This document shows, piece after piece, positions 1 to 64,000 of a stretch of 64,000 nucleotides of DNA. Within the stretch, counting starts at the first letter, position 1. Each line of letters begins with the position of its first letter. A program made the position numbers and the translations under genes. Below the pieces are notes generated by a model. It made no database searches and was not told the DNA's origin. It saw only the letters and a list, made by a program, of their open reading frames with translations. Source of the DNA: a virus (taxonomy: Duplodnaviria; Heunggongvirae; Uroviricota; Caudoviricetes); IMG/VR virus record IMGVR_UViG_3300029705_006930, one strand, 5' to 3'.

Positions 1-109
1 TTGTATCTACCCCGCCACAAAATTCATACAGGGCGCAATTTTCACAATTGCAATATTCATCGAACAATATAAGCAATTTCCTCCTTTGCTATATTTTTGT
101 ACTTTAACT

Positions 110-1411
110 CTATATCTCATTTTCAATCTCCTCATCTTCATCGTTATATCGTATCGGACTACCTACGGGAAGCATCTCTAAAAATGCTGCTCCAGGCAAC
201 CAATATTTACTTCCATCATTTGTTCTTTTTGCAACTGAAAAATGTATGTGTGCTATGCGTCCTAAATAATCATCTCTGTGTTCCCAAAATTCTTTGCGTT
301 CTTCATCGCTATATCCAAGAGGCAGCACGACGTTGCTACCTTTATAATCAACTATAAAACTCTGCAGTATATCTTCATTTTCTTTTTTTGTGTAATCAAC
401 TATCATCAAATCTGCTTCATGCATTTGTCTTAGGTATAAGAAACTTTCACTGTTCTGTCGGTATTTATATAAGTCATAATCAAGATTAACTAAAATTCCT
501 GCGTATCCTTTTTCTTTGGCTACTCTGAATGCTTTTAAAATATTTCCTCTGTAACGTCCATTAAATAAAATCGGGGCAAGTTGTATATGTTCGGTAGGTG
601 TAAAATTCGTCTCTAAAAATGTTCGTCGGTCTTTATATATGTTTTTACATGTCTTACGGTTAAATTCTTTCAAAGATAATATGTCATAGATATAAAATAT
701 AATGTCACTTTTATCGCGCTCTGGCAGTCGGACTATCCATCGCTCTTTCATTCGGCGGTCATAAGGGGAGAGGTCTTTTGCATCCTCACCTTTATAAACA
801 AGTTCGCCATCAAATACCACTTCATCAAACGGCAAGTCATTAAATTCCTGCAAGAGTTCATCGAAGCCCTCAAGGACAATGCCGAAGCGTGTATACATTC
901 TTGCTTCGCCACATTCTTTGATAACAGCGCAGCGGGTGCCATTGTACCAACCGGAAACTGTGAACTGTCGCTGACGCACATAGTCTTCGTTACCATAGTA
1001 CAGCCCCGGCATCATCAATGGGATTTCATAAACAGTTCCCGCGCCATATACTGTATTGACCTGTTTGGCTGAAACATTTATTTCAAGGTCTCTCAGCACC
1101 GCATCAATCAAAAAGTCGTGGAGCTCAGCGGGGTAGAGGGTAAGAGAACCATGTATCTTTGCCACAGCTTTTTTATTACCCGCCCCCATATATGTCAGAT
1201 ATTCAAGCAGGTCATCACCTTCGCCTGTCACAAACGGCACAACGTCTTCGGCTGTAATTTCGGACGGCGCCCATTTATCAAAGATAAGGAAACGGCTTAA
1301 CCCAAGACGCGTTTTCCCAAACTGATACAATAAAAAGTCTGTCCACTTGGTATTTGTTGCATTACGGCGCAATATGCGTATTTTTTCATCATAAGATGTT
1401 GTGGCCGCCAA
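110..1411 (-). CDS. ATP-dependent ligase-like nucleotidyltransferase, probably catalytically altered paralog
   Basis: 433-aa ORF. Ligase motifs III (FDGELVY), IIIa (FYIYDIL), IV-like (AGILVN) and V-like (MIVDYTKK) present. Motif I reads SGWYNGTR where the intact ligase at 55427 reads SQKLNGFH, so the adenylated Lys is replaced by Trp. Confidence 0.5.
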   Translation of the reverse strand: MAATTSYDEKIRILRRNATNTKWTDFLLYQFGKTRLGLSRFLIFDKWAPSEITAEDVVPFVTGEGDDLLEYLTYMGAGNKKAVAKIHGSLTLYPAELHDFLIDAVLRDLEINVSAKQVNTVYGAGTVYEIPLMMPGLYYGNEDYVRQRQFTVSGWYNGTRCAVIKECGEARMYTRFGIVLEGFDELLQEFNDLPFDEVVFDGELVYKGEDAKDLSPYDRRMKERWIVRLPERDKSDIIFYIYDILSLKEFNRKTCKNIYKDRRTFLETNFTPTEHIQLAPILFNGRYRGNILKAFRVAKEKGYAGILVNLDYDLYKYRQNSESFLYLRQMHEADLMIVDYTKKENEDILQSFIVDYKGSNVVLPLGYSDEERKEFWEHRDDYLGRIAHIHFSVAKRTNDGSKYWLPGAAFLEMLPVGSPIRYNDEDEEIENEI

Positions 1412-1455
1412 CGCATCTGCAATTTGTTTAATTTCGTGTATTTATATCGCCCCCT

Positions 1456-2382
1456 TTAAAATAATTCATCATCTGATATATCAGCGGAAATCTCTGCGAC
1501 TGCTTTTTGCGCATCAAGATATTCCTTAATTTCTGGCGGTAACTGTGATGTTACATATGTACGTTCATCAACAGTCATATTTCCAAGCTGTTTTTTGAAT
1601 TGATGATAGAATGCATTACAGTATTCCTGCTGCCAACAATAATTAGGCCGCAACAGATTGCTTGTATTGACAAAAATTGTCTTATGATTATGAAAAACAC
1701 CTTGTACAACAGCACTCATTGGTTTACCAAAGAATATCAATCCAAGCTCTTTTAACAATCCACATATTTCAGAAGTTGTTGATGAACTGTTATAACCTAG
1801 CCCATCCGCAATTTCACCTCGTGATATATACGCATAACGAGGTTGTTTTGACTGTGACTTGCGTTCATCTGCTACTTTGCCCTGATATATTAAAAATTTA
1901 ATATAGATATAATGTAACAATAAAGCTCGAAAGCCATATTTTTTGCCGACACCTAAAGACGCCGTCATCAAAGTCATATATTCACCCTGGGTAATAACTC
2001 GAAAGAACACTTTTATATTCTTATCTGTTTGTCCATTAAAAAACACTGGATTAAGACGGACTATTATTGCGGAACGATTGTCCTGAAATTTTGCTGCATT
2101 TAGAATGACATTGTTAGCATAGAAAAAATCAAGTACAGCATTTAAATTTTCAATATGAGCTTTGCGCACACTCTGAGCATGAATCCCGATATAATTGCAT
2201 AATATTTCAGGATTCACAATACTGATATTGCCATGAGTTTTACAAAACTGTAATCCACAAAATACTGTCAAACTGTTTGGTATAGCTAATTCCGCATCAA
2301 TCATCATTTGCGGAATAAATATTTTTAAATCTTTACAATCGTCTTGAATTGCCTCAGATAATATCTTTAATTCTTCTGTCAT
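1456..2382 (-). CDS. hypothetical DNA-binding protein, possible replication initiator (winged-helix-like segment)
   Basis: ORF track 1456..2409 (TTG). Start moved to internal ATG preceded by GAAGGAGGG. Adjacent to iteron-like repeats. No recognisable catalytic motifs. Confidence 0.3.
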   Translation of the reverse strand: MTEELKILSEAIQDDCKDLKIFIPQMMIDAELAIPNSLTVFCGLQFCKTHGNISIVNPEILCNYIGIHAQSVRKAHIENLNAVLDFFYANNVILNAAKFQDNRSAIIVRLNPVFFNGQTDKNIKVFFRVITQGEYMTLMTASLGVGKKYGFRALLLHYIYIKFLIYQGKVADERKSQSKQPRYAYISRGEIADGLGYNSSSTTSEICGLLKELGLIFFGKPMSAVVQGVFHNHKTIFVNTSNLLRPNYCWQQEYCNAFYHQFKKQLGNMTVDERTYVTSQLPPEIKEYLDAQKAVAEISADISDDELF

Positions 2383-2442
2383 AAACCCTCCTTCATTTTT
2401 AGATGTCAAAAATCTGCGCCTGCGTCGAAGATATATATACCT

Positions 2443-2488
2443 ATATAAAGAGATACGTATATAAAGAGAAACCTATATAAAGAGATAC
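2443..2488. repeat. iteron-like tandem direct repeats, 3 x TATATAAAGAGA(T/A)AC
   Basis: Three contiguous 15-bp copies starting 2443, 2458, 2474, preceded by ATATATATAC and followed by an A/T tract and a GT-rich tract. Located between the Rep-like and integrase genes. Confidence 0.6.
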
Positions 2489-2620
2489 GATACTCATATT
2501 TTTTATAAATAAAAAATATTCGTCCTGTGCCGTTGTGTTGTTGTTTGTTGCGTCGTGTTTTTTGCCGTTGTCACTGTGCCTTGTATGGTTACTGTGGGCT
2601 TTGTCTGTGTTCCTGTGTGC

Positions 2621-3442
2621 CTACCCATTTAATGCGCTGTCAATACTGTCCGCCATCGCATTAATTTCGCCCTGTGTTATTGTAAGGTATGTTTTTGTTA
2701 CGCGCTGGTCACTGTGCTTGTACTTTGCCTGCAAGATGTCCATAACACTGTCGTTGTTCATTGTTTTGCGCGCTGTGTATCCGTATGTTTTGCGCAGTGT
2801 ATGTGTTGCCACGTTCTGTGTGAGGCCCGCCGCCTTTGCACCTTTCTTTAAAATGTCCCACATTTGGTGCAGGCTCATTTGCCCGCCATTGTCACTTTTC
2901 TGGGACTTGATAAGGTAGTCGCTCATTGTATAGTTGCCGTTGAGATGTTCAATGTACATTTCAATGGCTTTTTTTGCGCCCGCTGTTATTTTGTTGCGAT
3001 TGTACTTGCCGGTCTTTTGTTCGTACACATCATAGTAATCTTTTACTGTACCATCCTCATTGAGAACGTCACTGATGCGCGCTCTGAGCAGGTCACTGCC
3101 TCTGTCCCCAATGGTGCAGCCAAACACTACCATCATATAATTGCGGTACTTGTGTCGGCCCCCATGTTCAAGGAAGTAGTTTGCGAGACGCTGAAATTCG
3201 TCCGCGCTGTAAAGAGGCTCTGCACTCTGTGCCTTTTTCACGCCATTGCTTTTGTAAGGCGACGCTGTTCTTGGTGCACGCTGTTTTGGCGCTGGCTTTG
3301 CTGCGGCCATTGCCTGAGCCACTGCATTTGCTATGATGCTCTGGAGCTCGTCCTGTGTCATTTGGAGCTTTGGTGCTGCCGCCTGTGCAGGAAAGTTGAT
3401 TGTATTATTCTGTACGTTTTGTTCTTTTGGCTGAGCGTTCAT
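2621..3442 (-). CDS. tyrosine-type site-specific recombinase (integrase-like)
   Basis: GDRGSDLLRARISDV Arg box; KTGKYNRNK beta-hairpin Lys; HTLRKTYGY (H-x-x-R); KHSD...TKTYL catalytic Tyr region. N-terminal ~60 aa is A/P/Q-rich. Confidence 0.6.
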   Translation of the reverse strand: MNAQPKEQNVQNNTINFPAQAAAPKLQMTQDELQSIIANAVAQAMAAAKPAPKQRAPRTASPYKSNGVKKAQSAEPLYSADEFQRLANYFLEHGGRHKYRNYMMVVFGCTIGDRGSDLLRARISDVLNEDGTVKDYYDVYEQKTGKYNRNKITAGAKKAIEMYIEHLNGNYTMSDYLIKSQKSDNGGQMSLHQMWDILKKGAKAAGLTQNVATHTLRKTYGYTARKTMNNDSVMDILQAKYKHSDQRVTKTYLTITQGEINAMADSIDSALNG

Positions 3443-3599
3443 AGGTGCCTCCTTGTTTGGATTTTTGTTTCCTCTTTTATTGTCTATATTATACCATGAG
3501 AGGGGCTCTTTGATAACGGGGTTTTTGAAAAAACCAAAGAACTTTTTTAAATTTTTTGTGGCGCTTTATATATGTTAATGTATATAAGGAAAGGTTGAT

Positions 3600-4240
3600 G
3601 CGGTTGTTGCGGGGCAGTGTGATTTGGCGCAAAATTAGGCGATTTTTAGGGTGTTTGCAATTGTGTAAGGTCTGGTGTTGGAAATTTGGAAAGGTGTCTT
3701 AATGCCTGAATTTGAGGCTCTGGTGGGGTTATTCTATCACAGTGCTGACGCACTGTGGCGTCGCTGTGCTCCTTTATCTTATCAACGATGAAATGTTTGT
3801 TATTATGTTGCGCGAGAGAGGGTGTGGGGCGCGAAATTTGGGGGCCGGAGAGGTGGGAGGCGCGGTTTTGGGGCGAAATTGGGGCCCGGGTGGCCGGGGC
3901 TAAAATGGGCGTTTCCGGGGGTGTTTTGAGGGGTGTTTGGATAAGTTGCACAAAAATAGAAAAGCCACAGCCGGCTCTGTATGGGGCTAGCTGTGGTTCT
4001 TGTTGTTTATGGGCGTGATTTTGTTGTTTTTATAGTGTTTTGTGGCAAAAATGGTGAAAAAATGTGTAAAAAGGCGCGAAAATGCGTCAAAATGTGTGAT
4101 TTTTGATGATTTTTGGGTGGATTTGGTGTGGAATCAGGGCGAAATGGTGTGGAATGTTGTGTTTGGAGGGTGTTGTGGGGGTGAAAAGTGGACAAATATT
4201 GCTTTTTATGAGCCGAGAGTGAGATATAGCGACGCGTAGC
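3600..4240. repeat. G+T-skewed repeat-rich non-coding region with GCGAAAT(T)-GGGG direct repeats and many G4-G5 runs
   Basis: Top strand nearly C-free over long stretches. Repeats GCGCGAAATTTGGGGGCCGG (~3830), GGCGAAATTGGGGCCCGG (~3871), GGGCGAAATGGTGTGG (~4137), GCGCGAAAATGCG (~4075). ORFs inside are low-complexity. Confidence 0.4.
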
Positions 4241-4359
4241 TTATTATATACATTAAATCTGTCGCAAAGTCAAAATATCCCCCTACGGCAGTTTAAACCG
4301 CTTTATATCGGTAAATATCAACCTTTGTGAAAAGTTGATATTTTTTGTACAAAATTTTT

Positions 4360-4376
4360 CGATTTTTCAAAAATCG
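4360..4376. promoter_or_regulatory. perfect palindrome CGATTTTTCAAAAATCG (candidate operator); adjacent TTGTACAA palindrome at ~4345
   Basis: 8-bp arms around a single C, 15 bp upstream of the -35 box of the 4391 promoter. Confidence 0.35.
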
Positions 4377-4390
4377 GACGCTTGTTGCTA

Positions 4391-4419
4391 TTGACAATCT
4401 GTCGCTCAGGATTTACAAT
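4391..4419 (+). promoter_or_regulatory. sigma-70-type promoter TTGACA-N17-TACAAT
   Basis: Consensus -35 TTGACA (4391-4396), 17-nt spacer, -10 TACAAT (4414-4419). Drives rightward transcription towards the 4546 gene. Confidence 0.55.
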
Positions 4420-4424
4420 TTTAA

Positions 4425-4446
4425 GTGTAAACCGACAAGTTTACAC
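4425..4446. promoter_or_regulatory. palindromic operator-like site GTGTAAAC-N6-GTTTACAC
   Basis: Perfect 8-bp inverted arms immediately downstream of the -10 box, overlapping the predicted transcription start. Confidence 0.4.
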
Positions 4447-4545
4447 CTACAATTCAATATATCTGTTGTGATTGTTCAAAGGGGGGTACAGATACACAAT
4501 CACAAAATCACACACTATTCAATATTTAAAGGAAGGTATTTATCT

Positions 4546-5241
4546 ATGAAAAAACTCACAAGAAAACAGCTTAAAGCAATAAAAAACACATCAAGCTACA
4601 AATATTTTGAACAATTGAAAACCCTTAAAGGCTCAATGCCGGCAGACAGCAAAAAAACCTATATAGAGCCAAATTCAGACCTTGAAAAATTCGCAAAATT
4701 GCAAGTTATGACCTTAAACAAATATATCCGCCAAGACGGCAAGGGACACAACTTGGCAGCACAAGTTTTGCAAGATTTACAACAGCAAGCTTGTTTGCTT
4801 ATTCTGGAAAACCCTTTAAGCCTTGACTGCTTTACAACAGAACAAGATAAACAGACAGAACAACAGCAACAAGCATTTAAGGCGGTTAAAAATGGTTTAT
4901 ATAGGTATTATTATCACAACTATACAAGCCGCAGCACATCTAAAATTCACAATAACCCGTCAAGTTACATTGCAACAGCTACATATCAAGCAACCGACGA
5001 TATCGGCAAAGATGCACGCGACAGCTATCAAATGGACCTTTACAAATTACATCTGGATGCAATTTTGACAATTTTAACAACGGATGAAAAATACATCTTT
5101 AATGGTTTATTTGTTGAAAACTTAACACAAAAACAACTTGCCGAAAAACTCAATAAATCACAAACTTATGTAGCAAAAACACTTGCAAATATCCGTAGCA
5201 AAATCAAAGCAAATGACCTTGATACACCGATAAACAATTAA
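4546..5241 (+). CDS. sigma-70 region-4-like HTH protein (putative phage sigma factor or transcription regulator)
   Basis: ATG at 4546 with AAAGGAAGG RBS. C-terminal LTTDEKYIFNGLFVENLTQKQLAEKLNKSQTYVAKTLANIRSKIK matches sigma-70 region 4 architecture. Confidence 0.5.
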   Translation: MKKLTRKQLKAIKNTSSYKYFEQLKTLKGSMPADSKKTYIEPNSDLEKFAKLQVMTLNKYIRQDGKGHNLAAQVLQDLQQQACLLILENPLSLDCFTTEQDKQTEQQQQAFKAVKNGLYRYYYHNYTSRSTSKIHNNPSSYIATATYQATDDIGKDARDSYQMDLYKLHLDAILTILTTDEKYIFNGLFVENLTQKQLAEKLNKSQTYVAKTLANIRSKIKANDLDTPINN

Positions 5242-5254
5242 ACCATTATATAAA

Positions 5255-5286
5255 AGGCGGTCACATTTGTGACCGCTTTTTTGTTG
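5255..5286 (+). terminator. rho-independent terminator
   Basis: GCGGTCACA-TTTG-TGTGACCGC hairpin followed by TTTTTTGTTG, 14 nt after the stop of the 4546 gene. Confidence 0.6.
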
Positions 5287-6053
5287 TTCAGGTTATCAAA
5301 AAACATATAAATTATGTACAATTGTTGTAAAATATGGATAAATAAACCATTTTAAACTTTTTGGTAATATTTTTGAGTTTTCATTCAATATATATGCGAC
5401 AGCTAATAGCGGTTAGCGGTTAGGGTGTTAAGCCTTGCCCGCTTGACCGCTTTTTGTCTGTCTGTTTTGCTATGCTTAATTTGTAAGTATAGGACAGGAC
5501 AACCTACCAAGTAGGGACAGCCCAAACGCACAATGTTAGCGTGTTTTGGTTGAAAAAATTTCGGTTTTTTCTTACCTATTGATTGTGTCCCTTTAAAAAA
5601 GGACAGCGGTTCACTCCGCAAGCAAGCCGTCGAGAGATAGTAGATGTTGACACCCTCTTATAAACTGCAAGTAAGGTAGTAAAACAAAAGCCGTAAACGG
5701 CTTGGCTCTTTAAGGTGCCGTTTAGCTAACGGATAAGCGGAAATTGTTCAAAAAAATAATTTTTGTTTGTGAGCGGTTCATTGTGAATATCCAAGGATGT
5801 ACACAACCAAAATGAATTGCCGTCATTACATCTTAGGATGTAAAGGTGGTTACGCAAACGAACAAAAACGAAATTTTCAACAAGAGTATGTGAGAATGTT
5901 TACGATATTTCCAAAGCCGACAGTGAAATGATATATCTGTCGGCTTTTCTTGTAAGCGAATAAGCTCAATAAAAAGTTTGTTCTCTTACAAGATTGTACA
6001 CTCGGTACAGTCTCATTGTAAACATACGCTACATATTCCAAGGAGTAACAATT

Positions 6054-6920
6054 ATGAAACTTAACGAAAAGAAAAACGAAATTTTGTCCGCTATTTCCGC
6101 ACTTAACAAGTTGCTTGTAAACAACGAAAGCAAAAAAGCCGATATCGACAAGGCTCTTGAAAACATCCAGAGCGAAATCAAAGCCTACAATGCCGAAAGA
6201 ACAAGGCTCACTTTTGTTGGGTTGGCTCAGACTGATGAACCTGTTAAAAACGCAATCATTCAGTTGAATTTTGACATCATCAAACTGAAAACAAACAAAG
6301 ACAAGGACACAGATAAAGTGTCATATGAACTTGTAAATGCGAAAAAACAAATCGAATTGCTTGAATTTTCAAAGTATCTCGGTAAAGCAAGTTTTGCAGA
6401 CGAAAACTGGAAATACAAAGTGGAAAAATTCAATCAGCTTATCACATTCAAAGCGGTAAAAGATTTGAATGGCGATATGAACACAATCGCAAAAAGTTTC
6501 TACATCAGCAAACTTGCTGAAAGTGTTGATTTGGGCAAAACACCAACATCAAACACACAGGTTCTCAAACAGTTGCAGACTGTTGTGGACGCAATCATTC
6601 ACGAAAACAAAAGCGAGAATGATGACACAAACAAATTCAAAGTACTGTCTCACGATGTTGCATACATCGTAAAATTGATGTGTAAACGTGCCGACAGCGG
6701 AAAAATCGTAATGCCAAAAGTTTCCTCAATGCACACATTGGTGATGGATGTACTTCACCGTATTGTATGCGACCTCGATTACAAAATCGAATATTCCAAG
6801 AAAAAGGAAGAAGAAACTGCACAGGCTGAAGCCGAAAATGAAATCGAAGCAGCTCAGGAAGAACCAAAAGCTGTAGATGAAAATGCTGAAGAAAAAACAG
6901 CAAAACCAAAAGCGAAATAA
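6054..6920 (+). CDS. hypothetical protein with Lys/Glu/Ala-rich C-terminal tail
   Basis: AAGGAG RBS 8 nt upstream. 288 aa with coiled-coil-like body and KKKEEETAQAEAENEIEAAQEEPKAVDENAEEKTAKPKAK tail. Confidence 0.5.
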   Translation: MKLNEKKNEILSAISALNKLLVNNESKKADIDKALENIQSEIKAYNAERTRLTFVGLAQTDEPVKNAIIQLNFDIIKLKTNKDKDTDKVSYELVNAKKQIELLEFSKYLGKASFADENWKYKVEKFNQLITFKAVKDLNGDMNTIAKSFYISKLAESVDLGKTPTSNTQVLKQLQTVVDAIIHENKSENDDTNKFKVLSHDVAYIVKLMCKRADSGKIVMPKVSSMHTLVMDVLHRIVCDLDYKIEYSKKKEEETAQAEAENEIEAAQEEPKAVDENAEEKTAKPKAK

Positions 6921-6964
6921 TCGAAAACAAAAATCAAAAATGAATTCAAATCAAAGCTGAATGT

Positions 6965-7018
6965 GTCACAGCGGGCAAAAGCTCGCTGTGTATCATTGAG
7001 CTTTTATTTTTTAAGGCA
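6965..7018 (+). terminator. possible terminator hairpins after 6054 gene
   Basis: CACAGCGGGCAAAAGCTCGCTGTG hairpin, then AAGCTC...GAGCTT stem followed by TTATTTTTT. Confidence 0.3.
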
Positions 7019-7075
7019 CATCATAGACGCATATGGTGAGCGAAAATGGTTCAAAAAAATTTTTGGAGGTCAAAA

Positions 7076-7243
7076 ATGAAATCATCTTATAAACGCAAAC
7101 TGCGTAAACAAAAACGAGCTGGTTTATTTGCATTTGTTGCTGGCACAATCGGCAGCATCCTTGTAAGCAACTGGTTTGTCGCAATGCTTTTTTATCCATT
7201 GGCTTGGATATTGTTAACCACAAAGGAAATCATTTGGGAGTAA
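7076..7243 (+). CDS. small membrane protein (basic N-terminus, one TM helix)
   Basis: Internal ATG preceded by GGAGG; protein MKSSYKRKLRKQKRAGLFAFVAGTIGSILVSNWFVAMLF... Confidence 0.4.
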   Translation: MKSSYKRKLRKQKRAGLFAFVAGTIGSILVSNWFVAMLFYPLAWILLTTKEIIWE

Positions 7244-7302
7244 AATGATTTGCAAATCTCTCTCATATATGATAAAATCTAAAACGAAAGGGGGAGATAA
7301 AA

Positions 7303-7845
7303 ATGTACAACGAAAATGAAAAACCATTGGGAATGTCCGATGAAGAATGGGACGAATTAAACAAGCAAGCCTTCTTTCAGCAATGTCCTGACGAAGTAAA
7401 AGAAATTATCCGTAAACAAGGCATAAATCTTACCGATGAAGAACATGAACAAATATGGCAAGATTTACCAAAGTATTTTGCACATCTGCGCAAAGAACAT
7501 AAAAAGAAAAAAATCATAACTATGTTTACACCAGATGGTTTAAATAAAATTTCGCAGTGCATTAGCATTATAAAAACCATAGGTACTCTAATCAATGAGG
7601 ATGTAAAGATTGAACTTGCTCCAATTGAAACAATTTATCGAGCAAACCAAACAGTTTCTCAATTGATTATCGTAGTAATAAACGAAATTAAGTTTGGACA
7701 AGAAGTTGTAGATGGCAAATGTGGCAATTTATTGTCACAGCTCAATGAAATTGCGGATGTAATTAGTTTGTCCACTGATTATAGTGGAGAAAATATTTCA
7801 ATGCACATTTATATAAACGATGCAGTTGTTGTAAAGGAAATATAA
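7303..7845 (+). CDS. hypothetical protein
   Basis: AAAGGGGGAG RBS; 180-aa ORF with no recognised motif. Confidence 0.5.
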   Translation: MYNENEKPLGMSDEEWDELNKQAFFQQCPDEVKEIIRKQGINLTDEEHEQIWQDLPKYFAHLRKEHKKKKIITMFTPDGLNKISQCISIIKTIGTLINEDVKIELAPIETIYRANQTVSQLIIVVINEIKFGQEVVDGKCGNLLSQLNEIADVISLSTDYSGENISMHIYINDAVVVKEI

Positions 7846-7846
7846 A

Positions 7847-8071
7847 ATGGAATACGCAGATTTGATAAACAATTTAATTGCATATCGAAAAAGTCAGAAT
7901 ATTACAACTGTCGAACTTGCTCAAAAAATGAATGTAAGTCGACAATCAGTATATAATATTGAAACTTTGAAAAAAGCTGCACCAGATGAAACTTTGCAAA
8001 AAATGTGTCAAGCATTAAATTTGGAACTTGAAATTGTCCCAAAGCAATACAACATCAAATCCCAAAAATGA
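7847..8071 (+). CDS. XRE-family HTH transcriptional regulator
   Basis: ITTVELAQKMNVSRQSVYNIE helix-turn-helix pattern; 74 aa; start codon 2 nt after upstream stop. Confidence 0.6.
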   Translation: MEYADLINNLIAYRKSQNITTVELAQKMNVSRQSVYNIETLKKAAPDETLQKMCQALNLELEIVPKQYNIKSQK

Positions 8072-8093
8072 ATTTAATTCCAACAACAAGAAA

Positions 8094-8123
8094 AGCTCAC
8101 GGCTCAGGCTGTGGGCTTTTTTG
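8094..8123 (+). terminator. rho-independent terminator
   Basis: AGCTCACGGC-TCAG-GCTGTGGGCT stem (10 bp with 2 G-U) followed by TTTTTTGG. Confidence 0.5.
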
Positions 8124-8261
8124 GTTGCTGTAACAACCACAATGAAAACATCTCATTGAGCCATTAGGGTAAACTGCGACCTCTTTTGACCTCCTGTGTC
8201 GCAGTTCTCCTCAGTGCCTCAAGAATTTTTTCATATTTACTACCTCTTTCGTAATTGATTG

Positions 8262-8300
8262 GAGAGCCTATGACTACGGTTGTAGGCTCTCTTGTTTATT
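8262..8300 (+). terminator. hairpin with U-tract (possible terminator or sRNA 3' end)
   Basis: GAGAGCCT...AGGCTCTC 8-bp stem followed by TTGTTTATT. A third hairpin CTGCGAC...GTCGCAG sits at ~8171-8205 in the same 270-bp gap. Confidence 0.4.
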
Positions 8301-8342
8301 ACGAACACACACACTACATCAACGCGAAAGGAGAATAAAAAA

Positions 8343-8639
8343 ATGAAACCAAAGCGTCTTAAAGCGCGCATCAGCTACGAGTCCGCAGCCGGTGTGCCAG
8401 TAACTTTTGACCGCAAAAATCTCAAAGCTTGGATAGACTTTGAAAATGAAACCTTTACATATACCATTCTTGAAGACGGTGACGTTATAGTGCCGGCTGA
8501 TTTCGGCAAAGACCACGACTACATCAGTGTGCTCACAGGGCAGGTATATGTTTTGGTGCACGAAGTAATTTGGAAACCAGGTGAAGAAATGCCACACGCA
8601 AGACTTATCGGCTATGCAACCGATTGGCAGTACATTTAA
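8343..8639 (+). CDS. hypothetical protein
   Basis: Internal ATG with GAAAGGAGAATAAAAAAATG RBS; 98 aa. Confidence 0.45.
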   Translation: MKPKRLKARISYESAAGVPVTFDRKNLKAWIDFENETFTYTILEDGDVIVPADFGKDHDYISVLTGQVYVLVHEVIWKPGEEMPHARLIGYATDWQYI

Positions 8640-8651
8640 AGGGAGAAAACT

Positions 8652-8975
8652 ATGGAAGGAAAATTTTTGCTCAATCAGTACACAATTCTGATTGATAAAC
8701 ACGAACTTGCTGAACGCATTGCCGAGTGCGAAAGCACCGCTGTGCTCGAATGTGAACTTATCAACCGCGCCACAACTATGCAACCACAGATACTGCGTAG
8801 TGAAAATAGCTACAGAGAAGCAACAGAACACCACATATATTATCGCAACTCAATTAGCCTTGAACGCAATGCATATAAGGTCACTGTTGTTGGTCTGCAC
8901 AGTCCCGACGGGCTTGAAGAATATGCTATGTTCAACAACACCTTGCGAGATGTCTATATTTCGCTCAAGACATAG
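8652..8975 (+). CDS. hypothetical protein
   Basis: AAAGGGAGAAAACT RBS; 107 aa. Confidence 0.45.
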   Translation: MEGKFLLNQYTILIDKHELAERIAECESTAVLECELINRATTMQPQILRSENSYREATEHHIYYRNSISLERNAYKVTVVGLHSPDGLEEYAMFNNTLRDVYISLKT

Positions 8976-9172
8976 GCGAGCGATTGACAAGCAAAATTTT
9001 TTAGCATAAAATACAACCAATGGTTGTTAATATGCAAATATGCAATAGTTTTGCATAAATATTCATATGCAAAATGTCAACTTTGTGCACTTTGTACAGT
9101 TGATATTTCCATATATTACCAGCAACCAAGCGGTAATGTATACGTTATGATATATGAAAAGGGGGATTAAAT

Positions 9173-9622
9173 ATGGAAATTGAAAATGTAAATAAAAAGT
9201 CGGAGAAAACAACTCAGTATTACAAGGTAAGAGTAATCATATATAGACGTTTGCTGTTTGGATATTATGAAACTTACACAAATTTGATTGATGATGCAGT
9301 ACAGACTGCTGTCACTCAGATGTCGCCAGAGATAATGCATCAAATGTTAGGTGGCAAAGAATACAGTAAATTTTGTAAATGTGTTTATGATATCAAAGGG
9401 TGTAGATGCTATGACATTAATGATGCTCAGGGAATATATTGCTATATTGATTGTGTTGAACAGCCCCGAAAAGATATTGCAAGACAAATTGGTTGGCTTG
9501 AATGTCATTGCAAAGATGATAAAGAAAAAGCATTGCGCAAACATCTGCTTACAATAATCGATACATCAAGAATGAAAGATGGCTTGCGACCAATGTTTGC
9601 CAAACAAATATTAAAATTTTGA
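9173..9622 (+). CDS. hypothetical Cys-rich protein (paralog of 9640 gene)
   Basis: AAAAGGGGGATTAAAT RBS. Shares YYETYTNLIDDA segment with the next ORF (YYRTYTNTIDEA). Very AT-rich. Confidence 0.45.
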   Translation: MEIENVNKKSEKTTQYYKVRVIIYRRLLFGYYETYTNLIDDAVQTAVTQMSPEIMHQMLGGKEYSKFCKCVYDIKGCRCYDINDAQGIYCYIDCVEQPRKDIARQIGWLECHCKDDKEKALRKHLLTIIDTSRMKDGLRPMFAKQILKF

Positions 9623-9639
9623 TAACGAGGTAAACAATT

Positions 9640-10038
9640 ATGGCAAATTCTATAAATGATGAAAAAGTAGTCAAAGTAGAAATGATAAAAAAATTACCTA
9701 ATCATTTTGCTTATTATAGAACATATACTAATACAATTGATGAAGCACAGAAAATAATGATAACAGATACGTACAATAGTATTTTGTATTGTATGATGAA
9801 TTATAAATCAGCGAGAACTATATTAAAACCGGGAGAAATTCATTGTTATACTTTGCATAACCTTCGTGGAAGTTGGTGTTGGTGTTCCATTGTTTCTAAA
9901 GAAGATGCTAATAATAATCCAGCAACAGAAGTAGATATCCCATCACTTAATCAAGAAGACATTGATAATTATTGGCATATAATATGTAAATTTGTAAAGC
10001 AACATAACAAAGAATTTAAGGAACAAATATTTGGTTAA
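9640..10038 (+). CDS. hypothetical protein (paralog of 9173 gene)
   Basis: Tandem paralogy with the upstream ORF; 132 aa. Confidence 0.45.
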   Translation: MANSINDEKVVKVEMIKKLPNHFAYYRTYTNTIDEAQKIMITDTYNSILYCMMNYKSARTILKPGEIHCYTLHNLRGSWCWCSIVSKEDANNNPATEVDIPSLNQEDIDNYWHIICKFVKQHNKEFKEQIFG

Positions 10039-10042
10039 ATAT

Positions 10043-10069
10043 AGCACTCATACTGAGTGCTCTTTTTAT
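10043..10069 (+). terminator. rho-independent terminator
   Basis: AGCACTCA-TAC-TGAGTGCT perfect hairpin followed by CTTTTTAT, 5 nt after stop. Confidence 0.55.
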
Positions 10070-10087
10070 ATAAAAAGGAGGTCAACT

Positions 10088-10339
10088 ATGAAAAATGTAA
10101 TTAGTCCAAACAATCACCTTGGTGATACAGCAGAACAGGCTCTTGCCAATGCAATCATTGTTAAGGCTGCTGAAGACTATCGTGCTGCAAAAACAATCTT
10201 GCAGAAACAGCCGGACAATAAGGGAGCACTGATTGAAATTGACAGTCTGCTGAAATTTTTCCGCAGTGATTGGTTTAAAGTACTCACAAAAGTCAAGGCT
10301 GAATTTCTTATCAGCAAACTTGATGCTGAATTTGCATAA
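10088..10339 (+). CDS. hypothetical protein
   Basis: AAAAGGAGGTCAACT RBS before internal ATG; 83 aa. Confidence 0.4.
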   Translation: MKNVISPNNHLGDTAEQALANAIIVKAAEDYRAAKTILQKQPDNKGALIEIDSLLKFFRSDWFKVLTKVKAEFLISKLDAEFA

Positions 10340-10481
10340 GGGGGCGGTACCAATGAAAATAAAACGTAAGCTCCTGAGGGCAATCCGCAAAACATACAAA
10401 CACTTGCACTATGCTTTTTGGGATGTATGCAATGCAGACTACTAATGTCACACACAATATGAGCAAAGGGGGAGAATAAAA

Positions 10482-11450
10482 ATGTTCACCAATATGACAG
10501 AGTTTGTGCGAGCGTACAGACAGGGCTGTCGATTTTTATATGCATCATTTGGTTTTGATTTTTCAAAGCCAGTAATTTTTTACAAGACGCGAGGGCCGAT
10601 AACAATTCGCAAACTGGTGCAAAACATTGGCATCTCACACGAGACACATAAAATCGTTATGATAATGCAACAGCCAAATGCAGGACGCACTTGGGAGCGG
10701 AGTCCAAGACTTATAGAAATAAATGCAGAAAACAATTTTGAAATCAATAATTTTAGGCGCAACTATTCTGACCGTCGTATCTCGTATCTGTTTGATAATT
10801 TTAACAGAAAAATAGATGCAAACACTTGGCGTCGTCTAGAAGAAACTATAATTTGGGTTGTAGCTCAACGCAAAGAGCATATTAAAGAAGCACAACCATA
10901 TAGAACACAGCCACAGCCAGAACCATATGTGCGTTATCAGCCGTATACATTGCGCAGTGCTACTAGTTACTCAAGTATAACATTGATACCATATGACAGA
11001 AACAAAGTGTCTGTTTATAAAGGTTTTCAGCCCGGAAAATGGCCACATAAATTGTCAGAAATACAAGACAAAAATGGCTACTACATATATGATATGCGCA
11101 CCAAGTATGCCAACAAAGTAGAAGAAATAAAAGCACAGCGTCGCAAACGCTTGGTTGACAATTATCCCTTTGACGGTATTATTGAAAAGTTTGAAGCTGA
11201 ATATATGGCAGCCAAAAATGAAGTAGCATATTGTATTTTATCGACAGATAACTATACAGTATTGTCTTTAGCTTCGACCGCATTGGGATACATATCATCG
11301 ACGAATAATGCAATCAATACGTTTAAATATCAGGTACAGAAGAAAGTATTCAAAGATATGGACGAAGCCAAACGACGTCGTGCAGATGTTGAAAATAAAA
11401 TAGTTTCGATGAAACGCAGTGTTGCAAATATGCGTTCAACAATGTACTAA
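10482..11450 (+). CDS. hypothetical protein
   Basis: AAAGGGGGAGAATAAAA RBS; 322 aa with no recognised motif. Confidence 0.5.
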   Translation: MFTNMTEFVRAYRQGCRFLYASFGFDFSKPVIFYKTRGPITIRKLVQNIGISHETHKIVMIMQQPNAGRTWERSPRLIEINAENNFEINNFRRNYSDRRISYLFDNFNRKIDANTWRRLEETIIWVVAQRKEHIKEAQPYRTQPQPEPYVRYQPYTLRSATSYSSITLIPYDRNKVSVYKGFQPGKWPHKLSEIQDKNGYYIYDMRTKYANKVEEIKAQRRKRLVDNYPFDGIIEKFEAEYMAAKNEVAYCILSTDNYTVLSLASTALGYISSTNNAINTFKYQVQKKVFKDMDEAKRRRADVENKIVSMKRSVANMRSTMY

Positions 11451-11500
11451 AGCGCAAGCTTAAAATAAAAAATTTTATTCACATGAAGGAGAACACAACA

Positions 11501-11866
11501 ATGAATGATTTTATTCAGATGGCAGAAAATCTTATGAGAGAAAATGCTGAACTCAGAGCAGAAAATGCGCGCTATAGAGAGCGCTTGAACGAGGCGCACG
11601 AAGTGACTGCGCCAATTGAACCGCAGAAATGTCTGCGTGATATCATCGCACCACTTGTGGAAAAATACGATGACAAAACAATTCACAATGTAAGCACATT
11701 CCGTCGTGTCTATGAAGAAATGGACATTGACTGGTCGGCTGAAGTTGTGAACTGTATTAAGGCACACAACCTGACACGTATTCCACATAAGGCATACATA
11801 GTAGAAGTTTCACCAGTTTTGACCGCCGAGTTTGAACGCGTGGTGCATTTGCTCTTGGCACAGTAA
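11501..11866 (+). CDS. hypothetical protein (coiled-coil N-terminus)
   Basis: GAAGGAGAAC RBS before the second ATG; 121 aa. Confidence 0.45.
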   Translation: MNDFIQMAENLMRENAELRAENARYRERLNEAHEVTAPIEPQKCLRDIIAPLVEKYDDKTIHNVSTFRRVYEEMDIDWSAEVVNCIKAHNLTRIPHKAYIVEVSPVLTAEFERVVHLLLAQ

Positions 11867-11952
11867 AGGAGAATACATATGAAAAAGATTTTTTAATTTT
11901 TTAAAAAAAGCTATTGACAAATTGATATGTAAAGTGTATTATGTAGTTGAAA

Positions 11953-12080
11953 TAACATACAGCTCATCTTTTTGAGACTGCTTTATTTTTTACAATAATA
12001 ACATACAAATCATCTTTTGTAGCTTTTAATCCTTGATTAAGGAAATATTTTTTTTAAGCAAATAACACACAAATCATCTG
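11953..12080 (+). promoter_or_regulatory. three direct copies of the ~20-nt motif ATAACA(T/C)ACA(A/G)(A/C)TCATCT(TTT); same motif recurs at 39955-40031
   Basis: Copies at 11953-11974, 11998-12018, 12062-12080 in a 230-bp AT-rich gap upstream of the 12099 small ORF and the Ubl/E1/JAB cassette. Confidence 0.4.
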
Positions 12081-12098
12081 TCAAAAGGAGAAATTGCA

Positions 12099-12224
12099 AT
12101 GTTACGTATTGTTAATGATAGGGGACACCTCCTCGCATATTGCGGAAACAAATTTCTTGTTTCGGCAGACAACGAGCGCGAAATGCAAAAAGAACTTGCA
12201 GAGCTCGGTTACACAATGACATAA
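12099..12224 (+). CDS. small hypothetical protein (41 aa)
   Basis: AAAAGGAGAAATTGCA RBS; MLRIVNDRGHLLAYCGNKFLVSADNEREMQKELAELGYTMT. Not in ORF track because below 60 aa. Confidence 0.35.
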   Translation: MLRIVNDRGHLLAYCGNKFLVSADNEREMQKELAELGYTMT

Positions 12225-12280
12225 AGGCAAGCCGGCCTTTATATATACAAACACTATTTTTTATAAAAGGAGATTTTAAA

Positions 12281-12727
12281 ATGGCAAAACTTAATCTTAC
12301 AGCAAATGTGCTGTCCCTTGAATCCGCACTTAAACTCGAAGATATCAAAAACGCAATGCGTTGGTGTCCAGATGCTCTCACAGTTATGGACGAAAAAGGC
12401 GAAGAAGAACTCTTCTCTGTTGCTGCAGGTACTTCAAAAGGTTATATCTCACCATACGGCATCACATTTGCTGCTGCAACAGTTCGTGGTGGTAAAGCTT
12501 GCTACACACGCGAAGTTGCACCAGGCACAGAAATGAAAGATATTGCTGAAGTTGTGCTCGCTGAATATGACAAACCAAAAGCATATCTTGAAGTTGTTGA
12601 AGCTCAGGTTGCTGAAGCTCTCGCAAAAGTTGCTGAACGTAGAACAGCTATTATGGCTGAACTTGCTGGCGAATGCGAATGTCCAGACTGCACACCAGAC
12701 TGTCCAACAGCACAGGGCGAAGAATAA
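12281..12727 (+). CDS. hypothetical protein, first gene of the Ubl/E1/JAB cassette (PRTRC protein E position)
   Basis: AAAAGGAGATTTTAAA RBS at internal ATG of ORF 12140..12727. Codon usage markedly more biased and GC-richer than neighbours. C-terminal CECPDCTPDC Cys cluster. Confidence 0.5.
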   Translation: MAKLNLTANVLSLESALKLEDIKNAMRWCPDALTVMDEKGEEELFSVAAGTSKGYISPYGITFAAATVRGGKACYTREVAPGTEMKDIAEVVLAEYDKPKAYLEVVEAQVAEALAKVAERRTAIMAELAGECECPDCTPDCPTAQGEE

Positions 12728-12850
12728 TCTTCGCCCAACCTAAACAAACTTATCCGCAATTTAACCCAATATTTTCCATTAACATTAACAAACTTTTAAA
12801 CCGAAATCGTTAACAAACAAACTTAAACACATAAAAGGAGATTAAATATT

Positions 12851-13078
12851 ATGCTTAGAATTTATGTTGGTACAAACACAAACCGTACAGCTTACACACT
12901 TTCCCCAGAAACAACCCTCAGAGCAGCTTTTGAAACTGCAGGCGTGAACTATGAAATGGGTACCGCAACTCTTGATGGTTCCACACTTCAGCCGGGCGAC
13001 CTTGACAAGTCTTTTGCAGACTTCGGCATCACAGGTACAGCTTACCTCCTGAGCATTGTTAAAGCAAACAACGCTTAA
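12851..13078 (+). CDS. small beta-grasp (ThiS/MoaD/ubiquitin-like) protein candidate
   Basis: 75 aa; MLRIYVGTN...TLDGSTLQPGDLDKSFADFGI pattern typical of ThiS/MoaD-type beta-grasp proteins. Ends ...SIVKANNA with no terminal GG. Strong RBS; high-expression codon bias. Confidence 0.45.
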   Translation: MLRIYVGTNTNRTAYTLSPETTLRAAFETAGVNYEMGTATLDGSTLQPGDLDKSFADFGITGTAYLLSIVKANNA

Positions 13079-13094
13079 TTGATTTTACCTATAG

Positions 13095-13116
13095 GGGCGG
13101 GAGCAATCCTGCCCCA
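13095..13116 (+). promoter_or_regulatory. GC-rich hairpin between Ubl-like gene and downstream genes (possible attenuator)
   Basis: GGGGCGGGAG-CAATC-CTGCCCC stem-loop 17 nt after stop, followed by a weak A/T tract. Confidence 0.3.
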
Positions 13117-13139
13117 ATCTTTAAAGAGAGGAGCTCAGT

Positions 13140-14540
13140 ATGGCACACACATTTAAAAAATGGATGATAAAAGCCATTCCATATGACAACTTGTTTGACA
13201 TATCGGTGGACTTTGAGAATCCATTCCCGACCGATAATCGTCGCGATGCTACACTCGCGGCTGCATTTCACTGTTTGATTAAAGACAGAATTCCAGAGGG
13301 GGTTAATCGCATTGTAGTGCGTGATATCCACTCATATGACTGCAACGTGAGAGACATTTTTGACTATTATGAGGTTGAAAATGGTTTCAAAAGTTGTATT
13401 TTTTACTACGCAGATTGGGACAATGTGAATCTGCAGAGCAAAATTACATTGCCAAATGAATGGGAAGCTCAGGAAATTGCAAGCAAATTTACTGGATGTT
13501 ATGTTACAAATCACGTATCAAAACAATTGATGGTTATCTTTATTCCGAGCAACTATAACCTTGAAACTTGGCATAGACTTGGTGCATTGTTACCAAAATA
13601 TCCAGTGCTCGAGGATATGTGGGCAGCAAAACCACTTACCGAAGATGAACTCAAGATGTTGAAATCACTGTCAACAGACGGTGTAGATTTTGACACATAT
13701 ATAAAAGCGTGGATTGCGACACTCGACCTGCGCACATCCGCAATCAAAAAAATGTTCAACAAATTCATTATTGATAACATCGAGGAACAGATACGCAATG
13801 CCGAAGATAGACGTAGAAGCCTTGAAAACAATATCACAGACTATGCTGCGAGACTGGCAAGGCTGTATAGCGACCTTGACGGTGTTATTGAAATGATAAA
13901 CCGTCTTATGATAGGTGATGACACTGTTGAAGAAAAAGAAAAGAGACTTATCGAATTCTTGTTAACAAACAAAAATGTTGAGCCAATCAGACGTCGCAAT
14001 GACCGCGTTGAATTCAATGTTCACGCAGCAATTGACTGTTGGGATAACGATATGTTCTCATCTTATATCAATAATCACAACAGTTTATTGTATCGCCATA
14101 CAAGCAGATATTCATATGACCAGTTGAAACGTTTTTATGAGCAGGCATTGTTTGCCGGTCGCTTTAAAATTCAGGGCATTGCTAAATTTGAAATTGCAGC
14201 AACAGGTAATGTGAGACCAATTTCAAAAAATGGGCATTGGCCATCAGCTGAAATCGAAAACTGTATTCCAAATACACATGTGGATAAATTCACTTGTATT
14301 GGTAATCACAGACGTATGCTGGATGATGCTGCAAAAATTCGTGACTATGAACAGGCAATTTTGATTGCTATTCAGATTACACAGTCAGTTAACTGGTCGG
14401 ATGGTGCAGTTATGAATCACTTTATTCCTGAAGTGTTGCACTGTGAACGTCCAATTCTTACAGACAGAACAGGCAATACATACACTGTTGCACAGGTAAT
14501 AAGCATACTTGATGCCGAAATAAAGGAGGTTGAAAAATAA
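13140..14540 (+). CDS. hypothetical 466-aa protein of Ubl/E1/JAB cassette (PRTRC protein B position; possible E2-like or adaptor)
   Basis: AAAGAGAGGAGCTCAGT RBS. Stop overlaps start of JAB gene (ATAATG). No motif recognised by eye. Confidence 0.5.
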   Translation: MAHTFKKWMIKAIPYDNLFDISVDFENPFPTDNRRDATLAAAFHCLIKDRIPEGVNRIVVRDIHSYDCNVRDIFDYYEVENGFKSCIFYYADWDNVNLQSKITLPNEWEAQEIASKFTGCYVTNHVSKQLMVIFIPSNYNLETWHRLGALLPKYPVLEDMWAAKPLTEDELKMLKSLSTDGVDFDTYIKAWIATLDLRTSAIKKMFNKFIIDNIEEQIRNAEDRRRSLENNITDYAARLARLYSDLDGVIEMINRLMIGDDTVEEKEKRLIEFLLTNKNVEPIRRRNDRVEFNVHAAIDCWDNDMFSSYINNHNSLLYRHTSRYSYDQLKRFYEQALFAGRFKIQGIAKFEIAATGNVRPISKNGHWPSAEIENCIPNTHVDKFTCIGNHRRMLDDAAKIRDYEQAILIAIQITQSVNWSDGAVMNHFIPEVLHCERPILTDRTGNTYTVAQVISILDAEIKEVEK

Positions 14541-15475
14541 TGAAACCAATAAGATTGACCGATGATGTAAAAGCGGCTATTCTTGATAAATTTGCAAAAC
14601 AGCTGAGCACGGTTGTACGTGCTTCAACTATTACATTCACACATACGCCAACAGTGGTAAGCACACCGTTAGGCAAAGATGAAAAAGTGCTGATTACTTA
14701 TACAGCAGAAGCATTCCGCAAGCAGCAGATGCTTATTCAGAGTTTTGACAGTGAAGTGGCTTGGCACGGTGTTGTTGAACGTGAAGATGCAAAGCATTTT
14801 ATTATTACAGATATCGTAGTATATCCCCAGACTGTTACCGGCTCAACTGTTGAGATGGACGAAGACAAATATGCTCTTTGGACAATTCAGTTCGGTCGTG
14901 AACACGGCGAAGAAACATTCCAGAAACTGCGTATGCAGGGACATAGCCACGTGAATATGGAATGTTTTGCAAGTGGTACAGACTCTAAACACCAGGATGA
15001 CATCTTGGCAACAACTGACCCAAATGGGTTCTATATTTTCATTATTGCCAATAAAAAAGGCAAATTCTGGAGCACTATTTTCGACCTCGAAGCAAATGTT
15101 CAGTATGAAAATGCTGACATCGAAATCGAGTATGAGGAAGATGAGTACGATGAATTTGTAAGTGCAGCAGAAAGTGTGGTTGTAAAAAAGACTTATACAC
15201 CACCTTACAACTATGGCAATGGCTATCACAACAACGGAGCAGGGTATTCATACGGGGCAAGCGCTTATTCTCAGAAGCCACCTCAGACTCCGCCTATGCC
15301 AGTGCTTCCGACAAATACACAGCCAAAAACAAGCACAAACGAAACAAACACAAAGGCAAACACAAACACAAAAAAGGACGATAAATCCATTGAAGAAGAT
15401 ATCACCAATCTTATTCAGATGTCATTGAACGATATGGAATGGGATGAAGTTGGTGGATGGACAAGCAAAATGTAA
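14540..15475 (+). CDS. JAB/MPN (JAMM) metallopeptidase-domain protein with Tyr/Gly/Asn-rich low-complexity C-terminal region
   Basis: HSHVNMECFASGTD matches the JAMM motif H-x-H-x7-S-x2-D, with upstream Glu residues. C-terminal 110 aa low complexity, ending ...NDMEWDEVGGWTSKM. Confidence 0.6.
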   Translation: MKPIRLTDDVKAAILDKFAKQLSTVVRASTITFTHTPTVVSTPLGKDEKVLITYTAEAFRKQQMLIQSFDSEVAWHGVVEREDAKHFIITDIVVYPQTVTGSTVEMDEDKYALWTIQFGREHGEETFQKLRMQGHSHVNMECFASGTDSKHQDDILATTDPNGFYIFIIANKKGKFWSTIFDLEANVQYENADIEIEYEEDEYDEFVSAAESVVVKKTYTPPYNYGNGYHNNGAGYSYGASAYSQKPPQTPPMPVLPTNTQPKTSTNETNTKANTNTKKDDKSIEEDITNLIQMSLNDMEWDEVGGWTSKM

Positions 15476-15484
15476 GGAGAAATT

Positions 15485-16174
15485 ATGGACTTAAGTAAAT
15501 CACTTGACTGGTTTAATCCAGACAGCGTTTCGGAACGCATACATATTATCGGATGCGGTAGTGTAGGTAGTACAGTTGTGGAACTGTTGGCAAGATTCGG
15601 TCTTACAAAGTTCACTCTGTATGATTTTGACCTTGTTGAACCTCACAATATCGCAAACCAGATGTTCAGAAAAACGGACATTGGTAAAACAAAAGTTGAA
15701 GCATTGCAGCAGATTGTATGTGAAATCAATCCAGAGGCGGGCAAAGATATTAAACTTGAACCAGAAGGTTGGCACGGACAGCAGTTGTCTGGCTATGTAG
15801 TTCTTGCTGTTGATAGCATTGAATTGCGTAAAAAGATTTGTGAAGGTTTGCAGATGAATATCTTTGTTAAAGCTGTGTTTGATTTCCGTACAAGTTTGCT
15901 CAACGCACAGCATTATGCAGCCAATTGGCAGGACAAAAAACATCGTGATGACCTCATTGCAACAATGCAGTTCACCGATGAAGAAGCTGCGGCTGAAAAC
16001 CCAGTATCAGCGTGTGGTGTAACACTTGGTGTCGCACCAACAGTAAGACTGATATGCACACTAGGCGTAAGCAATATGATGAACTTTTTCAGAGAAAAGA
16101 AATTGAAAAAAGTTGTATTGGCAGACGCATTTAATTTTGATGCTGACCCTATGGTATTACCTATGGGTCAATAA
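15485..16174 (+). CDS. ThiF/MoeB/HesA-family E1-like adenylyltransferase
   Basis: IIGCGSVGS Rossmann GxGxxG; YDFDLVEPHNIANQMF (D-x-D...N-x-x-R-Q-like) signature of ThiF/E1; Cys in ENPVSACG. Confidence 0.7.
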   Translation: MDLSKSLDWFNPDSVSERIHIIGCGSVGSTVVELLARFGLTKFTLYDFDLVEPHNIANQMFRKTDIGKTKVEALQQIVCEINPEAGKDIKLEPEGWHGQQLSGYVVLAVDSIELRKKICEGLQMNIFVKAVFDFRTSLLNAQHYAANWQDKKHRDDLIATMQFTDEEAAAENPVSACGVTLGVAPTVRLICTLGVSNMMNFFREKKLKKVVLADAFNFDADPMVLPMGQ

Positions 16175-16198
16175 TACACAATAAGAGAAATGTTTATG

Positions 16199-16500
16199 GT
16201 GAATATTGCACATTGTATGGCAAGCTTTTGCTGTTAGCAGAAGTAAAGAAATGGTAGAGAACATAGAGGCAGGCGCTTAAGGAGCACGCTGAGGTGATTC
16301 CTAAGTACTGCAGCTTCTTGCATCCGACGAGCTCTGAAAAGGTAGGTTTAACAGGAGGATTGGATTACTTACAAGTGAAATTAACCAGTTCAAACCGTAA
16401 AGCTCATCTGAAATTAACGATAAATCCCAGATTTGCATCTCTTTTATCCGGGAATGAAGGGCTTAAAACTATAGCTAGACCATAAACAAGATAGGGAGGA
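16199..16500 (+). ncRNA. candidate structured ncRNA unit A, upstream of RT
   Basis: Non-coding 330-bp gap. Boxes TGAATATTGCACATTGT, TTGCTGTTAGCAG (16228), GAAATGGTAGAGA (16248), AACAGGAGGATTGG (16350), CCAGTTCA (16385) are shared with units at 17873 and 18398. Confidence 0.35.
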
Positions 16501-16504
16501 CATT

Positions 16505-17860
16505 ATGGTTTATATCACATATCCAGCACCTAACAAATTTCATCAGATTACATTTGAAGAAATGATGTCGGGCAATGTTAATACAGATAAATTAAGAATT
16601 TTAGGCGGACATAATACGCTTACTTTGCATCTTAACGATGTACCTGCAAACTTAAAAGGTCAGACTTCTGTACGCAAAATGATTGCAGATTTGCAGTATT
16701 TTGTAGGTGTATATTATGACACACTGATGCCACAGATAAAAGAATTTGAGAAGCTTTCAGATGCTCAGCGTCGCAGCGTCAAACAGCGTGACAAGATTGA
16801 AAATTATTTTGAACAGATGGGCGCAACTGCAAATGATGAAGACTTGCAGAAAATCACTGAACAGGTAGATGCGCTGCAGTGTGAAGTTGCAGAACAGCAG
16901 TATAAATATGCTTACTATACATTCGATTTGCGCAAAAGTTCAGCGCCGGAACACATTCCATTGTGGCGACTGCCAAAAGAATACAGACGTACAATCAATG
17001 CTCCGAACATACATCTTAAAAATGCGCTATATGAACTTAAAGAACTGTTTGAAAATATGATGATACGTACATATCATACTGCATCATTTGCGTATGTTAA
17101 ACATCGTGGAACTTTGGATGCTGTAAAACGTCATCAGAGCTGGGAAAGCAAATGGTTTGCAAAGTTTGACTTTTCAGATTTCTTTGGTAGCACAACAATT
17201 GACTTTGTTATGCAACAGTTCTCTCAAATATATCCGTTTAATATGATTTGTGCATATAAAGATGGTAAAGAAGCTCTTTATAAAGCATTGCAGTTGTGTT
17301 TTTTGGACGGTGGACTTCCACAGGGCACACCTATTAGTCCTCTCATCACAAACATAATGATGATACCATTTGACCACGCAATGTCAAAAGCTCTTAAAGA
17401 ATTTAAATATCCAAACAAACACGGTAGTGAACGTTTTGTGTATACAAGATATGCTGATGACCTGCTTATCAGTTGCCGTGTGGATTTTAAAGTGGAAATT
17501 ATTCAGGCATTTATTCTGGAAACTTTAAAATCAATGAATGCGCCTTTTAGCCTTAACGTTAAGAAAACTCGTTACGGTTCTAGTGCAGGTAGCAACTGGA
17601 ATCTTGGGGTGATGCTTAACAAAGACAATAAAATTACAATCGGTGCAGAAAACAAGCGCAGACTTAAAGCTTCTTTGAATTCATTTATCCTTGATATGAA
17701 GAATGAAAAACCTTGGGATATTTCTATGGTGTATAGACTCAGAGGTCAGATTTCTTATTATCGTAATGTGGAAAGGGAAGCAACAAATAACATCATTGCA
17801 GCGATGAACACAAAATATGGTGTTGATGCAGAAGCAATGATGAAATCTATTATAAGTTAA
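16505..17860 (+). CDS. reverse transcriptase (retron/DGR/UG-Abi clade)
   Basis: GATAGGGAGG RBS; motif 1-2 region YYTFDLRKSS...RRTINAPNIHLKNALYEL; motif A FDFSDFFGS (DFFxS type); motif B' LPQGTPISPLITNI; motif C YTRYADDLLIS. ~130-aa N-terminal extension. Confidence 0.8.
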   Translation: MVYITYPAPNKFHQITFEEMMSGNVNTDKLRILGGHNTLTLHLNDVPANLKGQTSVRKMIADLQYFVGVYYDTLMPQIKEFEKLSDAQRRSVKQRDKIENYFEQMGATANDEDLQKITEQVDALQCEVAEQQYKYAYYTFDLRKSSAPEHIPLWRLPKEYRRTINAPNIHLKNALYELKELFENMMIRTYHTASFAYVKHRGTLDAVKRHQSWESKWFAKFDFSDFFGSTTIDFVMQQFSQIYPFNMICAYKDGKEALYKALQLCFLDGGLPQGTPISPLITNIMMIPFDHAMSKALKEFKYPNKHGSERFVYTRYADDLLISCRVDFKVEIIQAFILETLKSMNAPFSLNVKKTRYGSSAGSNWNLGVMLNKDNKITIGAENKRRLKASLNSFILDMKNEKPWDISMVYRLRGQISYYRNVEREATNNIIAAMNTKYGVDAEAMMKSIIS

Positions 17861-17872
17861 TTTAATTTTTAT

Positions 17873-18150
17873 ATATTGAATATCACAGTCATTGTGAAGT
17901 GTTGATGTTATCGGCACTAACGAAATGGTAAGAAAGTATGGCAGGAAGGCCCGCAGGTTCATGATGAAGACGCGTGCGAGCTTACAGCTCCAGCATAAAA
18001 ATTAGAAATGCTGGTACAATGAAAAGGAAGAAAATCATGAACGAAAGCCATACTTTCCAACATCCACAAAACCACGAATTTAAAACGCTTCATTACTCCG
18101 CGACCCTCCGCCAGGAGGGCCCGGGCGCGGTAAAGCGTCAAATAAATAAT
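17873..18150 (+). ncRNA. candidate structured ncRNA unit B, downstream of RT
   Basis: TATTGAATATCACAGTCATTGT, TTGATGTTATCGGCA, GAAATGGTAAGAAAG (17925) homologous to unit A. Ends with GC-rich compound hairpin CCGCG-ACCCTCCGCCAGGAGGG-CCCGGGCGCGG (18097-18129) and box ATTGAGAATA (18148). Confidence 0.3.
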
Positions 18151-18167
18151 TGAGAATATATAAAAAA

Positions 18168-18350
18168 ACTTTATTGAATATCTTTAAATTTGTACATAAA
18201 TTTAAGAACTGTTGCTGTTAGCAGCAGTGTCAAACGAACAGGATAAATAAAGAAATACAAATTTCTTTATTTAAATAACTTCTTAGCGTCGTAAGGCGCG
18301 ATGCTCCGACATCGCTCATGACGACGCCAAAGTTATTGAGAATAAAGTTA
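18168..18350 (+). repeat. degenerate partial copy of the ncRNA unit
   Basis: TATTGAATATC (18171), TTGCTGTTAGCAGCAG (18210), GC-rich hairpin GCGTCGT...ACGACGC (18285-18326), box ATTGAGAATA (18334). Confidence 0.25.
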
Positions 18351-18397
18351 AAAAAATAATAAGAAAAATAAACAGTGTATATTTGCATAGCAAAGCT

Positions 18398-18760
18398 ATT
18401 GATGTAATCAGTAGTACAGAAATGGTAGGAAAGATTACACGGGACGGTGTCGCCGGTGAGGAGCCACCTCCTTTGCAAACCCCTGCAATATTTCTAAAAC
18501 CTAATTAAAACTATGTCCGAATGGTCAAACATAACAGGAGGACTGAGAAACATCACCTGAAGGATACCAACTGAACCCCCAGTTCAGATGACACGACAGC
18601 TGGAGAAATCTAGACCCATGGGATGGTGATTCAACATTAAATTACAATTCAGACTGTTTATTGCTTTATAGTTTTTGCCAAGCTACGAAAACTCCAAATA
18701 ATGAGTAGTGTGTGACATAAAAGCCAAGCCTCGTCAACTCCCTTTCGGGGCTTGGTAAAG
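18398..18760 (+). ncRNA. candidate structured ncRNA unit C
   Basis: TTGATGTAATCAG...GAAATGGTAGGAAAG (18420), AACAGGAGGACTG (18532), CTGAAC-CCCCA-GTTCAG hairpin (18570-18590), terminal hairpin GCCAAGCC...GGCTTGG (18722-18757). Confidence 0.3.
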
Positions 18761-18797
18761 ACTATAAAACAAACAATTTAAGTAAAGGAGAATATAT

Positions 18798-19187
18798 ATG
18801 ACAAAAGCAGAAAAAGCAGCTGGCAGGCTGTTAAGAAGAATGAATAAAGAATACTTGGGTGAGGTAGAAGCATTGATAAAAATGTGTCGACAGCCTAAAG
18901 TTGACCTTTCTGAAATCAGTATTCAGTCCTACAAAGTAACAGTTTTGGCAGAGCTCAAAGACGAATTTTTTGCAATCAAAATGACAGAAGATGAAATGGA
19001 GTATATTTATGACCTCTATGCTTGTCTTGATGCTCCTTTGAATTATTTGTGGGAATGTTGGCGTGATGATGAAGGCTATAACATTTCTGACTCCATTGGT
19101 GATTTAGTTTCTGATATTATAAGCCAGGATATCGAATGTATTTCAGAAGATAACTTAATCGAGGTGAATATGGATGAGACTGAATGA
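18798..19187 (+). CDS. hypothetical protein
   Basis: AAGTAAAGGAGAATATATATG RBS; 129 aa; acidic. Confidence 0.45.
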   Translation: MTKAEKAAGRLLRRMNKEYLGEVEALIKMCRQPKVDLSEISIQSYKVTVLAELKDEFFAIKMTEDEMEYIYDLYACLDAPLNYLWECWRDDEGYNISDSIGDLVSDIISQDIECISEDNLIEVNMDETE

Positions 19188-19416
19188 TAAACTCACAATT
19201 TATTTAGACAATGGCAATAAATTGGTTGCTGAATTATATAATCATGCAGGTATAGAAAAAGAAATCTCCGTACATATTGAAAACGCTTCAGGTGTATGTA
19301 TTCAAGATATTTGCACCGTAAAAGCAGTAGAAGAAATTGAATGTTTAGTATGGGGAGATGAAAATTCTGAAGATTATACAGACGAGTTCTATATACCGCT
19401 TTATAAGGAGGTCTAG
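19174..19416 (+). CDS. hypothetical protein
   Basis: GAGGTGA RBS; overlaps upstream stop; 80 aa. Confidence 0.4.
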   Translation: MRLNDKLTIYLDNGNKLVAELYNHAGIEKEISVHIENASGVCIQDICTVKAVEEIECLVWGDENSEDYTDEFYIPLYKEV

Positions 19417-19418
19417 CT

Positions 19419-19832
19419 ATGATTTCAGATGAATATAGGCGTAGAACAACAGCCGAATTGCTAAATATGGCATCATCAGTGTGGAACAATATGGACACAT
19501 TTTTAAAAACAGTAGATGATTTTCAATATGATTGGATGAAAAATACGCAAATAAATGTATTTGCGCTTGAATTTATGGAACCAATCATGGTTTATGACGG
19601 TTTTTGTATTATGCGTGATAGAACCTATCGCGATTATTATTACATAAGCGAAGATAAAATCGTTAAAGTTATTCCTGAACATATTTTGGCATCAGCTCCA
19701 GATACCGAATACTATGATGAAAATAATAAATTGATTGATACTGAACAGTTGTTGCAGCTACACGACAGTGATGTTTGTGGTGAGACAGATGATTGCCAGT
19801 ATTATGTATGGTTCAGTGAGGTATCACAATGA
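19419..19832 (+). CDS. hypothetical protein
   Basis: AGGAGGTCTAGCT RBS; 137 aa. Confidence 0.45.
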   Translation: MISDEYRRRTTAELLNMASSVWNNMDTFLKTVDDFQYDWMKNTQINVFALEFMEPIMVYDGFCIMRDRTYRDYYYISEDKIVKVIPEHILASAPDTEYYDENNKLIDTEQLLQLHDSDVCGETDDCQYYVWFSEVSQ

Positions 19833-19916
19833 GTACAACTAATGTAATTGCTGGACTGGTCGCAGTCGGACTGGTCTTGTTTCAAAGTATGAAAAGTATT
19901 GCGGAGGATGAAGAAA

Positions 19917-20294
19917 ATGAAGAAAATTAATTATGATGTTGCATTGCAGATGCGTAATGAAGGCATAACATATGCTGCAATTGCAGAGATGTTTGGAGTA
20001 TCAAAACAGGCCGTACAGCAATTATTGTCAAGGTCTAAGTTTGACCCAAATGATATGCATTCACGCCACAGAAAAGAATTGTTTGAAAGATGTGTTTTCC
20101 CCGGGTTGGCCAGTGCTATAAAAGAACGCTTTCCCAGTATTTCTGATTTTAGCCGTGCATCCGGCATTCCATATACAACTTTATACTATATTTTTATAGG
20201 CAATGTTGAACCGCGTACTTCAACAATCAATGCATTGTGTCAATATTTGGGAAAAACATATGAAGAACTTTTTACAAAGGAAGTGAATGTATGA
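19917..20294 (+). CDS. HTH DNA-binding protein
   Basis: GGAGG then ATG 9 nt downstream (third in-frame ATG of ORF 19899); ITYAAIAEMFGVSKQAVQQLLSRSK helix-turn-helix. Confidence 0.45.
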   Translation: MKKINYDVALQMRNEGITYAAIAEMFGVSKQAVQQLLSRSKFDPNDMHSRHRKELFERCVFPGLASAIKERFPSISDFSRASGIPYTTLYYIFIGNVEPRTSTINALCQYLGKTYEELFTKEVNV

Positions 20295-20626
20295 GGTTGA
20301 CAGAACAGACCCCAATAGAAGTTGCGCAGGCATTAAAAAATGCAGACATATCAATTATATATGGTTTAGCGGACGGTATTATGGCAGAAGCAGCTCGCGA
20401 ATATCGTAAAGCGCGAATAATAGTAGAGAGTAAGGCTGTTGTACTTGACAGTGAATTAAAGCGAGCAAAGAAAAAAATTGCAGCTCTGGACAGGTTTTTC
20501 AATTCAAATCGAGCAGTTGTTCTGTGTCGTGAAGAAAAAACCAGGGATTATATTGTATCAAAACTGAGGGCAGAAACGGTTTCAGAGATGCGTGAAAACT
20601 TATATACATATAAAAATAACAATTAA
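20291..20626 (+). CDS. hypothetical protein
   Basis: ATGA overlap with upstream gene; 111 aa. Confidence 0.4.
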   Translation: MRLTEQTPIEVAQALKNADISIIYGLADGIMAEAAREYRKARIIVESKAVVLDSELKRAKKKIAALDRFFNSNRAVVLCREEKTRDYIVSKLRAETVSEMRENLYTYKNNN

Positions 20627-20643
20627 AAAATTAGGAGGACAGT

Positions 20644-20883
20644 ATGGACGGATTAGTTAATATTATGCAAACAGACCTTGAACAGATTCCAACAGGAACA
20701 CTTATTGCATTTGGAAAAGAGTGCTGGAACAAGCGTTACTGTTCAAACTGTCCTCTTGATAAGTATTGCAGAGTCACCAACTGCGTAATGTTTCAGGATT
20801 CCTTTATGGGGTGTGATGATGTGTTGCGTATTGAATTGGCTAACAGACTTGAAAAATATCTTGGAAAGGAGACAAACATATGA
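20644..20883 (+). CDS. hypothetical Cys-containing protein
   Basis: TTAGGAGGACAGT RBS; CWNKRYCSNCPLDKYC. Confidence 0.4.
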   Translation: MDGLVNIMQTDLEQIPTGTLIAFGKECWNKRYCSNCPLDKYCRVTNCVMFQDSFMGCDDVLRIELANRLEKYLGKETNI

Positions 20884-21314
20884 GATACGAAGAGTGGAAC
20901 AATAAAAAGCAGAAAGCATTTGATGCACTTCCGATTAAATTTGCATTCAGTGAAGAACAGTTTGACCGTGTGTTGAGCGAGTTCGGATTGACAAGAGATA
21001 ATTGTGCTGAATATTTGGCTCGCATTACAGGTAATGGCTTTATGCTTAAAAAAGATGTGCATTTGCTGGGCGAAGTTAGTCAGCAGTATGAAGAAGAACT
21101 TAAAGAATTATTGAAGGATGATGTTTTCGTAGTTGATATGTTCGTCTACGAAATGAAAAATCACGAATATCAGTATACAGAAGAAGATGAGGAAATCACA
21201 GATGCGTGTGGAATAGGCTATGAGCAGTTTAAAGCAGATAAGCGTTTGCGGAAGTTGTTTGCAGAAGCTCGTACACAGTTTTGGAAATTCTGTGCTGATA
21301 ATGATTGGTTTTAA
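20880..21314 (+). CDS. hypothetical protein
   Basis: ATGA overlap; 144 aa. Confidence 0.45.
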   Translation: MRYEEWNNKKQKAFDALPIKFAFSEEQFDRVLSEFGLTRDNCAEYLARITGNGFMLKKDVHLLGEVSQQYEEELKELLKDDVFVVDMFVYEMKNHEYQYTEEDEEITDACGIGYEQFKADKRLRKLFAEARTQFWKFCADNDWF

Positions 21315-21326
21315 GGAGGACAGGCT

Positions 21327-21506
21327 ATGTACGATAAATATGTTGTTAAATATGTTGTAACAACTTTTGATAAAGAGGGCCAGGAATTATTTGAAAGATA
21401 TCATACAAATGAAGAGACTGCTGTTAAAGAAGCTAAGGCTGCTTTAGCATTAGGTCTTAGAGCTAAAATTATTCAGCATAGTGAACTGACTGGTTGGGAG
21501 GAATGA
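21327..21506 (+). CDS. small hypothetical protein (59 aa)
   Basis: AAGGAGGACAGGCT RBS; fills the gap between annotated ORFs; stop overlaps the next start. Confidence 0.35.
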   Translation: MYDKYVVKYVVTTFDKEGQELFERYHTNEETAVKEAKAALALGLRAKIIQHSELTGWEE

Positions 21507-21703
21507 ATGTGAAGTATTTAATTACAGCCATGTATAACGGTCATGAAGTATTTTCGGCAGACCTCACATTTGTTCCACGTCAACATGAACAGTTGAAAAT
21601 TGGAAGAAATTTGTTTGTTATAAGACATGTTCGTTATCACATAGAAGAAGGAACATCATTGTCAACAATGGCCGTAACTTTATATTTAGAGAAGGTTGCA
21701 TAG
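21503..21703 (+). CDS. small hypothetical protein
   Basis: TTGGGAGGA RBS then ATG (MNVKYL...). Confidence 0.4.
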   Translation: MNVKYLITAMYNGHEVFSADLTFVPRQHEQLKIGRNLFVIRHVRYHIEEGTSLSTMAVTLYLEKVA

Positions 21704-21715
21704 GGAGAATCATAT

Positions 21716-21895
21716 ATGAAATACGGAATATATACTGAAAATGGCTCAGGCCAAGAATTTTCTACAAAGGAAGCCATTCTTAAAGAAATTAGTCTTATGA
21801 TTGATGACTGTATCACAAACGGTGGTACACAGTTTGATATTGAGGTGTATGCTAATGCTTCATGTTTCAATACAGATGAGGAGGAAGAACAATGA
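21716..21895 (+). CDS. small hypothetical protein (59 aa)
   Basis: AGGGAGAATCATAT RBS; stop overlaps the start at 21892. Confidence 0.35.
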   Translation: MKYGIYTENGSGQEFSTKEAILKEISLMIDDCITNGGTQFDIEVYANASCFNTDEEEEQ

Positions 21896-22242
21896 AATTT
21901 TATTTTGACGTAAAAGAAACACACACAAAAACAATTGCTATTGAAGCAGACAATCTTGCTGATGCAGAGAAACGAGTGCGCAATGCATATCAGTATAGAG
22001 AATTTGAAATTGATTATGACATAGCTGATGATGTACAGTTCATTTGTGTTGAAGAGGATGATATTTTCGAGGAAGAAAATGTTGAACACTTTGATTGTCA
22101 CAACGTCATTTATGACGAAGATGATGATTCTTATGTGTGTCCTATTTGCAGCACATATATTTGCTGCGGAGATACTATCAAAGATATGGACTGTTCATTA
22201 CCAAGCTATTGCGATACTTGCGGTGCTAAACTGCATTATTAA
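21892..22242 (+). CDS. hypothetical protein with C-terminal zinc-ribbon
   Basis: CPICSTYICCGD...CDTCGAKLHY. Confidence 0.45.
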   Translation: MKFYFDVKETHTKTIAIEADNLADAEKRVRNAYQYREFEIDYDIADDVQFICVEEDDIFEEENVEHFDCHNVIYDEDDDSYVCPICSTYICCGDTIKDMDCSLPSYCDTCGAKLHY

Positions 22243-22268
22243 CATCTATGTCTGGACGGAGGTTTATT

Positions 22269-22457
22269 ATGAATAAAATCATTATTATCGAAGTTACAGA
22301 ACAACCTGATGAACAAAAATACTGGAGTTATCCTTTGGAAGAAATTCCATATTTAATGGCCGAAATTAAAAACGGAGATAGAGATAATAATTATATTTTC
22401 CACCTGTATGAAGGCAGACTTTATGAAACAGAGGAAACACATATAGGGTGGCCTTGA
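22269..22457 (+). CDS. small hypothetical protein
   Basis: GGACGGAGG RBS before internal ATG. Confidence 0.4.
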   Translation: MNKIIIIEVTEQPDEQKYWSYPLEEIPYLMAEIKNGDRDNNYIFHLYEGRLYETEETHIGWP

Positions 22458-22487
22458 TATAAAAATGTAATTTTATGAGGTGGTAAT

Positions 22488-22772
22488 ATGAACGAAGAAA
22501 TTAAGCAATACACTATTGAAGATGCCTATACTGATAATACTGAAATAAAAATGTATGAAAAAGGTAAGTTGGTTGATAGAAAGATTATTTCTAATTGGAA
22601 ATTATATGCTTATCTCGAAAGGTTGATAGATGAAGGTTATCAGCAAGCATATGATGTAAAAAAATATGAAAAAGCCGTTCAGAAAGCGAAAGAATCTCTT
22701 ATGCAAGCTGAACTGGAACTTGAAATGGCAAGAGCTAATAAATTATATAGTGAAGAAGAATTGGCTGAATAA
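22488..22772 (+). CDS. hypothetical coiled-coil protein
   Basis: GAGGTGGTAAT RBS; 94 aa. Confidence 0.4.
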   Translation: MNEEIKQYTIEDAYTDNTEIKMYEKGKLVDRKIISNWKLYAYLERLIDEGYQQAYDVKKYEKAVQKAKESLMQAELELEMARANKLYSEEELAE

Positions 22773-22798
22773 ATGATAACTTTTACAGGTACAGATAT

Positions 22799-23164
22799 AT
22801 GAAAATTTATTTTGAAGATGGCGAATTAAAACATCATACACAAATTCCGTTTGAAGTGGATGTGGTAGTGCAAGCAAGTCGTGGTGTAACACAGAACATA
22901 AAAATGTTGGATGCGTTTGCTGAACATTCGTATGACGCAACGGTTTATACCAATTCAATTTTTGCATTTAATAATATATATGCTTGGAATGAAGAACTTG
23001 GAGTGCCGGAAATTTATATTCGTGAAGCTGACAATATGGTATTTACACGTATTGATAGATTAACCAATAGAAAGCTTAAACAAGGACATAATCTTGCAAA
23101 AATGTATGTTGCAGGAGAATTTGATAATGGTGTTGTAGATAAATTTAATCATATAAAAGAGTGA
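22799..23164 (+). CDS. hypothetical protein
   Basis: 121 aa ORF; co-directional; weak RBS. Confidence 0.35.
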   Translation: MKIYFEDGELKHHTQIPFEVDVVVQASRGVTQNIKMLDAFAEHSYDATVYTNSIFAFNNIYAWNEELGVPEIYIREADNMVFTRIDRLTNRKLKQGHNLAKMYVAGEFDNGVVDKFNHIKE

Positions 23165-23206
23165 ATTTAAGAGGATATTAGAAAAAATATGTAGGGAGGA
23201 TTAATT

Positions 23207-23395
23207 ATGTCGCTTACTGAAATGAAAAGAGAAATCCTATTTAAATATCATAAAGATATAAATTACTGGTGGAAGTTGCTTGGCGAAATGTTTGAAGGGA
23301 CTGATGGGTTTACAAAAGAATATACAATTAAACGCACCCTTGATGGTTCAACTTGTCACATAACATGGAATAATTATAGCTGGACTATTGAATAA
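23207..23395 (+). CDS. small hypothetical protein
   Basis: GTAGGGAGGATTAATT RBS. Confidence 0.4.
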   Translation: MSLTEMKREILFKYHKDINYWWKLLGEMFEGTDGFTKEYTIKRTLDGSTCHITWNNYSWTIE

Positions 23396-23422
23396 ACAAG
23401 TGATAGTTGATGAGGTGATATT

Positions 23423-23593
23423 ATGGGCATACAGAAAAAATATCGTATGTATTACGCAAATATAAATAATGGTCGAGAATTTTACATTGAAGTAAATAAC
23501 TCTGCCGATATTCAAAAAGCTTTGAATAAAAGACCAGAGTATCTTGCTGACCCGGACAGCTGGGAATGCATTGACCAGGAAGAAATAAAATAA
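23423..23593 (+). CDS. small hypothetical protein (56 aa)
   Basis: GATGAGGTGATATT RBS; below ORF-track size cutoff. Confidence 0.3.
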   Translation: MGIQKKYRMYYANINNGREFYIEVNNSADIQKALNKRPEYLADPDSWECIDQEEIK

Positions 23594-23647
23594 CTGAGGT
23601 TTTTATGTTCAGTACAGATATCATATTGCAATGAAGTAGGTGATTTT

Positions 23648-24100
23648 ATGGATTATTACAAACAGATTACATTTGATGAATTTAATCGTCTTAAAGAAGG
23701 CGATGTTGTCTATGTCAAATGCGGTAATCAATTTTTCAAAAGCAAAATAGTCAGCGAACCATTTTTTAACTTTGGTACAGAAGAACCAGATTGGGAAGTA
23801 GAAACTACAAATGGTTTTTGTGACCAATACAGCTTGTACAACCCTTGTACATATACCATTTACACCCGCGACGAAGCAGCGCGTATTGTCGAACTTTTTG
23901 ATAATATTCTCTGTGAACATAACATCAAAGTTCCAAGCCCTGAAGATGCTGAACGTGAACCGGACAACAATGCTGCACTTTACGGCACAGTATACAGCGC
24001 CCTGCTGGATGATGTCGAACTTGCTCTAACCGAGATTATCTCACAGGCAAGGCGTGATGATGTCGGTGTTATTCCACACGAGTTTTCAGGAGATTTTTAA
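23648..24100 (+). CDS. hypothetical protein
   Basis: GTAGGTGATTTT RBS; 150 aa. Confidence 0.45.
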   Translation: MDYYKQITFDEFNRLKEGDVVYVKCGNQFFKSKIVSEPFFNFGTEEPDWEVETTNGFCDQYSLYNPCTYTIYTRDEAARIVELFDNILCEHNIKVPSPEDAEREPDNNAALYGTVYSALLDDVELALTEIISQARRDDVGVIPHEFSGDF

Positions 24101-24114
24101 ACAAGGAGACAATA

Positions 24115-24222
24115 ATGACAAAAATCATCATAACAGGTGTTGCAATTTTTATCATTGGTATTCTGATTGGTGCCTACGCAACAGTTAAAGCAGTGAATCA
24201 AATACACTTGGAGGACAGGTAA
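24115..24222 (+). CDS. very small membrane peptide (35 aa)
   Basis: CAAGGAGACAATA RBS; one hydrophobic helix IIITGVAIFIIGILIGAYA. Confidence 0.3.
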   Translation: MTKIIITGVAIFIIGILIGAYATVKAVNQIHLEDR

Positions 24223-24224
24223 TT

Positions 24225-24536
24225 ATGAAGATATGGGTTGATGATATAAGACCTGCCCCAGAAGGATATGTATGGTGCAAAAGTGTAAACGAAGCAAAGA
24301 TAGTTATAAAACATCCTGACTTATACGCAACTAGAAGACAAAGGAATATTGAAGTTATAGATACAGACCATGACGCTGGGGCATATGCTTATGACGGAGG
24401 AGACTACATTAAACTTTTAGATTGGTTAGAGGAAACAAATAGGAATTATCCAATCAGAATTCACAGTATGAATCCTGTCGGAGTTGCAAATATGAGAGCC
24501 ATTATTCAGAAAAATGGTTGGAAGGAGATTTTATAA
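24225..24536 (+). CDS. hypothetical protein
   Basis: GGAGGACAGGTAATT RBS; 103 aa. Confidence 0.45.
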   Translation: MKIWVDDIRPAPEGYVWCKSVNEAKIVIKHPDLYATRRQRNIEVIDTDHDAGAYAYDGGDYIKLLDWLEETNRNYPIRIHSMNPVGVANMRAIIQKNGWKEIL

Positions 24537-24871
24537 TGTTACAAGCCAAAGAAATCTATGAAAATGCCTTAGCCCTTAATCCGAAATCAAATCCTGATAA
24601 ACCATATAAAGAGAGTTATGTCGTTGATATGATAAATCAGGTTTTAGAACAATCACAGAGATACAATCAGCGTATAAGGACACTAAAGAGAAAAGATGAA
24701 CAACCGGGCGTGCCATATATTAAAGGCATACATAACGAGATTGATTTTGAAATCGAATTTTATGCCCCATTGAGTTATGGTCTAGCAGCATTGATTGCAG
24801 AAGACCTTGGCGATACGCGTCTTGGGCTATTGTATCAAAAACAATTTATGACTTTGCTTACGATGTTTTAA
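24536..24871 (+). CDS. hypothetical protein
   Basis: GGAAGGAGATTTTATA RBS before internal ATG. Confidence 0.4.
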   Translation: MLQAKEIYENALALNPKSNPDKPYKESYVVDMINQVLEQSQRYNQRIRTLKRKDEQPGVPYIKGIHNEIDFEIEFYAPLSYGLAALIAEDLGDTRLGLLYQKQFMTLLTMF

Positions 24872-24908
24872 AATTTGTCACACAATAAAAAATGAAAGGG
24901 AGATTTAT

Positions 24909-25262
24909 ATGCAAGAGGTTAGATTTTTACTTGATTTTTATGTGCCTTTTAACAGGTGGAAAATAGCTTTGATGAATGTTCCCGAAGAACAATATAAAAT
25001 CAATCCAGGTTTAGGAATATCTCTTACACAGTTTGCATATGATGAACACTTGTCCGAAGGTGGTAATCATTATGAATTTGCGTGTCAGGTGCCAAAGCGA
25101 TTTTATAGATTGCTTAGATTACATCCGGATTGGGAGCCTGTAGATGCTGTAGAACTTGCGAGAATGCTTGAAGGTTATATTAAAGCTGATTGGTCTATTG
25201 AATATAATCCTCCAATTATTACATATGAAACAAGCTTTGAGGAACTGATGGGAGGAGTTTAG
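24909..25262 (+). CDS. C-terminal-motif family member 1 (tail ...TYETSFEELMGGV)
   Basis: AAAGGGAGATTTATATG RBS; conserved C-terminal acidic/hydrophobic motif followed by GG. Confidence 0.5.
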   Translation: MQEVRFLLDFYVPFNRWKIALMNVPEEQYKINPGLGISLTQFAYDEHLSEGGNHYEFACQVPKRFYRLLRLHPDWEPVDAVELARMLEGYIKADWSIEYNPPIITYETSFEELMGGV

Positions 25263-25263
25263 T

Positions 25264-25590
25264 ATGGAAGAAATGAGTTCAACCAGACTAGCCATTACTC
25301 CGCTGATTGACAAAACACGATATGGATGCGGAGTTGTAGGTGCAGGATATCCATGCGAAATTACATCAGATGCCGTTGAATTTATTAGTAGCATAGCAAC
25401 AGAAACATATACGACGGGAACAGGCCGTGTGGATTATACAATATCACATCCAGCATCCATATATAATGATGTCGTCTCTGAAGGAAGATGTTTGACACAA
25501 GCAGTGTTAGATTATATTTTTAATCATGTATTAATCCAAGGTATTGATTATGAAATGAATTTTGAAGAACTTATGAAAGGAGAGCCATAA
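25264..25590 (+). CDS. C-terminal-motif family member 2 (tail ...DYEMNFEELMKGEP)
   Basis: GGGAGGAGTTTAGT RBS; abuts upstream stop. Confidence 0.5.
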   Translation: MEEMSSTRLAITPLIDKTRYGCGVVGAGYPCEITSDAVEFISSIATETYTTGTGRVDYTISHPASIYNDVVSEGRCLTQAVLDYIFNHVLIQGIDYEMNFEELMKGEP

Positions 25591-26057
25591 TGGAGATACA
25601 GAATTTTTGTGAATATTTTAATATTCCAACCAACGCAGATATCTCTGTACAACGTGCTGATGACCCATTTGAACGAATGCAGATAGTAGCAGAATATTTT
25701 TCAGGTGGTGGTTGTAAATGTGAACATATAATTAATTTCGATATGGCTCTTTTATATGCTCAACCAAATGAGGCAGTTTACTCTATTTTATATATTGCTA
25801 ATAATATGATACTGAATATTCCAAAACAGTTATTTGATGCAATATTTATTGAATCAAATAATTTTGAGACTGCATCAAATATACCACATTATATAGCTGT
25901 ATTCTCACAATCATCAATGAATTTAGCACAACGAAAAACACAAGTTGAGGAATTGATAAAAAAACATCAGGAGATATTGCATAATCATCATATACCAGAA
26001 ATTATATATGACTTGGATTTTGATAACTTAATGATAGGAGGTAATGCATCATGTTAG
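25590..26057 (+). CDS. C-terminal-motif family member 3 (tail ...IYDLDFDNLMIGGNASC)
   Basis: Start overlaps upstream stop (TAATGG). Confidence 0.5.
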   Translation: MEIQNFCEYFNIPTNADISVQRADDPFERMQIVAEYFSGGGCKCEHIINFDMALLYAQPNEAVYSILYIANNMILNIPKQLFDAIFIESNNFETASNIPHYIAVFSQSSMNLAQRKTQVEELIKKHQEILHNHHIPEIIYDLDFDNLMIGGNASC

Positions 26058-26473
26058 ATTTTTACGAGCATTTTGGATTATCTGAAGATGTTCGGGTAAC
26101 AGCTGAATCTGTAGATGATGAACTACGTATAGTTTGTTGGGATAATGAGACAAAATATATTGTTCCGTTTGATATGATTATCTTGCCAGAGTGGTGGGGT
26201 GATGAAAAAAATGCATATATCCTGACTAAAAATGATACATTTATTCGTATGCCTCATGGTTTGGCTGTAAATGTTTTTGAAAGAGCGCGTGGTGGTTATT
26301 GGCATTATGACAATGATAAATGGGTAGCTGTGTCCTCATGTTATTTAGGTTATGAAAGAATTCAGAAGAAAGCATCTATTTTGCTGCGAAATATAAATAA
26401 TATTTTAATGGAAGAAGATAGTCATAGAAGCTCAATATCTTATGATGTTGAGTTTGATGCATTATTTAAATAA
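26051..26473 (+). CDS. C-terminal-motif family member 4 (tail ...SYDVEFDALFK)
   Basis: Overlaps upstream gene by 7 nt. Confidence 0.5.
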   Translation: MLDFYEHFGLSEDVRVTAESVDDELRIVCWDNETKYIVPFDMIILPEWWGDEKNAYILTKNDTFIRMPHGLAVNVFERARGGYWHYDNDKWVAVSSCYLGYERIQKKASILLRNINNILMEEDSHRSSISYDVEFDALFK

Positions 26474-26483
26474 AGGAGAACAA

Positions 26484-26813
26484 ATGAATATAACATTTTA
26501 TATACATAGTACAGGGCGTCAATATTTTTTAACTGCGCTGGGCGGTGCAGCCGTGCGTATCAGTCAAAATATGTATACAAGATTACAAAGACATTCTGTG
26601 GATGCAGGCGATGAAATGGTTAACCGAAGAGTTCGCACCAAACGTATTTTAAATATTGAAGATTTAAATTTCGAGAACAATTATAACTACAATACATATC
26701 GTTTGTATGATTTCTTAGAAAGAAATTACAGGTCATGGCGTAACTACACCACAATCACCTCAGAAATTGTTTATGACGAAAATGCTCTATCTTGGGACGC
26801 TCTTTTTCAGTAA
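26484..26813 (+). CDS. C-terminal-motif family member 5 (tail ...YDENALSWDALFQ)
   Basis: AAAGGAGAACAA RBS before internal ATG; motif more degenerate. Confidence 0.4.
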   Translation: MNITFYIHSTGRQYFLTALGGAAVRISQNMYTRLQRHSVDAGDEMVNRRVRTKRILNIEDLNFENNYNYNTYRLYDFLERNYRSWRNYTTITSEIVYDENALSWDALFQ

Positions 26814-26825
26814 AGGAGATAATAT

Positions 26826-27185
26826 ATGAACGAACATAAACGGATTTTACCAGAAGAGGGTGCCTATGAGGAACGATTTGCTGTTTATCCAAACCCTAAA
26901 GAACCAACTACATATGTGATGGATGTAAGGTCGCTGACAAGATACAATCCAGCGAGCAGTTTGGTTATTGATGATGCAGTTTTGGAATCACTCAGTATAT
27001 TGTCTTACCACAGTTTTGAAGCTGTACGTCCAGATACAACAGTATATTGCATGTTTATAAAAGATGCAGAAAAAGACAATTTTTTAAAAGACCCTGTGCA
27101 TTGGTTGCTACAAACACAAGTTATGAATACTCCAAGAATGGAATATGAGTTGGATTTTGACACACTGATAGGAGTGATAAAATGA
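26826..27185 (+). CDS. C-terminal-motif family member 6 (tail ...EYELDFDTLIGVIK)
   Basis: AAAGGAGATAATAT RBS. Confidence 0.5.
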   Translation: MNEHKRILPEEGAYEERFAVYPNPKEPTTYVMDVRSLTRYNPASSLVIDDAVLESLSILSYHSFEAVRPDTTVYCMFIKDAEKDNFLKDPVHWLLQTQVMNTPRMEYELDFDTLIGVIK

Positions 27186-27646
27186 GAAACTTTGAAGAAG
27201 TTTTCCCAATTGATTCTAATATTGAGTGTTATATAGCGCATCAAACATTGGTGAATTTGAAGTTGGCAATAGCAAATAAATATGACACATCACAAATAAT
27301 GACGACAATAGCTTTTGATTATGTGATACGTATATTCCCGGCGTCCCATCTTGATAACCCAATTACAATTATTAGTATAAATGGGCGCAAATATTGGTTA
27401 TCTTATAAGTTATATACCAAAATATTTATGCGCAGCCGCAGAAATCAGCGTGTGTTGTTTAATGAAGACAATCAACAAGAGGATATTGGACTGGTTATTA
27501 TGATTAGCAATAGTCCGGTGCATTTAGACAACGTATCGGATATTGTAACGGAAATTATTGAGCAAAAATGGTCAGGGCCCATAGGCATAATGAATGAGTT
27601 ACAGCAAATTGAATATATAGGGAGTTTTGAAGATTTATTAAAGTAA
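27182..27646 (+). CDS. C-terminal-motif family member 7 (tail ...EYIGSFEDLLK)
   Basis: ATGA overlap with upstream. Confidence 0.5.
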   Translation: MRNFEEVFPIDSNIECYIAHQTLVNLKLAIANKYDTSQIMTTIAFDYVIRIFPASHLDNPITIISINGRKYWLSYKLYTKIFMRSRRNQRVLFNEDNQQEDIGLVIMISNSPVHLDNVSDIVTEIIEQKWSGPIGIMNELQQIEYIGSFEDLLK

Positions 27647-27658
27647 GGAGATGATTTT

Positions 27659-28144
27659 ATGGCACACATAGATTTAGGCAATGAATATTATACACATGTT
27701 ATCTCGGAAATCAGAATTACGCCTCCAGAATCTGTAAATGATATGTTGATTCCAAGCAGAGCAATTCATTGTAACCCTTATACAGACAACGTATGGGCAC
27801 AAATCAGATTTCACTTACATAATCAATTATGTCACCGTGGCTATATATATTGGATTGAAAATGCAATATCTAAACCAGATGGTATGGTGTATTTAAATTT
27901 GTCTCCATATCCTGTATTAGGTCGTGATAAGCAATGTTGTATGAGTAAAGAATTGTTTGAAATGCTTCTTGAATATGCAAGAAATATCAAGCACTATGGT
28001 AGCTTACACAGTACTTGTGATTGGCAAAGCAGGGAATATACAATGCTGAAAGTGCGCGAGACAATTTCTGCAATGCTTAAAAAAATAGAATATGCAATGG
28101 ATTTTGATGAGCTCTTAGGAGGTCAGAAATATGACAGCGATTGA
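27659..28144 (+). CDS. C-terminal-motif family member 8 (tail ...EYAMDFDELLGGQKYDSD)
   Basis: AAGGAGATGATTTT RBS. Confidence 0.5.
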   Translation: MAHIDLGNEYYTHVISEIRITPPESVNDMLIPSRAIHCNPYTDNVWAQIRFHLHNQLCHRGYIYWIENAISKPDGMVYLNLSPYPVLGRDKQCCMSKELFEMLLEYARNIKHYGSLHSTCDWQSREYTMLKVRETISAMLKKIEYAMDFDELLGGQKYDSD

Positions 28145-28499
28145 TTTATTAACACAAAAGGATGTACCTAAAGGAGCATATCGAGTATTGATAGTATGTG
28201 ATGCCACTATAGGTTTTGTGTGTAAGCATTATGCATTGATAGAAAATGAAAACAAAACTTGTCAATATATTATCGAGTGTCAAATACAAGGGGATTTGGA
28301 AAAGTTTTATAGTGCCACATATCAAGGCTTGAAGATGGAATTCTATCGGGTTACTACAGTTGAACAGCCTGCAATAACCGAGGATTCACTTGAAATTCAG
28401 AGGATGATAGATTTCTTATTTCAGGTATATCACATAAATTTAAAGTACGAAAATATGTGTTATGAAATTGATTTTGACCAGTTGATGGGAGGAATATAA
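28131..28499 (+). CDS. C-terminal-motif family member 9 (tail ...CYEIDFDQLMGGI)
   Basis: Overlaps upstream gene. Confidence 0.5.
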   Translation: MTAIDLLTQKDVPKGAYRVLIVCDATIGFVCKHYALIENENKTCQYIIECQIQGDLEKFYSATYQGLKMEFYRVTTVEQPAITEDSLEIQRMIDFLFQVYHINLKYENMCYEIDFDQLMGGI

Positions 28500-28951
28500 T
28501 GTTTGCAACAATGGTAAATGGTGAAAAACATCTGATAACGCAAGTTGATTGGAGGCCTATATTTAATGATGATGGAAAATGTATTGAAAGAGAAATTTCT
28601 ATAAAGTTCGACTATGATGAATCATTGCGAGCAGCAAAATATAGAGTTGGCTGGTTTGTTGATGAGCATGTAAATAACGAAATACAAGTACATTTAAAAT
28701 TGCGTAATGATAAAACAATTCCAGTTATGATTCCTACGATACTCGCAGAAGCAATGGTGGAATATCAACGCAAATTGCAAAAAGAAGGGTTCTGTGGTTT
28801 GGCTACAGGAGCTCCAGAGTGGTTGTTGACATGGTATTCTGAACAACAACTGAAATTTGGAACTGAAAATGTATTTCATTTTAATAGAACAAATGAAATT
28901 AAGACAATGACTTATGAAGTGGATTTATTTGAGGAGTTGATAAACAGTTGA
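28499..28951 (+). CDS. C-terminal-motif family member 10 (tail ...TYEVDLFEELINS)
   Basis: ATAATG overlap with upstream stop. Confidence 0.5.
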   Translation: MFATMVNGEKHLITQVDWRPIFNDDGKCIEREISIKFDYDESLRAAKYRVGWFVDEHVNNEIQVHLKLRNDKTIPVMIPTILAEAMVEYQRKLQKEGFCGLATGAPEWLLTWYSEQQLKFGTENVFHFNRTNEIKTMTYEVDLFEELINS

Positions 28952-29238
28952 ACAAACAAGATGAAGGATATGCCACACTGGGTGATATGACTGCAATATT
29001 TGCAACCATAAATGACCGGACAGACTATTTGGAACATCTGGCGAATTCATCAGCAGCCCGTATTATGGATATAGAGTCAAAAAGTGATTGTTATATAACT
29101 CAATCTTCGCTATATTGTATGCGCGATGACCTCTTACAGCAGATTAGTGAGCTTCGAGAGACAGTGAACATTTTGCTGGACAAGTATAATGCACTAAACC
29201 CACCTATCAGCTTTGATGAAATGATGGAAGGAGAATAA
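28948..29238 (+). CDS. C-terminal-motif family member 11 (tail ...PPISFDEMMEGE)
   Basis: TTG start overlapping upstream stop with GGAGG 11 nt upstream (alternative ATG at ~28984). Confidence 0.4.
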   Translation: MNKQDEGYATLGDMTAIFATINDRTDYLEHLANSSAARIMDIESKSDCYITQSSLYCMRDDLLQQISELRETVNILLDKYNALNPPISFDEMMEGE

Positions 29239-29239
29239 T

Positions 29240-29530
29240 ATGCATTTTAATGAACATCTTCGTAGGGTATGGGAGCGAACTACTGCTGCAATAACTACAT
29301 CTGACCATACGGAAAATACAGTGACTTCGTATGTTACAACAAGAAGTGTTCCTGATTATTGTACTACAAGCTGGACAGCACAACCATCATATAAACAATG
29401 GGTACATAAAGATGATTTGGATGCATTAAGATATTCCCTTGGCTGGGCAACGTCAAATCCGGCAGTAAAAGAGCCAGTATCACCGAAATACGATATGGAG
29501 TTTGAAGATTTGTTCAAGGAGGAGACATAA
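29240..29530 (+). CDS. C-terminal-motif family member 12 (tail ...KYDMEFEDLFKEET)
   Basis: GGAAGGAGAATAAT RBS. Confidence 0.5.
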   Translation: MHFNEHLRRVWERTTAAITTSDHTENTVTSYVTTRSVPDYCTTSWTAQPSYKQWVHKDDLDALRYSLGWATSNPAVKEPVSPKYDMEFEDLFKEET

Positions 29531-29763
29531 TGCCGCCGAGACCAACATTTTTTGATGAGTTTACAGAAAATATAGTGCACAACACAATGCGAGAATTATC
29601 TGAATATGCAGCCCACTCCACGTTATCAATGGAAGACTCATTAGCTGATTTGAAAGAAACGTTGAAACGACTAAACATAAGTATTAATTTTGTAGAAACA
29701 GAATCTTTGACAGAAATTACATATGAGGCAGAATTTGAAGATTTAATGAAAGGAGATAAGTAA
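29530..29763 (+). CDS. C-terminal-motif family member 13 (tail ...TYEAEFEDLMKGDK)
   Basis: AAGGAGGAGACATAATG; overlaps upstream stop. Confidence 0.5.
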   Translation: MPPRPTFFDEFTENIVHNTMRELSEYAAHSTLSMEDSLADLKETLKRLNISINFVETESLTEITYEAEFEDLMKGDK

Positions 29764-30311
29764 TGTATTTTATTGGTGATACACATTTTGGCCATAAAAA
29801 TATTTTGGCCTATGATAACAGGCCTTTTAGTTCTATTGAACATCATGATGGCGAAATAATTCGACGCTGGAATAATAAGGTTACAGATATGAATGCAGAC
29901 GTTTATATGCTTGGTGATGTATCTTGGTATGGCGTTGAAAAAACAGTTGAAATTTTGAATCAGTTGAATGGTAAGAAGCATTTGATTGTGGGCAACCATG
30001 ACCATGCATTGCTTAAATCTAAAGCATTTAGAGATTGCTTTGTTGAAATTGCGGACTATAAAGAATTATATCTTGACAAAAAGACCGCAATTGTTTTGTC
30101 ACATTATCCAATTCCTACATATCGTAACTGTTACCACGGTTGGTATCATTTTTATGCTCATGTACATAACGGTTATAAACATAATATGATTTTAAAAATT
30201 AAGCAGCAGATGTGTGACTTGTATCAGAAACCACATAATATGTTTAATGTTGGAGCAATGATGCCGTGTTGTAATTTTGCACCGGTCGCCTTGGACGAAA
30301 TTGTGAGGTAA
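29763..30311 (+). CDS. calcineurin-like metallophosphoesterase (phage Ser/Thr phosphatase-like)
   Basis: GDTHFGH ... LGDVSWYG ... GNHDH metallophosphatase motifs I-III. Confidence 0.6.
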   Translation: MYFIGDTHFGHKNILAYDNRPFSSIEHHDGEIIRRWNNKVTDMNADVYMLGDVSWYGVEKTVEILNQLNGKKHLIVGNHDHALLKSKAFRDCFVEIADYKELYLDKKTAIVLSHYPIPTYRNCYHGWYHFYAHVHNGYKHNMILKIKQQMCDLYQKPHNMFNVGAMMPCCNFAPVALDEIVR

Positions 30312-30317
30312 TTACAT

Positions 30318-30671
30318 ATGATTAAACTTACTTTGACAGATGAGCAGGCACAGATTGTTGCTCAAGCTTGTGAATTTTATGCACGTGTAAGATATGGCCA
30401 GTTTAATGAAATCATTATAACAACATTGGAATGTGAACGTCCTTTTCCAAAAGATTTTAATGAGAGACGTGATGCCGCGCAGACATTGCTATTTGAGGCA
30501 CGCAAGTATTTACTTCCTGAATTGCACGGAGTTGGGCACAGCTATGGACTGGGACACGATGAAGTAAGTGATAAAGCCTATGACGTATATCAGGTTCTAA
30601 GAAAAGAACTTGGTGACAGTAGAGAACCATTTAGCTATTATGATTTGCCCAAAACAGAACGTTGTGAATAA
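30318..30671 (+). CDS. hypothetical protein
   Basis: 117-aa co-directional ORF. Confidence 0.4.
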   Translation: MIKLTLTDEQAQIVAQACEFYARVRYGQFNEIIITTLECERPFPKDFNERRDAAQTLLFEARKYLLPELHGVGHSYGLGHDEVSDKAYDVYQVLRKELGDSREPFSYYDLPKTERCE

Positions 30672-30684
30672 GAGGTGATGGTTT

Positions 30685-31164
30685 ATGAAAAAATCATTTA
30701 ATCATTTAAGTTGGGTTGTTGTTTATTATGATTGCAATGCACAAAAAATCAAACCTTATGATATTTTAAAAAGTCGCGAAGACTTTATTAAACAGCTCAA
30801 AAAGAGATGTGCAACCAAAGAAGAGTTTTCAGAGCGTATGCGCGGCGAAATGATGTATCGTTATTGGTCTAAATGTGAGTGGGAACTTATCATTGAAATT
30901 GATGAAAATGACCACATTTGGTTAAAACCCTGGGTAGGATGTCGAGACCCCGAAAATTGTAACATTGATGTAACGGATTGGGAAAATGGATTTGACTGGC
31001 GAAAATTTGCTAAAAAACATATTGGTGACCAGGTGTACCGAAATAAAGCTAAAATTGATGTTTATGACCAGCTACGATGGCGATGGGACGAATTCATTGA
31101 TTATTGCTGGTATACAAGACTTAGATATGAACGTGACGATGCAAAGTTTCATAGAGAGCTATAA
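30685..31164 (+). CDS. hypothetical protein
   Basis: AAGAGGTGATGGTTTATG RBS. Confidence 0.45.
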   Translation: MKKSFNHLSWVVVYYDCNAQKIKPYDILKSREDFIKQLKKRCATKEEFSERMRGEMMYRYWSKCEWELIIEIDENDHIWLKPWVGCRDPENCNIDVTDWENGFDWRKFAKKHIGDQVYRNKAKIDVYDQLRWRWDEFIDYCWYTRLRYERDDAKFHREL

Positions 31165-31167
31165 ATT

Positions 31168-31395
31168 ATGAATTTATATGGTGATTATATGAATAAAAAG
31201 ATGGAAGGAAAGATTGAAGAATCTTATAGGCATATTAAACCGTATCTTAAAGACCAAGAAATTTTAAAAGATATGTGTGAGCGTTGCGAGAGGTATTGTG
31301 GTAGGCAGCACGATTATGAAGAATGTTTGGATATGCCTTGTTTCAAATGTTTCTTGGGATATTCATATCTTCAATGGGAAACATCATGGGAATAA
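31168..31395 (+). CDS. small Cys-rich protein
   Basis: CERCERYCGRQHDYEECLDMPCFKC. Confidence 0.4.
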   Translation: MNLYGDYMNKKMEGKIEESYRHIKPYLKDQEILKDMCERCERYCGRQHDYEECLDMPCFKCFLGYSYLQWETSWE

Positions 31396-31419
31396 AAACA
31401 AACTTTTATGAGGTGAATT

Positions 31420-31725
31420 ATGGAAGTAAAAGAAGCAATTAAATACATTAATGATATTTTATCCTCTGATTATCATTATGATGAAACATTGGGATATCAA
31501 CTAACTTCAGATGATATTGAATGGTTAGAGATAGCAAAAGAAGCTCTTGAAAAACAGATTCCAAAGAAGCCTGAGAAGCTGACGTATAAGTTGCTGATTG
31601 ATGATGGTTGGATGTATGGATGTCCTACTTGTGGGTGTGCTTGTGGAGAAAACAAGTATCATCCAGACGTTACCAAAGGTGATATTTATTGTACACAGTG
31701 TGGGCAGATGTTGGATTGGAAGTAA
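31420..31725 (+). CDS. zinc-ribbon protein
   Basis: GAGGTGAATTATG RBS; CPTCGCACGEN...CTQCGQ. Confidence 0.45.
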   Translation: MEVKEAIKYINDILSSDYHYDETLGYQLTSDDIEWLEIAKEALEKQIPKKPEKLTYKLLIDDGWMYGCPTCGCACGENKYHPDVTKGDIYCTQCGQMLDWK

Positions 31726-31746
31726 TAAAAATAAAATTTTAAGAGG

Positions 31747-31971
31747 TTGATTATGGTTAAAGCGTATTCAAGAGGTTGGGAAATTTATTATGATGGCGAG
31801 AACTGGAGATATGTAGACAACAACGAAATCGAAAACGATTCTCGTCCTTGTAAGAAATGTGGATGTGTGCCGACAAAAGAAGGTTATGATGCTTGTTTAG
31901 GGCATATCAAAGGAGCAAAGTCTGCTTGTTGTGGGCATGGTGCAGAAGAACCATATATTATATATGAATAA
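31747..31971 (+). CDS. small Cys-rich protein
   Basis: AAGAGGTTGATTATG RBS; CKKCGC...CCGHG. Confidence 0.4.
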   Translation: MIMVKAYSRGWEIYYDGENWRYVDNNEIENDSRPCKKCGCVPTKEGYDACLGHIKGAKSACCGHGAEEPYIIYE

Positions 31972-31988
31972 TAAAAATAGAGTTTTAA

Positions 31989-32174
31989 TTGAGGCAATTT
32001 ATGAAATACATAGCGACTATACGAATCCCAACACAAATTCCAAATAAAAATAGGATGGTATTTTCAGTAGAATGTGCATTTAAACAATTAGAAGATATAA
32101 AGAAACAATATAATGTGTTGCGGTCAAAATGGATTGACGGCGATTTAGTGGTAGAGTTTGAGGTAGAAATATGA
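31989..32174 (+). CDS. small hypothetical protein
   Basis: GAGGCAATTTATG RBS. Confidence 0.35.
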   Translation: MRQFMKYIATIRIPTQIPNKNRMVFSVECAFKQLEDIKKQYNVLRSKWIDGDLVVEFEVEI

Positions 32175-32440
32175 AGTATAAAGTAATTAATATTTGTACA
32201 AATGAAGATGTAACAAATAAATATCCTTGGGTTATCACACCAAATGGAAATCTTTATTATCTGGATGGCGGAGATTTAACAGGTGATTTTGACGCTGAAT
32301 ATATTATTGAAGGAATTTATTTGCCTAATGATAAAATCCCAGAAAAAGATGAGTATTATCTTGACATGTCTGAAACTTCTGCTGCTTATGTTAATGGCTG
32401 GAATGATTGTCTTGAAGAAATTTTGGAGAGAAGCAAATAA
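32171..32440 (+). CDS. hypothetical protein
   Basis: ATGA overlap. Confidence 0.4.
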   Translation: MKYKVINICTNEDVTNKYPWVITPNGNLYYLDGGDLTGDFDAEYIIEGIYLPNDKIPEKDEYYLDMSETSAAYVNGWNDCLEEILERSK

Positions 32441-32457
32441 AAATGAAGTTTTAAGAG

Positions 32458-32736
32458 GTGGAAAATATGTTTGATATGAGTAAAGTATGCGAATATGCGT
32501 GTGATAGATATTATCAGGTGGTATATAGTTTAGGTCAGTACGATGTCGAGCAAAGCGTTCATGGTCTACTTCTGAATTATTATAGTGGCAATGTGGTTTT
32601 ATTGTCTGAAAAGGGAATATATCATATTAAGTATAAAGACATTGTTTTTATGAGACCAGTTGAACCACTCACAAATAAACTTAGTAAAGAGTTTAATGAG
32701 CTATTGGAATCTTTTAGAGAAGATAATATATCTTAA
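32458..32736 (+). CDS. hypothetical protein
   Basis: AAGAGGTGGAAAATATG RBS. Confidence 0.4.
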   Translation: MENMFDMSKVCEYACDRYYQVVYSLGQYDVEQSVHGLLLNYYSGNVVLLSEKGIYHIKYKDIVFMRPVEPLTNKLSKEFNELLESFREDNIS

Positions 32737-32761
32737 AACATACATTTATATGGTGATGAAT

Positions 32762-33109
32762 ATGAAATATATAATTGATTTAGATGCATTTAAAGATTGT
32801 TTGCATTTGCTAAGACACCCGATATTAAAATATGGCATTATAGACGCAGTCTATGTGAATGATGTAATCGAATTACTCGATAAATTCCCAAAAGAAAAAT
32901 ATGGCAATGAATGTATGGATATGCTTGAAAAGTTAGCTGATATTAATGAAGAAAATAATAATGATAAGTCAGAAAATTCACCAATTACAGCAATGAAATG
33001 TTGTGAATCAGAATCTGAGCATGAGTGGGTAGAATTAGTGTCATTATCTTATCCGCAGACAAGCGAAACCTATTGTAAAAAATGTGGTAAAAGGAGAGAT
33101 AATTTATGA
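32762..33109 (+). CDS. hypothetical protein with CxxC pair
   Basis: Third in-frame ATG of ORF 32660, chosen because the upstream gene ends at 32736. Confidence 0.35.
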   Translation: MKYIIDLDAFKDCLHLLRHPILKYGIIDAVYVNDVIELLDKFPKEKYGNECMDMLEKLADINEENNNDKSENSPITAMKCCESESEHEWVELVSLSYPQTSETYCKKCGKRRDNL

Positions 33110-33360
33110 AAAAGATTTTAGTAATTATTTCAATGATAGCAATGTTCTTATTTGGTGCTTGCAGTGCTACAAATGTAGGTGCCGAACAGGATAATCCAAT
33201 TAAGATTTGGTTTGAAAATCATAATGGTAACCTTCTAACCTGTAAAGTTGTTGATGATAATACTGGAGTTAATTATATAGTTGTTGCATCAAATTACGAT
33301 GGAAGTGTAACAATCACACCACGCCTTAATGCTGATGGTACTTTGTATGTAAGTAAATAA
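33106..33360 (+). CDS. putative lipoprotein
   Basis: Signal peptide MKKILVIISMIAMFLFGAC with lipobox LFGAC. Confidence 0.5.
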   Translation: MKKILVIISMIAMFLFGACSATNVGAEQDNPIKIWFENHNGNLLTCKVVDDNTGVNYIVVASNYDGSVTITPRLNADGTLYVSK

Positions 33361-33374
33361 AGGAGAATTCATAC

Positions 33375-33658
33375 ATGAAAAGGCACCATCGGAACAACAA
33401 AGTAAATATGTCAGAGATATTATTAGATGGTTAGGCAAGGAGCCTCCTCACGAATTTTCTGCAGCGGCATATTATCAGTTTATAAGAGAAAATATTGACG
33501 AGCTGAAAAAAGTTCAGGCACATTATTACGAAGAACGTGGTAAAACATTGTGGGTAAGTCCATATAAAAAGAGCGGACAAAGTAAACATCATTATTATTC
33601 TGTTATGGATGAAGAAGAGGATGCTGATTGGCGAGCCAGCATGGATTTTGATTGGTAG
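33375..33658 (+). pseudogene. possible frameshifted remnant of a small gene
   Basis: AAAGGAGAATTCATACATG RBS but ATG frame stops after 19 codons. The coding-like reading continues in two other + frames (EKAPSEQQSKYVRDIIRWLG... then IDELKKVQAHYYEERGKTLW...DFDW), switching at A-runs. Confidence 0.25.
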
Positions 33659-33668
33659 GTGATTTCTG

Positions 33669-33962
33669 ATGAATATTATTGAAAATGTTATAGTTGGCAA
33701 TCCAACTTTGAACCCAGCAACTGTTTTTGCTTATGATACAGAAGATTGGGAGCTGATTGAAAAGCCTAAAACTTTGTTCACAGCAGAACGTTATCTGCCC
33801 AAAATTATGAAAGATGTTGGCATTGTAAACAGCATTTCAGAGGTTAGACGAAATCAGCCCGGCCTCTGCATAACATTGGAGCAAGAAGAATTCCGGACTA
33901 TAAAATGGGGCAAAAAATTTTTATTCATCCTTGTTGGAGAGGAAACTGATGGAAACCATTAG
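33669..33962 (+). CDS. hypothetical protein
   Basis: 97-aa ORF. Confidence 0.4.
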   Translation: MNIIENVIVGNPTLNPATVFAYDTEDWELIEKPKTLFTAERYLPKIMKDVGIVNSISEVRRNQPGLCITLEQEEFRTIKWGKKFLFILVGEETDGNH

Positions 33963-34203
33963 AGATATCTTATATGAATATATTTTAGATTTAAAACAGC
34001 GGAAACGTATATATAAAGTACCAAGTGTTCAAAGTCCTACAATTACATTTTATACTTCAGACTTTAAAAGAATGTTGAATCTCATTGATAAATATATAGA
34101 TGAAATCAAATGTCGAGATTCACTTTATTGCGAATATTTCTGCAATAAGAAAGGAAACAAAAATGCCCGAAGAAAAGAAACAAAATCCATGCGAGACTTG
34201 TGA
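33949..34203 (+). CDS. hypothetical protein
   Basis: GGAGAGGAAACTG RBS before internal ATG. Confidence 0.4.
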   Translation: METIRDILYEYILDLKQRKRIYKVPSVQSPTITFYTSDFKRMLNLIDKYIDEIKCRDSLYCEYFCNKKGNKNARRKETKSMRDL

Positions 34204-34300
34204 ACGCAGTTGTGATGGTTGGGAGGCTATGTTTTGTTGCGCTCGTTGCCATTATTTAGGCATTGAAGATTGTGACAGATGCGACCCATGGGATATATAG
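34163..34300 (+). CDS. small Cys-rich (zinc-ribbon-like) protein
   Basis: AAAGGAAACAAAAATG; CETCERSCDGW...CCARCHYLGIEDCDRCDPW. Confidence 0.35.
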   Translation: MPEEKKQNPCETCERSCDGWEAMFCCARCHYLGIEDCDRCDPWDI

Positions 34301-34308
34301 GAGGAAAT

Positions 34309-34518
34309 ATGAAACAAGAAAAAACAATTTCAGAAATGATTGCTGAATACACAGCTAAAGGATATACGATGTATACAAAAGGCGAAGGAGACAACATTAT
34401 TGGCTATCGTTTTGGTGAACCTATTGAAGCTATGGCCCTATGGGTTGATGATGGCTTTAAAACACCTGAAGAAGCTTTTATGTATTGGTACAATCAACAT
34501 AAGGAGAAGAAATCATGA
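34309..34518 (+). CDS. small hypothetical protein
   Basis: GGAGGAAATATG RBS. Confidence 0.4.
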   Translation: MKQEKTISEMIAEYTAKGYTMYTKGEGDNIIGYRFGEPIEAMALWVDDGFKTPEEAFMYWYNQHKEKKS

Positions 34519-35006
34519 TAGGATTAATACTCACAATTTTTAGCATTGGTTTTATATATATGACAATTTGTGTCATTGCTTCATATAACCGCTTACACAA
34601 GAAATGGCGTAAATTTGAAAAAACACCGTATGTAAGATATGCAGTATATGATGCAGGAGATTTGCATCTCAAATATTCGCAGATTGATAATTTGCTTGAA
34701 TACTTCTATGACGGCGGAGAAGCTGAGATGATTGTATCAGGTAATATTGGTGTTATCAAACCAACTCAAATGAATTGTGATGCGTTTCATCTCAATTATC
34801 ATACTAGAGGTAATATGGTGGCACCTGTAACAAAGCAGTATAAAGTAAGATTTTCATTTATAGATTATCTAAAATATTGCAATAAGATTACCAAAATTGA
34901 ACAGATGCGAAAGCATGAAGAAGCAGTCCGTGAAAAAAATAAAAATAATGAAACGGTTGAATTGATTGCTATTTTAAACCAAGGAAAAGCCAAAATGAAA
35001 GGATGA
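34515..35006 (+). CDS. hypothetical membrane-anchored protein
   Basis: N-terminal TM helix GLILTIFSIGFIYMTICVIASY. Confidence 0.45.
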   Translation: MIGLILTIFSIGFIYMTICVIASYNRLHKKWRKFEKTPYVRYAVYDAGDLHLKYSQIDNLLEYFYDGGEAEMIVSGNIGVIKPTQMNCDAFHLNYHTRGNMVAPVTKQYKVRFSFIDYLKYCNKITKIEQMRKHEEAVREKNKNNETVELIAILNQGKAKMKG

Positions 35007-35010
35007 TTGT

Positions 35011-35412
35011 ATGAGCTCCTGGACACATATTGTTGCAGCAATGGCGGTTAATACATATGAGCGGAAAGACGATATTGCTGCTTATGTTCGTCACATTATG
35101 CGCGACGCTCCTAAAATTACAGGTAGTGAAAGTGATGCTGACATTTTTGTAGTCGAAAGACCGGGCCATGATATTGGCTGCTATCCTGATTGTGGACGGT
35201 GTCCATATGAAAATAGTGAAGGATGTAATCCACCTGAAGAATATGTATGCAAGAATGGGCATTATACAACTACGGTAATCATTACTGTTTTTGGTAATTT
35301 AAGAGACCGTCTAAAAGACCGTACCAAGCAAGAATATAAGGAGTTCAAAAAATATATCAAACAGCAAGGATGGTCTATTGAATATCAAACTTGCAATATT
35401 GAAGGATGGTAA
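35011..35412 (+). CDS. hypothetical protein
   Basis: 133-aa ORF. Confidence 0.4.
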   Translation: MSSWTHIVAAMAVNTYERKDDIAAYVRHIMRDAPKITGSESDADIFVVERPGHDIGCYPDCGRCPYENSEGCNPPEEYVCKNGHYTTTVIITVFGNLRDRLKDRTKQEYKEFKKYIKQQGWSIEYQTCNIEGW

Positions 35413-35413
35413 T

Positions 35414-35770
35414 ATGATAACACGAGAGAAATCTGTAGCAGAACTTTATCCTAACCTTGATGCTATTTGGACTGTTATGGTTATGGAAAAAGTAGAAAAA
35501 GATAAAGTTACTGGGCTAATTGATACTGGTTGTACAGTTGTTTGGGGCTGGTATAAAAATTACGAAGATGCTAAGCGAGCTGTAATAAATAATATTACTG
35601 ACATTTGGGAAGGTATTTATCACTATGCAGTCGTCCAGCGCATCACAGAAGGTATCATTCCTGTACCTCTTGATGAGGAGCACTGGTTTAAATATAATCG
35701 TTACACTCATCAGTACGATGAGATTAAAACGCCCGACCTTGGGCACTGTATGATTAGGTCAATAGGATAA
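35414..35770 (+). CDS. hypothetical protein
   Basis: Internal ATG adjacent to upstream stop. Confidence 0.4.
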   Translation: MITREKSVAELYPNLDAIWTVMVMEKVEKDKVTGLIDTGCTVVWGWYKNYEDAKRAVINNITDIWEGIYHYAVVQRITEGIIPVPLDEEHWFKYNRYTHQYDEIKTPDLGHCMIRSIG

Positions 35771-35776
35771 ACGGAG

Positions 35777-36598
35777 GTGAATCCAATGATAGATTGTAAA
35801 TTTAATGTTGAAAGACGACTTCAGCATCTTGCTGATTATGTAAAGGTAAATGACTTGACGGATAAAAAGCTTGCAGTTTTGCAGGTGGGAGATAATCCAG
35901 CTTCTAATTCTTACATAAAAGGCAAGAAAAAAGATGCGGACAAAGTAGGAATAACAGTACATCATATTAAATACGAGAACGACATCACGACTGATAAAAT
36001 TATTGAAGATATCAAACAGCTCAATAATAATGATGATGTGCTGGGCATTATTGTTCAGATGCCAATTCCAGAACATCTGGACAAAGAAAAGATTATTTCA
36101 ACTATTATTGACAATAAAGACGTTGACGGTTTTAAAAAGACAAGTCCATTCTTGCCATGCACACCGCTTGGTATTATATCAATTTTGGACGACATTAAGT
36201 ATGATGTTAAAGGCAGGACTGTATGCATTTTAGGACAGGGTCATGTGGGACGACCATTGACTCAGCTTCTGATGGATAGAGGGGCAACAATTGTTAGCTG
36301 TAATAGCAAGACACCTTTGCTGCAACGCAATTGTTATATGCGAACAAGTGATGTCCTTATTAGTGCAGTTGGACGCAAAGATTTGGTATTGCCAGGTAAT
36401 TTTTGGGATATGTTTTCTCAACGTTATGAATTTCCAGAAGTAATGATTGATGTTGGCATTAATCGCGATGAAAATGGTAAATTGTGCGGAGACTTTAGCC
36501 CAGAACTTTATGATTATGTAGAGAAAATTACTCCAGTGCCAGGTGGAGTCGGTCTTTATACAAGAGTCTCACTGCTTGAGAACACTATATATAAATAA
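35777..36598 (+). CDS. folD: bifunctional methylenetetrahydrofolate dehydrogenase/cyclohydrolase (FolD)
   Basis: LQVGDNPASNSYIKGKKK; DVDGF; LPCTPLGII; GQGHVGRP motifs typical of FolD. Confidence 0.65.
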   Translation: MNPMIDCKFNVERRLQHLADYVKVNDLTDKKLAVLQVGDNPASNSYIKGKKKDADKVGITVHHIKYENDITTDKIIEDIKQLNNNDDVLGIIVQMPIPEHLDKEKIISTIIDNKDVDGFKKTSPFLPCTPLGIISILDDIKYDVKGRTVCILGQGHVGRPLTQLLMDRGATIVSCNSKTPLLQRNCYMRTSDVLISAVGRKDLVLPGNFWDMFSQRYEFPEVMIDVGINRDENGKLCGDFSPELYDYVEKITPVPGGVGLYTRVSLLENTIYK

Positions 36599-36613
36599 GT
36601 ATATAAAGGGGGA

Positions 36614-36811
36614 ATGTCAATGAGTGTAATGCAGTGTAAAAATCCAAACTGCAACATTGAATTTGAAGCTGGAAATAATTCAAGAAATACTAAATATTGT
36701 GAACGCTGCAGAAAAGAGATGCGGGATGCATATATGAAACAGTATCGTGCAACCCATCGACAGAAGAATATTGAGTATCAAAAACTGTATCGACGACATG
36801 CGGCACTTTAA
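36614..36811 (+). CDS. small zinc-finger protein
   Basis: AAAGGGGGAATGTCAATG RBS; CKNPNC...CERC. Confidence 0.4.
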   Translation: MSMSVMQCKNPNCNIEFEAGNNSRNTKYCERCRKEMRDAYMKQYRATHRQKNIEYQKLYRRHAAL

Positions 36812-36876
36812 TTTGTTCTTGCAAAGAAAGTATGAAAAGAGTACTATGGAAGTAAGAACAGAAATGAGGTGTAGTT

Positions 36877-37770
36877 ATGATATTTGATTGGATTTTGGCA
36901 ACTGGGTTGGGAGCAGCATTGTTTGGCAAGACAATCAGTGAACAAGCTAATAAAAAAATAATCATGCAATCACAAATTGATAAGGAAAAGAAAATTGCAG
37001 ATGCTAAAGCCAGTTTGAAAGATGAATACATTAAGACATTTCATCATTATTGGTCTCATCCAGAATTGGCACCAGTTTATTTAGGCCGCTATTTTGTTAG
37101 AGCAACAACTAAGGAAGAAATATGTGAAATTCTGAATAAAGAACTCAAAGATTTTATTCTAAGTTATGCAAAAGGCAACCATAAAAATTGTGTTGTGGAT
37201 TCAGTATTGTATCCTGAAAATACATCAGCTATTTATATTTTAGAATCTATGCCTTTGATTATGACCAAAGAAGAACAAGAAAGAATCTTACAAGAAACCA
37301 ATTACAATCCTCCTGCATTAAGACGCAGAGATTTTCTAACGCCAGATTTTTTTTCAGAAGAATATCCAGATGATATCATTATAGATATGAATGAATATTG
37401 TTATTATGGAGCACAGCCTTGGAAATATATGAAATTTACCACAGGTTCACCATATGCTATGTATCATCAAAAGCACTGTATAAAAACAAAAATATATTTA
37501 CAGCATGAAAATGACCCCAAGTTTCGCCGGGCGGCCAATGGGTTAGGCAGAATGCCTCTTACACCAGAAGAAATGAGAACGCCTAAAGATATAAAACGGT
37601 CATATCCATACAATAGAAATAATCAAGAAGAACGCAAGTTTTACGCTGTTGCTCTTACAGATGAATATTATCGTTTAAAAGGGGAAACTATATCGATAGC
37701 TGACCTGAAACTACTATTGCGTTATGCAAATATTAGTGAGGAATATCAGAAACAACACATTATTTGGTAA
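36877..37770 (+). CDS. hypothetical protein
   Basis: 297-aa ORF. Confidence 0.45.
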   Translation: MIFDWILATGLGAALFGKTISEQANKKIIMQSQIDKEKKIADAKASLKDEYIKTFHHYWSHPELAPVYLGRYFVRATTKEEICEILNKELKDFILSYAKGNHKNCVVDSVLYPENTSAIYILESMPLIMTKEEQERILQETNYNPPALRRRDFLTPDFFSEEYPDDIIIDMNEYCYYGAQPWKYMKFTTGSPYAMYHQKHCIKTKIYLQHENDPKFRRAANGLGRMPLTPEEMRTPKDIKRSYPYNRNNQEERKFYAVALTDEYYRLKGETISIADLKLLLRYANISEEYQKQHIIW

Positions 37771-37905
37771 ACATTTCCAGTTGAAATTGGATAATTTAGG
37801 AAGATAATTAGAATATACAATGCTGGCAGTATCGTAAATAATTTTAACAACTATTGGTTGTGAGGTTTTATCACACAGCCTTCTAAAATTATGAGGTGAG
37901 CCAAA

Positions 37906-38322
37906 ATGTGTATTCTAATTATTATTTTTCTATTGAATTTTGGCAGTAAAAGGTATAATATTAGTTATACAATAACAACTAATGGTTGTAAAATTTCTAT
38001 GAAAGGAAAACACAATATGCCGAAATACTGTCTCAAAGATGTTTTTGCATCAATTACAGGTTGCATAAATGCAAACAATAAAAATTCAGCCACCAGTTGT
38101 TTATTGCGAGTCTTATTATTTTGTAATGAAGATTGTTGTGTAGAATTATATATTGATAATATAATTTATAATTCAGCTTCATACATAGAAAATGAGCATT
38201 TAATATTTACAGCAGGTAAAATGAATCAATTAAAAATATTTAAAATAAATAAATTTGAAACTAAAGGCGACAAAATATTTCTACAGGTAAACGATAATAC
38301 CGATATTATAATTTGCACATAA
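37906..38322 (+). CDS. hypothetical Cys-rich protein in very AT-rich island
   Basis: TGAGGTGAGCCAAAATG RBS; strongly AT-rich relative to surroundings. Confidence 0.35.
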   Translation: MCILIIIFLLNFGSKRYNISYTITTNGCKISMKGKHNMPKYCLKDVFASITGCINANNKNSATSCLLRVLLFCNEDCCVELYIDNIIYNSASYIENEHLIFTAGKMNQLKIFKINKFETKGDKIFLQVNDNTDIIICT

Positions 38323-38420
38323 ATTATTTAAAAAAGTTCTTCGGAACTTTTTAAAAACCTATTATCAAAAGATGGTTTGTGTGTTATTATTATAGTAGAA
38401 AACAGGAAAGGAGAAAGTGT

Positions 38421-38861
38421 ATGGGATTTAAGTTTATACCTACAACAACAATTCCAAAGTCGGGCGAAATTCGGCTTGGATATGTAAATGCAGATAATGG
38501 CAACCATAAATATACTGGTATCAGACCATATTTGATTGTATCAAACAATGTGTACAATAACACATCAAACCACGCGGAAGTAATTCCTTTTACAACACGT
38601 AGATTTGACAGTAAAAATCCTGTACACATTCAGTTTCCAAAGGGTGAAGTTAAAGGCTTAAATGAAAATTCAACATTAGTAATTGAAGGCCGCACAACTC
38701 TGCCACATAACCAATTAACCGAACCAATTGGTTATTTCAATAGTGATAATTGGAAGAAGGCTGCGACTGGTCTTCTGTATCAGAATCCTCATATTAAATA
38801 TGCCTTTGATGAAGGAGTGCACAATACATTATTTTTTAATCATTTATTGACTGCTAAATAA
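38421..38861 (+). CDS. MazF/PemK-family endoribonuclease toxin-like protein
   Basis: AAAGGAGAAAGTGTATG RBS; GEIRLGYV...GIRPYLIVSNNVYNNTSNHAEVIPFTTRR matches the PemK/MazF core pattern. Confidence 0.5.
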   Translation: MGFKFIPTTTIPKSGEIRLGYVNADNGNHKYTGIRPYLIVSNNVYNNTSNHAEVIPFTTRRFDSKNPVHIQFPKGEVKGLNENSTLVIEGRTTLPHNQLTEPIGYFNSDNWKKAATGLLYQNPHIKYAFDEGVHNTLFFNHLLTAK

Positions 38862-38891
38862 AACGACATCACCATATTTCATCTTGAAAAA

Positions 38892-38919
38892 TTTACATAT
38901 TATTGTTATTATGTAAATT
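38892..38919. promoter_or_regulatory. perfect inverted repeat ATTTACATA-N10-TATGTAAAT (operator-like)
   Basis: 9-bp perfect arms, 20 nt upstream of the 38939 start codon. Confidence 0.4.
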
Positions 38920-38938
38920 ATAAGATGAGGTGAAATAC

Positions 38939-39931
38939 ATGGATTATACTCGATTAATTGATGAATTTTTAGATGCAGTTGCAAGAAATGAAAATCCAAA
39001 ACAGCATTATAATTATATAAAAGTATTTTCTATCATTAAGAACTATGTTATTGAGAAAAATAAAAGCCTGGAAGAAATGAACCTAAAAGAGCTGGATGAA
39101 TTATTTTTCACTCGCTTCACAGGCAGAGCAGATAGTATCAAGCGCATAGTCACTTATTGTCGTCGATATATAAGATGGCTGCAAACAACGGGCCATTTAT
39201 CTTTTAGGGACGCTGAAAGTCATATTTTATTTGACTTAAGATATTATAATACAAGTTATATTACATCACATAAATTGTATCGTGCAGCTAAATTAAGCAG
39301 TGTGTTTTTTAGTACCGAAGAATATGTTGATTATATGTCTACTGTTTTCGATGAAAAATTAACACAAGGCGACAACACTCGTTATTATACCGATATCGCA
39401 GTTTTTTATTTAAGCTGGTTGGGATTTACAATTGATGAAATGCTGAAATTGAAGAAAAATGATTTTGATTTTTCATCGCGAACTATTGCCGGCAAATATA
39501 TCTCTGATGAGCGAATGCTTACCTTTTTAAACAAGTATAACCAATCTGATACTTATGAAAAATTACGCAAAGGCCATAATTTCACAACAGAAGAATATGT
39601 TTATAATGAATATGAGTTTTTAAAAGGGAAAACGACAGCTTTAAATGAGATGGCCATTTATAACATATTCCGAACAACACGACAACGTATCAATGAATTT
39701 AACAGGGATAATATAGATAATCAAATTGAAAATAAAGTTGATTTCAACAATATTAAAAAATCTGCACTGTTTGAATATATTTATACAGTCCAGAAGATTT
39801 CATATTTTGAAACAACAACTTCTGGTGTTGCTCTTTTCGCTTCGTTTATTAAAGATGAAATACCGACAAGTGCAATTATGCCGTTAATTGAAGATTATAA
39901 TCTATGGGTAGAAATTAGAGGCTCGCTGTAA
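38939..39931 (+). CDS. hypothetical protein
   Basis: GAGG RBS then ATG; 330 aa; stop embedded in GCTCGC-TGTAAA-GGCGAGC hairpin. Confidence 0.45.
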   Translation: MDYTRLIDEFLDAVARNENPKQHYNYIKVFSIIKNYVIEKNKSLEEMNLKELDELFFTRFTGRADSIKRIVTYCRRYIRWLQTTGHLSFRDAESHILFDLRYYNTSYITSHKLYRAAKLSSVFFSTEEYVDYMSTVFDEKLTQGDNTRYYTDIAVFYLSWLGFTIDEMLKLKKNDFDFSSRTIAGKYISDERMLTFLNKYNQSDTYEKLRKGHNFTTEEYVYNEYEFLKGKTTALNEMAIYNIFRTTRQRINEFNRDNIDNQIENKVDFNNIKKSALFEYIYTVQKISYFETTTSGVALFASFIKDEIPTSAIMPLIEDYNLWVEIRGSL

Positions 39932-39954
39932 AGGCGAGCTTCTAAATCACTCAA

Positions 39955-40031
39955 ATAACATACAAACCATCTTTTAATATAGGTTATGTATGTTCTTTTT
40001 TAAAACTTGTATAACATACAAATCATCTTGG
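39955..40031 (+). promoter_or_regulatory. two copies of the ATAACATACAAA(T/C)CATCTT motif (same as 11953-12080)
   Basis: Copies at 39955-39975 and 40011-40031 with a partial inverted copy GGTTATGTATGTT between them. Confidence 0.4.
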
Positions 40032-40207
40032 GAAAAGGGGCTGACAATATGAAATGAACCATAAGAAGAGGAAGACGATTTTCCTCATGTATTTTATGTA
40101 CGTTTTTAATTTTAATATTTTCAATTTGTCCCACAGTTAATGCTTACGCATACAATGAGGGCACAAATTCAGATGTATATTCATTATATGGCAATTTTGA
40201 TATCAAG

Positions 40208-40738
40208 TTGAAGAAATATGCTTATTTGCAATGTCGACAAAATAATTTGTCATACTCCATGTTTTTAGCAGTCGTATACAACGAAAGCAGATTTCAGACA
40301 GATGCCGTGCACATAAATCAAAATGGTTCGATAGATAGAGGATTGTGTCAGATTAATGATGCTTGTTTTGACTTTTTATATAACAAGGGTGTTTTGAATT
40401 CAAAAGAAGAATTATTTAATCCTTATATAAATATCGACTGTTATATAGCACTGATGAAGTATCACAAAACGTATACAAGAGACGATAGCAAGGCATTACT
40501 TAGATATCAGGTAGGCGAAGGTAAATATCGCCGTAAATATAATGAAGGCACACTGACTAACCCAACACATCAAAGGGTTTTAGATTTGGAATTAAAATAT
40601 CGTACATATTTAAATTCTCTTTCAGCACAGTTAGAACTTCAGAATGTTATTACAACACCTTATTTGTTGAATGATTATCCGGAGTTAAATCGATTGTTGC
40701 TTTTTAAAATATATGACACACATAACATACTAATTTGA
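40208..40738 (+). CDS. lytic transglycosylase (SLT domain); N-terminus probably extends upstream via a frameshift
   Basis: NESRFQTDAVHINQNGSIDRGLCQIND matches the SLT catalytic region. ORF track uses TTG at 40208. In-frame upstream sequence encodes a signal-peptide-like stretch with no start codon; ATG at 40054 is in the +1 frame. Confidence 0.55.
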   Translation: MKKYAYLQCRQNNLSYSMFLAVVYNESRFQTDAVHINQNGSIDRGLCQINDACFDFLYNKGVLNSKEELFNPYINIDCYIALMKYHKTYTRDDSKALLRYQVGEGKYRRKYNEGTLTNPTHQRVLDLELKYRTYLNSLSAQLELQNVITTPYLLNDYPELNRLLLFKIYDTHNILI

Positions 40739-40756
40739 AGGGATAGGTGACACAAA

Positions 40757-40945
40757 ATGTTAACAGGAAAAGTATATTGCGCTAATTGTGGTAAAGAACT
40801 CACAGAAATTGAAATAATGAATATGCAGCCAATGCAAATAACATTTCCTTTTGGAACTGAACATGATAGTGAGAATTTTACATTTAGTTTTTGCCATACT
40901 TGTTTAGACCATTTTGCTGATACATATTGTTCAATACCTAATTAA
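40757..40945 (+). CDS. small zinc-ribbon protein
   Basis: GGGATAGGTGACACAAAATG; CANCG...CHTC. Confidence 0.4.
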   Translation: MLTGKVYCANCGKELTEIEIMNMQPMQITFPFGTEHDSENFTFSFCHTCLDHFADTYCSIPN

Positions 40946-41006
40946 TTTACTCTTTGTTTTTTCGGCAAAAGCCTGAAAATAAATATTTTAAATGAAAAGG
41001 AGATTT

Positions 41007-42227
41007 ATGGAAACAAGATTTAGTTTTACCGGGAAACTTGTATTCCCAAAAGAAGGCTCTAAACAGCCTTTTGTGGTGTCCTCATCATACAAAGATGCTG
41101 GCTCACAGAAAGAAATTCCATCTTTGCGAATGAATGTCGGCATCCGCGAAGGTGAAGCAAATACTGCTTATATCAGTGCGTTTGGTTCAGCAGATAATGG
41201 CAGAGATATTTTCTCAATAGACAAAGACAATAACAAGATTTCGGTTGCTTGGAAAGACCGATTTGATGCAGATGTTATTGAATCTGTAGCTTCTTATCGT
41301 CTTTATACTGTTGACTTAGCTGACCCAGAACAGAAGGCAGATTTGCGAGAAGCACTTAAAACCGATGACTATTCTATTGTGTCTGAAAAATATGGTGTAA
41401 CAAATAAAGATGGTGCTGATGCAATGCTTAAAGCTTTGCAGTCAGAACGTAAACAGTTTATTACTTCATATGATTTTATTGAATACCTGTCAAAAGAACT
41501 TCCTAAATGCAAACACAAAGTAACTGCAACAGGTCGAGTACGTAAAAGATTTTATAAGGACAGATATTCTGATAATTTTGAAGTTACAGCTATTTATGCT
41601 GTAACCAATGACACAAAAGAAAAACTGAGTCTCACAATGGACTTGTACTACAACAAAGATTGTGTTGATGCAACTGACCTGGAAACTGAAAAACGTATTT
41701 ATGTAAACGGTTATGTGCAGCAGTACATCAATAAAGATGAGGGTAACAAAATGATGCCTCAGCAGGCAATTCTTGATTTGTCAAAGTATCAGCTTGAAAC
41801 AAACCCGCGACATAAACAGTTGGCTGACTATAAACGTAGCTATCTTGAAGGCTTAGACGAAGAATATGTACATATGAATTGGGAAGTGCGCTATCTCAAT
41901 GGTGCAGATGTGGTTGAGTTTACAAAAGATTTGCTTACTCCGGCACAGCTTGCTCAGGTGGAACTTGGCATAAAAAATGTGGAAGATTTTAAACCACGCG
42001 GAAACATTTTTGGTGAACGAGTTGTCGAATATCGTCTTGCTGACCCAAAACTTATGGGTGATTTTGCTGATGGTTTGGTAAAAACAGGTGAGTATCCAAA
42101 TGAATTTGAAGCTCAGATTTATGTTCCTAACAAGACAGTAAATATTGAAGCAGAAGTTGCAAAAGTTACAGCACCTAAAGAAACTAAAAAAGCAATTGAC
42201 GAAATCAGTGAAGAAGACCTCTTTTAA
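41007..42227 (+). CDS. putative ssDNA-binding/recombination protein of the replication module
   Basis: AAAAGGAG RBS; N-terminus METRFSFTGKLVFPKEG resembles gp2.5-like phage SSB N-termini. Precedes phage-type AAA ATPase; assignment tentative. Confidence 0.3.
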   Translation: METRFSFTGKLVFPKEGSKQPFVVSSSYKDAGSQKEIPSLRMNVGIREGEANTAYISAFGSADNGRDIFSIDKDNNKISVAWKDRFDADVIESVASYRLYTVDLADPEQKADLREALKTDDYSIVSEKYGVTNKDGADAMLKALQSERKQFITSYDFIEYLSKELPKCKHKVTATGRVRKRFYKDRYSDNFEVTAIYAVTNDTKEKLSLTMDLYYNKDCVDATDLETEKRIYVNGYVQQYINKDEGNKMMPQQAILDLSKYQLETNPRHKQLADYKRSYLEGLDEEYVHMNWEVRYLNGADVVEFTKDLLTPAQLAQVELGIKNVEDFKPRGNIFGERVVEYRLADPKLMGDFADGLVKTGEYPNEFEAQIYVPNKTVNIEAEVAKVTAPKETKKAIDEISEEDLF

Positions 42228-42238
42228 GGAGAAAGTAA

Positions 42239-43393
42239 ATGGGATTTGGTAAAAAGAACAGAGTGGACTTGAATCCGCTTCATTATAATATAGGCCTTTT
42301 GGGTGAAGGTGGTATCGGTAAAACTACATTGTTTAAAGAAGTTTGTGAAACTCTTGCGCCAGAAGTAAATGGTGCAAGCGGATATCTTCATTTGGACATT
42401 GGTAAAGAGGATGGTTCAGAAGCGCTCGAAGGTCTTAATTCAGAAAAGGTTCGTAATTGGGCAAAATTTGCAGCAGTTGTAGATGATATTGTAAAGAATA
42501 AATATACTGACCCTGATTATGCCAATTTGCAAACAGTTATTGTGGATACATGGGATGAACTTATTAAAATTACAGAACCTGAAGTAATCCGTTTACACAA
42601 TAAAGAAAATCCAGATAAACCTAAAATTACTTCTATTAAACAGGCATATGGTGGATTCTCTGGTGGCCCGGATAAAGTAACTGAGCTCATTTTGGATAAA
42701 CTTTGGGAACTTAAAGAAGTTGATGTGCACTTTATGACAATTATCCACACAAAATCTAAGGAAGTAGATGACCCTGTTACTGGTGCATCATATTCAATTC
42801 TGACATCAGATACTACTCAGAGATATTTCAATGCTCTGAAAAATAAACTGCATTTCCTTGGTGTTGCTTATGTCGACAGAACCATTGTCAAGGAAAAAAC
42901 TGGCAAGAAAGATATTATGACTAAGAAGGATATTGAACGTAGTATTGTAACAGATGAAAAGCGTGTAATTAAATTCAGAGATAATAACTATAGTGTGGAT
43001 GCAAAATCACGTTTTGCAGAAATTACAGATAGTGTACCTTTTGATAAAGATGAATTCATTAAAGCTATCCAGGATGCAATCCTTGCTGAAAGTGCAAAAG
43101 GTAATCGTACAGAAGAAGAAAATAAAAAGCTACAGAAGGAAGCAGACGCAAAGAAAACAGAACAGGCAAAATCATATGCAAAATCTAAGGTGGAAGCTGA
43201 AGACTATGCTGAAAAATCCAATGAATATATTGCATATATCAAAGACAATTTCACCAAATGTACTGCTGCAACCAAAGCAGAAGTAAAAGCAACTATGGCT
43301 GAATACAACTTTGAAAAATTTACTGATGACAATATTCCGCTTGAGGCATTGGAAAAGATTACCAATATTATTTCAGCTTCATTGAAAGGTTAA
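42239..43393 (+). CDS. AAA-family ATPase (phage nucleotide-binding protein, RecA-like P-loop)
   Basis: Walker A LLGEGGIGKTT; Walker B-like TVIVDTWDE. Confidence 0.55.
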   Translation: MGFGKKNRVDLNPLHYNIGLLGEGGIGKTTLFKEVCETLAPEVNGASGYLHLDIGKEDGSEALEGLNSEKVRNWAKFAAVVDDIVKNKYTDPDYANLQTVIVDTWDELIKITEPEVIRLHNKENPDKPKITSIKQAYGGFSGGPDKVTELILDKLWELKEVDVHFMTIIHTKSKEVDDPVTGASYSILTSDTTQRYFNALKNKLHFLGVAYVDRTIVKEKTGKKDIMTKKDIERSIVTDEKRVIKFRDNNYSVDAKSRFAEITDSVPFDKDEFIKAIQDAILAESAKGNRTEEENKKLQKEADAKKTEQAKSYAKSKVEAEDYAEKSNEYIAYIKDNFTKCTAATKAEVKATMAEYNFEKFTDDNIPLEALEKITNIISASLKG

Positions 43394-43397
43394 AAGA

Positions 43398-43916
43398 ATG
43401 GCAAGAATAGTTACTTGTGCTGTGACAAAAGAAAAAGGAACCAGTGATGTTTTTTATAAGGCGGACAATGGAAAATGGTATAAGAGCGAATCTGTATTTC
43501 GTCAGTTTCAGAAAGATAAACACACCAGAGAAACTATTCAACGTGTTTTACTTACATATCTTGGATATCAGAAAGGAGAGCCATTTCCGGCTCTCCTCAA
43601 CAAAAAGATAAAAGAATATTCTTTTTATTCACCAGAAGTATTGCTTGAAACAATTACAAAGTGTGAAAAAGACATTACATGGGCATTCAATAATAAAGAA
43701 TTTTCTTCTACACAAGGCAAAATATTTTATATGTTTGCAATCATTTCAAATCATATCAGTGATGTGAATAGACAAAACAATAAAGTGAATGAGCTAAGAA
43801 ATAAACAAACTCAAAAACACATCGATACCATCCAAGAAATGGACATTTCAACCATCGGCACATCAAAAAAAGGTAAAGATATTACGGATTTCTTGGAGGA
43901 TGATTTATGGAATTAG
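43398..43916 (+). CDS. hypothetical protein
   Basis: 172-aa ORF. Confidence 0.4.
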   Translation: MARIVTCAVTKEKGTSDVFYKADNGKWYKSESVFRQFQKDKHTRETIQRVLLTYLGYQKGEPFPALLNKKIKEYSFYSPEVLLETITKCEKDITWAFNNKEFSSTQGKIFYMFAIISNHISDVNRQNNKVNELRNKQTQKHIDTIQEMDISTIGTSKKGKDITDFLEDDLWN

Positions 43917-45379
43917 ATGTATTGTTGCAAAAAATTAATGAACATCGTGGTGAAATTGAAGCCCCATTTGTTTTTTGTTTATGGAAGAATCCGGATTTAT
44001 ATGATGATTATAAATTTGTAAACGAAAAAGAAGACGATATCATTCGTAATCCTGATGCACAGTTTTATTTCAATTTAGGTAGAGCACTGTATAAAGCTGG
44101 ATATCGCAATTTTGACCATATTGCTGTCTACACTTTTCTTCAAGACAAAGAAACAATAAAAAAGCAGTTTGACAGTTATGGTGGTTTCAAAGAAGTTGAA
44201 GAATTTAAAGGCTTAGTCAGCATAGAGAATGTTAATGCATATTTTGATAAAGTAGCAAGACTTAATATTCTTGATGAAATGTGCAAGATGATGTTTTCAT
44301 CATTTGATAAACTTGAAAAGTTTGATAGGATGACAAGTCAGCAGATTTACGATTATTTTGAGTACAAATTAAATGACATTAGTATCACCGCAACGCATGA
44401 TGTTGAAGAAGAAAGTTTGGTCATTGATGATGCTTTTATTGAAGAGTGCAATAGCGGTGATACTGTTGGAATCAGTTATGGCAAGCAGTGCCCATTATTG
44501 AATTATTTAACATTAGGAGTTCCACTTGGTGAAATGTATATGATTGCTGGACATAGTGGTGCAGGCAAATCTAGTTTTGCATTTGAAAATATGGCTATTC
44601 CAATGGCCCAAGACGGCATAAAGGTAGCTATTGTTTCTAATGAAATGCGAAGCAAAGATTATAAAGTAATGTTACTTGCCCATATATTAACAAAAGACCT
44701 AAATTATTGGGGCTTGACACGCAAACAAATAAAAATAGGCCACTTTACAGACGAACAAAAGATAATGATTGCCAAGGCACAAAAAATTAGTAAAGAAAAA
44801 TATAGCAATCTCAAATTTGTGAAACTGTTTGATAATGATGTTTCTAAAGTTATGAAATACATCAAGATGAACGCCAAAAAAGGTTATCAGGTTTTTCTAT
44901 GGGACACAATGAAGAGTGATGATAGTCTTGATGAAAAAATGTTTTTGCAATTATTAGTCAATAGCAGAAAGGTTTTTCAGTTGGCATCAAAAGAAAACAT
45001 TGCAATTATTACAACTTATCAGTTGGCACTATATACCGTTAATCAAAGATATTTGGATGCGGGATGTCTTGCAAATGGTAAACAGATAAAAGAAGTGTTT
45101 TCTGAAATGGTTTACATGCGTACTTTATGGGATGACGAATACACAGGCAAAAAATTTGATTGTCGACCATACAATTTACAGCGTAATGCAGAGGGCAAAT
45201 ATACTGGTGTTAAGCAATATGTTGAATTAAACCCAGATAATAAATATATAGTTGTCTTTTTGGATAAGACTCGCAATGATGAAGACAAGCAGCAGGTTTT
45301 ATACGAAGTAAACGGTCGTTTTAATAGCTGGAAAGAAATTGGCCGTTGCAACATAGTTAATGAACATGGAAGGTATTAA
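43907..45379 (+). CDS. DnaB-like replicative DNA helicase
   Basis: Walker A IAGHSGAGKSSFA; RecA-like C-terminal domain preceded by N-terminal helical domain; 490 aa. Confidence 0.6.
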   Translation: MELDVLLQKINEHRGEIEAPFVFCLWKNPDLYDDYKFVNEKEDDIIRNPDAQFYFNLGRALYKAGYRNFDHIAVYTFLQDKETIKKQFDSYGGFKEVEEFKGLVSIENVNAYFDKVARLNILDEMCKMMFSSFDKLEKFDRMTSQQIYDYFEYKLNDISITATHDVEEESLVIDDAFIEECNSGDTVGISYGKQCPLLNYLTLGVPLGEMYMIAGHSGAGKSSFAFENMAIPMAQDGIKVAIVSNEMRSKDYKVMLLAHILTKDLNYWGLTRKQIKIGHFTDEQKIMIAKAQKISKEKYSNLKFVKLFDNDVSKVMKYIKMNAKKGYQVFLWDTMKSDDSLDEKMFLQLLVNSRKVFQLASKENIAIITTYQLALYTVNQRYLDAGCLANGKQIKEVFSEMVYMRTLWDDEYTGKKFDCRPYNLQRNAEGKYTGVKQYVELNPDNKYIVVFLDKTRNDEDKQQVLYEVNGRFNSWKEIGRCNIVNEHGRY

Positions 45380-45381
45380 CA

Positions 45382-46188
45382 ATGAGCAGAAAAGTAAGAA
45401 ACAAAACTGGAGCTGTTTGTTTTAACACCGATGGTAAAGAATTTACATATCTTGATGATGGCACTCGTGATAGACATAACAATATTTTATATAAGGTGAT
45501 ATTCAAAAGTGGATATTCAACTTATGTTCAGGCTAACAAAATAGTCACTGGAAATATTCATGATTATGGCAGTCCAACAATACATGGCGTTGGATGTACT
45601 GATTACAAAGGCGCGTCTTACGAGCCAGAATATAAACTGTGGATTAAAATTTTTCACAGATGTTACAGTACTTCATATCATAAGAGATTTCCATCATACA
45701 CTAATTGTTCAGTTGATTTAAGATGGCATCACTATTCTCATTTTAAAAATGACATCAATAAAATTTGTAATTATAAAGAATGTTTACAATATAATGATGG
45801 GAAACGCCTTGTTATTGATAAAGATATCTTAGTTTATAAAAATAAACAATACTCATTACAAACTTGTTGTATAGTTCCTGAGCCCATCAATATTTTTATC
45901 ACTAATGTTAAATCTGACAATACATCTGGTTTAATCGGAGTGCATAAACGTCATAGTCACTATGTTGTCGTGTTTTCATATAAAAATCAGACAATACAGG
46001 GAGGAACATATAGCAATCCTGTTGATGCTGTCAATGCATATTATCAGCATAAATTATGCAAACTAGCAGATTTGTTAATTCAATATGATTGGATTGATGA
46101 CCGAGTAAAAACAGGATTATATGCATATTTTGATAAACAAAAAGAAGAGCAGCTTCGCATTGCTTTAGCACTTCAAAAAATCAGATAA
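45382..46188 (+). CDS. putative homing endonuclease with AP2-type DNA-binding domain
   Basis: SGLIGVHKRHSHYVVVFSYKNQTIQGGTYSNPVDAVNAYYQ resembles AP2 domains of phage HNH/NUMOD endonucleases. Inserted between helicase and primase genes. Confidence 0.4.
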   Translation: MSRKVRNKTGAVCFNTDGKEFTYLDDGTRDRHNNILYKVIFKSGYSTYVQANKIVTGNIHDYGSPTIHGVGCTDYKGASYEPEYKLWIKIFHRCYSTSYHKRFPSYTNCSVDLRWHHYSHFKNDINKICNYKECLQYNDGKRLVIDKDILVYKNKQYSLQTCCIVPEPINIFITNVKSDNTSGLIGVHKRHSHYVVVFSYKNQTIQGGTYSNPVDAVNAYYQHKLCKLADLLIQYDWIDDRVKTGLYAYFDKQKEEQLRIALALQKIR

Positions 46189-46217
46189 GGCGGTGAGGCT
46201 TTATCAATGTATTACAA

Positions 46218-47234
46218 TTGAATGATTATCTGCAAGCACGTCCGGACGACGTACTTAAAGTCCTTAATTCATTGGGATTACCTAATTTGTCACATAACAG
46301 AGGACGAAATGAAATCAGATATTCATCAAGAGTAGGTAGCAATCCTACCTCAAATATTTTTTATTTAGATACACTTAGGTATTACAGCTTTTCAATGGGT
46401 GAAAGTGGAAATCTTTACACATTGGTGATGAACAATCAGAATTGTAATTTCCCGCAAGCCTTAGAATATGTGGCGCAAGTAGTTGGACTTTCCAAAAATG
46501 AATTCAATACTGAAATCAAATTACCATTTGGTGGCTTCTATAAAAAACTCATAAAACAACAGCGCGAACCTGAGTTGGACATACCTACATATCCTGATTC
46601 GCTCCTTGAGGAATACAACGGGCAGCTAAGTCTACAATTTTTTAATGATGGCATCAATTTCCAAACACAAGAAAAATATCATATTGGGGTTGATTTTTCT
46701 GCAATGCGCATAGCAATTCCACAATGGACAATTAATGGTCAGTTATGCGGAATTATGGGCAGAGCAATGGGAAAAGATGTACCGCATGAAGAACGTTGGC
46801 TACCTATTATTCCGTGCACGAAAAGCTACACATTATTTGGCTATCATCAAAACTATCATAAAATTCAAGAAAAAAATATGTGCATTGTATTTGAAAGTGA
46901 AAAAGCTGTATGTCAGCTTGATAGTTTTGGTTGTTATATTGGACTTGCAACAGGGGGATGTCATATTTCTTCAACACAAGCCAAATATTTGCGTGCATTA
47001 AGAGTTGAAAAAATTATTATTGCTTATGATGAGGGCCTTGATGAAGAACATATTATTGCCCAGGCACAAAGACTTCGCAGTAATGAAAATCAGCTTGTTA
47101 GAGGAGCGAAGATAGGATATATCTGGGACGATAATAATACATATTTGCCACTTGGCAGCAAAATGAATGCAGCTGATGTTGGTAAAGAAAAATTTATAAA
47201 ATTAATCAAAGAAAAAGTGAGGTGGCTCGAATAG
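46218..47234 (+). CDS. DNA primase (TOPRIM domain)
   Basis: TTG start per ORF track; TOPRIM-like EKIIIAYDEGLDEE acidic motif with upstream E in FESEKA; genomic context between helicase and nuclease. Confidence 0.45.
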   Translation: MNDYLQARPDDVLKVLNSLGLPNLSHNRGRNEIRYSSRVGSNPTSNIFYLDTLRYYSFSMGESGNLYTLVMNNQNCNFPQALEYVAQVVGLSKNEFNTEIKLPFGGFYKKLIKQQREPELDIPTYPDSLLEEYNGQLSLQFFNDGINFQTQEKYHIGVDFSAMRIAIPQWTINGQLCGIMGRAMGKDVPHEERWLPIIPCTKSYTLFGYHQNYHKIQEKNMCIVFESEKAVCQLDSFGCYIGLATGGCHISSTQAKYLRALRVEKIIIAYDEGLDEEHIIAQAQRLRSNENQLVRGAKIGYIWDDNNTYLPLGSKMNAADVGKEKFIKLIKEKVRWLE

Positions 47235-48325
47235 CTGTAAGAGAAAAAGATATAACACTTGAAGAATTACAAAAACAAGGTAAAAAATTATATTCAATTT
47301 CAAAAGCAGACACAATTGACCAGTGTCATTATCAGGCATATCTTGCATACATCGTACACAGTAAATCGGTTCCTAATATTTATTCATTAATGGGTTCTAA
47401 AATTCATGACACTTTAGAAGGCATTATGAATCAGAAAAATACAACGGAAGATTTGATTGTAGCTCTAGATAATGAGCTTGAAGATATGCAAATGCTTGGA
47501 TTTGATTTTCCTCGCGATAGCAGAGGAAAAACATCTATCCGTGATAATTGGATAAAAAATATGCGTCATTTCTGTAGCAATTTTATACCGCCACGAGGCG
47601 AGTTTGAAACTGAACAGTTATTTATATATCCACTCACAAAAGACAGATATGTACGAGGTTATATTGACCTTGTTCAGCATCTGGATAAAGATACAAAAAC
47701 AATTTCAATTTGGGACTGGAAAACTTCCTCACAATTTTCTCAGGAAACATTATTGGAACACGGCAGACAGCTTGTTATATATGCCATTGCAAAAGAAGCA
47801 GAAGGCTATACCGTCAAAGACGTAGGCTGGATAATGCTTAAATATGTTGAAATTGTTTTTCAAGGCAAATTGCGCAGAAATTCTAAAGAAAAAACTAAGA
47901 TTACCAAAGTTTGTGACCGTTATAAGATAGTACAAACATTGCAGCCATATTTAGAGCAAGAGCTGATAGAAGCTGGCTATGATGATATAGATATTGAAAT
48001 GTTTATGATAGATGCACTGGAAAATAATTCATTGGATAAGCTTCCAAATGAAATTCGTTCCAAATTTATCATTAAACCATATGTAAGGCGCTATCCGATA
48101 ACCGAAAAGCTCAAACAGGAAACCTTAGATTACATAAATCATCAGGCTGATATTTTTGAGTCATTGCCTAAAAATGATAAATCAGCCTGGAAGCCTAAAG
48201 TGATTGATAAAGGCAATGAATTTTTCTGCAATTATCTTTGTGATTATAAGTCTTCTTGCGAATATATTGCCAGATATAATCTTGAAAAACAGTTGGCAAA
48301 AACTTCAGATGAAGAATTATTTTAG
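47222..48325 (+). CDS. PD-(D/E)XK nuclease, Cas4/RecB-like with C-terminal Cys cluster
   Basis: GYIDLVQH...ISIWDWKTSS (D...D-x-K motif); C-terminal CNYLCDYKSSCEY. Confidence 0.55.
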   Translation: MARIAVREKDITLEELQKQGKKLYSISKADTIDQCHYQAYLAYIVHSKSVPNIYSLMGSKIHDTLEGIMNQKNTTEDLIVALDNELEDMQMLGFDFPRDSRGKTSIRDNWIKNMRHFCSNFIPPRGEFETEQLFIYPLTKDRYVRGYIDLVQHLDKDTKTISIWDWKTSSQFSQETLLEHGRQLVIYAIAKEAEGYTVKDVGWIMLKYVEIVFQGKLRRNSKEKTKITKVCDRYKIVQTLQPYLEQELIEAGYDDIDIEMFMIDALENNSLDKLPNEIRSKFIIKPYVRRYPITEKLKQETLDYINHQADIFESLPKNDKSAWKPKVIDKGNEFFCNYLCDYKSSCEYIARYNLEKQLAKTSDEELF

Positions 48326-48333
48326 GAGGAAAT

Positions 48334-49029
48334 ATGCAGAATTATCATTGCCATACCAGTTATAGTAATTTGTTTTCATTTGACTCTATTGCATCTTATG
48401 AAGATTATGCAAAACGAGCTCAGGAACTTGGGCACAAAGTTATTTCATCTGTCGAACACGGCTGGCAATGTAATTATTATGTACCATATGGCATAGCTCA
48501 AAAATATGGATTGAAATTTGTTTTTGGTACAGAAGCATATTGGGTAAAAGACAGGATAGAAAAAGATAATAAGAATAACCATATTATTATTCTTGCAAAA
48601 AATGAAAACGGCAGACAAGCCATAAATGATATTTTAGCAGAAGCTAATATTACAGGTTACTATTATAAACCACGTTTGGATACAAAACTGATTCTGTCTT
48701 TACCCGCCAATGATGTCTTTATTACAACAGCATGTGTTGGATTTTATGGATATGGTTTTGAAGAAAGTGAAAAATTTATTGTTCAGTTGCATAAGCACTT
48801 TAAAAATAATTTTATGCTTGAAATTCAAAATCATAATACTGACAAGCAAAGAGAATTAAATAACCAAATTAAAAAGTGGTCAAAAAAATACAATATTGAA
48901 ATGATTGTTGGGTTAGATAGTCATTATATATATCCAGAGGATGCTGGTCTTCGTGATGAAGCTCTTAAATCAAAAGGCATTATTTATGAAGATGAATCTG
49001 GTTGGTATTCTAAATGCCGTTTAATTTAG
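48334..49029 (+). CDS. DNA polymerase III alpha-like, PHP-domain part (N-terminal segment)
   Basis: CHTSYS...SVEHG...HIIILA...DSHY PHP-domain His/Asp motifs. Confidence 0.6.
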   Translation: MQNYHCHTSYSNLFSFDSIASYEDYAKRAQELGHKVISSVEHGWQCNYYVPYGIAQKYGLKFVFGTEAYWVKDRIEKDNKNNHIIILAKNENGRQAINDILAEANITGYYYKPRLDTKLILSLPANDVFITTACVGFYGYGFEESEKFIVQLHKHFKNNFMLEIQNHNTDKQRELNNQIKKWSKKYNIEMIVGLDSHYIYPEDAGLRDEALKSKGIIYEDESGWYSKCRLI

Positions 49030-49277
49030 TAATAAATTAAATAATTACTGGGGAAAATCGGTGAAGTCCTCCAATGATATAGGATAATACCGAGGTAAAC
49101 AATAAAATTGCGTAAGGTTTATTGTCACCGTAGAGCATAGATAGTGAATAAATATAATCTATCCAAGAGTCTCCAGCATCCCACCTAAATATAGAGGATG
49201 AAAATATATGCCGAGCTTACATAATGGAAAAATGTAAGAACTATGGGGTAAAAAACCTATAGGATAACAAAACTGAT
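49030..49277 (+). other. 248-nt non-coding interruption inside the Pol III alpha gene; candidate small group I intron
   Basis: ORF1 tail (..ESGWYSKCRLI) and ORF2 head (MDYPSDNECIKRF..) both align to the FYLKSPAEM region of DnaE. Gap contains R-like CAAGAGTCTCC and S-like AAATATAGAGGATG elements and duplicated TATAGGATAA. Confidence 0.35.
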
Positions 49278-51809
49278 ATGGACTATCCCTCTGACAATGA
49301 ATGCATAAAGCGTTTTTTAGACCAAGGAATTTTTACTGAGACAGAAATTCAACGTGCAATGGATAACACAGATATCTGCTTAACATTTGAGAATTTTTAT
49401 TTTAGTAAAGATATTAAACTACCAACTTTATATCCAGACAAGACTCAAGAGGAAAAGAACAAGATATATTCAAGACTGATTACAAAAAAGTTTAAAGAAT
49501 ATATGAAATATGTTCCTGCTGAAGACTATGACAGATATTATCAAGGTGTTAAAGAAGAAGTTCAGGTATATAAAGATACTGGTATGGTTGACTATCCGCT
49601 AATCAACTATGAAGTTATTAAGCGCGGGATTGAATTGGGCGGGGTAATTACAGATAGTGGACGTGGTTCCGCTGTTGGCTTCTTCACAAACACATTGTGT
49701 GGATTCTCAAAAGTTGACCGTTTTACATCTGCAATTCATCTTTATCCAGAGCGCTTTATGTCAACAAGCCGAATATTAGAGTCCGGCTCCCTACCAGATA
49801 TTGACTTTAACGTAGCTAATACTGAGCCTTTTGAACGAGCACAAAAAGAAATACTTGGAGAAGAACATTCATATCCAATGATTGCATTTGGCACTTTGAA
49901 AAAGAAATCTGCTTTTAAGCTTTATGCAAGAGCAAAAGATGTGCCAGCTGCCATTGCAAATGAAATCACAAAACAGATTGAAAAATATGAAAATGATTTA
50001 AAACATGCCGATGATGATGACAGGCGCGATATAAATATCTATGACTATGTAGATGAACAGTATCATGACCATTTGAGACAGAGTGAATCATATTGGGGTA
50101 TCATTTCTGACCGCAAAAAAGCTCCATCGGCACATCTCTTATATCAAGGCAATATTCGTAAAGAAATTGGGCTCATTAAATGTAAGAGTGAAAGTACCAA
50201 GAAGGAATGCATCACTTGTGTTATTGATGGTGCAGTCGCAGAAGAATATAAATTTTTGAAAAATGACCTGCTCACTGTAAATGTGGTGGATATTATTGAC
50301 CGTGTTTTTAAACGTATTGGCATTGAGCATTTTAATGTAAATACATTGTTGGGACTTATTAAAAATGATAAACCGACTTGGGATATTTATGCTAAAGGTT
50401 TGACTATAGGTGTTAACCAATGTGAAAAAGCCTCAACAACAAAAAAAGCAATGCGATATAAACCACGAAACCCATCTGAGCTCTCGGCATTTATAGCAGG
50501 TATTCGTCCAGGCTTTAAATCAATGTATCCGATTTTTGAAAGTAGACAGCCGTTCTCATATGGAGTTGCTACACTGGATAATCTGCTGATTACCGAAGAA
50601 CTTCCGATTCCCTTTATGATTTTCCAGGAACAGACAATGAAAGTCCTTAACTATGCTGGATTTCCAATGGACGAATGCTATGGTCTTATTAAAGCTATCA
50701 GTAAAAAGAAACCAGAAAAGGTAAAAGCAATCAAAGATGATTTTATTAAAAATTTCTGCAAACAAATTCAAGAAGATAATGGACTTGATTTTGAAATTGC
50801 ACAAAATAACAGTGAAAAAGTATGGACAGTAGTAAATGATAACTCAGGTTATGCATTTAACAGTTCTCATGCATACTGTATGGCGTTGGATAGCTTATAT
50901 TGTGCTTATCTCAAATCTCACTATCCTTATGAATTTTATGAGGTACTTCTCACATTTTATTCCAACAAAGGCAACAAAGATAAAGTTGCTGAACTGAAAA
51001 GAGAAATGCTCCAAGGTTTTGGTATCAGAGAAGGCAAGTTTAAGTTTGGCAATGATAATCGCAGCTTTAAAGCCGACAAAGAAAACGGTGTTATATATTC
51101 ATCACTATTATCATTAAAAAATATGAACCAGAAATGTTCTGAGGACTTATATGCTTTATCACAAAAAAAACAATATACAAACTTTTTTACACTGCTCAAA
51201 GATATTAAACAACTTAAGAGTCTGAAATCTGACCAGCTTAATATTTTGATTAATATTGGATATTTTGATGATTTTGGTACAGTCCCACAGATTCAGACAT
51301 TTGTAAAAGCATATGACGACCTTTATGGACGAGCTCAATTTTCCAAAGATAATCTGGATGCTAATTATGCAGCACTTATTGCTGCTGACAGTACGCAGAC
51401 TGAAAAACAATATCGCAACTTTGATTATGAAAATGCATTGCATAAATTGTGGATGCAAATTCCGCCAATTAAATTAGGTTTGCATCAGAAAATTAAAAAC
51501 GAACTTGAATATTTTGGATACATACAAACAATCATACCAAAGCTCTCAGATGAATATGTAGTCGTAACTGATAAGATTGACAAATATTCGAAACTGACGG
51601 TCACGGTTTATGTATTACAGACTGGAGCAATTCATACTTATCGAATGCGAAGCAGAGTTGCAGAGCAATGCGGAACAATTAATGTGGGCGATATTATTAA
51701 ACTGATGAAGTTTAGCGAAGAAAAGAAATGGACAAAAAATGTCAACGGAGATTGGGTACACACAGATGAAACCGAAACACTCATTAAAAAATATGCACTG
51801 ACAAGATGA
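49278..51809 (+). CDS. DNA polymerase III alpha-like catalytic core (C-terminal segment)
   Basis: GRGSAVGFF motif (GRGSAAGS of DnaE palm); 843 aa. Confidence 0.65.
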   Translation: MDYPSDNECIKRFLDQGIFTETEIQRAMDNTDICLTFENFYFSKDIKLPTLYPDKTQEEKNKIYSRLITKKFKEYMKYVPAEDYDRYYQGVKEEVQVYKDTGMVDYPLINYEVIKRGIELGGVITDSGRGSAVGFFTNTLCGFSKVDRFTSAIHLYPERFMSTSRILESGSLPDIDFNVANTEPFERAQKEILGEEHSYPMIAFGTLKKKSAFKLYARAKDVPAAIANEITKQIEKYENDLKHADDDDRRDINIYDYVDEQYHDHLRQSESYWGIISDRKKAPSAHLLYQGNIRKEIGLIKCKSESTKKECITCVIDGAVAEEYKFLKNDLLTVNVVDIIDRVFKRIGIEHFNVNTLLGLIKNDKPTWDIYAKGLTIGVNQCEKASTTKKAMRYKPRNPSELSAFIAGIRPGFKSMYPIFESRQPFSYGVATLDNLLITEELPIPFMIFQEQTMKVLNYAGFPMDECYGLIKAISKKKPEKVKAIKDDFIKNFCKQIQEDNGLDFEIAQNNSEKVWTVVNDNSGYAFNSSHAYCMALDSLYCAYLKSHYPYEFYEVLLTFYSNKGNKDKVAELKREMLQGFGIREGKFKFGNDNRSFKADKENGVIYSSLLSLKNMNQKCSEDLYALSQKKQYTNFFTLLKDIKQLKSLKSDQLNILINIGYFDDFGTVPQIQTFVKAYDDLYGRAQFSKDNLDANYAALIAADSTQTEKQYRNFDYENALHKLWMQIPPIKLGLHQKIKNELEYFGYIQTIIPKLSDEYVVVTDKIDKYSKLTVTVYVLQTGAIHTYRMRSRVAEQCGTINVGDIIKLMKFSEEKKWTKNVNGDWVHTDETETLIKKYALTR

Positions 51810-51868
51810 GGTGATATTGTATAGCATTTACAGCAAAAGAAATTGAATATTTACAACAACATATTACA

Positions 51869-52339
51869 GTGCTTGTCGATACACGTGAAAAGGTATGGGA
51901 ACATATTAGGCAATATCTTATTGCAAATGATATTCCATATAAAATGCAAACACTGCAAAGTGGTGATTATTCCTTCATTTTGGAATATGACGACCAAGTA
52001 CATATATTTGTAAAGCAGATAGTAATTGAACGCAAGAATTCTTTAACAGAACTAGCAGCTTGTTTTTCTACAGAGCGAGCCAGATTTGAACGTGAATTTG
52101 AACGACTTAAAAAATCTAAAACCATGTGTTTTTTACTTGTAGAGAATAGTTCATTCGATGGTATATACAAGGGCAACTATCGCACACAAATGAATCCGAA
52201 ATCATATGAAGCCAGCTTAATATCTTGGCTTACAAAGTATAATATCATTCCAATTTTTTGTGATAAAGAAAATAGTGGACGGGTTATTCATAATATTTTT
52301 AAACAATACTTGCGGAATTACTTGTTAGATAAAATTTAA
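51869..52339 (+). CDS. ERCC4 (XPF/Mus81/Hef)-type nuclease, probable Holliday-junction resolvase
   Basis: LVDTREK...GDYSF...VIERKNSLTELAA matches ERCC4 G-D-x(n)-E-R-K-x3-D. GTG start, no upstream in-frame ATG. Confidence 0.5.
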   Translation: MLVDTREKVWEHIRQYLIANDIPYKMQTLQSGDYSFILEYDDQVHIFVKQIVIERKNSLTELAACFSTERARFEREFERLKKSKTMCFLLVENSSFDGIYKGNYRTQMNPKSYEASLISWLTKYNIIPIFCDKENSGRVIHNIFKQYLRNYLLDKI

Positions 52340-52358
52340 TCATAAAGGAGCAATCACT

Positions 52359-52592
52359 ATGGGAAGAAGAATGGTCAACAATAATGATTTATTTAGCAAC
52401 ACTATACCGATGGAAACTATGTTTCATACTGTTGATGATGAAACTGTTCGGCCATTATATATGATAAGACGAAATCAGATGGGAGAATATTCCTTCTGGG
52501 TTCCTCTTGATGAAACCTGTACAGGATGGAAACACATCAATTCTTCCTATAGCGGTGCTTTTGAAAAGGAGAGAATTAAGTGGGGAAAATAA
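52359..52592 (+). CDS. small hypothetical protein
   Basis: AAAGGAGCAATCACTATG RBS. Confidence 0.4.
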   Translation: MGRRMVNNNDLFSNTIPMETMFHTVDDETVRPLYMIRRNQMGEYSFWVPLDETCTGWKHINSSYSGAFEKERIKWGK

Positions 52593-52798
52593 TAATTTTC
52601 AAAGAAGCAGTCTTTGATACTGTTGTAACTGATACCGAAGAATTTGAAGCACTGATATGGATTGCTAATAAAAAATATAAAGTTTGTGATGAACATAAAT
52701 ATTTTTACATATTGGAAAATGATTTTGATGATACAAAACGTGGTATTTCAAAAGATTTTGAAAACGAACTATATGATGTAATGGAGGTAGATAAATGA
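52580..52798 (+). CDS. small hypothetical protein
   Basis: Overlapping co-directional ORF. Confidence 0.35.
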   Translation: MGKIIIFKEAVFDTVVTDTEEFEALIWIANKKYKVCDEHKYFYILENDFDDTKRGISKDFENELYDVMEVDK

Positions 52799-53475
52799 AA
52801 GTAACATTGATTGCACATACGCCAAATCCAGAAAATGTTGTGGCAACTGCAGCAAAGCTTTGTTATAGCTCTAAAACTTTAACAGAGCTATATGACGAAA
52901 CAATCAATAAAGACAACGAAAAATATTTAAACAAACTTGCAGAACTGGGACATACAAGCCCATTGGAACATGCGACTTTCACCTTTGGCATCGAAGGTGT
53001 TTCCCGCGCTTTGCTTGCACAGATAACACGCCACAGAATTGCATCCTACAGTGTTAAATCTCAACGTTATGTGTCTGAAGTAAATAGTCACTATGTAATT
53101 CCAGATGAAATTATGAAATCATCAGAAGCCCGAATTATCTATGCTGACGCTCTTGATAAAGTTTCAAAAGCCTATGACCAACTTTCAAAACTTGGTATCG
53201 AAAAAGAAGATGCTCGTTTTGTGCTTCCAAATGCAACAGCTACTCAGATGATTGTCACAATGAATGCCCGTAGTTTGTTAAATTTCTTTGGATTGCGTTG
53301 TTGTAACCGAGCACAGTGGGAAATACGAGCACTCGCTGATGAAATGTTGAAATTGTGCCTTGAGGTTGCACCAACATTGTTTGGTAAAGCAGGAGCTTCC
53401 TGTGTGTACGGTACCTGTTCAGAAGGAGCTATGTGTTGTGGCCATCCAAGAAAGGCAGAAGAATATGCAAGATAA
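52795..53475 (+). CDS. thyX: flavin-dependent thymidylate synthase
   Basis: ITRHRIASYSVKSQRY contains the ThyX RHRxxxxxxS motif; 226 aa. Confidence 0.7.
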   Translation: MKVTLIAHTPNPENVVATAAKLCYSSKTLTELYDETINKDNEKYLNKLAELGHTSPLEHATFTFGIEGVSRALLAQITRHRIASYSVKSQRYVSEVNSHYVIPDEIMKSSEARIIYADALDKVSKAYDQLSKLGIEKEDARFVLPNATATQMIVTMNARSLLNFFGLRCCNRAQWEIRALADEMLKLCLEVAPTLFGKAGASCVYGTCSEGAMCCGHPRKAEEYAR

Positions 53476-54025
53476 TTTTATTATTCTTCTTGTTGGTAAA
53501 AGTGGTTCTGGCAAATCAACTATTGCAAATGAACTGGACAATCAGTTTGGTTGGACACAGGTTCAGTCATATACTACACGTCCAAGACGCCATCAGAATG
53601 AAACAGGACATATATTTGTTAACGACGAACAATTTGATAAATTATCTGATTTTGTAGCTTATACAGAATTCAATGGTTTTAGATATGGGGCTACTCAACA
53701 GCAAGTCGAAGATAACCAGATTTATGTTATTGACCCTGCCGGAATCAAATATTTTCAAGAACAATATACAGGCAAAAAAAATATTTACATATATTACATT
53801 GATGTACCCGTACAGACTCGTCTTGAAAGAATGATAAAACGAGGAGACTCTGCAGGTAAGGCATTAAGTCGTCTTAAACATGATAAAGAAGCATTTAAAA
53901 CAATTGATGATATTGAGAATGTAATTTATATCAACAATGAAAATTTATATGATGCTGTATCAAAAGTTCATATTTCTGTTGTGGTACAACAGTGTATGCA
54001 AGATATACAAAAAGAAAAAGACTAA
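53465..54025 (+). CDS. guanylate-kinase-like (d)NMP kinase
   Basis: P-loop GKSGSGKST; YTTRPRR (GMP-kinase TTRxPR motif); start overlaps thyX end. Confidence 0.55.
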   Translation: MQDNFIILLVGKSGSGKSTIANELDNQFGWTQVQSYTTRPRRHQNETGHIFVNDEQFDKLSDFVAYTEFNGFRYGATQQQVEDNQIYVIDPAGIKYFQEQYTGKKNIYIYYIDVPVQTRLERMIKRGDSAGKALSRLKHDKEAFKTIDDIENVIYINNENLYDAVSKVHISVVVQQCMQDIQKEKD

Positions 54026-54040
54026 CTTTGGAGGAATTAT

Positions 54041-54289
54041 ATGCGCTATACAATTAAAAACATTGAGCGTGATGATGCAATGAGACATATACATAAGATG
54101 ATACTTGGGTGTGAATGCGAATTTGATATCAGAATGTTTGATGTAGGTGAAAGTCTGTATTTTAAAGTTTTTACCGAAGATGAAATTCATCGTGAAATCG
54201 TCACAAGCCATATCGAATCAATTACTGAATATGACAATAAACTCATTGTTCAGACACGTAATACAAAATACACTTTTGAAAAAGTTTAA
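54041..54289 (+). CDS. small hypothetical protein
   Basis: TGGAGGAATTATATG RBS. Confidence 0.4.
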   Translation: MRYTIKNIERDDAMRHIHKMILGCECEFDIRMFDVGESLYFKVFTEDEIHREIVTSHIESITEYDNKLIVQTRNTKYTFEKV

Positions 54290-54300
54290 GGAAAATAATA

Positions 54301-54480
54301 ATGAATATATTTTTTTGGCTGCTTGTAATTATTGCAGCAATCATATTGTGGTTTACCCTGCGCAAAATCTTCACTTGCACAGGCAAATATATCAATAAGG
54401 TTTTAGATGACACAAAAGAAATTATGTCATTTGAAGATAAAGAAGATAAAGAAGAAACAAAGAAAAAGGAGATTAACTAA
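54301..54480 (+). CDS. small membrane peptide (59 aa)
   Basis: TM helix IFFWLLVIIAAIILWF then K/E-rich tail; stop overlaps start of SPFH gene. Confidence 0.35.
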   Translation: MNIFFWLLVIIAAIILWFTLRKIFTCTGKYINKVLDDTKEIMSFEDKEDKEETKKKEIN

Positions 54481-55373
54481 TGAAGAAAAACGGTTTTGTT
54501 GGTGGTGTTCTTGCCGCAGCAATTATTGTAATTGCGCTTTTAGGGATAATCACTTGTATTGAAAAAATTCCAACAGGGTACGTTGGCGTTGTATATAAAA
54601 TGTCCGGTGGTGTGCAGGACGAAATTCTCACACAGGGCTGGCATATTGTTTCTCCAACCAAAAAGGTTAAGGAATTTACTGTTGGTAATGAGCAGATTGT
54701 TATGACAAAAGACGAACGCGATGGCAGCAAAGGTGATGACAGCTTTGCTGTAGCTACAGCAGATAATGCAAATATTGATATTAGTTTTCAGATGTTATAC
54801 AGATATGATGCTCAAACAGTTGTGAATACATTTAAAGATTATAAAGGCATGAGCGGTGAAGATATTGTTAATAACCGAGTGCGTACATTACTTAAATCTA
54901 AAATTTCCGAAGTTACAACCGATTACACAATGATGGATATTTACTCTGGTGACAGAACGACAATCAATCAGGAAATCACAGAACATCTCAATGAAGAATT
55001 CCATCGTCAGTTTGGTATCAATGTTTTGGATGCTTCTATTGTTGATGTACATCCAAGCGAACAACTGCAGGACACAATTAACAAACGTGTAGATGCAATC
55101 CAGAAAAAACAGGAGGCAGAAGCAAATCAGGAACGTATTAAAGTAGAAAAAGAAACAGAACTTATTCAGGCAGAAGCAGATGCAAAAATTGCCGAAGCAA
55201 AAGCACAGGCAGAAGCACGAGTAATCGAAATTGAAGCACAGGCAGAAGCCGAAGCAAATCGTCTTATTGCACAGAGTATTACCCCAGAACTTATCGCTAT
55301 GAAAGAAGCCGAAGCTCGTCTTGTTCACGGCTGGGTGGAAATCACAGGCTCAGAAGCCGTAGTAGTTAAATAA
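54480..55373 (+). CDS. SPFH/band-7 (stomatin/prohibitin/flotillin-like) membrane protein
   Basis: N-terminal TM helix, SPFH core (GYVGVVYKMSGG...), C-terminal Ala/Glu coiled coil AEAKAQAEARVIEIEAQAEAEANRL. Confidence 0.6.
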   Translation: MKKNGFVGGVLAAAIIVIALLGIITCIEKIPTGYVGVVYKMSGGVQDEILTQGWHIVSPTKKVKEFTVGNEQIVMTKDERDGSKGDDSFAVATADNANIDISFQMLYRYDAQTVVNTFKDYKGMSGEDIVNNRVRTLLKSKISEVTTDYTMMDIYSGDRTTINQEITEHLNEEFHRQFGINVLDASIVDVHPSEQLQDTINKRVDAIQKKQEAEANQERIKVEKETELIQAEADAKIAEAKAQAEARVIEIEAQAEAEANRLIAQSITPELIAMKEAEARLVHGWVEITGSEAVVVK

Positions 55374-55426
55374 TAAATTGAATAACAATCTCCGCAGGGG
55401 AAACTCTGTGGAGAACAAGGATAACT

Positions 55427-56749
55427 ATGAGACAAATATTAAATATGAGAGAAACATTAACGCGAGTAAGTTTTTTATTTAAGACTATTGCGAGTACACC
55501 AAGGACAACTGAAAAGAAACGATTGTTGCGTTATATCAACAGCTCAGAACCAGAGAATGTATGTGAAATGTTTCTGTATACTTTACGATTTTTATTGGAT
55601 AACAATGTAACAACAGGTATCGATAAAAAGAAACTCAAAGCTCAAATTAATATGCCTGATATTAATTTTCCAATGAAATGGTCACATATGTTGGAATATA
55701 TCAAAGAAAACAATACAGGAAGGCATGAAGATATTCGCAGAGCACAGCTCTTTATCGAAGATAATCCCGAGAATGCGGAATTTATTGCTGATATTATAAC
55801 AAAATCATATAGGTTAGGACTGACAGCCAAAACAGTAAATGAAGTTTATGAAGATTTTATTCCTGTTTGGTCAGTACAGCAGGCATATCCTTTGGAAAAA
55901 TATCCGCTTAAGGACGGAGAATGGTTTTCTTTATCACAAAAGCTTAATGGGTTCCATGCCTCATATTACAAGGGTAAATTAATAAGCCGACAAGGAAAAG
56001 AAATCAAAGGTTGTAAGCACGTTATTAACGCAATAAACAACTTTAAACTTCAAGATTTCTTTATTGATGGCGAGCTTATCCGGCGTAATGATATTGAACC
56101 TCATCTCTCAGACGAAGAAAATTTTCGACAGACTGTTTCAATTGCGAATTCTGATTCTGACGACAAAACAGACCTGTGTTTTATTTATTATGATATCATT
56201 CCAGCTGATGATTTTGACAAAGGCAAATGTGAAATAACATATCGCCAACGTCTTAATGACATGCATAAATTAAACAGTATAATTCTGCAGACTCCATTTT
56301 ATAAAACGTTTCATATGGTGAAATGGTTTTATCACGGCAATGACCAAAAGAAAATTCAGTTTTGGCTTGATTATGCAAATGAAAATGATATGGAGGGTCT
56401 TATGTTAAATAAGGATACTGTATATCAATGCAAACGTAATTCAGGCATTTTAAAGGTAAAAAGTTGGAAACATTGTGACCTTAGAGTAACGGGCGTTGAA
56501 GAAGGCGATGGCAAATACAAAGGAACCCTTGGAAAACTGATTGTGGACTATAAAGGAAATACTTTGGGATTAAGTGGAATGAGCGATGAGGAACGTTATA
56601 TATTTTGGAATAATCCACAGGACATAGTTGGGAAGATTGTGCTCGTTAAATATAAACAGGAAACAAAAGACAAAACAGGTAAACGTAGTTTGCAGTTCGC
56701 AACCTACCAAGGTGTTAGAACTGATAAAGATGAAGTCAGCTACAATTAA
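55427..56749 (+). CDS. ATP-dependent DNA ligase
   Basis: Motif I KLNGFHA; III FFIDGELI; IIIa FIYYDII; IV EGLMLNK; V ILKVK. Confidence 0.7.
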   Translation: MRQILNMRETLTRVSFLFKTIASTPRTTEKKRLLRYINSSEPENVCEMFLYTLRFLLDNNVTTGIDKKKLKAQINMPDINFPMKWSHMLEYIKENNTGRHEDIRRAQLFIEDNPENAEFIADIITKSYRLGLTAKTVNEVYEDFIPVWSVQQAYPLEKYPLKDGEWFSLSQKLNGFHASYYKGKLISRQGKEIKGCKHVINAINNFKLQDFFIDGELIRRNDIEPHLSDEENFRQTVSIANSDSDDKTDLCFIYYDIIPADDFDKGKCEITYRQRLNDMHKLNSIILQTPFYKTFHMVKWFYHGNDQKKIQFWLDYANENDMEGLMLNKDTVYQCKRNSGILKVKSWKHCDLRVTGVEEGDGKYKGTLGKLIVDYKGNTLGLSGMSDEERYIFWNNPQDIVGKIVLVKYKQETKDKTGKRSLQFATYQGVRTDKDEVSYN

Positions 56750-56765
56750 TAGATGGGGGAATAAA

Positions 56766-58065
56766 ATGAACGTAAAAGATTGGCTTGGAGAAGAAAATCA
56801 GCTCGGCATTGATATTGCTACAAAAAAATATATTAAAAACGAATCCTTTGATGAATTTATCGGAAGAATTTCAAATAATAATCCAGAAATTAAAAGAATT
56901 ATTTTAGAAAAGAAATATCTGCATGGTGGCAGAACACTCAGTAACTACAATACGGGTAATGGTGCATCCACATCCAACTGTTATTCAAGTGGTTACTGCC
57001 CGGATGATACAGCAGGTATTCTGGAGCTAAATAAAAATATAGGTCTTACATATAAAGCACAGGGTGGGCAGGGTTTATCTCTGAGTAAAATCCGTCCAAA
57101 GGGCTGTAAAATCAGCAAAGGTGGATATGAAACTGATGGCATCATTCCATTTATGCAGATGTTTGATACTACAACAGCAAGTATTTCACAGGGCGGTTCA
57201 AGAAAAGGAGCTCTGATGATGTCTCTTGACTGCTGGCATAAAGAGGTTAAAGATTTTATCACAATCAAAACCGATACAAATCTTATTACAAAAGCAAATC
57301 TGTCAGTTGAAATTGACGATGAATTTATGACCTGTGTCAGAAAATATTATGATGAAGGCTTGGTATTTGAAAAACAAGTAAACTTTACTTATGATGGCGG
57401 TGAAACCAGATATATGGTGAAACCTATTGAAGTATATCAGCTGATTTGTAAAACGGCTCATGAATATGCTGAGCCAGGCATTATCTATACTGAGCAGTTT
57501 CGCAACTATAATTTAATGCAGTACGATGATGAATATCAGATTGTAACTGGTAACCCATGTGGAGAACAGCCTTTGCCACAGAATGGGGCGTGCAATCTGG
57601 GCAGTATTAACCTTGCAGAATTTGTAAAACACCCATATTCATCAGAATCAGAGTTTGATTTTGTAGATTTCCGCAATACAGTAGAAATTGCAATCAGAGC
57701 ATTGGATGACGTACTGGATTATGGTGCTGAACTTCATGCTTTGCCAGAACAGAGAGAAATGGCAAAGAATTATCGCAATATAGGTCTTGGCATTATGGGC
57801 CTTGCTTCAATGCTTTTTAAGATGGGCATTAAATATGGCAGTGATGAATCTCTCCATCTTGTAGATACCATTGGCTATACAATGTTTAGAACTGCTTTGG
57901 AGACATCTACTGAGCTCGCAAAAGAAAAAGGAACTTTCCCAAAATATAAAGATGTTGTTTTTGATGCAGAAATTATTAAGGCACATTTTAATGCAGACGA
58001 AATCGCAGAGCTCCGCAAATATGGTCTTCGCAACTGCTCATTGCTTTCAATCGCTCCAAGTGGGT
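56766..58065 (+). CDS. ribonucleotide reductase catalytic subunit, exon 1 (likely class II-like; no NrdB seen)
   Basis: GATGGGGGA RBS; NPCGEQPLPQNGACNLGS active-site Cys/Glu loop. Reading frame ends in the conserved SIAPSG segment, 18 nt before the in-frame stop. Confidence 0.6.
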
Positions 58066-59266
58066 TGACTAACTGGCTCACATAAAACATTTTTAATTGC
58101 TGGAACATCCTTAGAGCTTCATAAACTACAACATAATGATGAAATATACATAAGTGTGAATGTTTGAAAATTATGAAGATTGGATAATCAGCAGCGAAGC
58201 TCTGAATAGGAGAACGTTCAACGACTATCCCTTAATGGGAGTACACTGCAAGTGATTGGCAGTGGAAATAAAATGTACTAATTATTTATAAACTTAGGTA
58301 AAAGTAATAATAGAATTAAAAAATATAACATATGACGACATATATAATTTATATATAACACAACAAAAATCACAGCGACAAGTAGCAAACATACTTCACA
58401 TTGGGCAAACATCGGTTAGAAGGTTGTTACAAAAATATAATATTCCATCTAGGACTTCAGAAGAAAGCAAACAAACTCCAGATTTCATTGCTCGTCAAGC
58501 AGAACTTGCTCATAGATATCAAAATGAGTATAGAAAAATAATTGTCAAACAGTGTAAATGGTGTGGAAAAGATTTCGAAGTAGATGGTGAACATAAAAGA
58601 AAAAAATATTGCTCCCCAGAATGTGTTTCTATGTCTCAAAAATCTAAAACCAAAACACAATTTTGCCAGCGTTGTGGTAAAGAAATAAAAATATCATCTG
58701 GAAGACATTATAAAAGAATCTATTGTGATGAATGTAATGTTGTTGGCAGAAGTGAAAAGCAAATTAATAAGATACAAACTACTTGTGGATATTGTGATGC
58801 AAAAATCGAAGTAATTCCAAGTGTATATAAGGCAAATCGTTTTTGTTATTGCGATATGAATTGCATGGCTAAGCATTACGCAGAAATATATAGCGGGGAA
58901 AATAATCCCTCTTGGAAAGGTGGAAAATCACATCATTACACAGGTGGGTTTTATAATGCTCGGCAAAAGGCAAGAGAAAGAGATAAATATACTTGTCAAA
59001 TATGTGGAATTACGGAAACTGACTTTGGTCAACAAATGAGTGTGCACCATATCAAAAATTATAGATTATTTGAAGATAAGGCTGAAGCAAATAAACTTGA
59101 TAATTTAATATGTCTATGTGAACCTTGTCACCGATTTGTACATTCGAACAATAATAAAGAAGGATTGTTTATAAATAATTAGTAAAGATATAGTCTCAAC
59201 TTATATGAAAATATAAGCAGCCAGAAGATGGCGGCGATGGTGTAGCGAACCATCGCGAAGACATTG
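58066..59266 (+). mobile_element. group I intron with embedded HNH homing endonuclease
   Basis: Canonical R element GTTCAACGACTA (58215-58226) and S element AAGATATAGTC (59185-59195). 5' exon ends in T, intron ends in G. Splicing restores the conserved ...SIAPSGSIGTMLNVTTGCEPAF. Boundaries +/- a few nt. Confidence 0.6.
58424..59182 (+). CDS. HNH homing endonuclease (intron-encoded)
   Basis: C-terminal CQICG...HHIKNY...NLICLCEPCHRFVH HNH motif plus several CxxC pairs. TTG start in track; in-frame upstream sequence encodes an HTH (SQRQVANILHIGQTSVRRL) with no ATG. Confidence 0.6.
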   Translation: MLQKYNIPSRTSEESKQTPDFIARQAELAHRYQNEYRKIIVKQCKWCGKDFEVDGEHKRKKYCSPECVSMSQKSKTKTQFCQRCGKEIKISSGRHYKRIYCDECNVVGRSEKQINKIQTTCGYCDAKIEVIPSVYKANRFCYCDMNCMAKHYAEIYSGENNPSWKGGKSHHYTGGFYNARQKARERDKYTCQICGITETDFGQQMSVHHIKNYRLFEDKAEANKLDNLICLCEPCHRFVHSNNNKEGLFINN

Positions 59267-60246
59267 CAATTGGCACAATGCTCAATGTGACAACAGGATG
59301 TGAACCTGCATTTAGATTGTCATATAAACGTAAAACAGAAAGCTTACATAAAGATAAAGAAGTTTATTACGATGTATTTCTTCCGGAAATAGAAGAATTT
59401 AAACGTCTTTACCCAAACAAAGAATTGCCAGAGTACTTTGTATCAAGTGAAAATATTTGCTGGGCAGACCGAGTAAAAATGCAGTCAGTATTGCAGGAAC
59501 ATATTGATACAGCTATTTCATCAACAGTAAATCTGCCAAATTCAGCAACAATTGAAGATGTTGAAGACCTGTATTTGTATGCTTGGGAACAAGGTCTTAA
59601 GGGTATTACAATCTACCGTGATGGCTGTGCAAGAACTGGTATTCTCACAACAGATAAAACTGGTAAAAAAGAATCACCTGAAACATCGGAAAAGATAATA
59701 TCAGCTGAATTGCCAAGAGGCTACATTATGGATGTAAGTGACGACCTTATTGGTTATAAACGTAAACTTAATACAGGTTGTGGTTCAATTCATATGGAAG
59801 TATATTTCGATGAAATATCTGGTGAACCACAAGAAACCTTTGTCAACATTGGCTCTAGCGGCGGCTGTGAACGTAATTATCAACTCATCTCACGCCTTAT
59901 ATCTCTTGCATTAAGAGGTGGTGTTCCAATTGAATCTATCATTGACCAAACAATGAGTATTCGCCCTTGCACAGCTTATATCAACAGAACAAAAGCAAAA
60001 GGGGATACTTCAAAGGGAACTTCTTGCCCGAGCGCCATAGGCTATGCTTTACAAGAATTACAAAAGAAAATTAATGATAGGTGTTTTGGTTGCGAAGAAG
60101 AAATTGCAGAATCAGAATGCAATTGTAATATAGAAGACAAAGCAAGAATAAGTACATATACACCTTGTCCAGAATGTTCATCCCAATTGCAATTTGAAGG
60201 TGGTTGTATTATCTGTAAAAATTGTGGGTGGTCAAAATGCGATTAA
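59267..60246 (+). CDS. ribonucleotide reductase catalytic subunit, exon 2
   Basis: SSTVNLPNSATIEDVEDLYLYAWEQGLKGITIYRDGC conserved RNR C-terminal region; C-terminal Cys cluster CPECS...CKNCGW. Confidence 0.6.
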
Positions 60247-60773
60247 AGCAATGTAAAAAATGTAAACAAGAACTACCTACTTCTATGTTCTATAAAAGTT
60301 CTTACACAAAAGATGGATTTAGAGATTATTGTAAAGAATGTTGTAAACAAAACAATAAAAATTATTATGTAAAACATAGAACAGAGATAATTGAAAGAAC
60401 TAAACAGTATGTTGACAACAATAAAGAAAAAATTAAAGAGTATCAGAATCAATATTCTTATGTACATAGAGATGATAGAAAAGAATATCAAAAAATATTA
60501 TTTGATGATAAAAGAGAATTTTTAAATTCTTTAAAATACCCTTGTGTAAAATGTGGAGAGGACAGGCCATGGATAATTGATTTTCATCATATAAATCCTA
60601 AAAATAAATGTTTTACGGTTGGAAATAAATATCGTGGAAATATAGAAGTAATACAAGCAGAAGTTGAAAAATGTATATGCTTATGTAGAAATTGTCATGC
60701 TGAATTTCATTGGATATATGGCGCTGTTCCAAAATATCCTGAATTAGCATTAAATGAATATTTAGCGCAATAA
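60237..60773 (+). CDS. free-standing HNH endonuclease
   Basis: CVKCG...HHINPKNK...CLCRNCHAEFH HNH motif; overlaps the end of RNR exon 2. Confidence 0.55.
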   Translation: MRLKQCKKCKQELPTSMFYKSSYTKDGFRDYCKECCKQNNKNYYVKHRTEIIERTKQYVDNNKEKIKEYQNQYSYVHRDDRKEYQKILFDDKREFLNSLKYPCVKCGEDRPWIIDFHHINPKNKCFTVGNKYRGNIEVIQAEVEKCICLCRNCHAEFHWIYGAVPKYPELALNEYLAQ

Positions 60774-60819
60774 ACAATACAGAGGGCTGGGAACTCCAGC
60801 CCTCCCAAAAGGAGAAATA

Positions 60820-61197
60820 ATGTATATAGTTTTAGTATATATCGGCGTTTTCATTGTGATATGGAGTATTCTTTTCGTCATCTTGAAATTATGTGCTGAT
60901 ATTGATAAGCAATGGCGTATAAGCTATCCAGTCATTAATTTTAATATATTTATGAATGCATATACGTTAGCCTCTGAACAATGGGAACTAGATGAGCGTA
61001 CAGTAACCTTTTGGGATATGAGGTACTACGGAACATTTAGAACTACGTTCAAATTTAATTATTTGGATTATAGAAAATATAAAAAATGGAGAGAAACCTG
61101 TAAAACCGAAGAATGGAACAATAAACAGTATCAGGTTTTAGACCAGATTATTCAAAAATATAAGGAGAATAATAATGCATCAGCATATAAAGGTTAA
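60820..61197 (+). CDS. hypothetical membrane protein
   Basis: N-terminal TM helix [22 protein letters not shown]; AAAGGAGAAATAATG RBS. Confidence 0.45.
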
Positions 61198-61609
61198 ATA
61201 CTTTACAGATAAAATTGATAATCTTGCAAGCATTAAAAAAGGTAATTGGATTGATTTGCGAGCAGCTGAGGATGTAGAACTGAAAGCTGGCGAATTTAAG
61301 CTTATTCCACTTGGTATTGCAATGCAGCTTCCAGAGGGCTACGAAGCACATATTGTCCCTCGCAGTTCTACATTTAAAAACTTTGGCATAATTCAGACAA
61401 ACCATTGTGGTATTATCGACAACTCATACTGCGGAGACAATGACCAGTGGCTTTTCCCTGCATATGCGTTGCGTGACACTGTAATTAAAACAAATGACCG
61501 TATTTGTCAGTTTCGTATAATGGAAATTCAGCCAGAAATTACTTTTGAAGAAATATCAGTACTGAGCGGCCCAAACCGTGGTGGATTCGGTTCAACAGGA
61601 ATTAATTAA
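61175..61609 (+). CDS. dut: dUTP diphosphatase (trimeric dUTPase)
   Basis: [24 protein letters not shown]; [10 protein letters not shown]; FRIMEI dUTPase motifs. Confidence 0.6.
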
Positions 61610-61620
61610 GGAGAAAGAAT

Positions 61621-62118
61621 ATGAGTGTTGTAGCCGCAAAAGTTTATCCCGATAAGGTTGTTATCGCAGCTGACTCTATTATGATAAAAGGCTGGTCAAA
61701 ACGCAATACAAATGTGACAAAATTAGCAGAAATCAATGAAATGATTATTGGTGGTGTGGGCACCGCACAGGAAGACAGTTTGATGTGGCACTATATGCGC
61801 ACCCATAAACCACTATCCGCGACCGAAAAAGATATCCTTGCCTTTATTATTGAATTCTCTCAGTGGAAAAATACTATGATAGGGAACAGCAATATTGAAA
61901 ATGAATATTTGCTAATTTTCCAAGGACATTTATTCCAGATTGATAATATGTTTGTAAATGAAATAACAGACTATTCAGCAATTGGTGCAGGTGAAGACTA
62001 TGCGTTGGCAGCACTTTACCTTGGGCATACCCCTAAAGAGGCCACAAAAGTTGCCTGTGAATTGTCTTGTTATGTTTGTGAACCTATTATTGAATATGAA
62101 ATGAAAAAGGAAAAATAA
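61621..62118 (+). CDS. HslV/proteasome beta-like Ntn-hydrolase candidate
   Basis: N-terminus (M)SVVAAKVYPDKVVIAADS resembles HslV TTIVSVRRNGHVVIAGDG; GGVGTAQEDS resembles the GSTADA motif; tentative. Confidence 0.3.
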   Translation: MSVVAAKVYPDKVVIAADSIMIKGWSKRNTNVTKLAEINEMIIGGVGTAQEDSLMWHYMRTHKPLSATEKDILAFIIEFSQWKNTMIGNSNIENEYLLIFQGHLFQIDNMFVNEITDYSAIGAGEDYALAALYLGHTPKEATKVACELSCYVCEPIIEYEMKKEK

Positions 62119-62204
62119 AATAATTACTGCAAAAAAATATATGTCCGTGAACTTTGTTTGGTGAACACGAGGCTCCCTTTATTCACCTTCATATGATTTA
62201 GCAA

Positions 62205-62232
62205 TAGAGCCGTCAGATAAGCGGCGGCTCTA
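62205..62232. promoter_or_regulatory. AGAGCCG-TCAGATAAGCGG-CGGCTCT hairpin in the gap upstream of serine recombinase (possible att or terminator element)
   Basis: 7-bp perfect stem; preceded by GTGAACTTTGTTTGGTGAACAC partial inverted repeat. Confidence 0.25.
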
Positions 62233-62267
62233 TAATATAATACATTATTATACAAGGAGGTATTTTT

Positions 62268-62411
62268 ATAGGAGAAGATTTTAATTATACATATCAAAAT
62301 AATTACACACTTGTTACTTTTGACGATGAAACTAATTTACATATCATTTTAAAATTTACCGATGACTCCAACGATATGTTCGACATGTTTGTCGAGGAGC
62401 TTATATCATAG
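62268..62411 (+). CDS. small ORF carrying the family C-terminal motif (...NDMFDMFVEELIS), apparent non-ATG (ATA) start
   Basis: Perfect AAGGAGG 7 nt upstream of ATA at 62268. In-frame ORF open from 62241 to TAG at 62409-62411. Only in-frame ATG is 11 codons from the end. Confidence 0.3.
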   Translation: MGEDFNYTYQNNYTLVTFDDETNLHIILKFTDDSNDMFDMFVEELIS

Positions 62412-62419
62412 GAGGCTAT

Positions 62420-64000
62420 ATGAAAAGAGTTGCATGTTTATATCGTGTTTCAACAAAAGGACAAGTTGATAAAGATGACATTCCTATGCAGCGTAAAGAA
62501 TGCAGTGAATTTATTAAAAAACAGGGATGGCAATTAGTCAATGAATATTATGAAAAAGGTGTCAGTGGCTATAAAAAATCAGCAGACCAACGTGATGTAT
62601 TGCAAACAATCAAGAATGATGCTTTAAATAATCAGTTTGACATTCTGCTTGTCTATATGTTTGACAGATTAGGACGACGCGAAGATGAAACTCCATTTAT
62701 TCTTGAATGGTTTACAAAACAAGGTATAGAAATGTGGAGTGTTAAAGAAGGCCAACAGTCCTTTTCACAACATATTGATAAATTACTTAACTACATACGT
62801 TTCTGGCAAGCCAGCGGTGAAAGTCATAAGACTTCTATGCGTGTTGATAGTAGCCATAGGCAAATGGCTGAAGAAGGCAAATTTAGAGGCGGCGATGCAC
62901 CATATGGATATATGCTTGTAAAAACAGGTGTATTCAATAAAAAGAAAAAAGAATTATTAAAATTAGTCATCAATACCATTGAGGCCCCTATTGTGCAGCT
63001 TATATATAAGTTAGCTTTGGAGGGATATGGTCAAACAAAAATAGCCAAATATTTAAATGAGCACGGCATAAAAACTCGAAACAATAAAATGTGGAATAGT
63101 GGTACAATTGGTTATATCCTAAAAAATCCAATTTATAAAGGTTATCCTGCATATAGAAAGAAAACAGGACAAGGAGAGGGAGTTCATAATTTGCCAAGTT
63201 CAGAATGGATATTATCTTCGGCACAGCAAATTGAGCTTGTTATAATTTCAGAGAATGATTGGGATAGAGTGCAGGAATTACGTACACAACATCATAATTC
63301 TCCTAATCATAACACAATCACAAATTCACCATTATTATTAGTTGGGTTGACTTACTGTGGATGCTGTAAAAGTCCATTGACTACCACTTATTCATATAAG
63401 TACAATAAAGATAAAACAAAGGTATATCAGCGACCAAAATATCGTTGCTCTGGTAAGGCAAATGCAAAAGCACTCTGTGATGGACAAACCGTTTATAGCG
63501 CAGAGAAATATGAAAAAGCTGTTTTAAATCAGATTGATATTTATTTAAATAAAATCAAAAATACACCACAATCTCAACAAGATACAACAGCTAATGATTT
63601 TCAAAAAAATATTAAATCTCTCGAGCATAAATTAGCAAAAATCAATAATATGATAGAAATATTATCTGATGAAGTTGGTAATGCCTTGATAGGAGAAAGT
63701 CGATTTACACCAGAAGTTTTGGCAGAACAAATTAACAAAAAACAACAAGATAAAATTTTAATACAAAATGAACTTGACAAAATAAAACAAGAGGCAGATA
63801 ATTATAACCATGAACAAATCAATACACAGCAATTAAACCAAGTTATTCCAATCTGGAAAGAAAGGTTTGACGGATTTTCAACTGAAAAGAAAAAACGTTT
63901 ATTGCGTATCTTGATTTCACGCATTGAATTTAATAGAGATACAATTATTATAGATTTTAATACAACTATTCAATGCTTTTTAGATGCTATCACTGCATAA
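62420..64000 (+). CDS. large serine recombinase (phage integrase type), truncated at window end
   Basis: N-terminal resolvase catalytic domain AC(L)YRVSTKGQ with Ser nucleophile; recombinase domain; Cys-rich zinc-ribbon CGCCKSP...C; coiled-coil C-terminus. Confidence 0.7.
   Translation: MKRVACLYRVSTKGQVDKDDIPMQRKECSEFIKKQGWQLVNEYYEKGVSGYKKSADQRDVLQTIKNDALNNQFDILLVYMFDRLGRREDETPFILEWFTKQGIEMWSVKEGQQSFSQHIDKLLNYIRFWQASGESHKTSMRVDSSHRQMAEEGKFRGGDAPYGYMLVKTGVFNKKKKELLKLVINTIEAPIVQLIYKLALEGYGQTKIAKYLNEHGIKTRNNKMWNSGTIGYILKNPIYKGYPAYRKKTGQGEGVHNLPSSEWILSSAQQIELVIISENDWDRVQELRTQHHNSPNHNTITNSPLLLVGLTYCGCCKSPLTTTYSYKYNKDKTKVYQRPKYRCSGKANAKALCDGQTVYSAEKYEKAVLNQIDIYLNKIKNTPQSQQDTTANDFQKNIKSLEHKLAKINNMIEILSDEVGNALIGESRFTPEVLAEQINKKQQDKILIQNELDKIKQEADNYNHEQINTQQLNQVIPIWKERFDGFSTEKKKRLLRILISRIEFNRDTIIIDFNTTIQCFLDAITA

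What the first reader, a model, noticed from the sequence alone, without database searches (positions are those of the whole stretch)
16175..18797. Retron/UG-type reverse transcriptase flanked on both sides by 3-4 homologous structured non-coding units
The RT (DFFxS motif A, QGxxxSP, YADD) is preceded by a 330-bp gap and followed by a 940-bp gap, neither with credible ORFs. By eye these gaps hold at least three homologous modules sharing ordered boxes: TGAATAT(T/C)(G/A)CA..CATTGT, TTG(C/A)TGTTA(G/T)C(A/G)GCA, GAAATGGTA(G/A)(G/A)A(A/G)A, AACAGGAGGA(T/C)TG ~100 nt later, and CCAGTTCA. A fourth partial copy lies at 18168. Two unusually GC-rich compound hairpins are each followed by ATTGAGAATA (18097-18157, 18285-18343). 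The spacing is conserved between copies (GAAATGGTA to AACAGGAGG is 102 nt in unit A and 112 nt in unit C), which argues for RNA structure rather than a promoter. Retrons and DRT2/DRT9-type systems have one upstream ncRNA; an RT embedded between repeated copies of its putative template or scaffold RNA is not an arrangement I recognise. The copies may be alternative templates, a rolling or iterated template, or decoys.
Basis: seen in the sequence. Interest (0 to 1): 0.85.

Follow-up and report, generated by a model that had tools for sequence, protein, structure and literature searches.

The report
Phage retron-like RT with four template RNAs
A gut-phage reverse transcriptase closest to bacterial retron enzymes is flanked by four complete retron-style non-coding RNA units (one before the gene, three after), which looks like a natural multi-template retron and is the norm across a large, uncharacterised phage family.

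Summary
The RT (16505-17860) lies between four homologous non-coding units that tile both gaps: A 16191-16488, B 17866-18166, B' 18167-18349 and C 18367-18662.

Each unit has the plan of a retron msr-msd RNA:
- a 9-12 nt inverted repeat (a1/a2) that differs between units;
- a G directly after a1 and a G directly before a2, as in Ec86;
- two 5' hairpins, one with strong covariation;
- a sequence-diverse body.

TGAATAT is the putative branching G, and ATTGAG|AATA is the template end plus a2.

By sequence and predicted fold the RT is closest to retron RTs. However, it lacks the retron NAxxH and VTG motifs and carries a ~135-150 aa N-terminal extension.

In 31 of 59 related loci with enough flank (phage-like and MAG contigs, mostly assigned to Clostridia) there is one unit upstream and 1-4 downstream, always on the RT strand. 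An upstream block (75-aa protein, 466-aa protein, JAMM protease, E1/ThiF-like enzyme) travels with the RT in 120 of 130 loci.

Group II intron, DGR, promoter-repeat and MITE readings are not supported.

A September 2026 preprint shows ncRNA arrays templating cDNA hairpins for phage UG27 RTs. That system is analogous, but its reported features are not met here. No cDNA evidence exists for this family.

The parts
12851..13078 (+). 75-aa conserved protein at the head of the upstream block. Candidate ubiquitin-like or carrier protein; this assignment is unproven.
   Evidence: Homologs lie upstream of the 466-aa gene in related loci (35 loci by tblastn). The C-terminus ...NA is invariant in 7 of 8 sequences (NANA in L067), with an LDGS.L..GD.DK.F core. 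No Pfam or PDB hit.
13140..14540 (+). 466-aa protein of unknown function with a central coiled coil. Part of the conserved block.
   Evidence: Homologs are found in 58 of 147 loci, limited by flank length. No Pfam, PDB or profile hit beyond coiled-coil noise.
14540..15475 (+). JAMM/MPN+ (JAB) metalloprotease-like protein.
   Evidence: E72...H135-S-H137-x7-S145-x2-D148 is invariant in 40 homologs. The family profile hits Rpn11 at E 2.5e-4 across these motifs. The AF2 model has pLDDT 80, and the top folds are Rpn11, CSN5 and PfJAMM1. Homologs are present in 113 of 147 RT loci.
15485..16174 (+). E1-like ThiF-family adenylyltransferase.
   Evidence: Pfam ThiF 1.4e-20. PADLOC E1-E2 (Cap2-like) models score down to 3e-17. 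It lies next to the RT in 120 of 130 loci with enough upstream flank.
16191..16488 (+). ncRNA unit A (298 nt). a1 16191-16200, G16201, hairpin 0 16206-16223, hairpin 1 16224-16244, purine-rich linker GAAATGGTAGAG, variable body, G16478, a2 16479-16488. It ends 16 nt before the RT ATG.
16505..17860 (+). Retron-like reverse transcriptase, 451 aa, YADD, with an N-terminal extension of ~135-150 aa.
17866..18166 (+). ncRNA unit B (301 nt). a1 17866-17877, G17878, two 5' hairpins, an 11-bp long-range stem 17932-17942/18047-18057, a GC-rich hairpin ~18083-18140, ...ATTGA-G18154, a2 18155-18166. It starts 6 nt after the RT stop.
   Evidence: I22; z -4.3 for the 80 nt before G-a2.
18167..18349 (+). ncRNA unit B' (183 nt, short class). 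a1 18167-18175, G18176, two 5' hairpins, an AT-rich hairpin 18244-18273, a long GC-rich msd-like hairpin ~18274-18337, G18340, a2 18341-18349. It abuts unit B.
   Evidence: I5, I13; z -5.3.
18367..18662 (+). ncRNA unit C (296 nt). a1 18367-18376, G18377, two 5' hairpins, variable body with the AACAGGAGGA and CCAGTTCA boxes, G18652, a2 18653-18662.
   Evidence: (I8).
18661..18772 (+). Conserved terminal hairpin followed by TTGGTAAAG after the last unit. Role unknown.
   Evidence: Inverted repeat I1. The same element, with compensatory changes, follows the last unit in L062, L065, L067 and L002. It is not a T-run terminator.

Best explanation
This is a phage-borne, retron-like retroelement in which one RT serves several separate template RNAs.

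The region from unit A through the RT gene to unit C is probably made as one + strand transcript (inferred: the units tile the gaps and no promoters lie between them). Within it, each unit folds on its own. Its private a1/a2 stem brings together a G just 3' of a1 and the template end just 5' of a2. The shared 5' module (hairpin 0, hairpin 1 and a purine-rich linker) is the likely RT-binding handle, equivalent to msr.

By analogy with retrons, the RT would prime on the 2'-OH of that G and copy the sequence-diverse body. This would give four different RNA-linked single-stranded DNAs. For B and B' these would be GC-rich DNA hairpins starting with the complement of ...ATTGA.

Shown here: the RNA architecture, its covariation, its family-wide conservation, and the RT's affinity to retron RTs. 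Inferred: reverse transcription of the units, branch priming, and co-transcription.

The element travels with an E1-like enzyme, a JAMM protease and two unknown proteins. These are candidate partners or effectors (inferred from linkage only). The biological role is open. It could be lysogen defence or exclusion, as for prophage retrons, or counter-defence.
For: RT affinity:
- The best profile hits are retron RTs: PADLOC RT_II-A 2e-41, with the top 25 hits all retron-type, and NCBIfam retron St85 RT 1e-46 against group II 3e-20 and Drt2 1.6e-12.
- The best PDB sequence hits are the Ec83, Ec78 and Ec86 RTs.
- The AF2 model (pLDDT 87.8) matches the Eco7/Ec78, Ec83 and Ec86 RTs first, with target-normalised TM 0.66-0.80. 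These rank ahead of group II, G2L4, DGR, DRT2 and DRT9.

Unit architecture:
- In 13 of 14 units, an unbiased search finds an 8-14 nt inverted repeat whose 5' arm ends just before a G and whose 3' arm is preceded by G.
- The a1/a2 sequences differ between paralogous units. Between orthologs they change in a compensatory way, for example AATAAACAGT/ACTGTTTATT against AATAAATAGT/ACTATTTATT.
- Across the family, 77 of 116 units have an exact repeat of at least 9 nt, against 16 shuffled controls. Among those 77, G follows a1 in 68 and G precedes a2 in 66; controls give about 21-27%.
- Ec86 has the same a1-G...G-a2 plan. Its sequence was verified at 100% identity in 48 E. coli genomes.
- Hairpin 1 is 99.2% paired with 5 of 9 covarying pairs. 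Over 66 sequences it is 99.5% paired with 9 of 9 covarying pairs and many G-U pairs, which implies + strand RNA.
- All 14 constrained folds share the a1-G-hp0-hp1-linker-body-a2 plan.
- Short units end in a very stable hairpin next to a2, as a retron msd does (z -5 to -9).

Linkage to the RT:
- 137 of 139 model hits are on the RT strand and none lies inside an RT ORF.
- 31 of 59 loci with enough flank have one unit upstream plus 1-4 downstream.
- The upstream hairpin lies 200-320 nt before the RT start, and the first downstream hairpin usually (about two-thirds of loci) 27-73 nt after the stop.

Feasibility: engineered tandem msr-msd arrays are used by a single retron RT (PMC10370050).
Against: - There is no experimental or sequencing evidence of cDNA for this family.
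- The two motifs used to define retron RTs are not kept. NAxxH is AVKRH here (family consensus DAxKRH) and VTG is NLG.
- The NCBIfam retron St85 score of 159.5 is below the 235 cutoff.
- The ~300-nt units, which are the majority, show no unusually stable hairpin next to a2 (mean z -0.6). They therefore do not look like classic msd stems.
- 14 of 59 loci had no model hit and 9 had only an upstream hit. This may reflect model sensitivity.
- The a1/a2 positions were chosen by maximising complementarity. The shuffle control and the independent G/G flanks address this circularity but do not remove it.
- The branch-priming step could be replaced by another priming mode, as may be the case for UG27.
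Confidence: 0.62

Rival explanations
1. The units are templates used in the manner of UG27 or DRT systems. The RT, perhaps with accessory proteins, copies an internal segment of each unit into short free cDNA hairpins, without a 2'-5' branch at the G. Here a1/a2 would serve only as a basal stem.
For: UG27 systems in gut (pro)phages have variable arrays of structurally conserved, sequence-diverse ncRNAs with a basal hairpin. They give 50-100-nt cDNAs and require two accessory proteins. The retron signature motifs are missing from this RT. A conserved accessory gene block is linked to the RT.
Against: - The UG27 start motif AUCN7UANAG is absent from 16175-18797.
- Units here are ~300 or ~190 nt, not ~150 nt.
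- The catalytic motif is an invariant YADD, not the YSDD reported for tested UG27 systems.
- The accessory genes have recognisable E1 and JAMM domains, whereas the UG27 accessory proteins have none.
- The RT's nearest profiles and folds are retrons, while the class 2 UG relatives DRT2 and DRT9 score far lower.
- The conserved G after a1 and G before a2 is the retron plan.
Confidence: 0.2
2. The units are structured RNAs with a function independent of reverse transcription. They could be regulatory sRNAs or leaders, protein sponges, or processing or stability elements for the operon. Their position next to the RT would reflect co-inheritance only.
For: Long units lack a clear msd-like hairpin. 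No cDNA data exist. A further conserved hairpin (18661-18772) shows that the region holds other RNA elements.
Against: Units occur only next to this RT family, always on its strand, across RT identities of 36-57%, while the downstream genes have no homolog in any related locus. The a1-G...G-a2 plan is specific to retron templates. There is no Rfam match to any regulatory family.
Confidence: 0.1
3. The repeats are DNA-level elements: repeated phage promoters or operators, replication iterons, or miniature transposable elements with terminal inverted repeats.
For: The copies are bounded by inverted repeats and contain a conserved palindrome-like box.
Against: - Sigma-70-like sites number 13 against 13.1 expected, and none lies at a unit start. 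B and B' abut with no spacer.
- The hairpin keeps G-U pairs (56 of 66 and 40 of 66 at two positions). These would be mismatches in DNA or on the other strand.
- The terminal repeats differ between copies while the interior 5' module is conserved, which is the opposite of a MITE.
- There are no copies elsewhere in the 64 kb or on the other strand.
Confidence: 0.03
4. The RT is a group II intron maturase or a DGR RT, and the flanks are ribozyme domains or a TR/VR pair.
For: There is weak RT-domain similarity to group II RTs (NCBIfam 2.9e-20).
Against: - No group II intron or other Rfam family is found, at gathering threshold or at E up to 10.
- Retron RTs outrank group II and DGR RTs in both sequence and fold.
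- No unit has a diverged copy in any coding region of the window, so there is no VR.
- No gene next to the RT matched an Avd-type family in the Pfam, PHROG or PADLOC scans.
Confidence: 0.02

Closest known systems
Canonical bacterial retrons (for example Ec86/Eco1, Ec78/Eco7, Ec83/Eco4, St85/Sen2)
   Same: - The RT domain is the closest by sequence and fold.
- The ncRNA lies directly upstream of the RT on the same strand.
- The a1/a2 stem has a G after a1 and a G before a2, as in Ec86.
- Short 5' stem-loops are followed by a template region.
- Short units end in a long hairpin next to a2.
- Retrons are often carried by prophages.
   Different: - There are several ncRNAs per RT (2-5), placed on both sides of the gene.
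- Most units are ~300 nt without a classic msd hairpin.
- The NAxxH and VTG signatures are not kept.
- The RT has an N-terminal extension of ~135-150 aa.
- The linked genes are E1-like and JAMM, which match none of the effector types listed in the 13-type retron classification (PMC7736814).
- msDNA has not been demonstrated.
UG27 RT systems of gut (pro)phages (Mestre 2022, PMC9226505; Minerva preprint 10.64898/2026.09.22.753630)
   Same: - It is a phage-encoded RT of human and animal gut viruses.
- It has a variable-copy array of ncRNA units that are structurally conserved but diverse in sequence.
- Copy number differs between relatives.
- Accessory proteins are linked to the RT.
- No complementarity to other parts of the genome was found.
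   Different: - UG27 is a class 2 UG/Abi RT, with YSDD in the tested systems.
- Its units are ~135-167 nt and carry AUCN7UANAG and UUYA motifs and a pseudoknot.
- Its two accessory proteins have no recognisable domains.
- Here the RT is retron-like with YADD, units are ~190 or ~300 nt with a1-G...G-a2, and the motif is absent.
- Here the units flank the RT, and the accessory genes are E1 and JAMM.
- No direct comparison with a UG27 sequence was possible.
[quoted passage not shown]
   Same: [quoted passage not shown] No classic effector is present.
   Different: It is not detectably close in sequence: it was not among the tblastn hits at E<=1e-10 in the phage collection. Its non-coding region is upstream only, and its structure was not analysed there or here.
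Engineered arrayed retron ncRNAs ('multitrons', PMC10370050)
   Same: Several msr-msd units in tandem on one transcript are served by one RT, and each yields its own RT-DNA.
   Different: The construct is synthetic and its msr copies are identical. Here the array is natural, the handle is conserved only in structure and short motifs, and the a1/a2 stems are unit-specific.
Prokaryotic E1/JAB (ubiquitin-like) modules such as CBASS Cap2-Cap3 and Bil
   Same: An E1-like adenylyltransferase lies next to a JAMM protease, together with a small conserved protein that could be the carrier.
   Different: No E2 domain or beta-grasp fold was demonstrated. The small protein ends in NA, not GG. The link to an RT has no described precedent that I could find.

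Membership tests
Retron | The RT belongs to the retron/retron-like RT clade | tested here: inconclusive
   The best profile, PDB-sequence and fold matches are all retron RTs. However, the NCBIfam score of 159.5 is below the 235 cutoff, and no phylogeny with reference sets was run.
Retron | [quoted passage not shown] | tested here: not met
   When aligned to the Ec83 RT, NAKIH corresponds to AVKRH and VTG corresponds to NLG. The family consensus is DAxKRH and NWNLGV. Only the H and the G are kept.
Retron | An ncRNA next to the RT on the same strand, bounded by inverted repeats a1/a2 | tested here: met
   All four window units meet this, as do 13 of 14 units in close relatives. 77 of 116 family units have an exact repeat of at least 9 nt, against 16 shuffled controls. 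Compensatory changes occur between orthologs.
Retron | A conserved G at the inner end of a1 (the branching or priming G) | tested here: met
   G follows a1 in 68 of 77 units, and G precedes a2 in 66 of 77. Ec86 has the same plan. Whether this G actually primes is not testable here.
Retron | msr stem-loops followed by an msd template hairpin | tested here: inconclusive
   Two 5' hairpins are present in all 14 folds, and hairpin 1 covaries. A stable hairpin next to a2 is seen in short units and in window unit B (z -4 to -9), but not in most ~300-nt units.
Retron | Production of branched RNA-linked msDNA | not testable with these tools
   This needs cDNA/ssDNA sequencing and debranching assays.
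Retron | One ncRNA per RT plus an effector of a known type (tripartite system) | tested here: not met
   There are 2-5 units per RT. The linked genes are E1-like, JAMM and two unknown proteins, which match none of the effector types listed in PMC7736814.
UG27 RT system | The RT belongs to the UG27 clade of class 2 UG/Abi RTs | not tested
   No UG27 reference sequence or named HMM was available. Indirect evidence: the class 2 relative Drt2 scores 1.6e-12 against 1e-46 for the retron St85 RT. YADD is invariant here, against YSDD in tested UG27 systems.
UG27 RT system | Units of ~135-167 nt with an AUCN7UANAG start motif and a UUYA stop motif | tested here: not met
   There is no ATCN7TANAG in 16175-18797, and the 10 matches window-wide equal chance (8.6 expected). 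Unit lengths are 183-301 nt here, with a family median of 300.
UG27 RT system | Two conserved accessory proteins without recognisable domains (sORF, bORF) | tested here: not met
   The conserved neighbours here include ThiF/E1 (Pfam 1.4e-20) and JAMM. The downstream genes are not conserved in any related locus.
Group II intron | Ribozyme domains (I-VI) flanking the RT ORF, and an RT with a maturase X domain | tested here: not met
   There is no Rfam intron hit at gathering threshold or at E up to 10. Group II RTs rank below retron RTs.
Diversity-generating retroelement | A template repeat with a diverged variable repeat in a target gene, plus Avd | tested here: not met
   No unit matches any other part of the 64-kb window beyond chance 10-14-mers. 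No flanking gene matched an Avd-type family. DGR RTs rank low in the fold search. The rest of the genome is unseen.
JAMM/MPN+ protease (for gene 14540-15475) | The E...HxHx7Sx2D metal site on an MPN fold | tested here: met
   E72, H135, H137, S145 and D148 are invariant. Rpn11 profile hit. The fold matches Rpn11, CSN5 and PfJAMM1.

The most novel reading that the evidence does not exclude
A large, undescribed lineage of retron-like elements carried by gut Clostridia phages naturally uses arrays of unit-specific msr-msd RNAs on both sides of the RT. From these it makes a repertoire of different msDNAs. It works together with a ubiquitin-like E1/JAMM module, a coupling of reverse transcription to protein conjugation that has no described precedent.
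Probability: 0.3. Interest if true: 0.85.

Novelty: new variant of a known kind. Interest (0 to 1): 0.72.

Why it matters
If the units are reverse transcribed, this would be the first natural retron-type element with several templates per RT. The family is also abundant: more than 4,500 homologs in metagenomes and about 400 places in species-representative genomes.

- It would extend the very recent UG27 finding (phage RTs with ncRNA arrays) to a second, unrelated RT lineage. That would suggest that repertoires of small cDNAs are a general phage strategy.
- It would offer natural scaffolds for multiplexed retron editing. A structurally conserved handle combined with private a1/a2 stems avoids the long direct repeats that hamper engineered arrays.
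- The tight linkage to an E1-like enzyme and a JAMM protease gives a testable lead on what phage cDNAs are for.

Tried and rejected
- Rfam on the whole window at gathering threshold, and on 16100-18850 at E<=10, found nothing relevant.
- tRNA scan found none.
- DNA search of the phage collection gave only a 132-nt match to an unannotated faecal phage, lying in the ThiF-like gene (window ~15536-15667). The protein search found no cultured phage with a close RT.
- The first covariance model did not reach the 40%-identity IMG/VR loci, and the iterated model did not either. Those loci were read by eye instead.
- MAFFT/RNAalifold on whole orthologous units recovered only a1/a2 (in the unit-A alignment) and the 5' hairpins. 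The bodies are too diverged to align.
- No family-wide motif was found in the variable bodies.
- A DGR-type VR was sought by blastn-short of every unit against the window. None was found.
- The promoter/terminator consensus scan was at chance.
- The SD-plus-ORF reading of AACAGGAGGATTG was rejected. The spacing to TTG is 1 nt, unit C hits a stop after 5 codons, and the ORF is not conserved.
- A Bacteroidetes -7 promoter motif (TAnnTTTG) was considered early. It was dropped once relatives turned out to be mostly in Clostridia MAGs and the box proved to be the G after a1.
- The 466-aa and 75-aa proteins had no Pfam, PDB or profile match.
- No UG27 reference sequence could be obtained, because the supplements are not held.


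Full report
WHAT IS THERE

The window looks like part of a large phage. It has long runs of small + strand ORFs and a replication block with DNA polymerase, DnaB-like helicase, Sak4-like protein, exonuclease, ligase and RNR. A large serine recombinase lies at the right end.

The RT ORF is 16505-17860 (451 aa) and has FDFSDFFGS, PQGTPISP and YADD. It is preceded by 330 nt and followed by 937 nt without convincing ORFs. The equivalent gaps in L062 hold no called gene; those in L065 and L067 hold one short call each.

A 43-nt family has four copies, at 16222, 17896, 18206 and 18393. GAAATGGTA, AACAGGAGGA and ATTGAGAATA occur only in these gaps in the whole 64 kb.

ANATOMY OF A UNIT

For 14 units from the window and three relatives (L062, L065, L067), I searched for the longest exact inverted repeat between the 74 nt upstream of the shared box and the 380 nt downstream. 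No assumption was made about register.

In 13 of 14 units the search returned an 8-14 nt pair in one fixed register. The 5' arm ends immediately before a G, and the 3' arm is immediately preceded by G.

In the window the units are:
- A: 16191-16488 (a1 TGTTTATGGT, G16201)
- B: 17866-18166 (a1 TTTTTATATATT, G17878)
- B': 18167-18349 (a1 AACTTTATT, G18176)
- C: 18367-18662 (a1 AATAAACAGT, G18377)

The arms differ between units. Between orthologs they change in a compensatory way, including a matched one-base insertion in L065 unit C.

- TGAATAT is the last base of a1, the G, and the start of the RNA body.
- TTGCTGTTAGCAGCA is a hairpin.
- ATTGAG|AATA is the end of the template, the G, and the start of a2.

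After the G come 4-5 nt, then a variable hairpin (hp0), a conserved 9-bp hairpin with a 3-nt loop (hp1), and a purine-rich linker. A diverse body of 100-230 nt follows, then G-a2.

The units tile the gaps. A ends 16 nt before the RT ATG, B starts 6 nt after the stop, B and B' abut, and B' and C are 17 nt apart.

IS IT RNA STRUCTURE?

Hairpin 1 is 99.2% paired in the 14 units, with compensatory changes at 5 of 9 pairs. None of 500 shuffles reached the observed pairing, and the signal is lost in every slid register.

After one iteration over 66 distinct sequences from many genomes, it is 99.5% paired and all 9 pairs show double changes. That alignment was fitted to the model, which favours the structure.

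Two positions are mostly G-U (56 of 66 and 40 of 66). This only makes sense for RNA of the + strand, the same strand as the RT.

Promoter-like and terminator-like sites in 15400-19300 are at the shuffled expectation, and none sits at a unit start. Rfam finds nothing at gathering threshold or at E<=10.

THE RT

- PADLOC's 25 best models are all retron RTs, led by RT_II-A at 2e-41.
- NCBIfam gives retron St85 RT 1e-46 (score 159.5, below the 235 cutoff). Group II scores 3e-20 and Drt2 1.6e-12.
- The best PDB sequences are the Ec83, Ec78 and Ec86 RTs.
- An AF2 model built on 34 homologs (pLDDT 87.8) matches the retron RTs of Eco7/Ec78, Ec83 and Ec86 first, with target-normalised TM 0.66-0.80. These rank ahead of group II, G2L4, DGR, DRT2 and DRT9.

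The first ~135 residues are an extra domain of beta strands and long helices, not covered by any hit.

Two motifs used to define retron RTs are not conserved. NAxxH is AVKRH and VTG is NLG, and the same holds in the family consensus. I therefore call the enzyme retron-like rather than a retron RT.

THE FAMILY

The RT has more than 4,500 homologs in the metagenome protein collection. It appears in 61 IMG/VR loci on 60-150 kb viral contigs. It also appears in about 400 places in species-representative genomes. Nearly all are MAG contigs assigned to gut Clostridia/Bacillota; some contigs are 0.36-0.43 Mb in that scan and up to ~1.1 Mb in the protein collection, which suggests prophages.

Cultured phages have no close homolog.

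The iterated hairpin model gave 139 hits in 83 loci. 137 are on the RT strand and none is inside an RT ORF. Among 59 loci with enough flank, the counts of upstream plus downstream units are:
- 1+1 in 19 loci
- 1+2 in 9
- 1+3 in 2
- 1+4 in 1
- 1+0 in 9
- 0+n in 5
- none in 14

The upstream hairpin lies 200-320 nt before the RT start. The first downstream hairpin usually lies 27-73 nt after the stop, in about two-thirds of loci.

The more distant IMG/VR loci escape the model. Read by eye, they show the same plan with a different hairpin sequence: L002 is 1+1 and L031 is 1+2.

Across 116 units, 77 have an exact a1/a2 of at least 9 nt, against 16 in shuffles. In those 77, G follows a1 in 68 and G precedes a2 in 66, against about 21-27% in controls. 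The median unit length is 300 nt.

The Ec86 ncRNA, written from memory and confirmed at 100% identity in 48 E. coli genomes, has the same a1-G...G-a2 plan.

TWO CLASSES OF UNIT

Short units (under 250 nt, n=11, including B') end in a very stable, often GC-rich hairpin next to a2, like a retron msd (mean z -2.8, individual values to -8.8). Window unit B, although long, also has such a hairpin.

Most ~300-nt units do not (mean z -0.6). Their bodies share no family-wide motif. This is the main structural departure from classic retrons and it remains unexplained.

LINKED GENES

tblastn of the window's neighbours against all 147 loci shows the ThiF-like gene next to the RT in 120 of 130 loci with enough flank. 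The 311-aa gene is present in 113 loci and the 466-aa gene in 58. None of the three downstream genes is present in any locus.

In L078 the ThiF gene is on the other side of the RT. Linkage therefore survives rearrangement.

The 311-aa protein has an invariant E...HSHx7Sx2D site. It hits Rpn11 by profile and folds like Rpn11, CSN5 and PfJAMM1, so it is a JAMM protease.

A conserved 75-aa protein with a near-invariant ...NA C-terminus heads the block. It could be the carrier for the E1, but nothing demonstrates this.

Functional coupling of this block to the RT is an inference from linkage only.

WHAT IS KNOWN

I found no description of a retron with several natural ncRNAs, or of an RT linked to E1/JAMM genes.

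The closest precedent is UG27. Mestre et al. (PMC9226505) noted this class 2 UG/Abi RT in gut phages with a putative ncRNA. A preprint of 24 Sep 2026 (10.64898/2026.09.22.753630) shows variable arrays of ~150-nt units, each templating a 50-100-nt cDNA hairpin. That synthesis requires the RT (YSDD) and two accessory proteins without recognisable domains.

The features reported for UG27 are not met here: unit size, the AUCN7UANAG motif, the catalytic motif, and the accessory proteins. A direct sequence comparison was not possible.

Two other precedents are relevant. Staphylococcus jumbo phages carry a retron-like RT with an N-terminal domain and a 1.2-kb non-coding neighbour that was never analysed. 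Engineered tandem msr-msd arrays work with one retron RT, so the proposed mechanism is feasible.

VERDICT

The locus is best read as a natural multi-template, retron-like element of a large phage family.

The RNA architecture, its conservation and the RT's affinity are shown. Reverse transcription, branch priming, co-transcription and the role of the E1/JAMM block are inferred.

It is a new variant of a known kind: the retron principle, with a UG27-like array logic.

Noticed in passing
window 18661-18772: A long hairpin has an inner stem GCCAAGCC/GGCTTGG followed by TAAAG. The same element recurs after the last ncRNA unit in L062, L065 and L067, and twice in L002, with compensatory changes. 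It is not a T-run terminator and its role is unknown.
   Followed up: partly
window 12851-16174: A conserved block sits upstream of the RT: a 75-aa protein with an invariant ...NA C-terminus, a 466-aa unknown protein, a JAMM protease and an E1/ThiF-like enzyme. It resembles a ubiquitin-like conjugation module. No E2 domain and no beta-grasp fold were shown.
   Followed up: partly
window units B' (18167-18349) vs A and C; L062 5693-5903; L065 5580-5771: There are two unit classes. Short units (~185-210 nt) have a very stable msd-like hairpin next to a2. Most ~300-nt units have none.
   Followed up: partly
L065 3531-3998; L067 6090-7349: L065 has an extra 155-aa ORF inserted between unit A and the RT. 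L067 has an RRXRR+HNH endonuclease gene shortly after its single downstream unit, where the window has further units and small genes, and it keeps only one downstream unit.
   Followed up: no
L034-L060 (for example L035 3780-5560): This is an RT subfamily of ~381 aa that aligns only from residue ~134 of the window RT. Its gene abuts the ThiF gene with no upstream gap, and tRNA-like sequences lie in the downstream gap. No unit was detected there with the models.
   Followed up: no
window 16294-16485: A 63-aa GTG ORF overlaps unit A, and the AACAGGAGGA box looks like a Shine-Dalgarno sequence. The spacing to a start codon is wrong and the ORF is not conserved in unit C or in relatives, so it is probably not coding.
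   Followed up: yes
window 62420-64000, 110-1411 (-) and 55427-56749 (+): A large serine recombinase is cut by the window end, which suggests a temperate lifestyle. There are also two separate ATP-dependent DNA ligase-like genes.
   Followed up: no
L102 2412-5126: This locus has the largest array seen: one hairpin-1 hit upstream and four downstream of the RT, in a MAG contig labelled Candidatus Limimonas egerieequi.
   Followed up: no

Follow-up and report, generated by a model that had tools for sequence, protein, structure and literature searches.

What holds an almost constant short peptide at the ends of thirteen consecutive small proteins that share no other sequence? The question is raised by a tandem array at positions 24909-29763 of a stretch of 64,000 nucleotides (the window), which belongs to a large integrated prophage. 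The 13 open reading frames (ORFs) described there in an earlier, sequence-only reading are all present on the + strand, and their coordinates hold apart from one start: that of m5, placed at 26442, is most likely the ATG at 26484 (109 aa), preceded by the Shine-Dalgarno sequence (SD) AAAGGAGAACAAATG and given as the start by gene callers on identical and related contigs. A strong SD stands ahead of every one of the 13 ORFs, and neighbouring members, which are translationally coupled, either overlap by 1-14 nt or are spaced by 1-12 nt. The array occupies the early/middle region, between a retron-type reverse transcriptase (RT) module and the replication genes. Upstream lies the gene of a cREC-type receiver-domain protein (PF20274; 24225..24536, +), the anchor for finding related loci, followed by m0 (24536..24871, +; 111 aa), which is conserved in sister strains and lacks the tail motif; downstream, a calcineurin-like phosphoesterase gene (29763..30311, +) is translationally coupled to m13. 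Neither a beta clamp nor a portal, both named in the earlier reading, was found among the window proteins scanned, and no description of arrays of this kind was found in the searchable literature.

The shared tail is an acidic, amphipathic, C-terminal stretch of 11 residues, [IM]-x-Y-[ED]-x-[DESN]-F-[ED]-x-L-[MLFI], longer than the motif first proposed, of which the final x-G/GG part had to be dropped. It is canonical in 10 of the 13 members: m1 (24909..25262, 117 aa; ITYETSFEELM at 25218-25250, then GGV from the SD of m2), m2 (25264..25590, 108 aa; IDYEMNFEELM at 25543-25575, then KGEP, SD AAAGGAGAG), m3 (25590..26057, 155 aa; IIYDLDFDNLM at 26001-26033, then IGGNASC, SD AGGAGG), m4 (26051..26473, 140 aa; ISYDVEFDALF at 26435-26467, then K, with the stop before the SD and no Gly), m6 (26826..27185, 119 aa; MEYELDFDTLI at 27138-27170, then GVIK, SD AGGAG), m7 (27182..27646, 154 aa; IEYIGSFEDLL at 27608-27640, then K, stop before the SD), m8 (27659..28144, 161 aa; IEYAMDFDELL at 28085-28117, then GGQKYDSD), m9 (28131..28499, 122 aa; MCYEIDFDQLM at 28455-28487, then GGI, SD GGGAGGA), m12 (29240..29530, 96 aa; PKYDMEFEDLF at 29483-29515, then KEET, SD AAGGAGGAG) and m13 (29530..29763, 77 aa; ITYEAEFEDLM at 29716-29748, then KGDK, SD AAAGGAGAT). 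The other three depart from it by a three-residue insertion in m5 (26484..26813; IVYDENALSWDALF at 26766-26807, then Q, stop before the SD), a one-residue insertion in m10 (28499..28951, 150 aa; MTYEVDLFEELI at 28907-28942, then NS) and the loss of Tyr in the degenerate tail of m11 (28948..29238, 96 aa, TTG start; LNPPISFDEMM, with PPISFDEMM at its end, at 29194-29226, then EGE, SD GGAAGGAG). When all 64 kb are translated in six frames, position-specific scores of at least 12 bits occur only at 12 array members, all 12 matches sitting 1-8 residues from the stop, and a degenerate DNA pattern of the tail gives 4 matches vs 0.00 expected (100 shuffles). The 10 residues ahead of the tail are not linker-like in composition (Pro 5% vs 4% in the bodies).

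Purifying selection acts on this tail as a peptide, not on the DNA or RNA that encodes it. Over the nine core codons, pairwise nucleotide identity is 0.67 at first codon positions, 0.82 at second and 0.42 at third, the tail Leu codons (TTA 4, TTG 3, CTG 2, CTT 2, CTC 1) follow genome-wide usage, and no RNA structure was found at the 13 junctions (z-scores mostly near 0). Between the window and the sister strain L084, 5/99 residues of the tail cores have changed (5.1%) vs 144/1226 in the bodies (11.7%), a contrast that is significant only at p=0.024 (Fisher, one-sided). Of the five core changes, D to E, E to D, L to F and I to M are conservative; the fifth, A to T, lies within the inserted stretch of the atypical tail of m5. 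The codon and substitution data thus support the proposal of a shared short tail, selected as a peptide, on diverse small proteins. Furthermore, pN/pS is 0.38 in the array vs 0.08 in the flanking genes, so that the members are real, fast-evolving genes, the most constrained being m2 (dN/dS 0.08).

The bodies are indeed unrelated at the sequence level, as had been claimed. Once the tails are removed, blastp and phmmer matches among them do not rise above those of decoy ORFs, a Gibbs motif sampler found no common motif beyond shuffled controls, and neither Pfam and PHROGs nor, for the four members tested, PADLOC gave a significant match. Homologues of the four members searched occur only within the same phage lineage; those of m2 are confined to it, the sole homologue of m8 among 5.8e9 proteins is a variant at 93% identity, and a full HMMER search with m10 against 1.84e9 representatives returned its own cluster and spurious repeat proteins only. 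The bodies are 63 to 143 residues long and of very different composition (m11 and m13 helical, m12 Thr/Ser-rich, m3 and m9 beta-rich). The AF2 model of m3, of moderate confidence and the only usable one (pLDDT 64, pTM 0.60; that of m8, at pLDDT 38, is unreliable), predicts a folded beta-rich body at residues 1-125 and tail residues (131-134, 136-152) at pLDDT<50, unpacked, which is consistent with the earlier suggestion of a free rather than a buried tail.

How such an array changes is shown by the sister strains L084 and L167. Both carry an extra 14th member, mX (139 aa), between m8 and m9; the m8 tail of the window has the 5' half of their m8 tail and the 3' half of the mX tail, and a three-way alignment places the crossover within the common TTTGATGA of the F-D-[DE] codons. 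The m8 tail is a crossover hybrid left by the loss of mX, and the tail-coding stretch is the crossover point for the loss and gain of whole cassettes. Divergent alleles have also taken the place of bodies while the junctions on either side are conserved: the m3 body is 46-50% identical in L084/L167 with the last 24 residues identical, and in L167 the m10 body shows 43% identity under an unchanged tail, both in a background of roughly 87-96% nucleotide identity. In L084, m1 is N-terminally truncated to 63 aa.

Persistence of the motif in related phages had been set beforehand as a test. The sister strains keep their tails despite the replacement of bodies, and more distant relatives possess arrays with acidic-hydrophobic tails of their own, an outcome that favours a functional tag. 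These arrays, all found by anchoring on the cREC gene, come from three related phage lineages whose tails differ and are chemically alike (acid, hydrophobic, x, x, hydrophobic, hydrophobic): most of the nine genes of L025 end in [IV]PDF[LIM]DLL-COOH, most of the five of L019 in DIDxxLSxL, and the four of L104/L105 in [FY]D[DE][LI]F (YDELF-COOH, FDELF-COOH). None of these genes contains a Pfam domain. The arrays do include plain paralogues (10312/10665 in L019, 551/1892 in L105, 5821/6188 in L025), and duplication with divergence therefore contributes to them. About 90 other loci with cREC relatives have no such array within +/-10 kb; among loci anchored on cREC, the feature is therefore sporadic.

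The reading that best accommodates these results, and that we consider reasonably probable, is that of fast-evolving accessory proteins that share a docking or address peptide, the tail-coding DNA serving as a recombination junction. The region would be a cassette array of small, lineage-restricted accessory proteins, in which the tail, as a short linear motif, would direct every one of these diverse bodies to a single putative partner; the docking role is what we infer from architecture and selection alone. Such a partner would be lineage-specific or co-evolving, and would therefore more likely be encoded by the phage than be a host hub of universal conservation. Selection on the peptide maintains a similarity in the DNA, which may in turn let the array shuffle its cassettes.

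Several other explanations have been weighed. One of the readings proposed earlier made the tails Ubl-like Gly-Gly precursors, substrates of the ThiF/E1 nearby and of a supposed JAB, as suggested by GG near the C-terminus of four members and by the ThiF-family E1 domain at 15485-16174; L025 likewise combines the ThiF module with a tail array. What follows L-[ML] (G, GG, KGE, EGE, KEE) is, however, dictated by the overlapping SD of the next gene: the Phe codon lies a constant 26-33 nt from the next start, GGAGG or AGGAG comes directly after L-[ML], Gly-Gly (absent from 9/13 members) is always the GGAGG ribosome-binding site of the next gene read in frame, and members with a stop codon before the SD have no Gly. 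Ends encoded by an SD also occur in relatives (LEE from CTGGAGGAATAATG in L025, GGEV in L104). Since Gly and Gly-Gly are so encoded, the E1/JAB reading fails and retains next to no probability; besides, L025 has the same ThiF module and tails ending in DLL-COOH or LEE-COOH, without Gly, searches of the two neighbours of unassigned family (466 and 311 aa; Pfam, NCBIfam, PADLOC, PDB sequence search) revealed neither a JAB nor an E2 domain, the E1 gene stands 9 kb and ~25 genes from the array, beside the retron-type RT, and the body of m3, as modelled, does not form a beta-grasp. That fixed register between motif and SD, together with crossovers inside the tail-coding repeat, junction repeats of 44-49 nt at 60-78% identity and a precedent in tandem paralogues with a conserved 3'-end/intergenic/5'-end unit (PMC2568036), would suit a nucleic-acid element (recombination site or translational-coupling signal) with the peptide as its by-product. 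This is very unlikely in view of the divergent third codon positions, the five Leu codons used at genome-wide frequencies and the lack of conserved RNA structure; moreover, relatives keep the peptide chemistry with entirely different DNA. It is rather improbable that the members form one paralogous family, its common fold diverged past recognition and the tail kept as a structural element: the tandem order, the clear paralogue pairs of related arrays and the similar order of elements in the m3 and m8 models (beta strands-helix-helix-tail; the latter unreliable) fit such a family, whereas the decoy and shuffle controls, the spread of body lengths and compositions, the predicted unpacked tail of m3 and the exchange of bodies for alleles 43-50% identical under unchanged tails do not.

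As to the partner, the adjacent cREC protein deserves mention. CheY binds an N-terminal peptide of FliM (EIDALL) and a C-terminal peptide of CheZ, the tail chemistry fits such peptides, and in all four array-bearing lineages the array lies within 10 kb of a cREC gene. Docking of this kind is nonetheless highly improbable: every related locus was fetched via cREC, an ascertainment bias, ~90 cREC loci have no array, the C-terminal half of cREC is nearly invariant across lineages with differing tails, and the role predicted for the protein is that of a cyclic-phosphate-processing enzyme, not of a signalling receiver (PMC7824862). A capsid or virion address, a special case of docking by which the proteins would be loaded into the capsid or onto scaffold or portal for injection with the DNA, is a possibility, if an unlikely one; diverse small cargo (77-161 aa) with a short conserved terminal peptide, tail variants specific to lineages, as expected of a phage structural protein as receptor, and the fast evolution of bodies, as expected of host-interacting effectors, are in its favour, but the array does not lie in a structural module, and neither the window nor those flanks that were inspected contain a capsid gene. 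Mimicry of acidic tails of the replisome or SSB type, by competing for or borrowing the pocket that such C-terminal tails of replication and recombination proteins occupy, is quite unlikely. Three larger proteins of the same prophage do end in [DE][DE][DE]LF-COOH (1456-2409, - strand; 40992-42227; a PD-(D/E)XK nuclease, 47222-48325), the array tails of L104/L105 end in YDELF-COOH and FDELF-COOH, and the SSB of L025 ends in DELPF. SSB-type tails, however, require the carboxylate of a terminal Phe, and in the window 1-8 arbitrary SD-encoded residues follow the tail, acidic and hydrophobic residues come in a different order, and there is no obvious reason to bring 13 different bodies to the replisome.

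A docking or address tag on interchangeable cassettes would have counterparts in several known systems. Encapsulin cargo-loading peptides are C-terminal and load cargo, and T4 internal proteins bear a capsid-targeting sequence, N-terminal and cleaved; the array may resemble both in placing a short conserved terminal peptide on unrelated proteins for one receptor, with whose lineage it would co-vary. Their cargo genes lie beside the shell gene or are expressed late, whereas this array stands among early/middle genes. Acidic C-terminal docking tails are also found in SSB (DDDIPF), T7 gp2.5/gp4 and the clamp-binding tails of T4, where an acidic and hydrophobic C-terminal peptide serves protein-protein docking, as could be the case here; the array motif has a greater length, stops short of the free C-terminus in the window, lacks the Q of the clamp motif and the P-F of the SSB motif, and is carried by 13 unrelated ORFans, not by components of a replisome. 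In Dot/Icm substrates the acidic E-block, a C-terminal translocation signal of secretion-system effectors, offers a similar picture of many unrelated bodies under a common short acidic C-terminal signal, although those effectors are scattered in a bacterial genome and served by a known machine, unlike a single tandem prophage array.

With regard to turnover, the conserved junction as crossover site for gain, loss and replacement is shared with polymorphic toxin/immunity orphan cassettes and with the tandem lipoprotein cluster of S. aureus, where the evolutionary unit is a gene's 3' end, the spacer and the next 5' end (PMC2568036). There the modules can be recognised as paralogues or toxin tips and a domain boundary forms the conserved part, whereas in the array the bodies are unrelated in sequence and what is conserved is a C-terminal peptide of 11 residues. 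Integron gene cassettes are likewise ordered, unrelated small genes that turn over cassette by cassette; they differ from the array, which has no attC sites or integron integrase, exchanges through homology inside coding sequence and carries a protein tag on every cassette.

The array occupies 24909-29763 on the plus strand and consists, as the sequence-only reading had it, of 13 consecutive ORFs of 77-161 aa (m1 to m13), each preceded by a strong Shine-Dalgarno sequence (SD) and separated from its neighbor by overlaps of 1-14 nt or gaps of 1-12 nt; the fifth ORF, m5, most likely starts at 26484 (109 aa) and not at 26442. A related terminal peptide is present on all 13 members, likewise as first described, and on close reading its consensus is [IM]-x-Y-[ED]-x-[DESN]-F-[ED]-x-L-[MLFI]. 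Ten members carry this tail in canonical form, the exceptions being m5 (3-residue insertion), m10 (1-residue insertion) and m11 (no Tyr). In a six-frame translation of the 64-kb window, a PSSM of the tail with a threshold of at least 12 bits recovers 12 array members and no other site, and all matches sit 1-8 residues before a stop. A degenerate DNA pattern of the tail is matched four times in the window against 0.00 expected, and elsewhere gives only single chance matches, three in IMG/VR and 46 in JGI metagenomes; two of the latter (L056, L069) lie at ORF ends, because the pattern itself includes an SD. Megablast of the array against GenBank phages returned no match.

Alignment of the tails by codon, with the Phe codon as anchor, delimits the peptide on its C-terminal side. 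The distance from the Phe codon to the next start codon is a constant 26-33 nt (m5 being taken to start at 26484), except for m11, with a TTG start at +20, and GGAGG or AGGAG lies immediately 3' of the L-[ML] codons. Read in frame, this SD yields G-G (GGA GGA), K-G-E (AAA GGA GAG), E-G-E (GAA GGA GAA) or K-E-E (AAG GAG GAG); in m4, m5 and m7 a stop codon lies ahead of the SD, and these tails have no Gly. The same imprint is found in arrays of other phage lineages, as LEE from CTGGAGGAATAATG in L025 and as GGEV in L104. Gly-Gly occurs in 4 of the 13 members, each time as the in-frame GGAGG of the following gene's SD. As the residues past L-[ML] are an in-frame SD, missing where the stop precedes it, they fall outside the peptide motif, and the "x-G/GG" originally included in the tail is encoded by the ribosome-binding site of the next gene. 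The proposal that the tails are ubiquitin-like precursors, trimmed at Gly-Gly by neighboring E1/JAB machinery, is rejected on the same grounds, Gly-Gly being an SD imprint not kept across members. Furthermore, the tails of L025 lack Gly despite the presence of the same ThiF module; the window's own ThiF (E1) domain (15485-16174) lies 9 kb upstream of the array, adjoining a retron-type RT. Sequence searches of 13140-14540 and 14540-15475 with Pfam, NCBIfam, PADLOC and the PDB found neither JAB nor E2, and the JAB partner expected nearby is not found in the 466-aa and 311-aa neighbors of ThiF. An operonic set of E1 and JAB, with or without E2, serving the array was discarded on this distance and these null searches. 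Double-glycine leader peptides also differ, since there Gly-Gly ends an N-terminal leader before the core, whereas here the motif is C-terminal and followed by 1-8 SD-encoded residues.

An explanation of the tail purely at the DNA or RNA level has to be weighed against selection on the peptide, and the codon data bear on both. When the ten in-register members are compared pairwise over the nine core codons, mean nucleotide identity at codon positions 1/2/3 is 0.67/0.82/0.42. The tail Leu is nearly invariant (12 of 13 members, with Met in m11) and is written as TTA, TTG, CTG, CTT and CTC at roughly genome-wide frequencies. Between the window's own strain and L084, a sister strain, the tail cores changed at 5/99 residues and the bodies, i.e., the proteins without their tails, at 144/1226 (p=0.024). 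Conservative substitutions (D to E, E to D, L to F, I to M) make up four of the five core changes, and the fifth (A to T) is inside the inserted stretch of the atypical m5 tail. The closer variant L007 gives the same selection picture. Selection thus acts on the tail as a peptide. An RNA hairpin or occlusion of the SD was considered and rejected, the 13 junctions having neither conserved nor unusually stable RNA structure in common, and a purely DNA- or RNA-level origin of the tail is unlikely. The sole unusually stable junction hairpin, not common to the other junctions, was observed in the m4 tail (26428-26456, AAGCUCAAUAUC/GAUGUUGAGUUU, 12-bp stem, z = -3.2). Array genes as a whole have a pN/pS of 0.38 vs 0.08 for flanking genes; the members are real genes, whose protein evolution is about five times faster than that of their flanks.

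The bodies, described from the outset as mutually unrelated, are so at the sequence level. In blastp and phmmer comparisons of tail-less bodies, member-to-member similarity never rose above that of 301 decoy ORFs of the window, and a Gibbs sampler found no common motif better than in shuffled sequences; a single paralogous family with detectable body homology was rejected on these three empty results. No member matched Pfam or PHROGs, nor did the four compared with PADLOC match anything there. A word-indexed search among 5.8 billion proteins found relatives of m8, m3 and m2 in their own phage lineage only, and genuine relatives of m10, looked for with full HMMER among 1.84 billion representatives, are likewise confined to it; the matches of m10 to eukaryotic Ig/FN3 repeat proteins are repeat-summed artefacts. 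The sole usable structural model, that of m3 (3 sequences, pLDDT 64, pTM 0.60), predicts a beta-rich body with two helices and an unpacked tail, and has no significant structural neighbor; the m8 model (pLDDT 38) is not usable. That one diverged fold family stands behind all bodies is possible, with low probability. Seven bodies gave the visual impression of an AbrB/MazE-like "IP..L" strand-helix motif, but it had no statistical support and was dropped.

Comparison with syntenic sister strains, L084 (about 95% nucleotide identity to the window) and L167, recovered via homologues of m3 and m2, reveals turnover of array members. Both sisters possess, between m8 and m9, a 14th member of 139 aa with the tail VYDVEFDELLGGKKYDSD (L084 12580-12999; L167 12900-13319), which the window does not have. 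Their m8 ends in KKIEYE[IM]DFDDLSIM, and the m8 tail of the window is a hybrid, matching the sister m8 up to GATTTTGAT and the 14th member from GAGCTCTTAGGAGG on. A crossover within the F-D-[DE] codons of the two tails either removed the cassette from the strain of the window or added it to the sisters. The body of m3 (window 25700-25975) shares 46-50% identity with its counterparts in L084/L167, with the last 24 residues identical and the N-terminus also conserved; the body of m10 is 43% identical in L167 (13674-14132), with the tail kept. Outside the swapped bodies, nucleotide identity between these strains is roughly 87-96%, and divergent body alleles appear to have been exchanged by recombination. 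In L084, m1 has an N-terminal truncation. The repeats at the junctions measure 44-49 nt, with 60-78% identity. The hybrid m8 tail, the body replacements and the junction repeats together identify the tail-coding DNA as the junction for loss, gain and replacement of cassettes, and exchange at the tails keeps both reading frame and translational coupling. A diversity-generating retroelement, in which a variable repeat at the 3' end has its template repeat close to the RT, was also considered and set aside: there is no direct repeat of at least 50 nt in the window, and the RT matches retron families.

Related loci were fetched via the gene flanking the array upstream, a receiver-domain-type gene named cREC (24225-24536, +), giving 18 loci from IMG/VR and 79 from GTDB genomes, the latter mostly Clostridia MAGs from animal guts. 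The window's own tail was found in none of these loci. An unbiased scan of each locus for over-represented C-terminal peptides recovers the window array and three further lineages: L025, with nine genes (301-6523 and 12316-12923) typically ending in [IV]PDF[LIM]DLL-COOH; L019, with five genes (10312-11390 and 17212-17873) and the typical tail DIDxxLSxL; and L104/L105, with four genes (L104 7024-7571; L105 551-2287) and the typical tail [FY]D[DE][LI]F. The tails of all four lineages have a chemistry in common (acid, hydrophobic, x, x, hydrophobic, hydrophobic), and those of the three other lineages form the exact C-terminus except where an SD overlaps. The bodies in these three have no Pfam domain and, three paralogue pairs aside, are mutually unrelated; no body is common to different lineages. 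Against the chance, raised at the outset, that related arrays might lack any such motif, relatives carry lineage-specific versions of it. About 90 cREC loci have no array within 10 kb, and every related array was found by cREC anchoring. Anchoring on the phosphoesterase downstream of the array gave three loci, none with an array, and anchoring on a 159-aa downstream gene gave no related locus; cREC itself has only distant matches among GenBank phages, and the L025-type tail pattern matches, in IMG/VR, L025's own contig only.

The window comprises the early/middle and replication part of a large element, with genes for a tyrosine integrase, sigma-like and HTH proteins, FolD, SLT, AAA_24, DnaB, primase, a PD-(D/E)XK nuclease, PHP, Pol III alpha, ThyX and SPFH. 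The Pol III alpha shares 36-39% identity with the corresponding proteins of Geobacillus E3, Bacillus Sophrita group and Lactococcus 949-group phages. A large serine recombinase stands at the window end (62420-64000), and past it, on the 208-kb source contig (L087 10800-20498), are ordinary bacterial genes (PTS EIIC, peptidase M28, GNAT, pseudouridine synthase, MerR/TipAS and a RecD2-type helicase); this makes the element an integrated prophage, SPbeta-like in its set of genes, and not a free jumbo phage. Besides the serine recombinase, it encodes a tyrosine integrase (2621-3442, -) and an MrpR-like recombinase (38930-39931). It carries two genes for ATP-dependent DNA ligase (110-1411, -; 55427-56749, +), and the RNR large subunit is distributed over two ORFs, 56628-58085 and 59278-60246 (the second with the TSCPD domain), separated by an HNH endonuclease gene (58424-59182) within the region 56628-60246; this split looks like an intron or homing-element insertion. 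A four-gene module (13140-17860) combines the 466-aa and 311-aa proteins, neither with a detectable family, with ThiF/E1, which resembles the E1 part of CBASS Cap2-like E1-E2 proteins, and the retron-type RT (best PADLOC match RT_II-A, E=2e-41; NCBIfam retron St85 RT below cut-off). L025 carries it as well (13311-18540), and the module is possibly an undescribed prophage-borne retron-like system. Rfam has no match in the window, the spacer upstream of the RT folds unremarkably, and the approximately 940 nt 3' of the RT (17860-18798) lack any ORF of at least 90 aa on either strand. The array is bracketed by cREC, cyclic-phosphate-processing receiver-like, and a calcineurin-like phosphoesterase (29763-30311, +), both predicted nucleotide or RNA-end processing enzymes; the array may have grown between two genes linked in function. 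Three larger proteins of the prophage end in an acidic run and terminal Leu-Phe, [DE]3-LF-COOH, namely ...ISDDELF, ...ISEEDLF and ...TSDEELF (1456-2409, -; 40992-42227, +; 47222-48325, +); one is a PD-(D/E)XK nuclease of the replication module and two are without a family. These three tails resemble docking tails of SSB or T7 gp2.5 type.

As to function, the sequences suggest that one common partner recognizes the tail as a docking or address motif, and the lineage-specific character of its variants would fit a partner that is phage-encoded or co-evolving. In a short helix, Y, F (i+4) and L/M (i+7, i+8) would share one face, flanked by acidic residues and preceded by the I/M-x-Y stretch. One candidate partner is a capsid or scaffold receptor, the tail then being a packaging tag; another is the pocket that serves the [DE]3-LF-COOH tails of the three larger prophage proteins. 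The beta clamp and portal, named earlier in this role, were not found among the window proteins scanned; the structural genes are located beyond the window. The adjacent cREC protein is a weak candidate, because it is predicted to be an enzyme (PMC7824862). Tentatively, and with more doubt than confidence, we propose for some large temperate phages of gut Clostridia a system of tag and phage receptor, in which the tag DNA serves as an integron-like, in-frame exchanger of effectors. A lineage-specific C-terminal address peptide would bring a changing repertoire of unrelated small effectors to one phage-encoded receptor, possibly a takeover hub or, for co-injection, the interior of the capsid, and the tag-coding DNA would double as the recombination junction for cassette exchange.

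Should the tail be an address tag, a whole set of ORFan phage proteins becomes open to experiment through one peptide, one pull-down would be enough to name their common partner, and the tag could be used to find or deliver cargo. For phages, the arrangement offers a simple turnover of accessory genes with reading frames and translational coupling intact, as recombination uses the DNA similarity that selection on the common peptide maintains. For annotation, a C-terminal G, GG, KGE or EE in tightly coupled operons of strong-SD organisms can be the imprint of the next ribosome-binding site and not a diglycine processing motif.

The finding is robust and extends to sister strains and other lineages. 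Among known systems, SSB-type tails consist of an acidic run and [IL]-P-F at the free C-terminus, whereas the array tails lack P-F and are followed by 1-8 residues; in the beta-clamp motif (Q-L-[SD]-L-F or Q-L-x-L-x-L) the first position is Q and the second Leu, which none of the 13 tails has at either position. A literature search found no account of phage arrays whose unrelated ORFans have a common C-terminal tag. The nearest published idea is the conserved 3'-end/spacer/5'-end unit of tandem paralogues in S. aureus (PMC2568036). With terminal address and cargo-loading systems, the array has in common a short conserved terminal peptide on unrelated proteins, and it belongs both with such terminal address or docking peptides and with conserved-junction cassette arrays.

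Follow-up and report, generated by a model that had tools for sequence, protein, structure and literature searches.

Positions 58066-59266 of the window (the whole 64,000-nucleotide stretch of DNA analysed here, from an uncultured phage) very probably form a mobile group I intron of the IA type, inserted in a class II-like ribonucleotide reductase (RNR) gene. The insertion is exact, the fold of the inserted RNA is conserved and covaries among related introns, the endonuclease gene that it carries is intact and under constraint, and alleles of the RNR gene are found both with and without the intron. The original prediction, a group I intron with an HNH homing-endonuclease gene splitting the RNR gene, is borne out by exact splice sites, R and S elements that pair as P7, the U·G pair of P1, a gapless RNR motif, an intron-less allele and covariation.

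The interrupted ribonucleotide reductase gene

The features of the RNR gene are listed below; L010 is the intron-less allele used for comparison.

56766..58065, + strand: RNR exon 1, 433 codons and one further base (the first of a Ser codon), with U58065 as its last base
58066..59266, + strand: predicted group I intron of the IA type (1201 nt); compared with L010, an exact insertion
58083..58085, + strand: in-frame TAA, at which ribosomes leaving exon 1 would halt six codons past 58065
59266..59266, + strand: terminal G (omega-G), the 3' end of the intron
59267..60246, + strand: RNR exon 2, the two remaining bases of the Ser codon followed by 325 codons and a stop; it includes the TSCPD domain and, at the C-terminus, a zinc ribbon

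Exon 1 opens with the ATG at 56766, with GGGGGAATAAA just upstream, and is collinear with the RNR of L010. As had been noted at the outset, the RNR frame stops soon after SIAPSG and resumes 1.2 kb further on: it runs into the TAA at 58083-85, and 58065 and 59267 join in frame. An early in-frame stop is a general published feature of bacterial group I introns and their ORFs (PMC3073962). The uninterrupted RNR gene of L010, which is 80% identical, reads ...AGTGGGT·CAAT... at this point, as do the predicted ligated exons; over a longer span L010 reads GCTCCAAGTGGGT·CAATCGGCACAATGCTC and the window exons read GCTCCAAGTGGGT up to the junction and CAATTGGCACAATGCTC after it. Because the intron-less allele has exactly the ligated sequence, the boundaries of the insertion are unique to the nucleotide. 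The L010-type target (GCTCCAAGTGGGTCAATCGGCACAATGCTC) is nearly identical to the window exons, with one mismatch in 30 nt.

The exon and intron ends proposed originally, U58065 and G59266, restore SIAPSG-SIG-TMLNVTTGCEP, and the alignment with T. maritima NrdJ (1xje) runs ungapped across the junction (siapsgsigtmlnvttgcepaf versus TIAPTGSISNIADTSSGLEPNF). The spliced RNR protein matches Pfam Ribonuc_red_lgC at 4.7e-105, plus TSCPD, and its closest solved relative is the B12-dependent RNR of T. maritima (6.9e-60). Conserved residues are retained in both exons. The RNR is one gene, not two fragments and a stray HNH gene. With its RNR barrel, the catalytic NPCGE, B12-dependent enzymes as the most similar proteins and related phage genes annotated as class II or B12-dependent, it appears to be a class II-like (NrdJ-type) enzyme. 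Across eight JGI samples, seven intron copies are identical and the eighth has one mismatch; the intron is therefore not an assembly artefact.

Fold and covariation of the ribozyme

The helices of the intron, given 5' to 3', are as follows.

58060..58081, + strand: P1, exon GUGGGU (58060-58065) with internal guide GCUCAC (58076-58081)
58088..58093, + strand: P3 5' strand CAUUUU, with its partner AAAAUG at 58270-58275
58098..58217, + strand: P4-P5-P5a/b-P6-P6a domain, from the Rfam alignment and covariation
58098-103/58188-193, + strand: P4, invariant
58107-110/58182-185, + strand: P5
58117-124/58171-178, + strand: P5a, covaries
58194-196/58215-217, + strand: P6, covaries
58200-203/58209-212, + strand: P6a, covaries
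58216..58227, + strand: R element GTTCAACGACTA / GUUCAACGACUA, with the P7 5' strand GACUA at 58223-58227
58228..58264, + strand: P7.1 (58228-31/58237-40) and P7.2 (58244-49/58259-64)
58276..58293, + strand: P8 5' strand, forming a perfect 18-bp stem with 59167-59184
59167..59184, + strand: P8 3' strand, overlapping the 3' end of the endonuclease gene (its last five codons plus stop)
59185..59195, + strand: S element AAGATATAGTC / AAGAUAUAGUC, with the P7 3' strand UAGUC at 59191-59195
59200-06/59211-17, + strand: P9, 4/7 pairs covary
59220-22/59230-32, + strand: small helix after P9
59234-41/59249-56, + strand: P9.1, with a GUAGCGA loop, 5/8 pairs covary

All these helices are intact in the window intron, the region from P9 to P9.1 spanning 59200..59256 (+), and the group I core is complete: P3-P8, the P7 pseudoknot formed by R and S, and the P4-P6 domain. 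The R and S elements that the original prediction had placed on either side of the HNH ORF are matched by Rfam in the correct order. For covariation we used six diverged introns from the same RNR site, after putting a GAAA tetraloop in place of each ORF. RNAalifold returned 93 pairs, with compensatory changes at 56. Once P7 was included, 98% of cells are paired (versus 37-42% when the partners are slid) and 57/94 pairs show double changes, with the caveat that consensus structure and pair counts come from one set of six sequences. In 500 shuffles the observed values were never reached.

The 5' exon ends in U and is complementary to the guide, with the wobble pair U58065·G58076 at the splice site. 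The guide tracks synonymous changes in the exon (AGU/AAU/ACU with C/U/G, and GGG/GGC/GGA with C/G/U): P1 column 3/28 holds CG in three introns, AU in two and GC in one, column 7/24 changes from GC to CG, and L164 adds an A-U variant. P3 has double changes in 6/7 pairs; for this helix we dropped the Rfam register (AUUUUUA/UGGAAAU), as the sister comparison prefers the slightly different CAUUUU/AAAAUG. P7 shows one compensatory change, U-A to C-G, in L103. Compensatory changes are found in 3/4 pairs of P7.1 and 6/6 pairs of P7.2 (together 9/10), and the position of these two helices between P7 and P3' is a hallmark of subgroup IA; within it, the intron is probably IA2-like. P2 is absent from the window intron, where the gap between P1 and P3 is only 6-7 nt. 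P8 is 11-19 bp long in 6/6 copies, with unrelated sequences and 13/14 aligned pairs covarying. P10 is not claimed: by eye, about 5/6 pairs can form in the window, without conservation in the sister introns.

In the mechanism that we propose, the pre-mRNA would fold into P1 and P3-P9, with the guide GCUCAC holding U58065 in P1. Free guanosine would then attack after U58065 and the freed exon after G59266, joining ...AGU GGG U to CA AUU GGC..., so that the conserved APSGSIG is restored and a single RNR of 759 aa is produced. The TAA six codons into the intron would keep exon-1 ribosomes off the ribozyme.

The endonuclease gene and its missing start codon

The ORF lies in the P8 loop.

58296..58299, + strand: putative SD-like AGGT, 7 nt before ATA 58307
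58307..59182, + strand: HNH homing-endonuclease gene, with the proposed start ATA 58307 and the stop TAG 59180-82 within the P8 3' strand

The encoded protein has an N-terminal HTH, three CxxC...CxxC (zinc-ribbon) modules and a C-terminal HNH. The HNH assignment made originally for the ORF between R and S is corroborated by Pfam (PF01844, 27.1 bits versus a cut-off of 21.4, 4.6e-6). The protein also matches PHROG 8446 at 2.1e-29, with PHROG HNH families at best 2e-29. We found 94 homologues; all residues invariant in 20 of them (Cys, His and Asn, zinc-binding and catalytic) are present in the window endonuclease, including H250, H251, N265, N269, C274, C277, H278 and H282 of the HNH. A search of solved structures detected no sequence relative (best E 0.05), and an IMG/VR search for close relatives gave only distant partial matches. 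As judged by its residues and its 295-codon frame, free of stops and frameshifts, the HNH endonuclease gene is intact. The upstream in-frame HTH of the original prediction is weakly matched (HTH_28 E 0.002, under the Pfam cut-off), but homologues back it. The HTH segment lies upstream of any canonical start, and its pS of 0.57-1.0 versus pN of 0.09-0.5 in intron-borne copies argues strongly for purifying selection, among copies that are likewise start-less.

The endonuclease frame is open from 58298. The original statement that the ORF has no ATG holds for the part before the HTH, where ATG, GTG and TTG are all absent, but not for the whole frame: the first canonical start is the TTG at 58424, downstream of the HTH, which gene callers use for a 252-aa product, and the frame reaches its first ATG only much further on. 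Seven intron-borne relatives also lack a canonical start and two others (L164 and L165) have an in-frame ATG; the start-less copies were chosen for their short gene calls and are a biased sample, while L164 and L165 were found without that bias. We had held that all intron-borne copies lack an AUG, and withdrew this when the unbiased metagenome scan gave L164 and L165. Among the sequences compared, the lack of a canonical start is recurrent, not universal. The free-standing relatives L009 and L099 have an ATG. In the window, L097 and L101 the position equivalent to the ATG reads TTA; since the endonucleases of L097 and L101 are only 60-64% identical to that of the window, the start-less state is old, and the frame is still open.

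In each start-less copy an SD-like motif stands 3-9 nt ahead of ATA or ACG, and L097, L101, L102, L103 and L159 repeat one arrangement, in which ATA or ACG is preceded by an SD and placed just behind an in-frame stop. The start of the window endonuclease is likely the near-cognate ATA at 58307, 7 nt past AGGT. Other routes to expression were considered. We rejected a frameshift that would lead into the endonuclease frame, whether from an out-of-frame ATG or at the upstream A8 runs in L097, L101 and L103: a TGA lies in the target frame past the A-run, and the window and L097 do not share the same offset. We also rejected an alternative code with TAG or TGA as sense, under which the upstream frame, which lies in the ribozyme core, is also without ATG. 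A local hairpin hiding the ribosome-binding site (RBS) in the I-TevI style was not found, the fold being no better than shuffles (z 0.15), and a search for an internal promoter for the endonuclease gave 22 promoter-like sites versus 19.8 expected, with no enrichment.

The original prediction left a choice between a non-canonical start and a decaying gene. On the latter reading the ribozyme would still splice but carry the endonuclease gene as a dead passenger, its start lost and its message untranslated, leaving the intron immobile like that of T4 nrdB with its defective I-TevIII. The missing canonical start before the HTH favours this reading, as do the truncation of the HTH that initiation at TTG 58424 would cause and the ATG of both free-standing and two intronic relatives. 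Furthermore, initiation at ATA or ACG is very weak, and ATA is a very poor start codon in bacteria. We nevertheless consider a dead passenger unlikely: the frame is unbroken and keeps all its invariant zinc and HNH residues, the segment before the TTG evolves as under strong purifying selection in copies that are start-less too, the frame has stayed open through an old loss of the ATG, and an SD-like motif precedes ATA or ACG in each copy. Decay is thus the less supported of the two options, and the non-canonical start the better supported.

On the reading of a functional endonuclease, initiation at a near-cognate codon, most likely ATA 58307, would keep synthesis of the protein low and limit ribosome traffic through the ribozyme; in mixed infections the enzyme would nick or cleave RNR alleles that lack the intron, L010 for example, close to the junction, and repair would copy the intron in. 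A tentative but plausible extension is that near-cognate AUA and ACG starts in the intron-borne HTH-zinc-ribbon-HNH lineage, with AUA 58307 as the start in the window, are a selected form of damping that spares the ribozyme fold, the free-standing members using AUG. Non-AUG starts are a published means of damping the translation of bacterial intron ORFs (PMC3073962).

Alternative readings and relation to known phage introns

Rfam supports the intron in part. RF00028 (Intron_gpI) matches its P3-P7 and P7'-P9 cores, which flank the ORF in the order expected (58089-58269, 33.2 bits, E 2.7e-6, model positions 50-157; 59183-59215, 23.8 bits, E 0.0017, model positions 219-251), but both scores are below the gathering score of 50 bits, and a scan of the whole window gave no intron match. 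These scores could be taken to mean that the intron has decayed, splicing is lost and the RNR is a pseudogene, as could the weak P10 and the sister L164, which ends in A where 10 of the 11 sister introns end in G. We regard this as very improbable. The match is sub-threshold and in two pieces because an 873-nt loop with the HNH gene sits in P8: sister introns of the same layout score 36-43 bits, and the nearest ORF-less relative, L049, which the 5' core of the window intron matches (nhmmer E 5e-26), scores 95.6 bits across the full model. With every helix intact, both exons keeping their conserved residues and the locus unchanged in all but one of the eight samples (one mismatch in the eighth), the evidence argues against decay. 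The window intron agrees with the RF00028 model in the order of its two cores and departs from it in a large P8 insertion and a slightly different P3 register.

Aeromonas phage Aeh1 likewise has an HNH gene that separates the halves of its RNR large-subunit gene (nrdA/mobE); there mobE is free-standing, no intron is present and two NrdA polypeptides assemble (PMC3045599). That the window RNR works in the same way, with the insertion staying in the RNA, is the least credible reading of all: while two RNR ORFs are called (439 and 322 aa, which with the 252-aa product recur in all eight JGI copies), exon 2 has an in-frame ATG at 59278 and functional split RNRs are documented (PMC3045599 and PMC3653736), the window endonuclease is embedded in a complete, covarying ribozyme whose guide co-evolves with the exon, the split falls inside the conserved APSG/SIG, without splicing the first half would end in LTNWLT and the second would lack SIGT, and ATG 59278 has no SD. 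Splicing is expected to unite the two halves in the RNA.

The sequences assembled here comprise eleven intron-plus alleles at one RNR site, one intron-minus allele (L010) and two free-standing endonuclease paralogues. By blastn, the ribozyme core has relatives in 369 cultured phage records, and its motif is common to 85 IMG/VR contigs. Megablast of the window against cultured phages gave no match, and reference genomes hold no close RNR, the best cultured relatives being just 39-41% identical. All 60 sampled cultured-phage records are uninterrupted over the junction, a weak test in that half-length matches would miss the E-value cut-off.

Phage introns of the IA2 type with HNH endonucleases reportedly include those of T4/RB3 nrdB (I-TevIII), SPO1 DNA polymerase (I-HmuI), Bastille (I-BasI), Pf-WMP3 (I-PfoP3I) and Twort nrdE. 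The window intron resembles them in being an IA intron with P7.1/P7.2 at a conserved site of a nucleotide-metabolism gene, with an endonuclease ORF in a peripheral loop, an in-frame stop near the 5' splice site, and alleles both with and without the intron. It differs in its host gene, apparently a class II-like (NrdJ-type) RNR, in its site (APSG/S), in the placement of the ORF in P8, and in an endonuclease with an N-terminal HTH and three zinc-ribbon modules but no canonical start. The RBS of I-TevI is said to be sequestered, and non-AUG starts to have been reviewed by Edgell, Chalamcharla and Belfort in 2011. The weak or non-AUG start and modest SD that appear to precede the window ORF inside the ribozyme recall such damped intron endonucleases (PMC3073962), although the candidates, as read from sequence, are ATA and ACG and not GUG or UUG, and no RBS-sequestering hairpin is predicted.

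Standard pipelines miss this intron, as the whole-window Rfam scan is blank and the RNR is called as fragments. The locus extends the known phage homing introns by a new insertion site, APSG/S of a probable NrdJ-type RNR, and by an HNH family that is structurally uncharacterised, and its alleles and paralogues form a ready comparative set. Finally, recurrent start-less genes that are clearly under protein-level selection would offer a clean test case for the quieting of intron ORFs by non-AUG initiation.

Boundaries of the insert in the ribonucleotide reductase gene

The frame opening at ATG 56766 encodes the ribonucleotide reductase (RNR) barrel and runs via ...LLSIAPSG to the TAA at 58083-85, while a second RNR frame picks up near 59267. 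With 58065 joined to 59267 the frame is kept, giving a 759-aa protein that reads SIAPSG-SIG-TMLNVTTGCEP across the join. Pfam Ribonuc_red_lgC matches the spliced protein as a single unbroken hit (residues 79-550, E 4.7e-105), the TSCPD domain is also detected, and the alignment with the B12-dependent RNR of Thermotoga maritima (1xje, E 6.9e-60) is gapless at the junction (siapsgsigtmlnvttgcepaf vs TIAPTGSISNIADTSSGLEPNF). The frames, Pfam and 1xje thus bear out the original prediction that the RNR frame breaks after SIAPSG and is restored by this join.

The IMG/VR contig L010 carries an uninterrupted, 80% identical RNR with the DNA sequence GCTCCAAGTGGGT·CAATCGGCACAATGCTC, while the exon ends in the window are GCTCCAAGTGGGT and CAATTGGCACAATGCTC. 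As the flanking bases differ at each boundary, no other placement fits and the insert is fixed at 58066-59266 (1201 nt); the last base of the 5' exon is U and that of the insert is G, and the splice sites proposed earlier (58065 and 59266) match the uninterrupted L010 sequence. The stretch is present on eight JGI metagenome contigs, seven identical to the window and one with a single mismatch in 1331 nt, and the insert is therefore not an assembly artefact.

A covarying group I ribozyme

The elements of the insert are as follows.

58060-65 with 58076-81: P1, exon GUGGGU with GCUCAC, wobble pair U58065·G58076
58089-58269: Intron_gpI piece 1, 33.2 bits, E 2.7e-6, model positions 50-157 (P3 to P7/P3')
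58216-58227: R element
58276-58293 with 59167-59184: P8, 18-bp perfect stem between the two Rfam pieces
58298 to TAG 59180-82: open endonuclease frame, its last codons part of the P8 3' strand
59183-59215: Intron_gpI piece 2, 23.8 bits, E 0.0017, model positions 219-251 (P7' and P9)
59185-59195: S element

The R and S elements flank the HNH ORF as described, and the observation was right to the nucleotide. The Rfam Intron_gpI scan answered in part: over 57900-59450 it gave both pieces in the right order, but there was no match on the window at the gathering threshold, nor across all 64 kb at E <= 0.1. The sub-threshold score is explained by the 873-nt loop of P8, which holds the HNH ORF; sister introns of this layout reach 36-43 bits. 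Contig L049 carries, in a tape-measure-like gene, an intron of 294 nt (10469-10762) that has no ORF, is homologous to the 5' core of the window intron (nhmmer E 5e-26) and scores 95.6 bits across the full Rfam model. The R+P7.1 motif was found in 85 IMG/VR contigs and blastn relatives of the core in 369 cultured phage records, making the ribozyme a member of a common phage intron family. P7.1 and P7.2 between P7 and P3' mark the intron as subgroup IA; P2 is absent. The TAA at 58083-85 fits a published pattern in which most bacterial group I introns carry an in-frame stop near their 5' end (PMC3073962). A candidate P10 was weak and not conserved in sister introns, and we make no claim for it.

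Some viral contigs look like they carry heavily intron-laden genes: L017 has four Rfam-scoring introns of this family within 3.2 kb (2762-5886), L082 has four Rfam-scoring group I introns within 1.6 kb (619-2140), and many of the same family are packed closely in IMGVR_UViG_3300045988_173509 (L027, L070, L072, L078).

Through HNH protein homologues we reached diverged introns at the same RNR site (L097/L098, L101, L102, L103 and L104; later L157, L158, L159, L164 and L165). Six copies were aligned with the ORF loop replaced by GAAA and 8 nt of exon retained per side. RNAalifold returned P1, P3, P4, P5, P5a/b, P6, P6a, P7.1, P7.2, P8, P9 and P9.1, with compensatory changes in 56 of 93 pairs and a covariation term of -22 kcal/mol. 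Once the P7 pseudoknot was put in by hand, 98.0% of cells held standard pairs, as against 37-42% with partners slid by 1-3 columns, a percentage inflated by deriving the structure from the same six sequences; less affected is the count of both-side changes (57/94 pairs), and none of 500 shuffles reached any observed measure. Every copy forms a P8 of 11-19 bp, and the stem sequences are unrelated. In P1, AGU, AAU or ACU before the Gly codon goes with guide base C, U or G, and a Gly codon GGG, GGC or GGA with C, G or U, respectively. That the guide follows exon changes is direct evidence for selection on the exon-intron pairing predicted to set the 5' splice site.

The L164 intron (ERZ1034873 contig, about 3470) apparently ends in A, not G, before exon 2 (…GTAAAAA/CTATTGC), and is alone among eleven sister introns in lacking a terminal G, perhaps because its 3' splice site lies elsewhere or because it is inactive. 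The endonuclease ORF of L164 extends right to the S element.

A decayed, non-splicing intron is unlikely, given that every helix is intact and both exons retain the conserved residues. It is likewise unlikely that the RNR works as a gene in pieces, as Aeh1 NrdA does: the ORF is surrounded by a complete covarying ribozyme, the break interrupts a conserved motif and would cost SIGT, and ATG 59278 lacks a preceding SD. The Rfam pieces and the covarying fold uphold the reading of a group I intron with an HNH endonuclease ORF in the RNR gene.

The endonuclease and its missing start codon

The endonuclease matches Pfam HNH (27.1 bits, cut-off 21.4), HTH_28 weakly and PHROG HNH families (down to 2e-29); no solved structure is detectable as a sequence relative. 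In an alignment of 20 of its 94 homologues, the window copy has all invariant Cys, His and Asn. Two close homologues (L009 and L099, 61% identity) are free-standing, with intergenic gaps that leave no room for a ribozyme, so the family lives both inside and outside introns.

As noted, the ORF has no ATG start: none of ATG, GTG or TTG occurs upstream of the HTH; the gene-caller start, TTG 58424, would lose this segment. The ATG of the free-standing homologue P0002 aligns with TTA in the window, L097 and L101. Seven intron-borne copies, a sample biased by selection for short gene calls, have no canonical start upstream of the HTH, and they carry an SD-like motif 3-9 nt upstream of an in-frame ATA or ACG; in all except L157 this arrangement directly follows an in-frame stop.

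Candidate starts in the start-less copies (SD-like motif, spacer, codon)
Window: AGGT, 7 nt, ATA 58307
L102: GGAGG, 9 nt, ATA
L103: GAAGGGG, 7 nt, ATA
L159: AAGGTGA, 6 nt, ATA
L097: GAGGTGA, 6 nt, ACG
L101: GAGG, 9 nt, ACG
L157: GGTGGT (doubtful, and set apart from the in-frame stop), 3 nt, ATA (not as clear)

TTG is found in L104 and L158. In L164 and L165, found free of the short-call bias, an in-frame ATG is present, which makes the start-less state recurrent and old, yet not universal. Over the HTH segment (27 codons upstream of the called window start), pS is 0.57-1.0 versus a pN of 0.09-0.5 among start-less copies, so that it has been kept as protein. Initiation from non-AUG codons has been described as a means of limiting translation of intron ORFs (PMC3073962). 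Initiation at ATA 58307 (or 58310) is our best single guess, a tentative one; that the gene is dead seems improbable.

Between P8 and the endonuclease frame, L097 (about 2910-2955), L101 (about 2480-2523) and L103 (about 2350-2375) have a conserved-looking out-of-frame ATG followed by eight A's (ATGACAAAAAAAAG or ATGTTAAACAAAAAAAAG); a TGA stands in the way of a productive frameshift from it into that frame. A weak sigma-70-like match (58256-58285, +; TTGGCA, 18 nt, AATTAT; 9/12) overlaps P7.2/P3'/P8 just upstream of the frame, and is probably chance, such sites being no commoner than in shuffles of the region.

Neighbourhood and relation to known introns

The region 53360-64000 resembles a phage module for nucleotide metabolism and replication.

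54480-55373: Band_7/lipoprotein-like gene
55427-56749: ATP-dependent DNA ligase
60237-60773 (+): second HNH endonuclease gene, free-standing, 178 aa (phrog_2255, E 2.3e-26), its ATG overlapping the final RNR codons (ATGCGATTAA)
61175-61609: dUTPase
61621-62118: HslV-like peptidase
62420-64000: large serine recombinase, continuing past the window end

Given the recombinase, the element may be temperate or integrating, and with the second HNH gene the RNR locus holds two unrelated homing-type nucleases. In L159 (Logan SRR12529045 contig) the same RNR is in three pieces, the first two separated by a LAGLIDADG-type ORF (393-1196), and the HNH intron is also present at the APxG/S site; the first insertion, with no Rfam group I match at E <= 0.01, could be an intron of some other type, what is left of an intein, or a free-standing insertion. 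In the cultured C. difficile phage L106 (Clostridioides phage pCD1602_4, CP069348.1, unannotated record), the RNR is interrupted elsewhere, by 671 nt (1278-1948) that follow immediately on NPC[GA] in the catalytic NPCGE motif, again without an Rfam group I match at E <= 0.01; sister phage ES-S-0107-01 gives the same two-piece RNR match.

We found no DNA-level match of the locus to cultured phages, and 60/60 cultured-phage RNRs sampled are uninterrupted at the site, although the test is weak because half-length matches would miss the E-value cut-off. Phage RNR genes with HNH or GIY-YIG group I introns are classic, with T4 nrdB and nrdD, SPβ bnrdE/F, Twort nrdE and B. cereus group nrdE/F as examples (PMC3653736, PMC2248736, PMC3984707). 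The present locus is set apart by its NrdJ-type host gene, its insertion site (APSG/S) and its uncharacterised endonuclease architecture. A 2013 survey counts just two phage nrdJ genes as split, one of which, phiYS40 nrdJ, is split without an intron (PMC3653736). A specialist would find nothing surprising at the locus; the start-codon pattern is its only experimentally fertile part.
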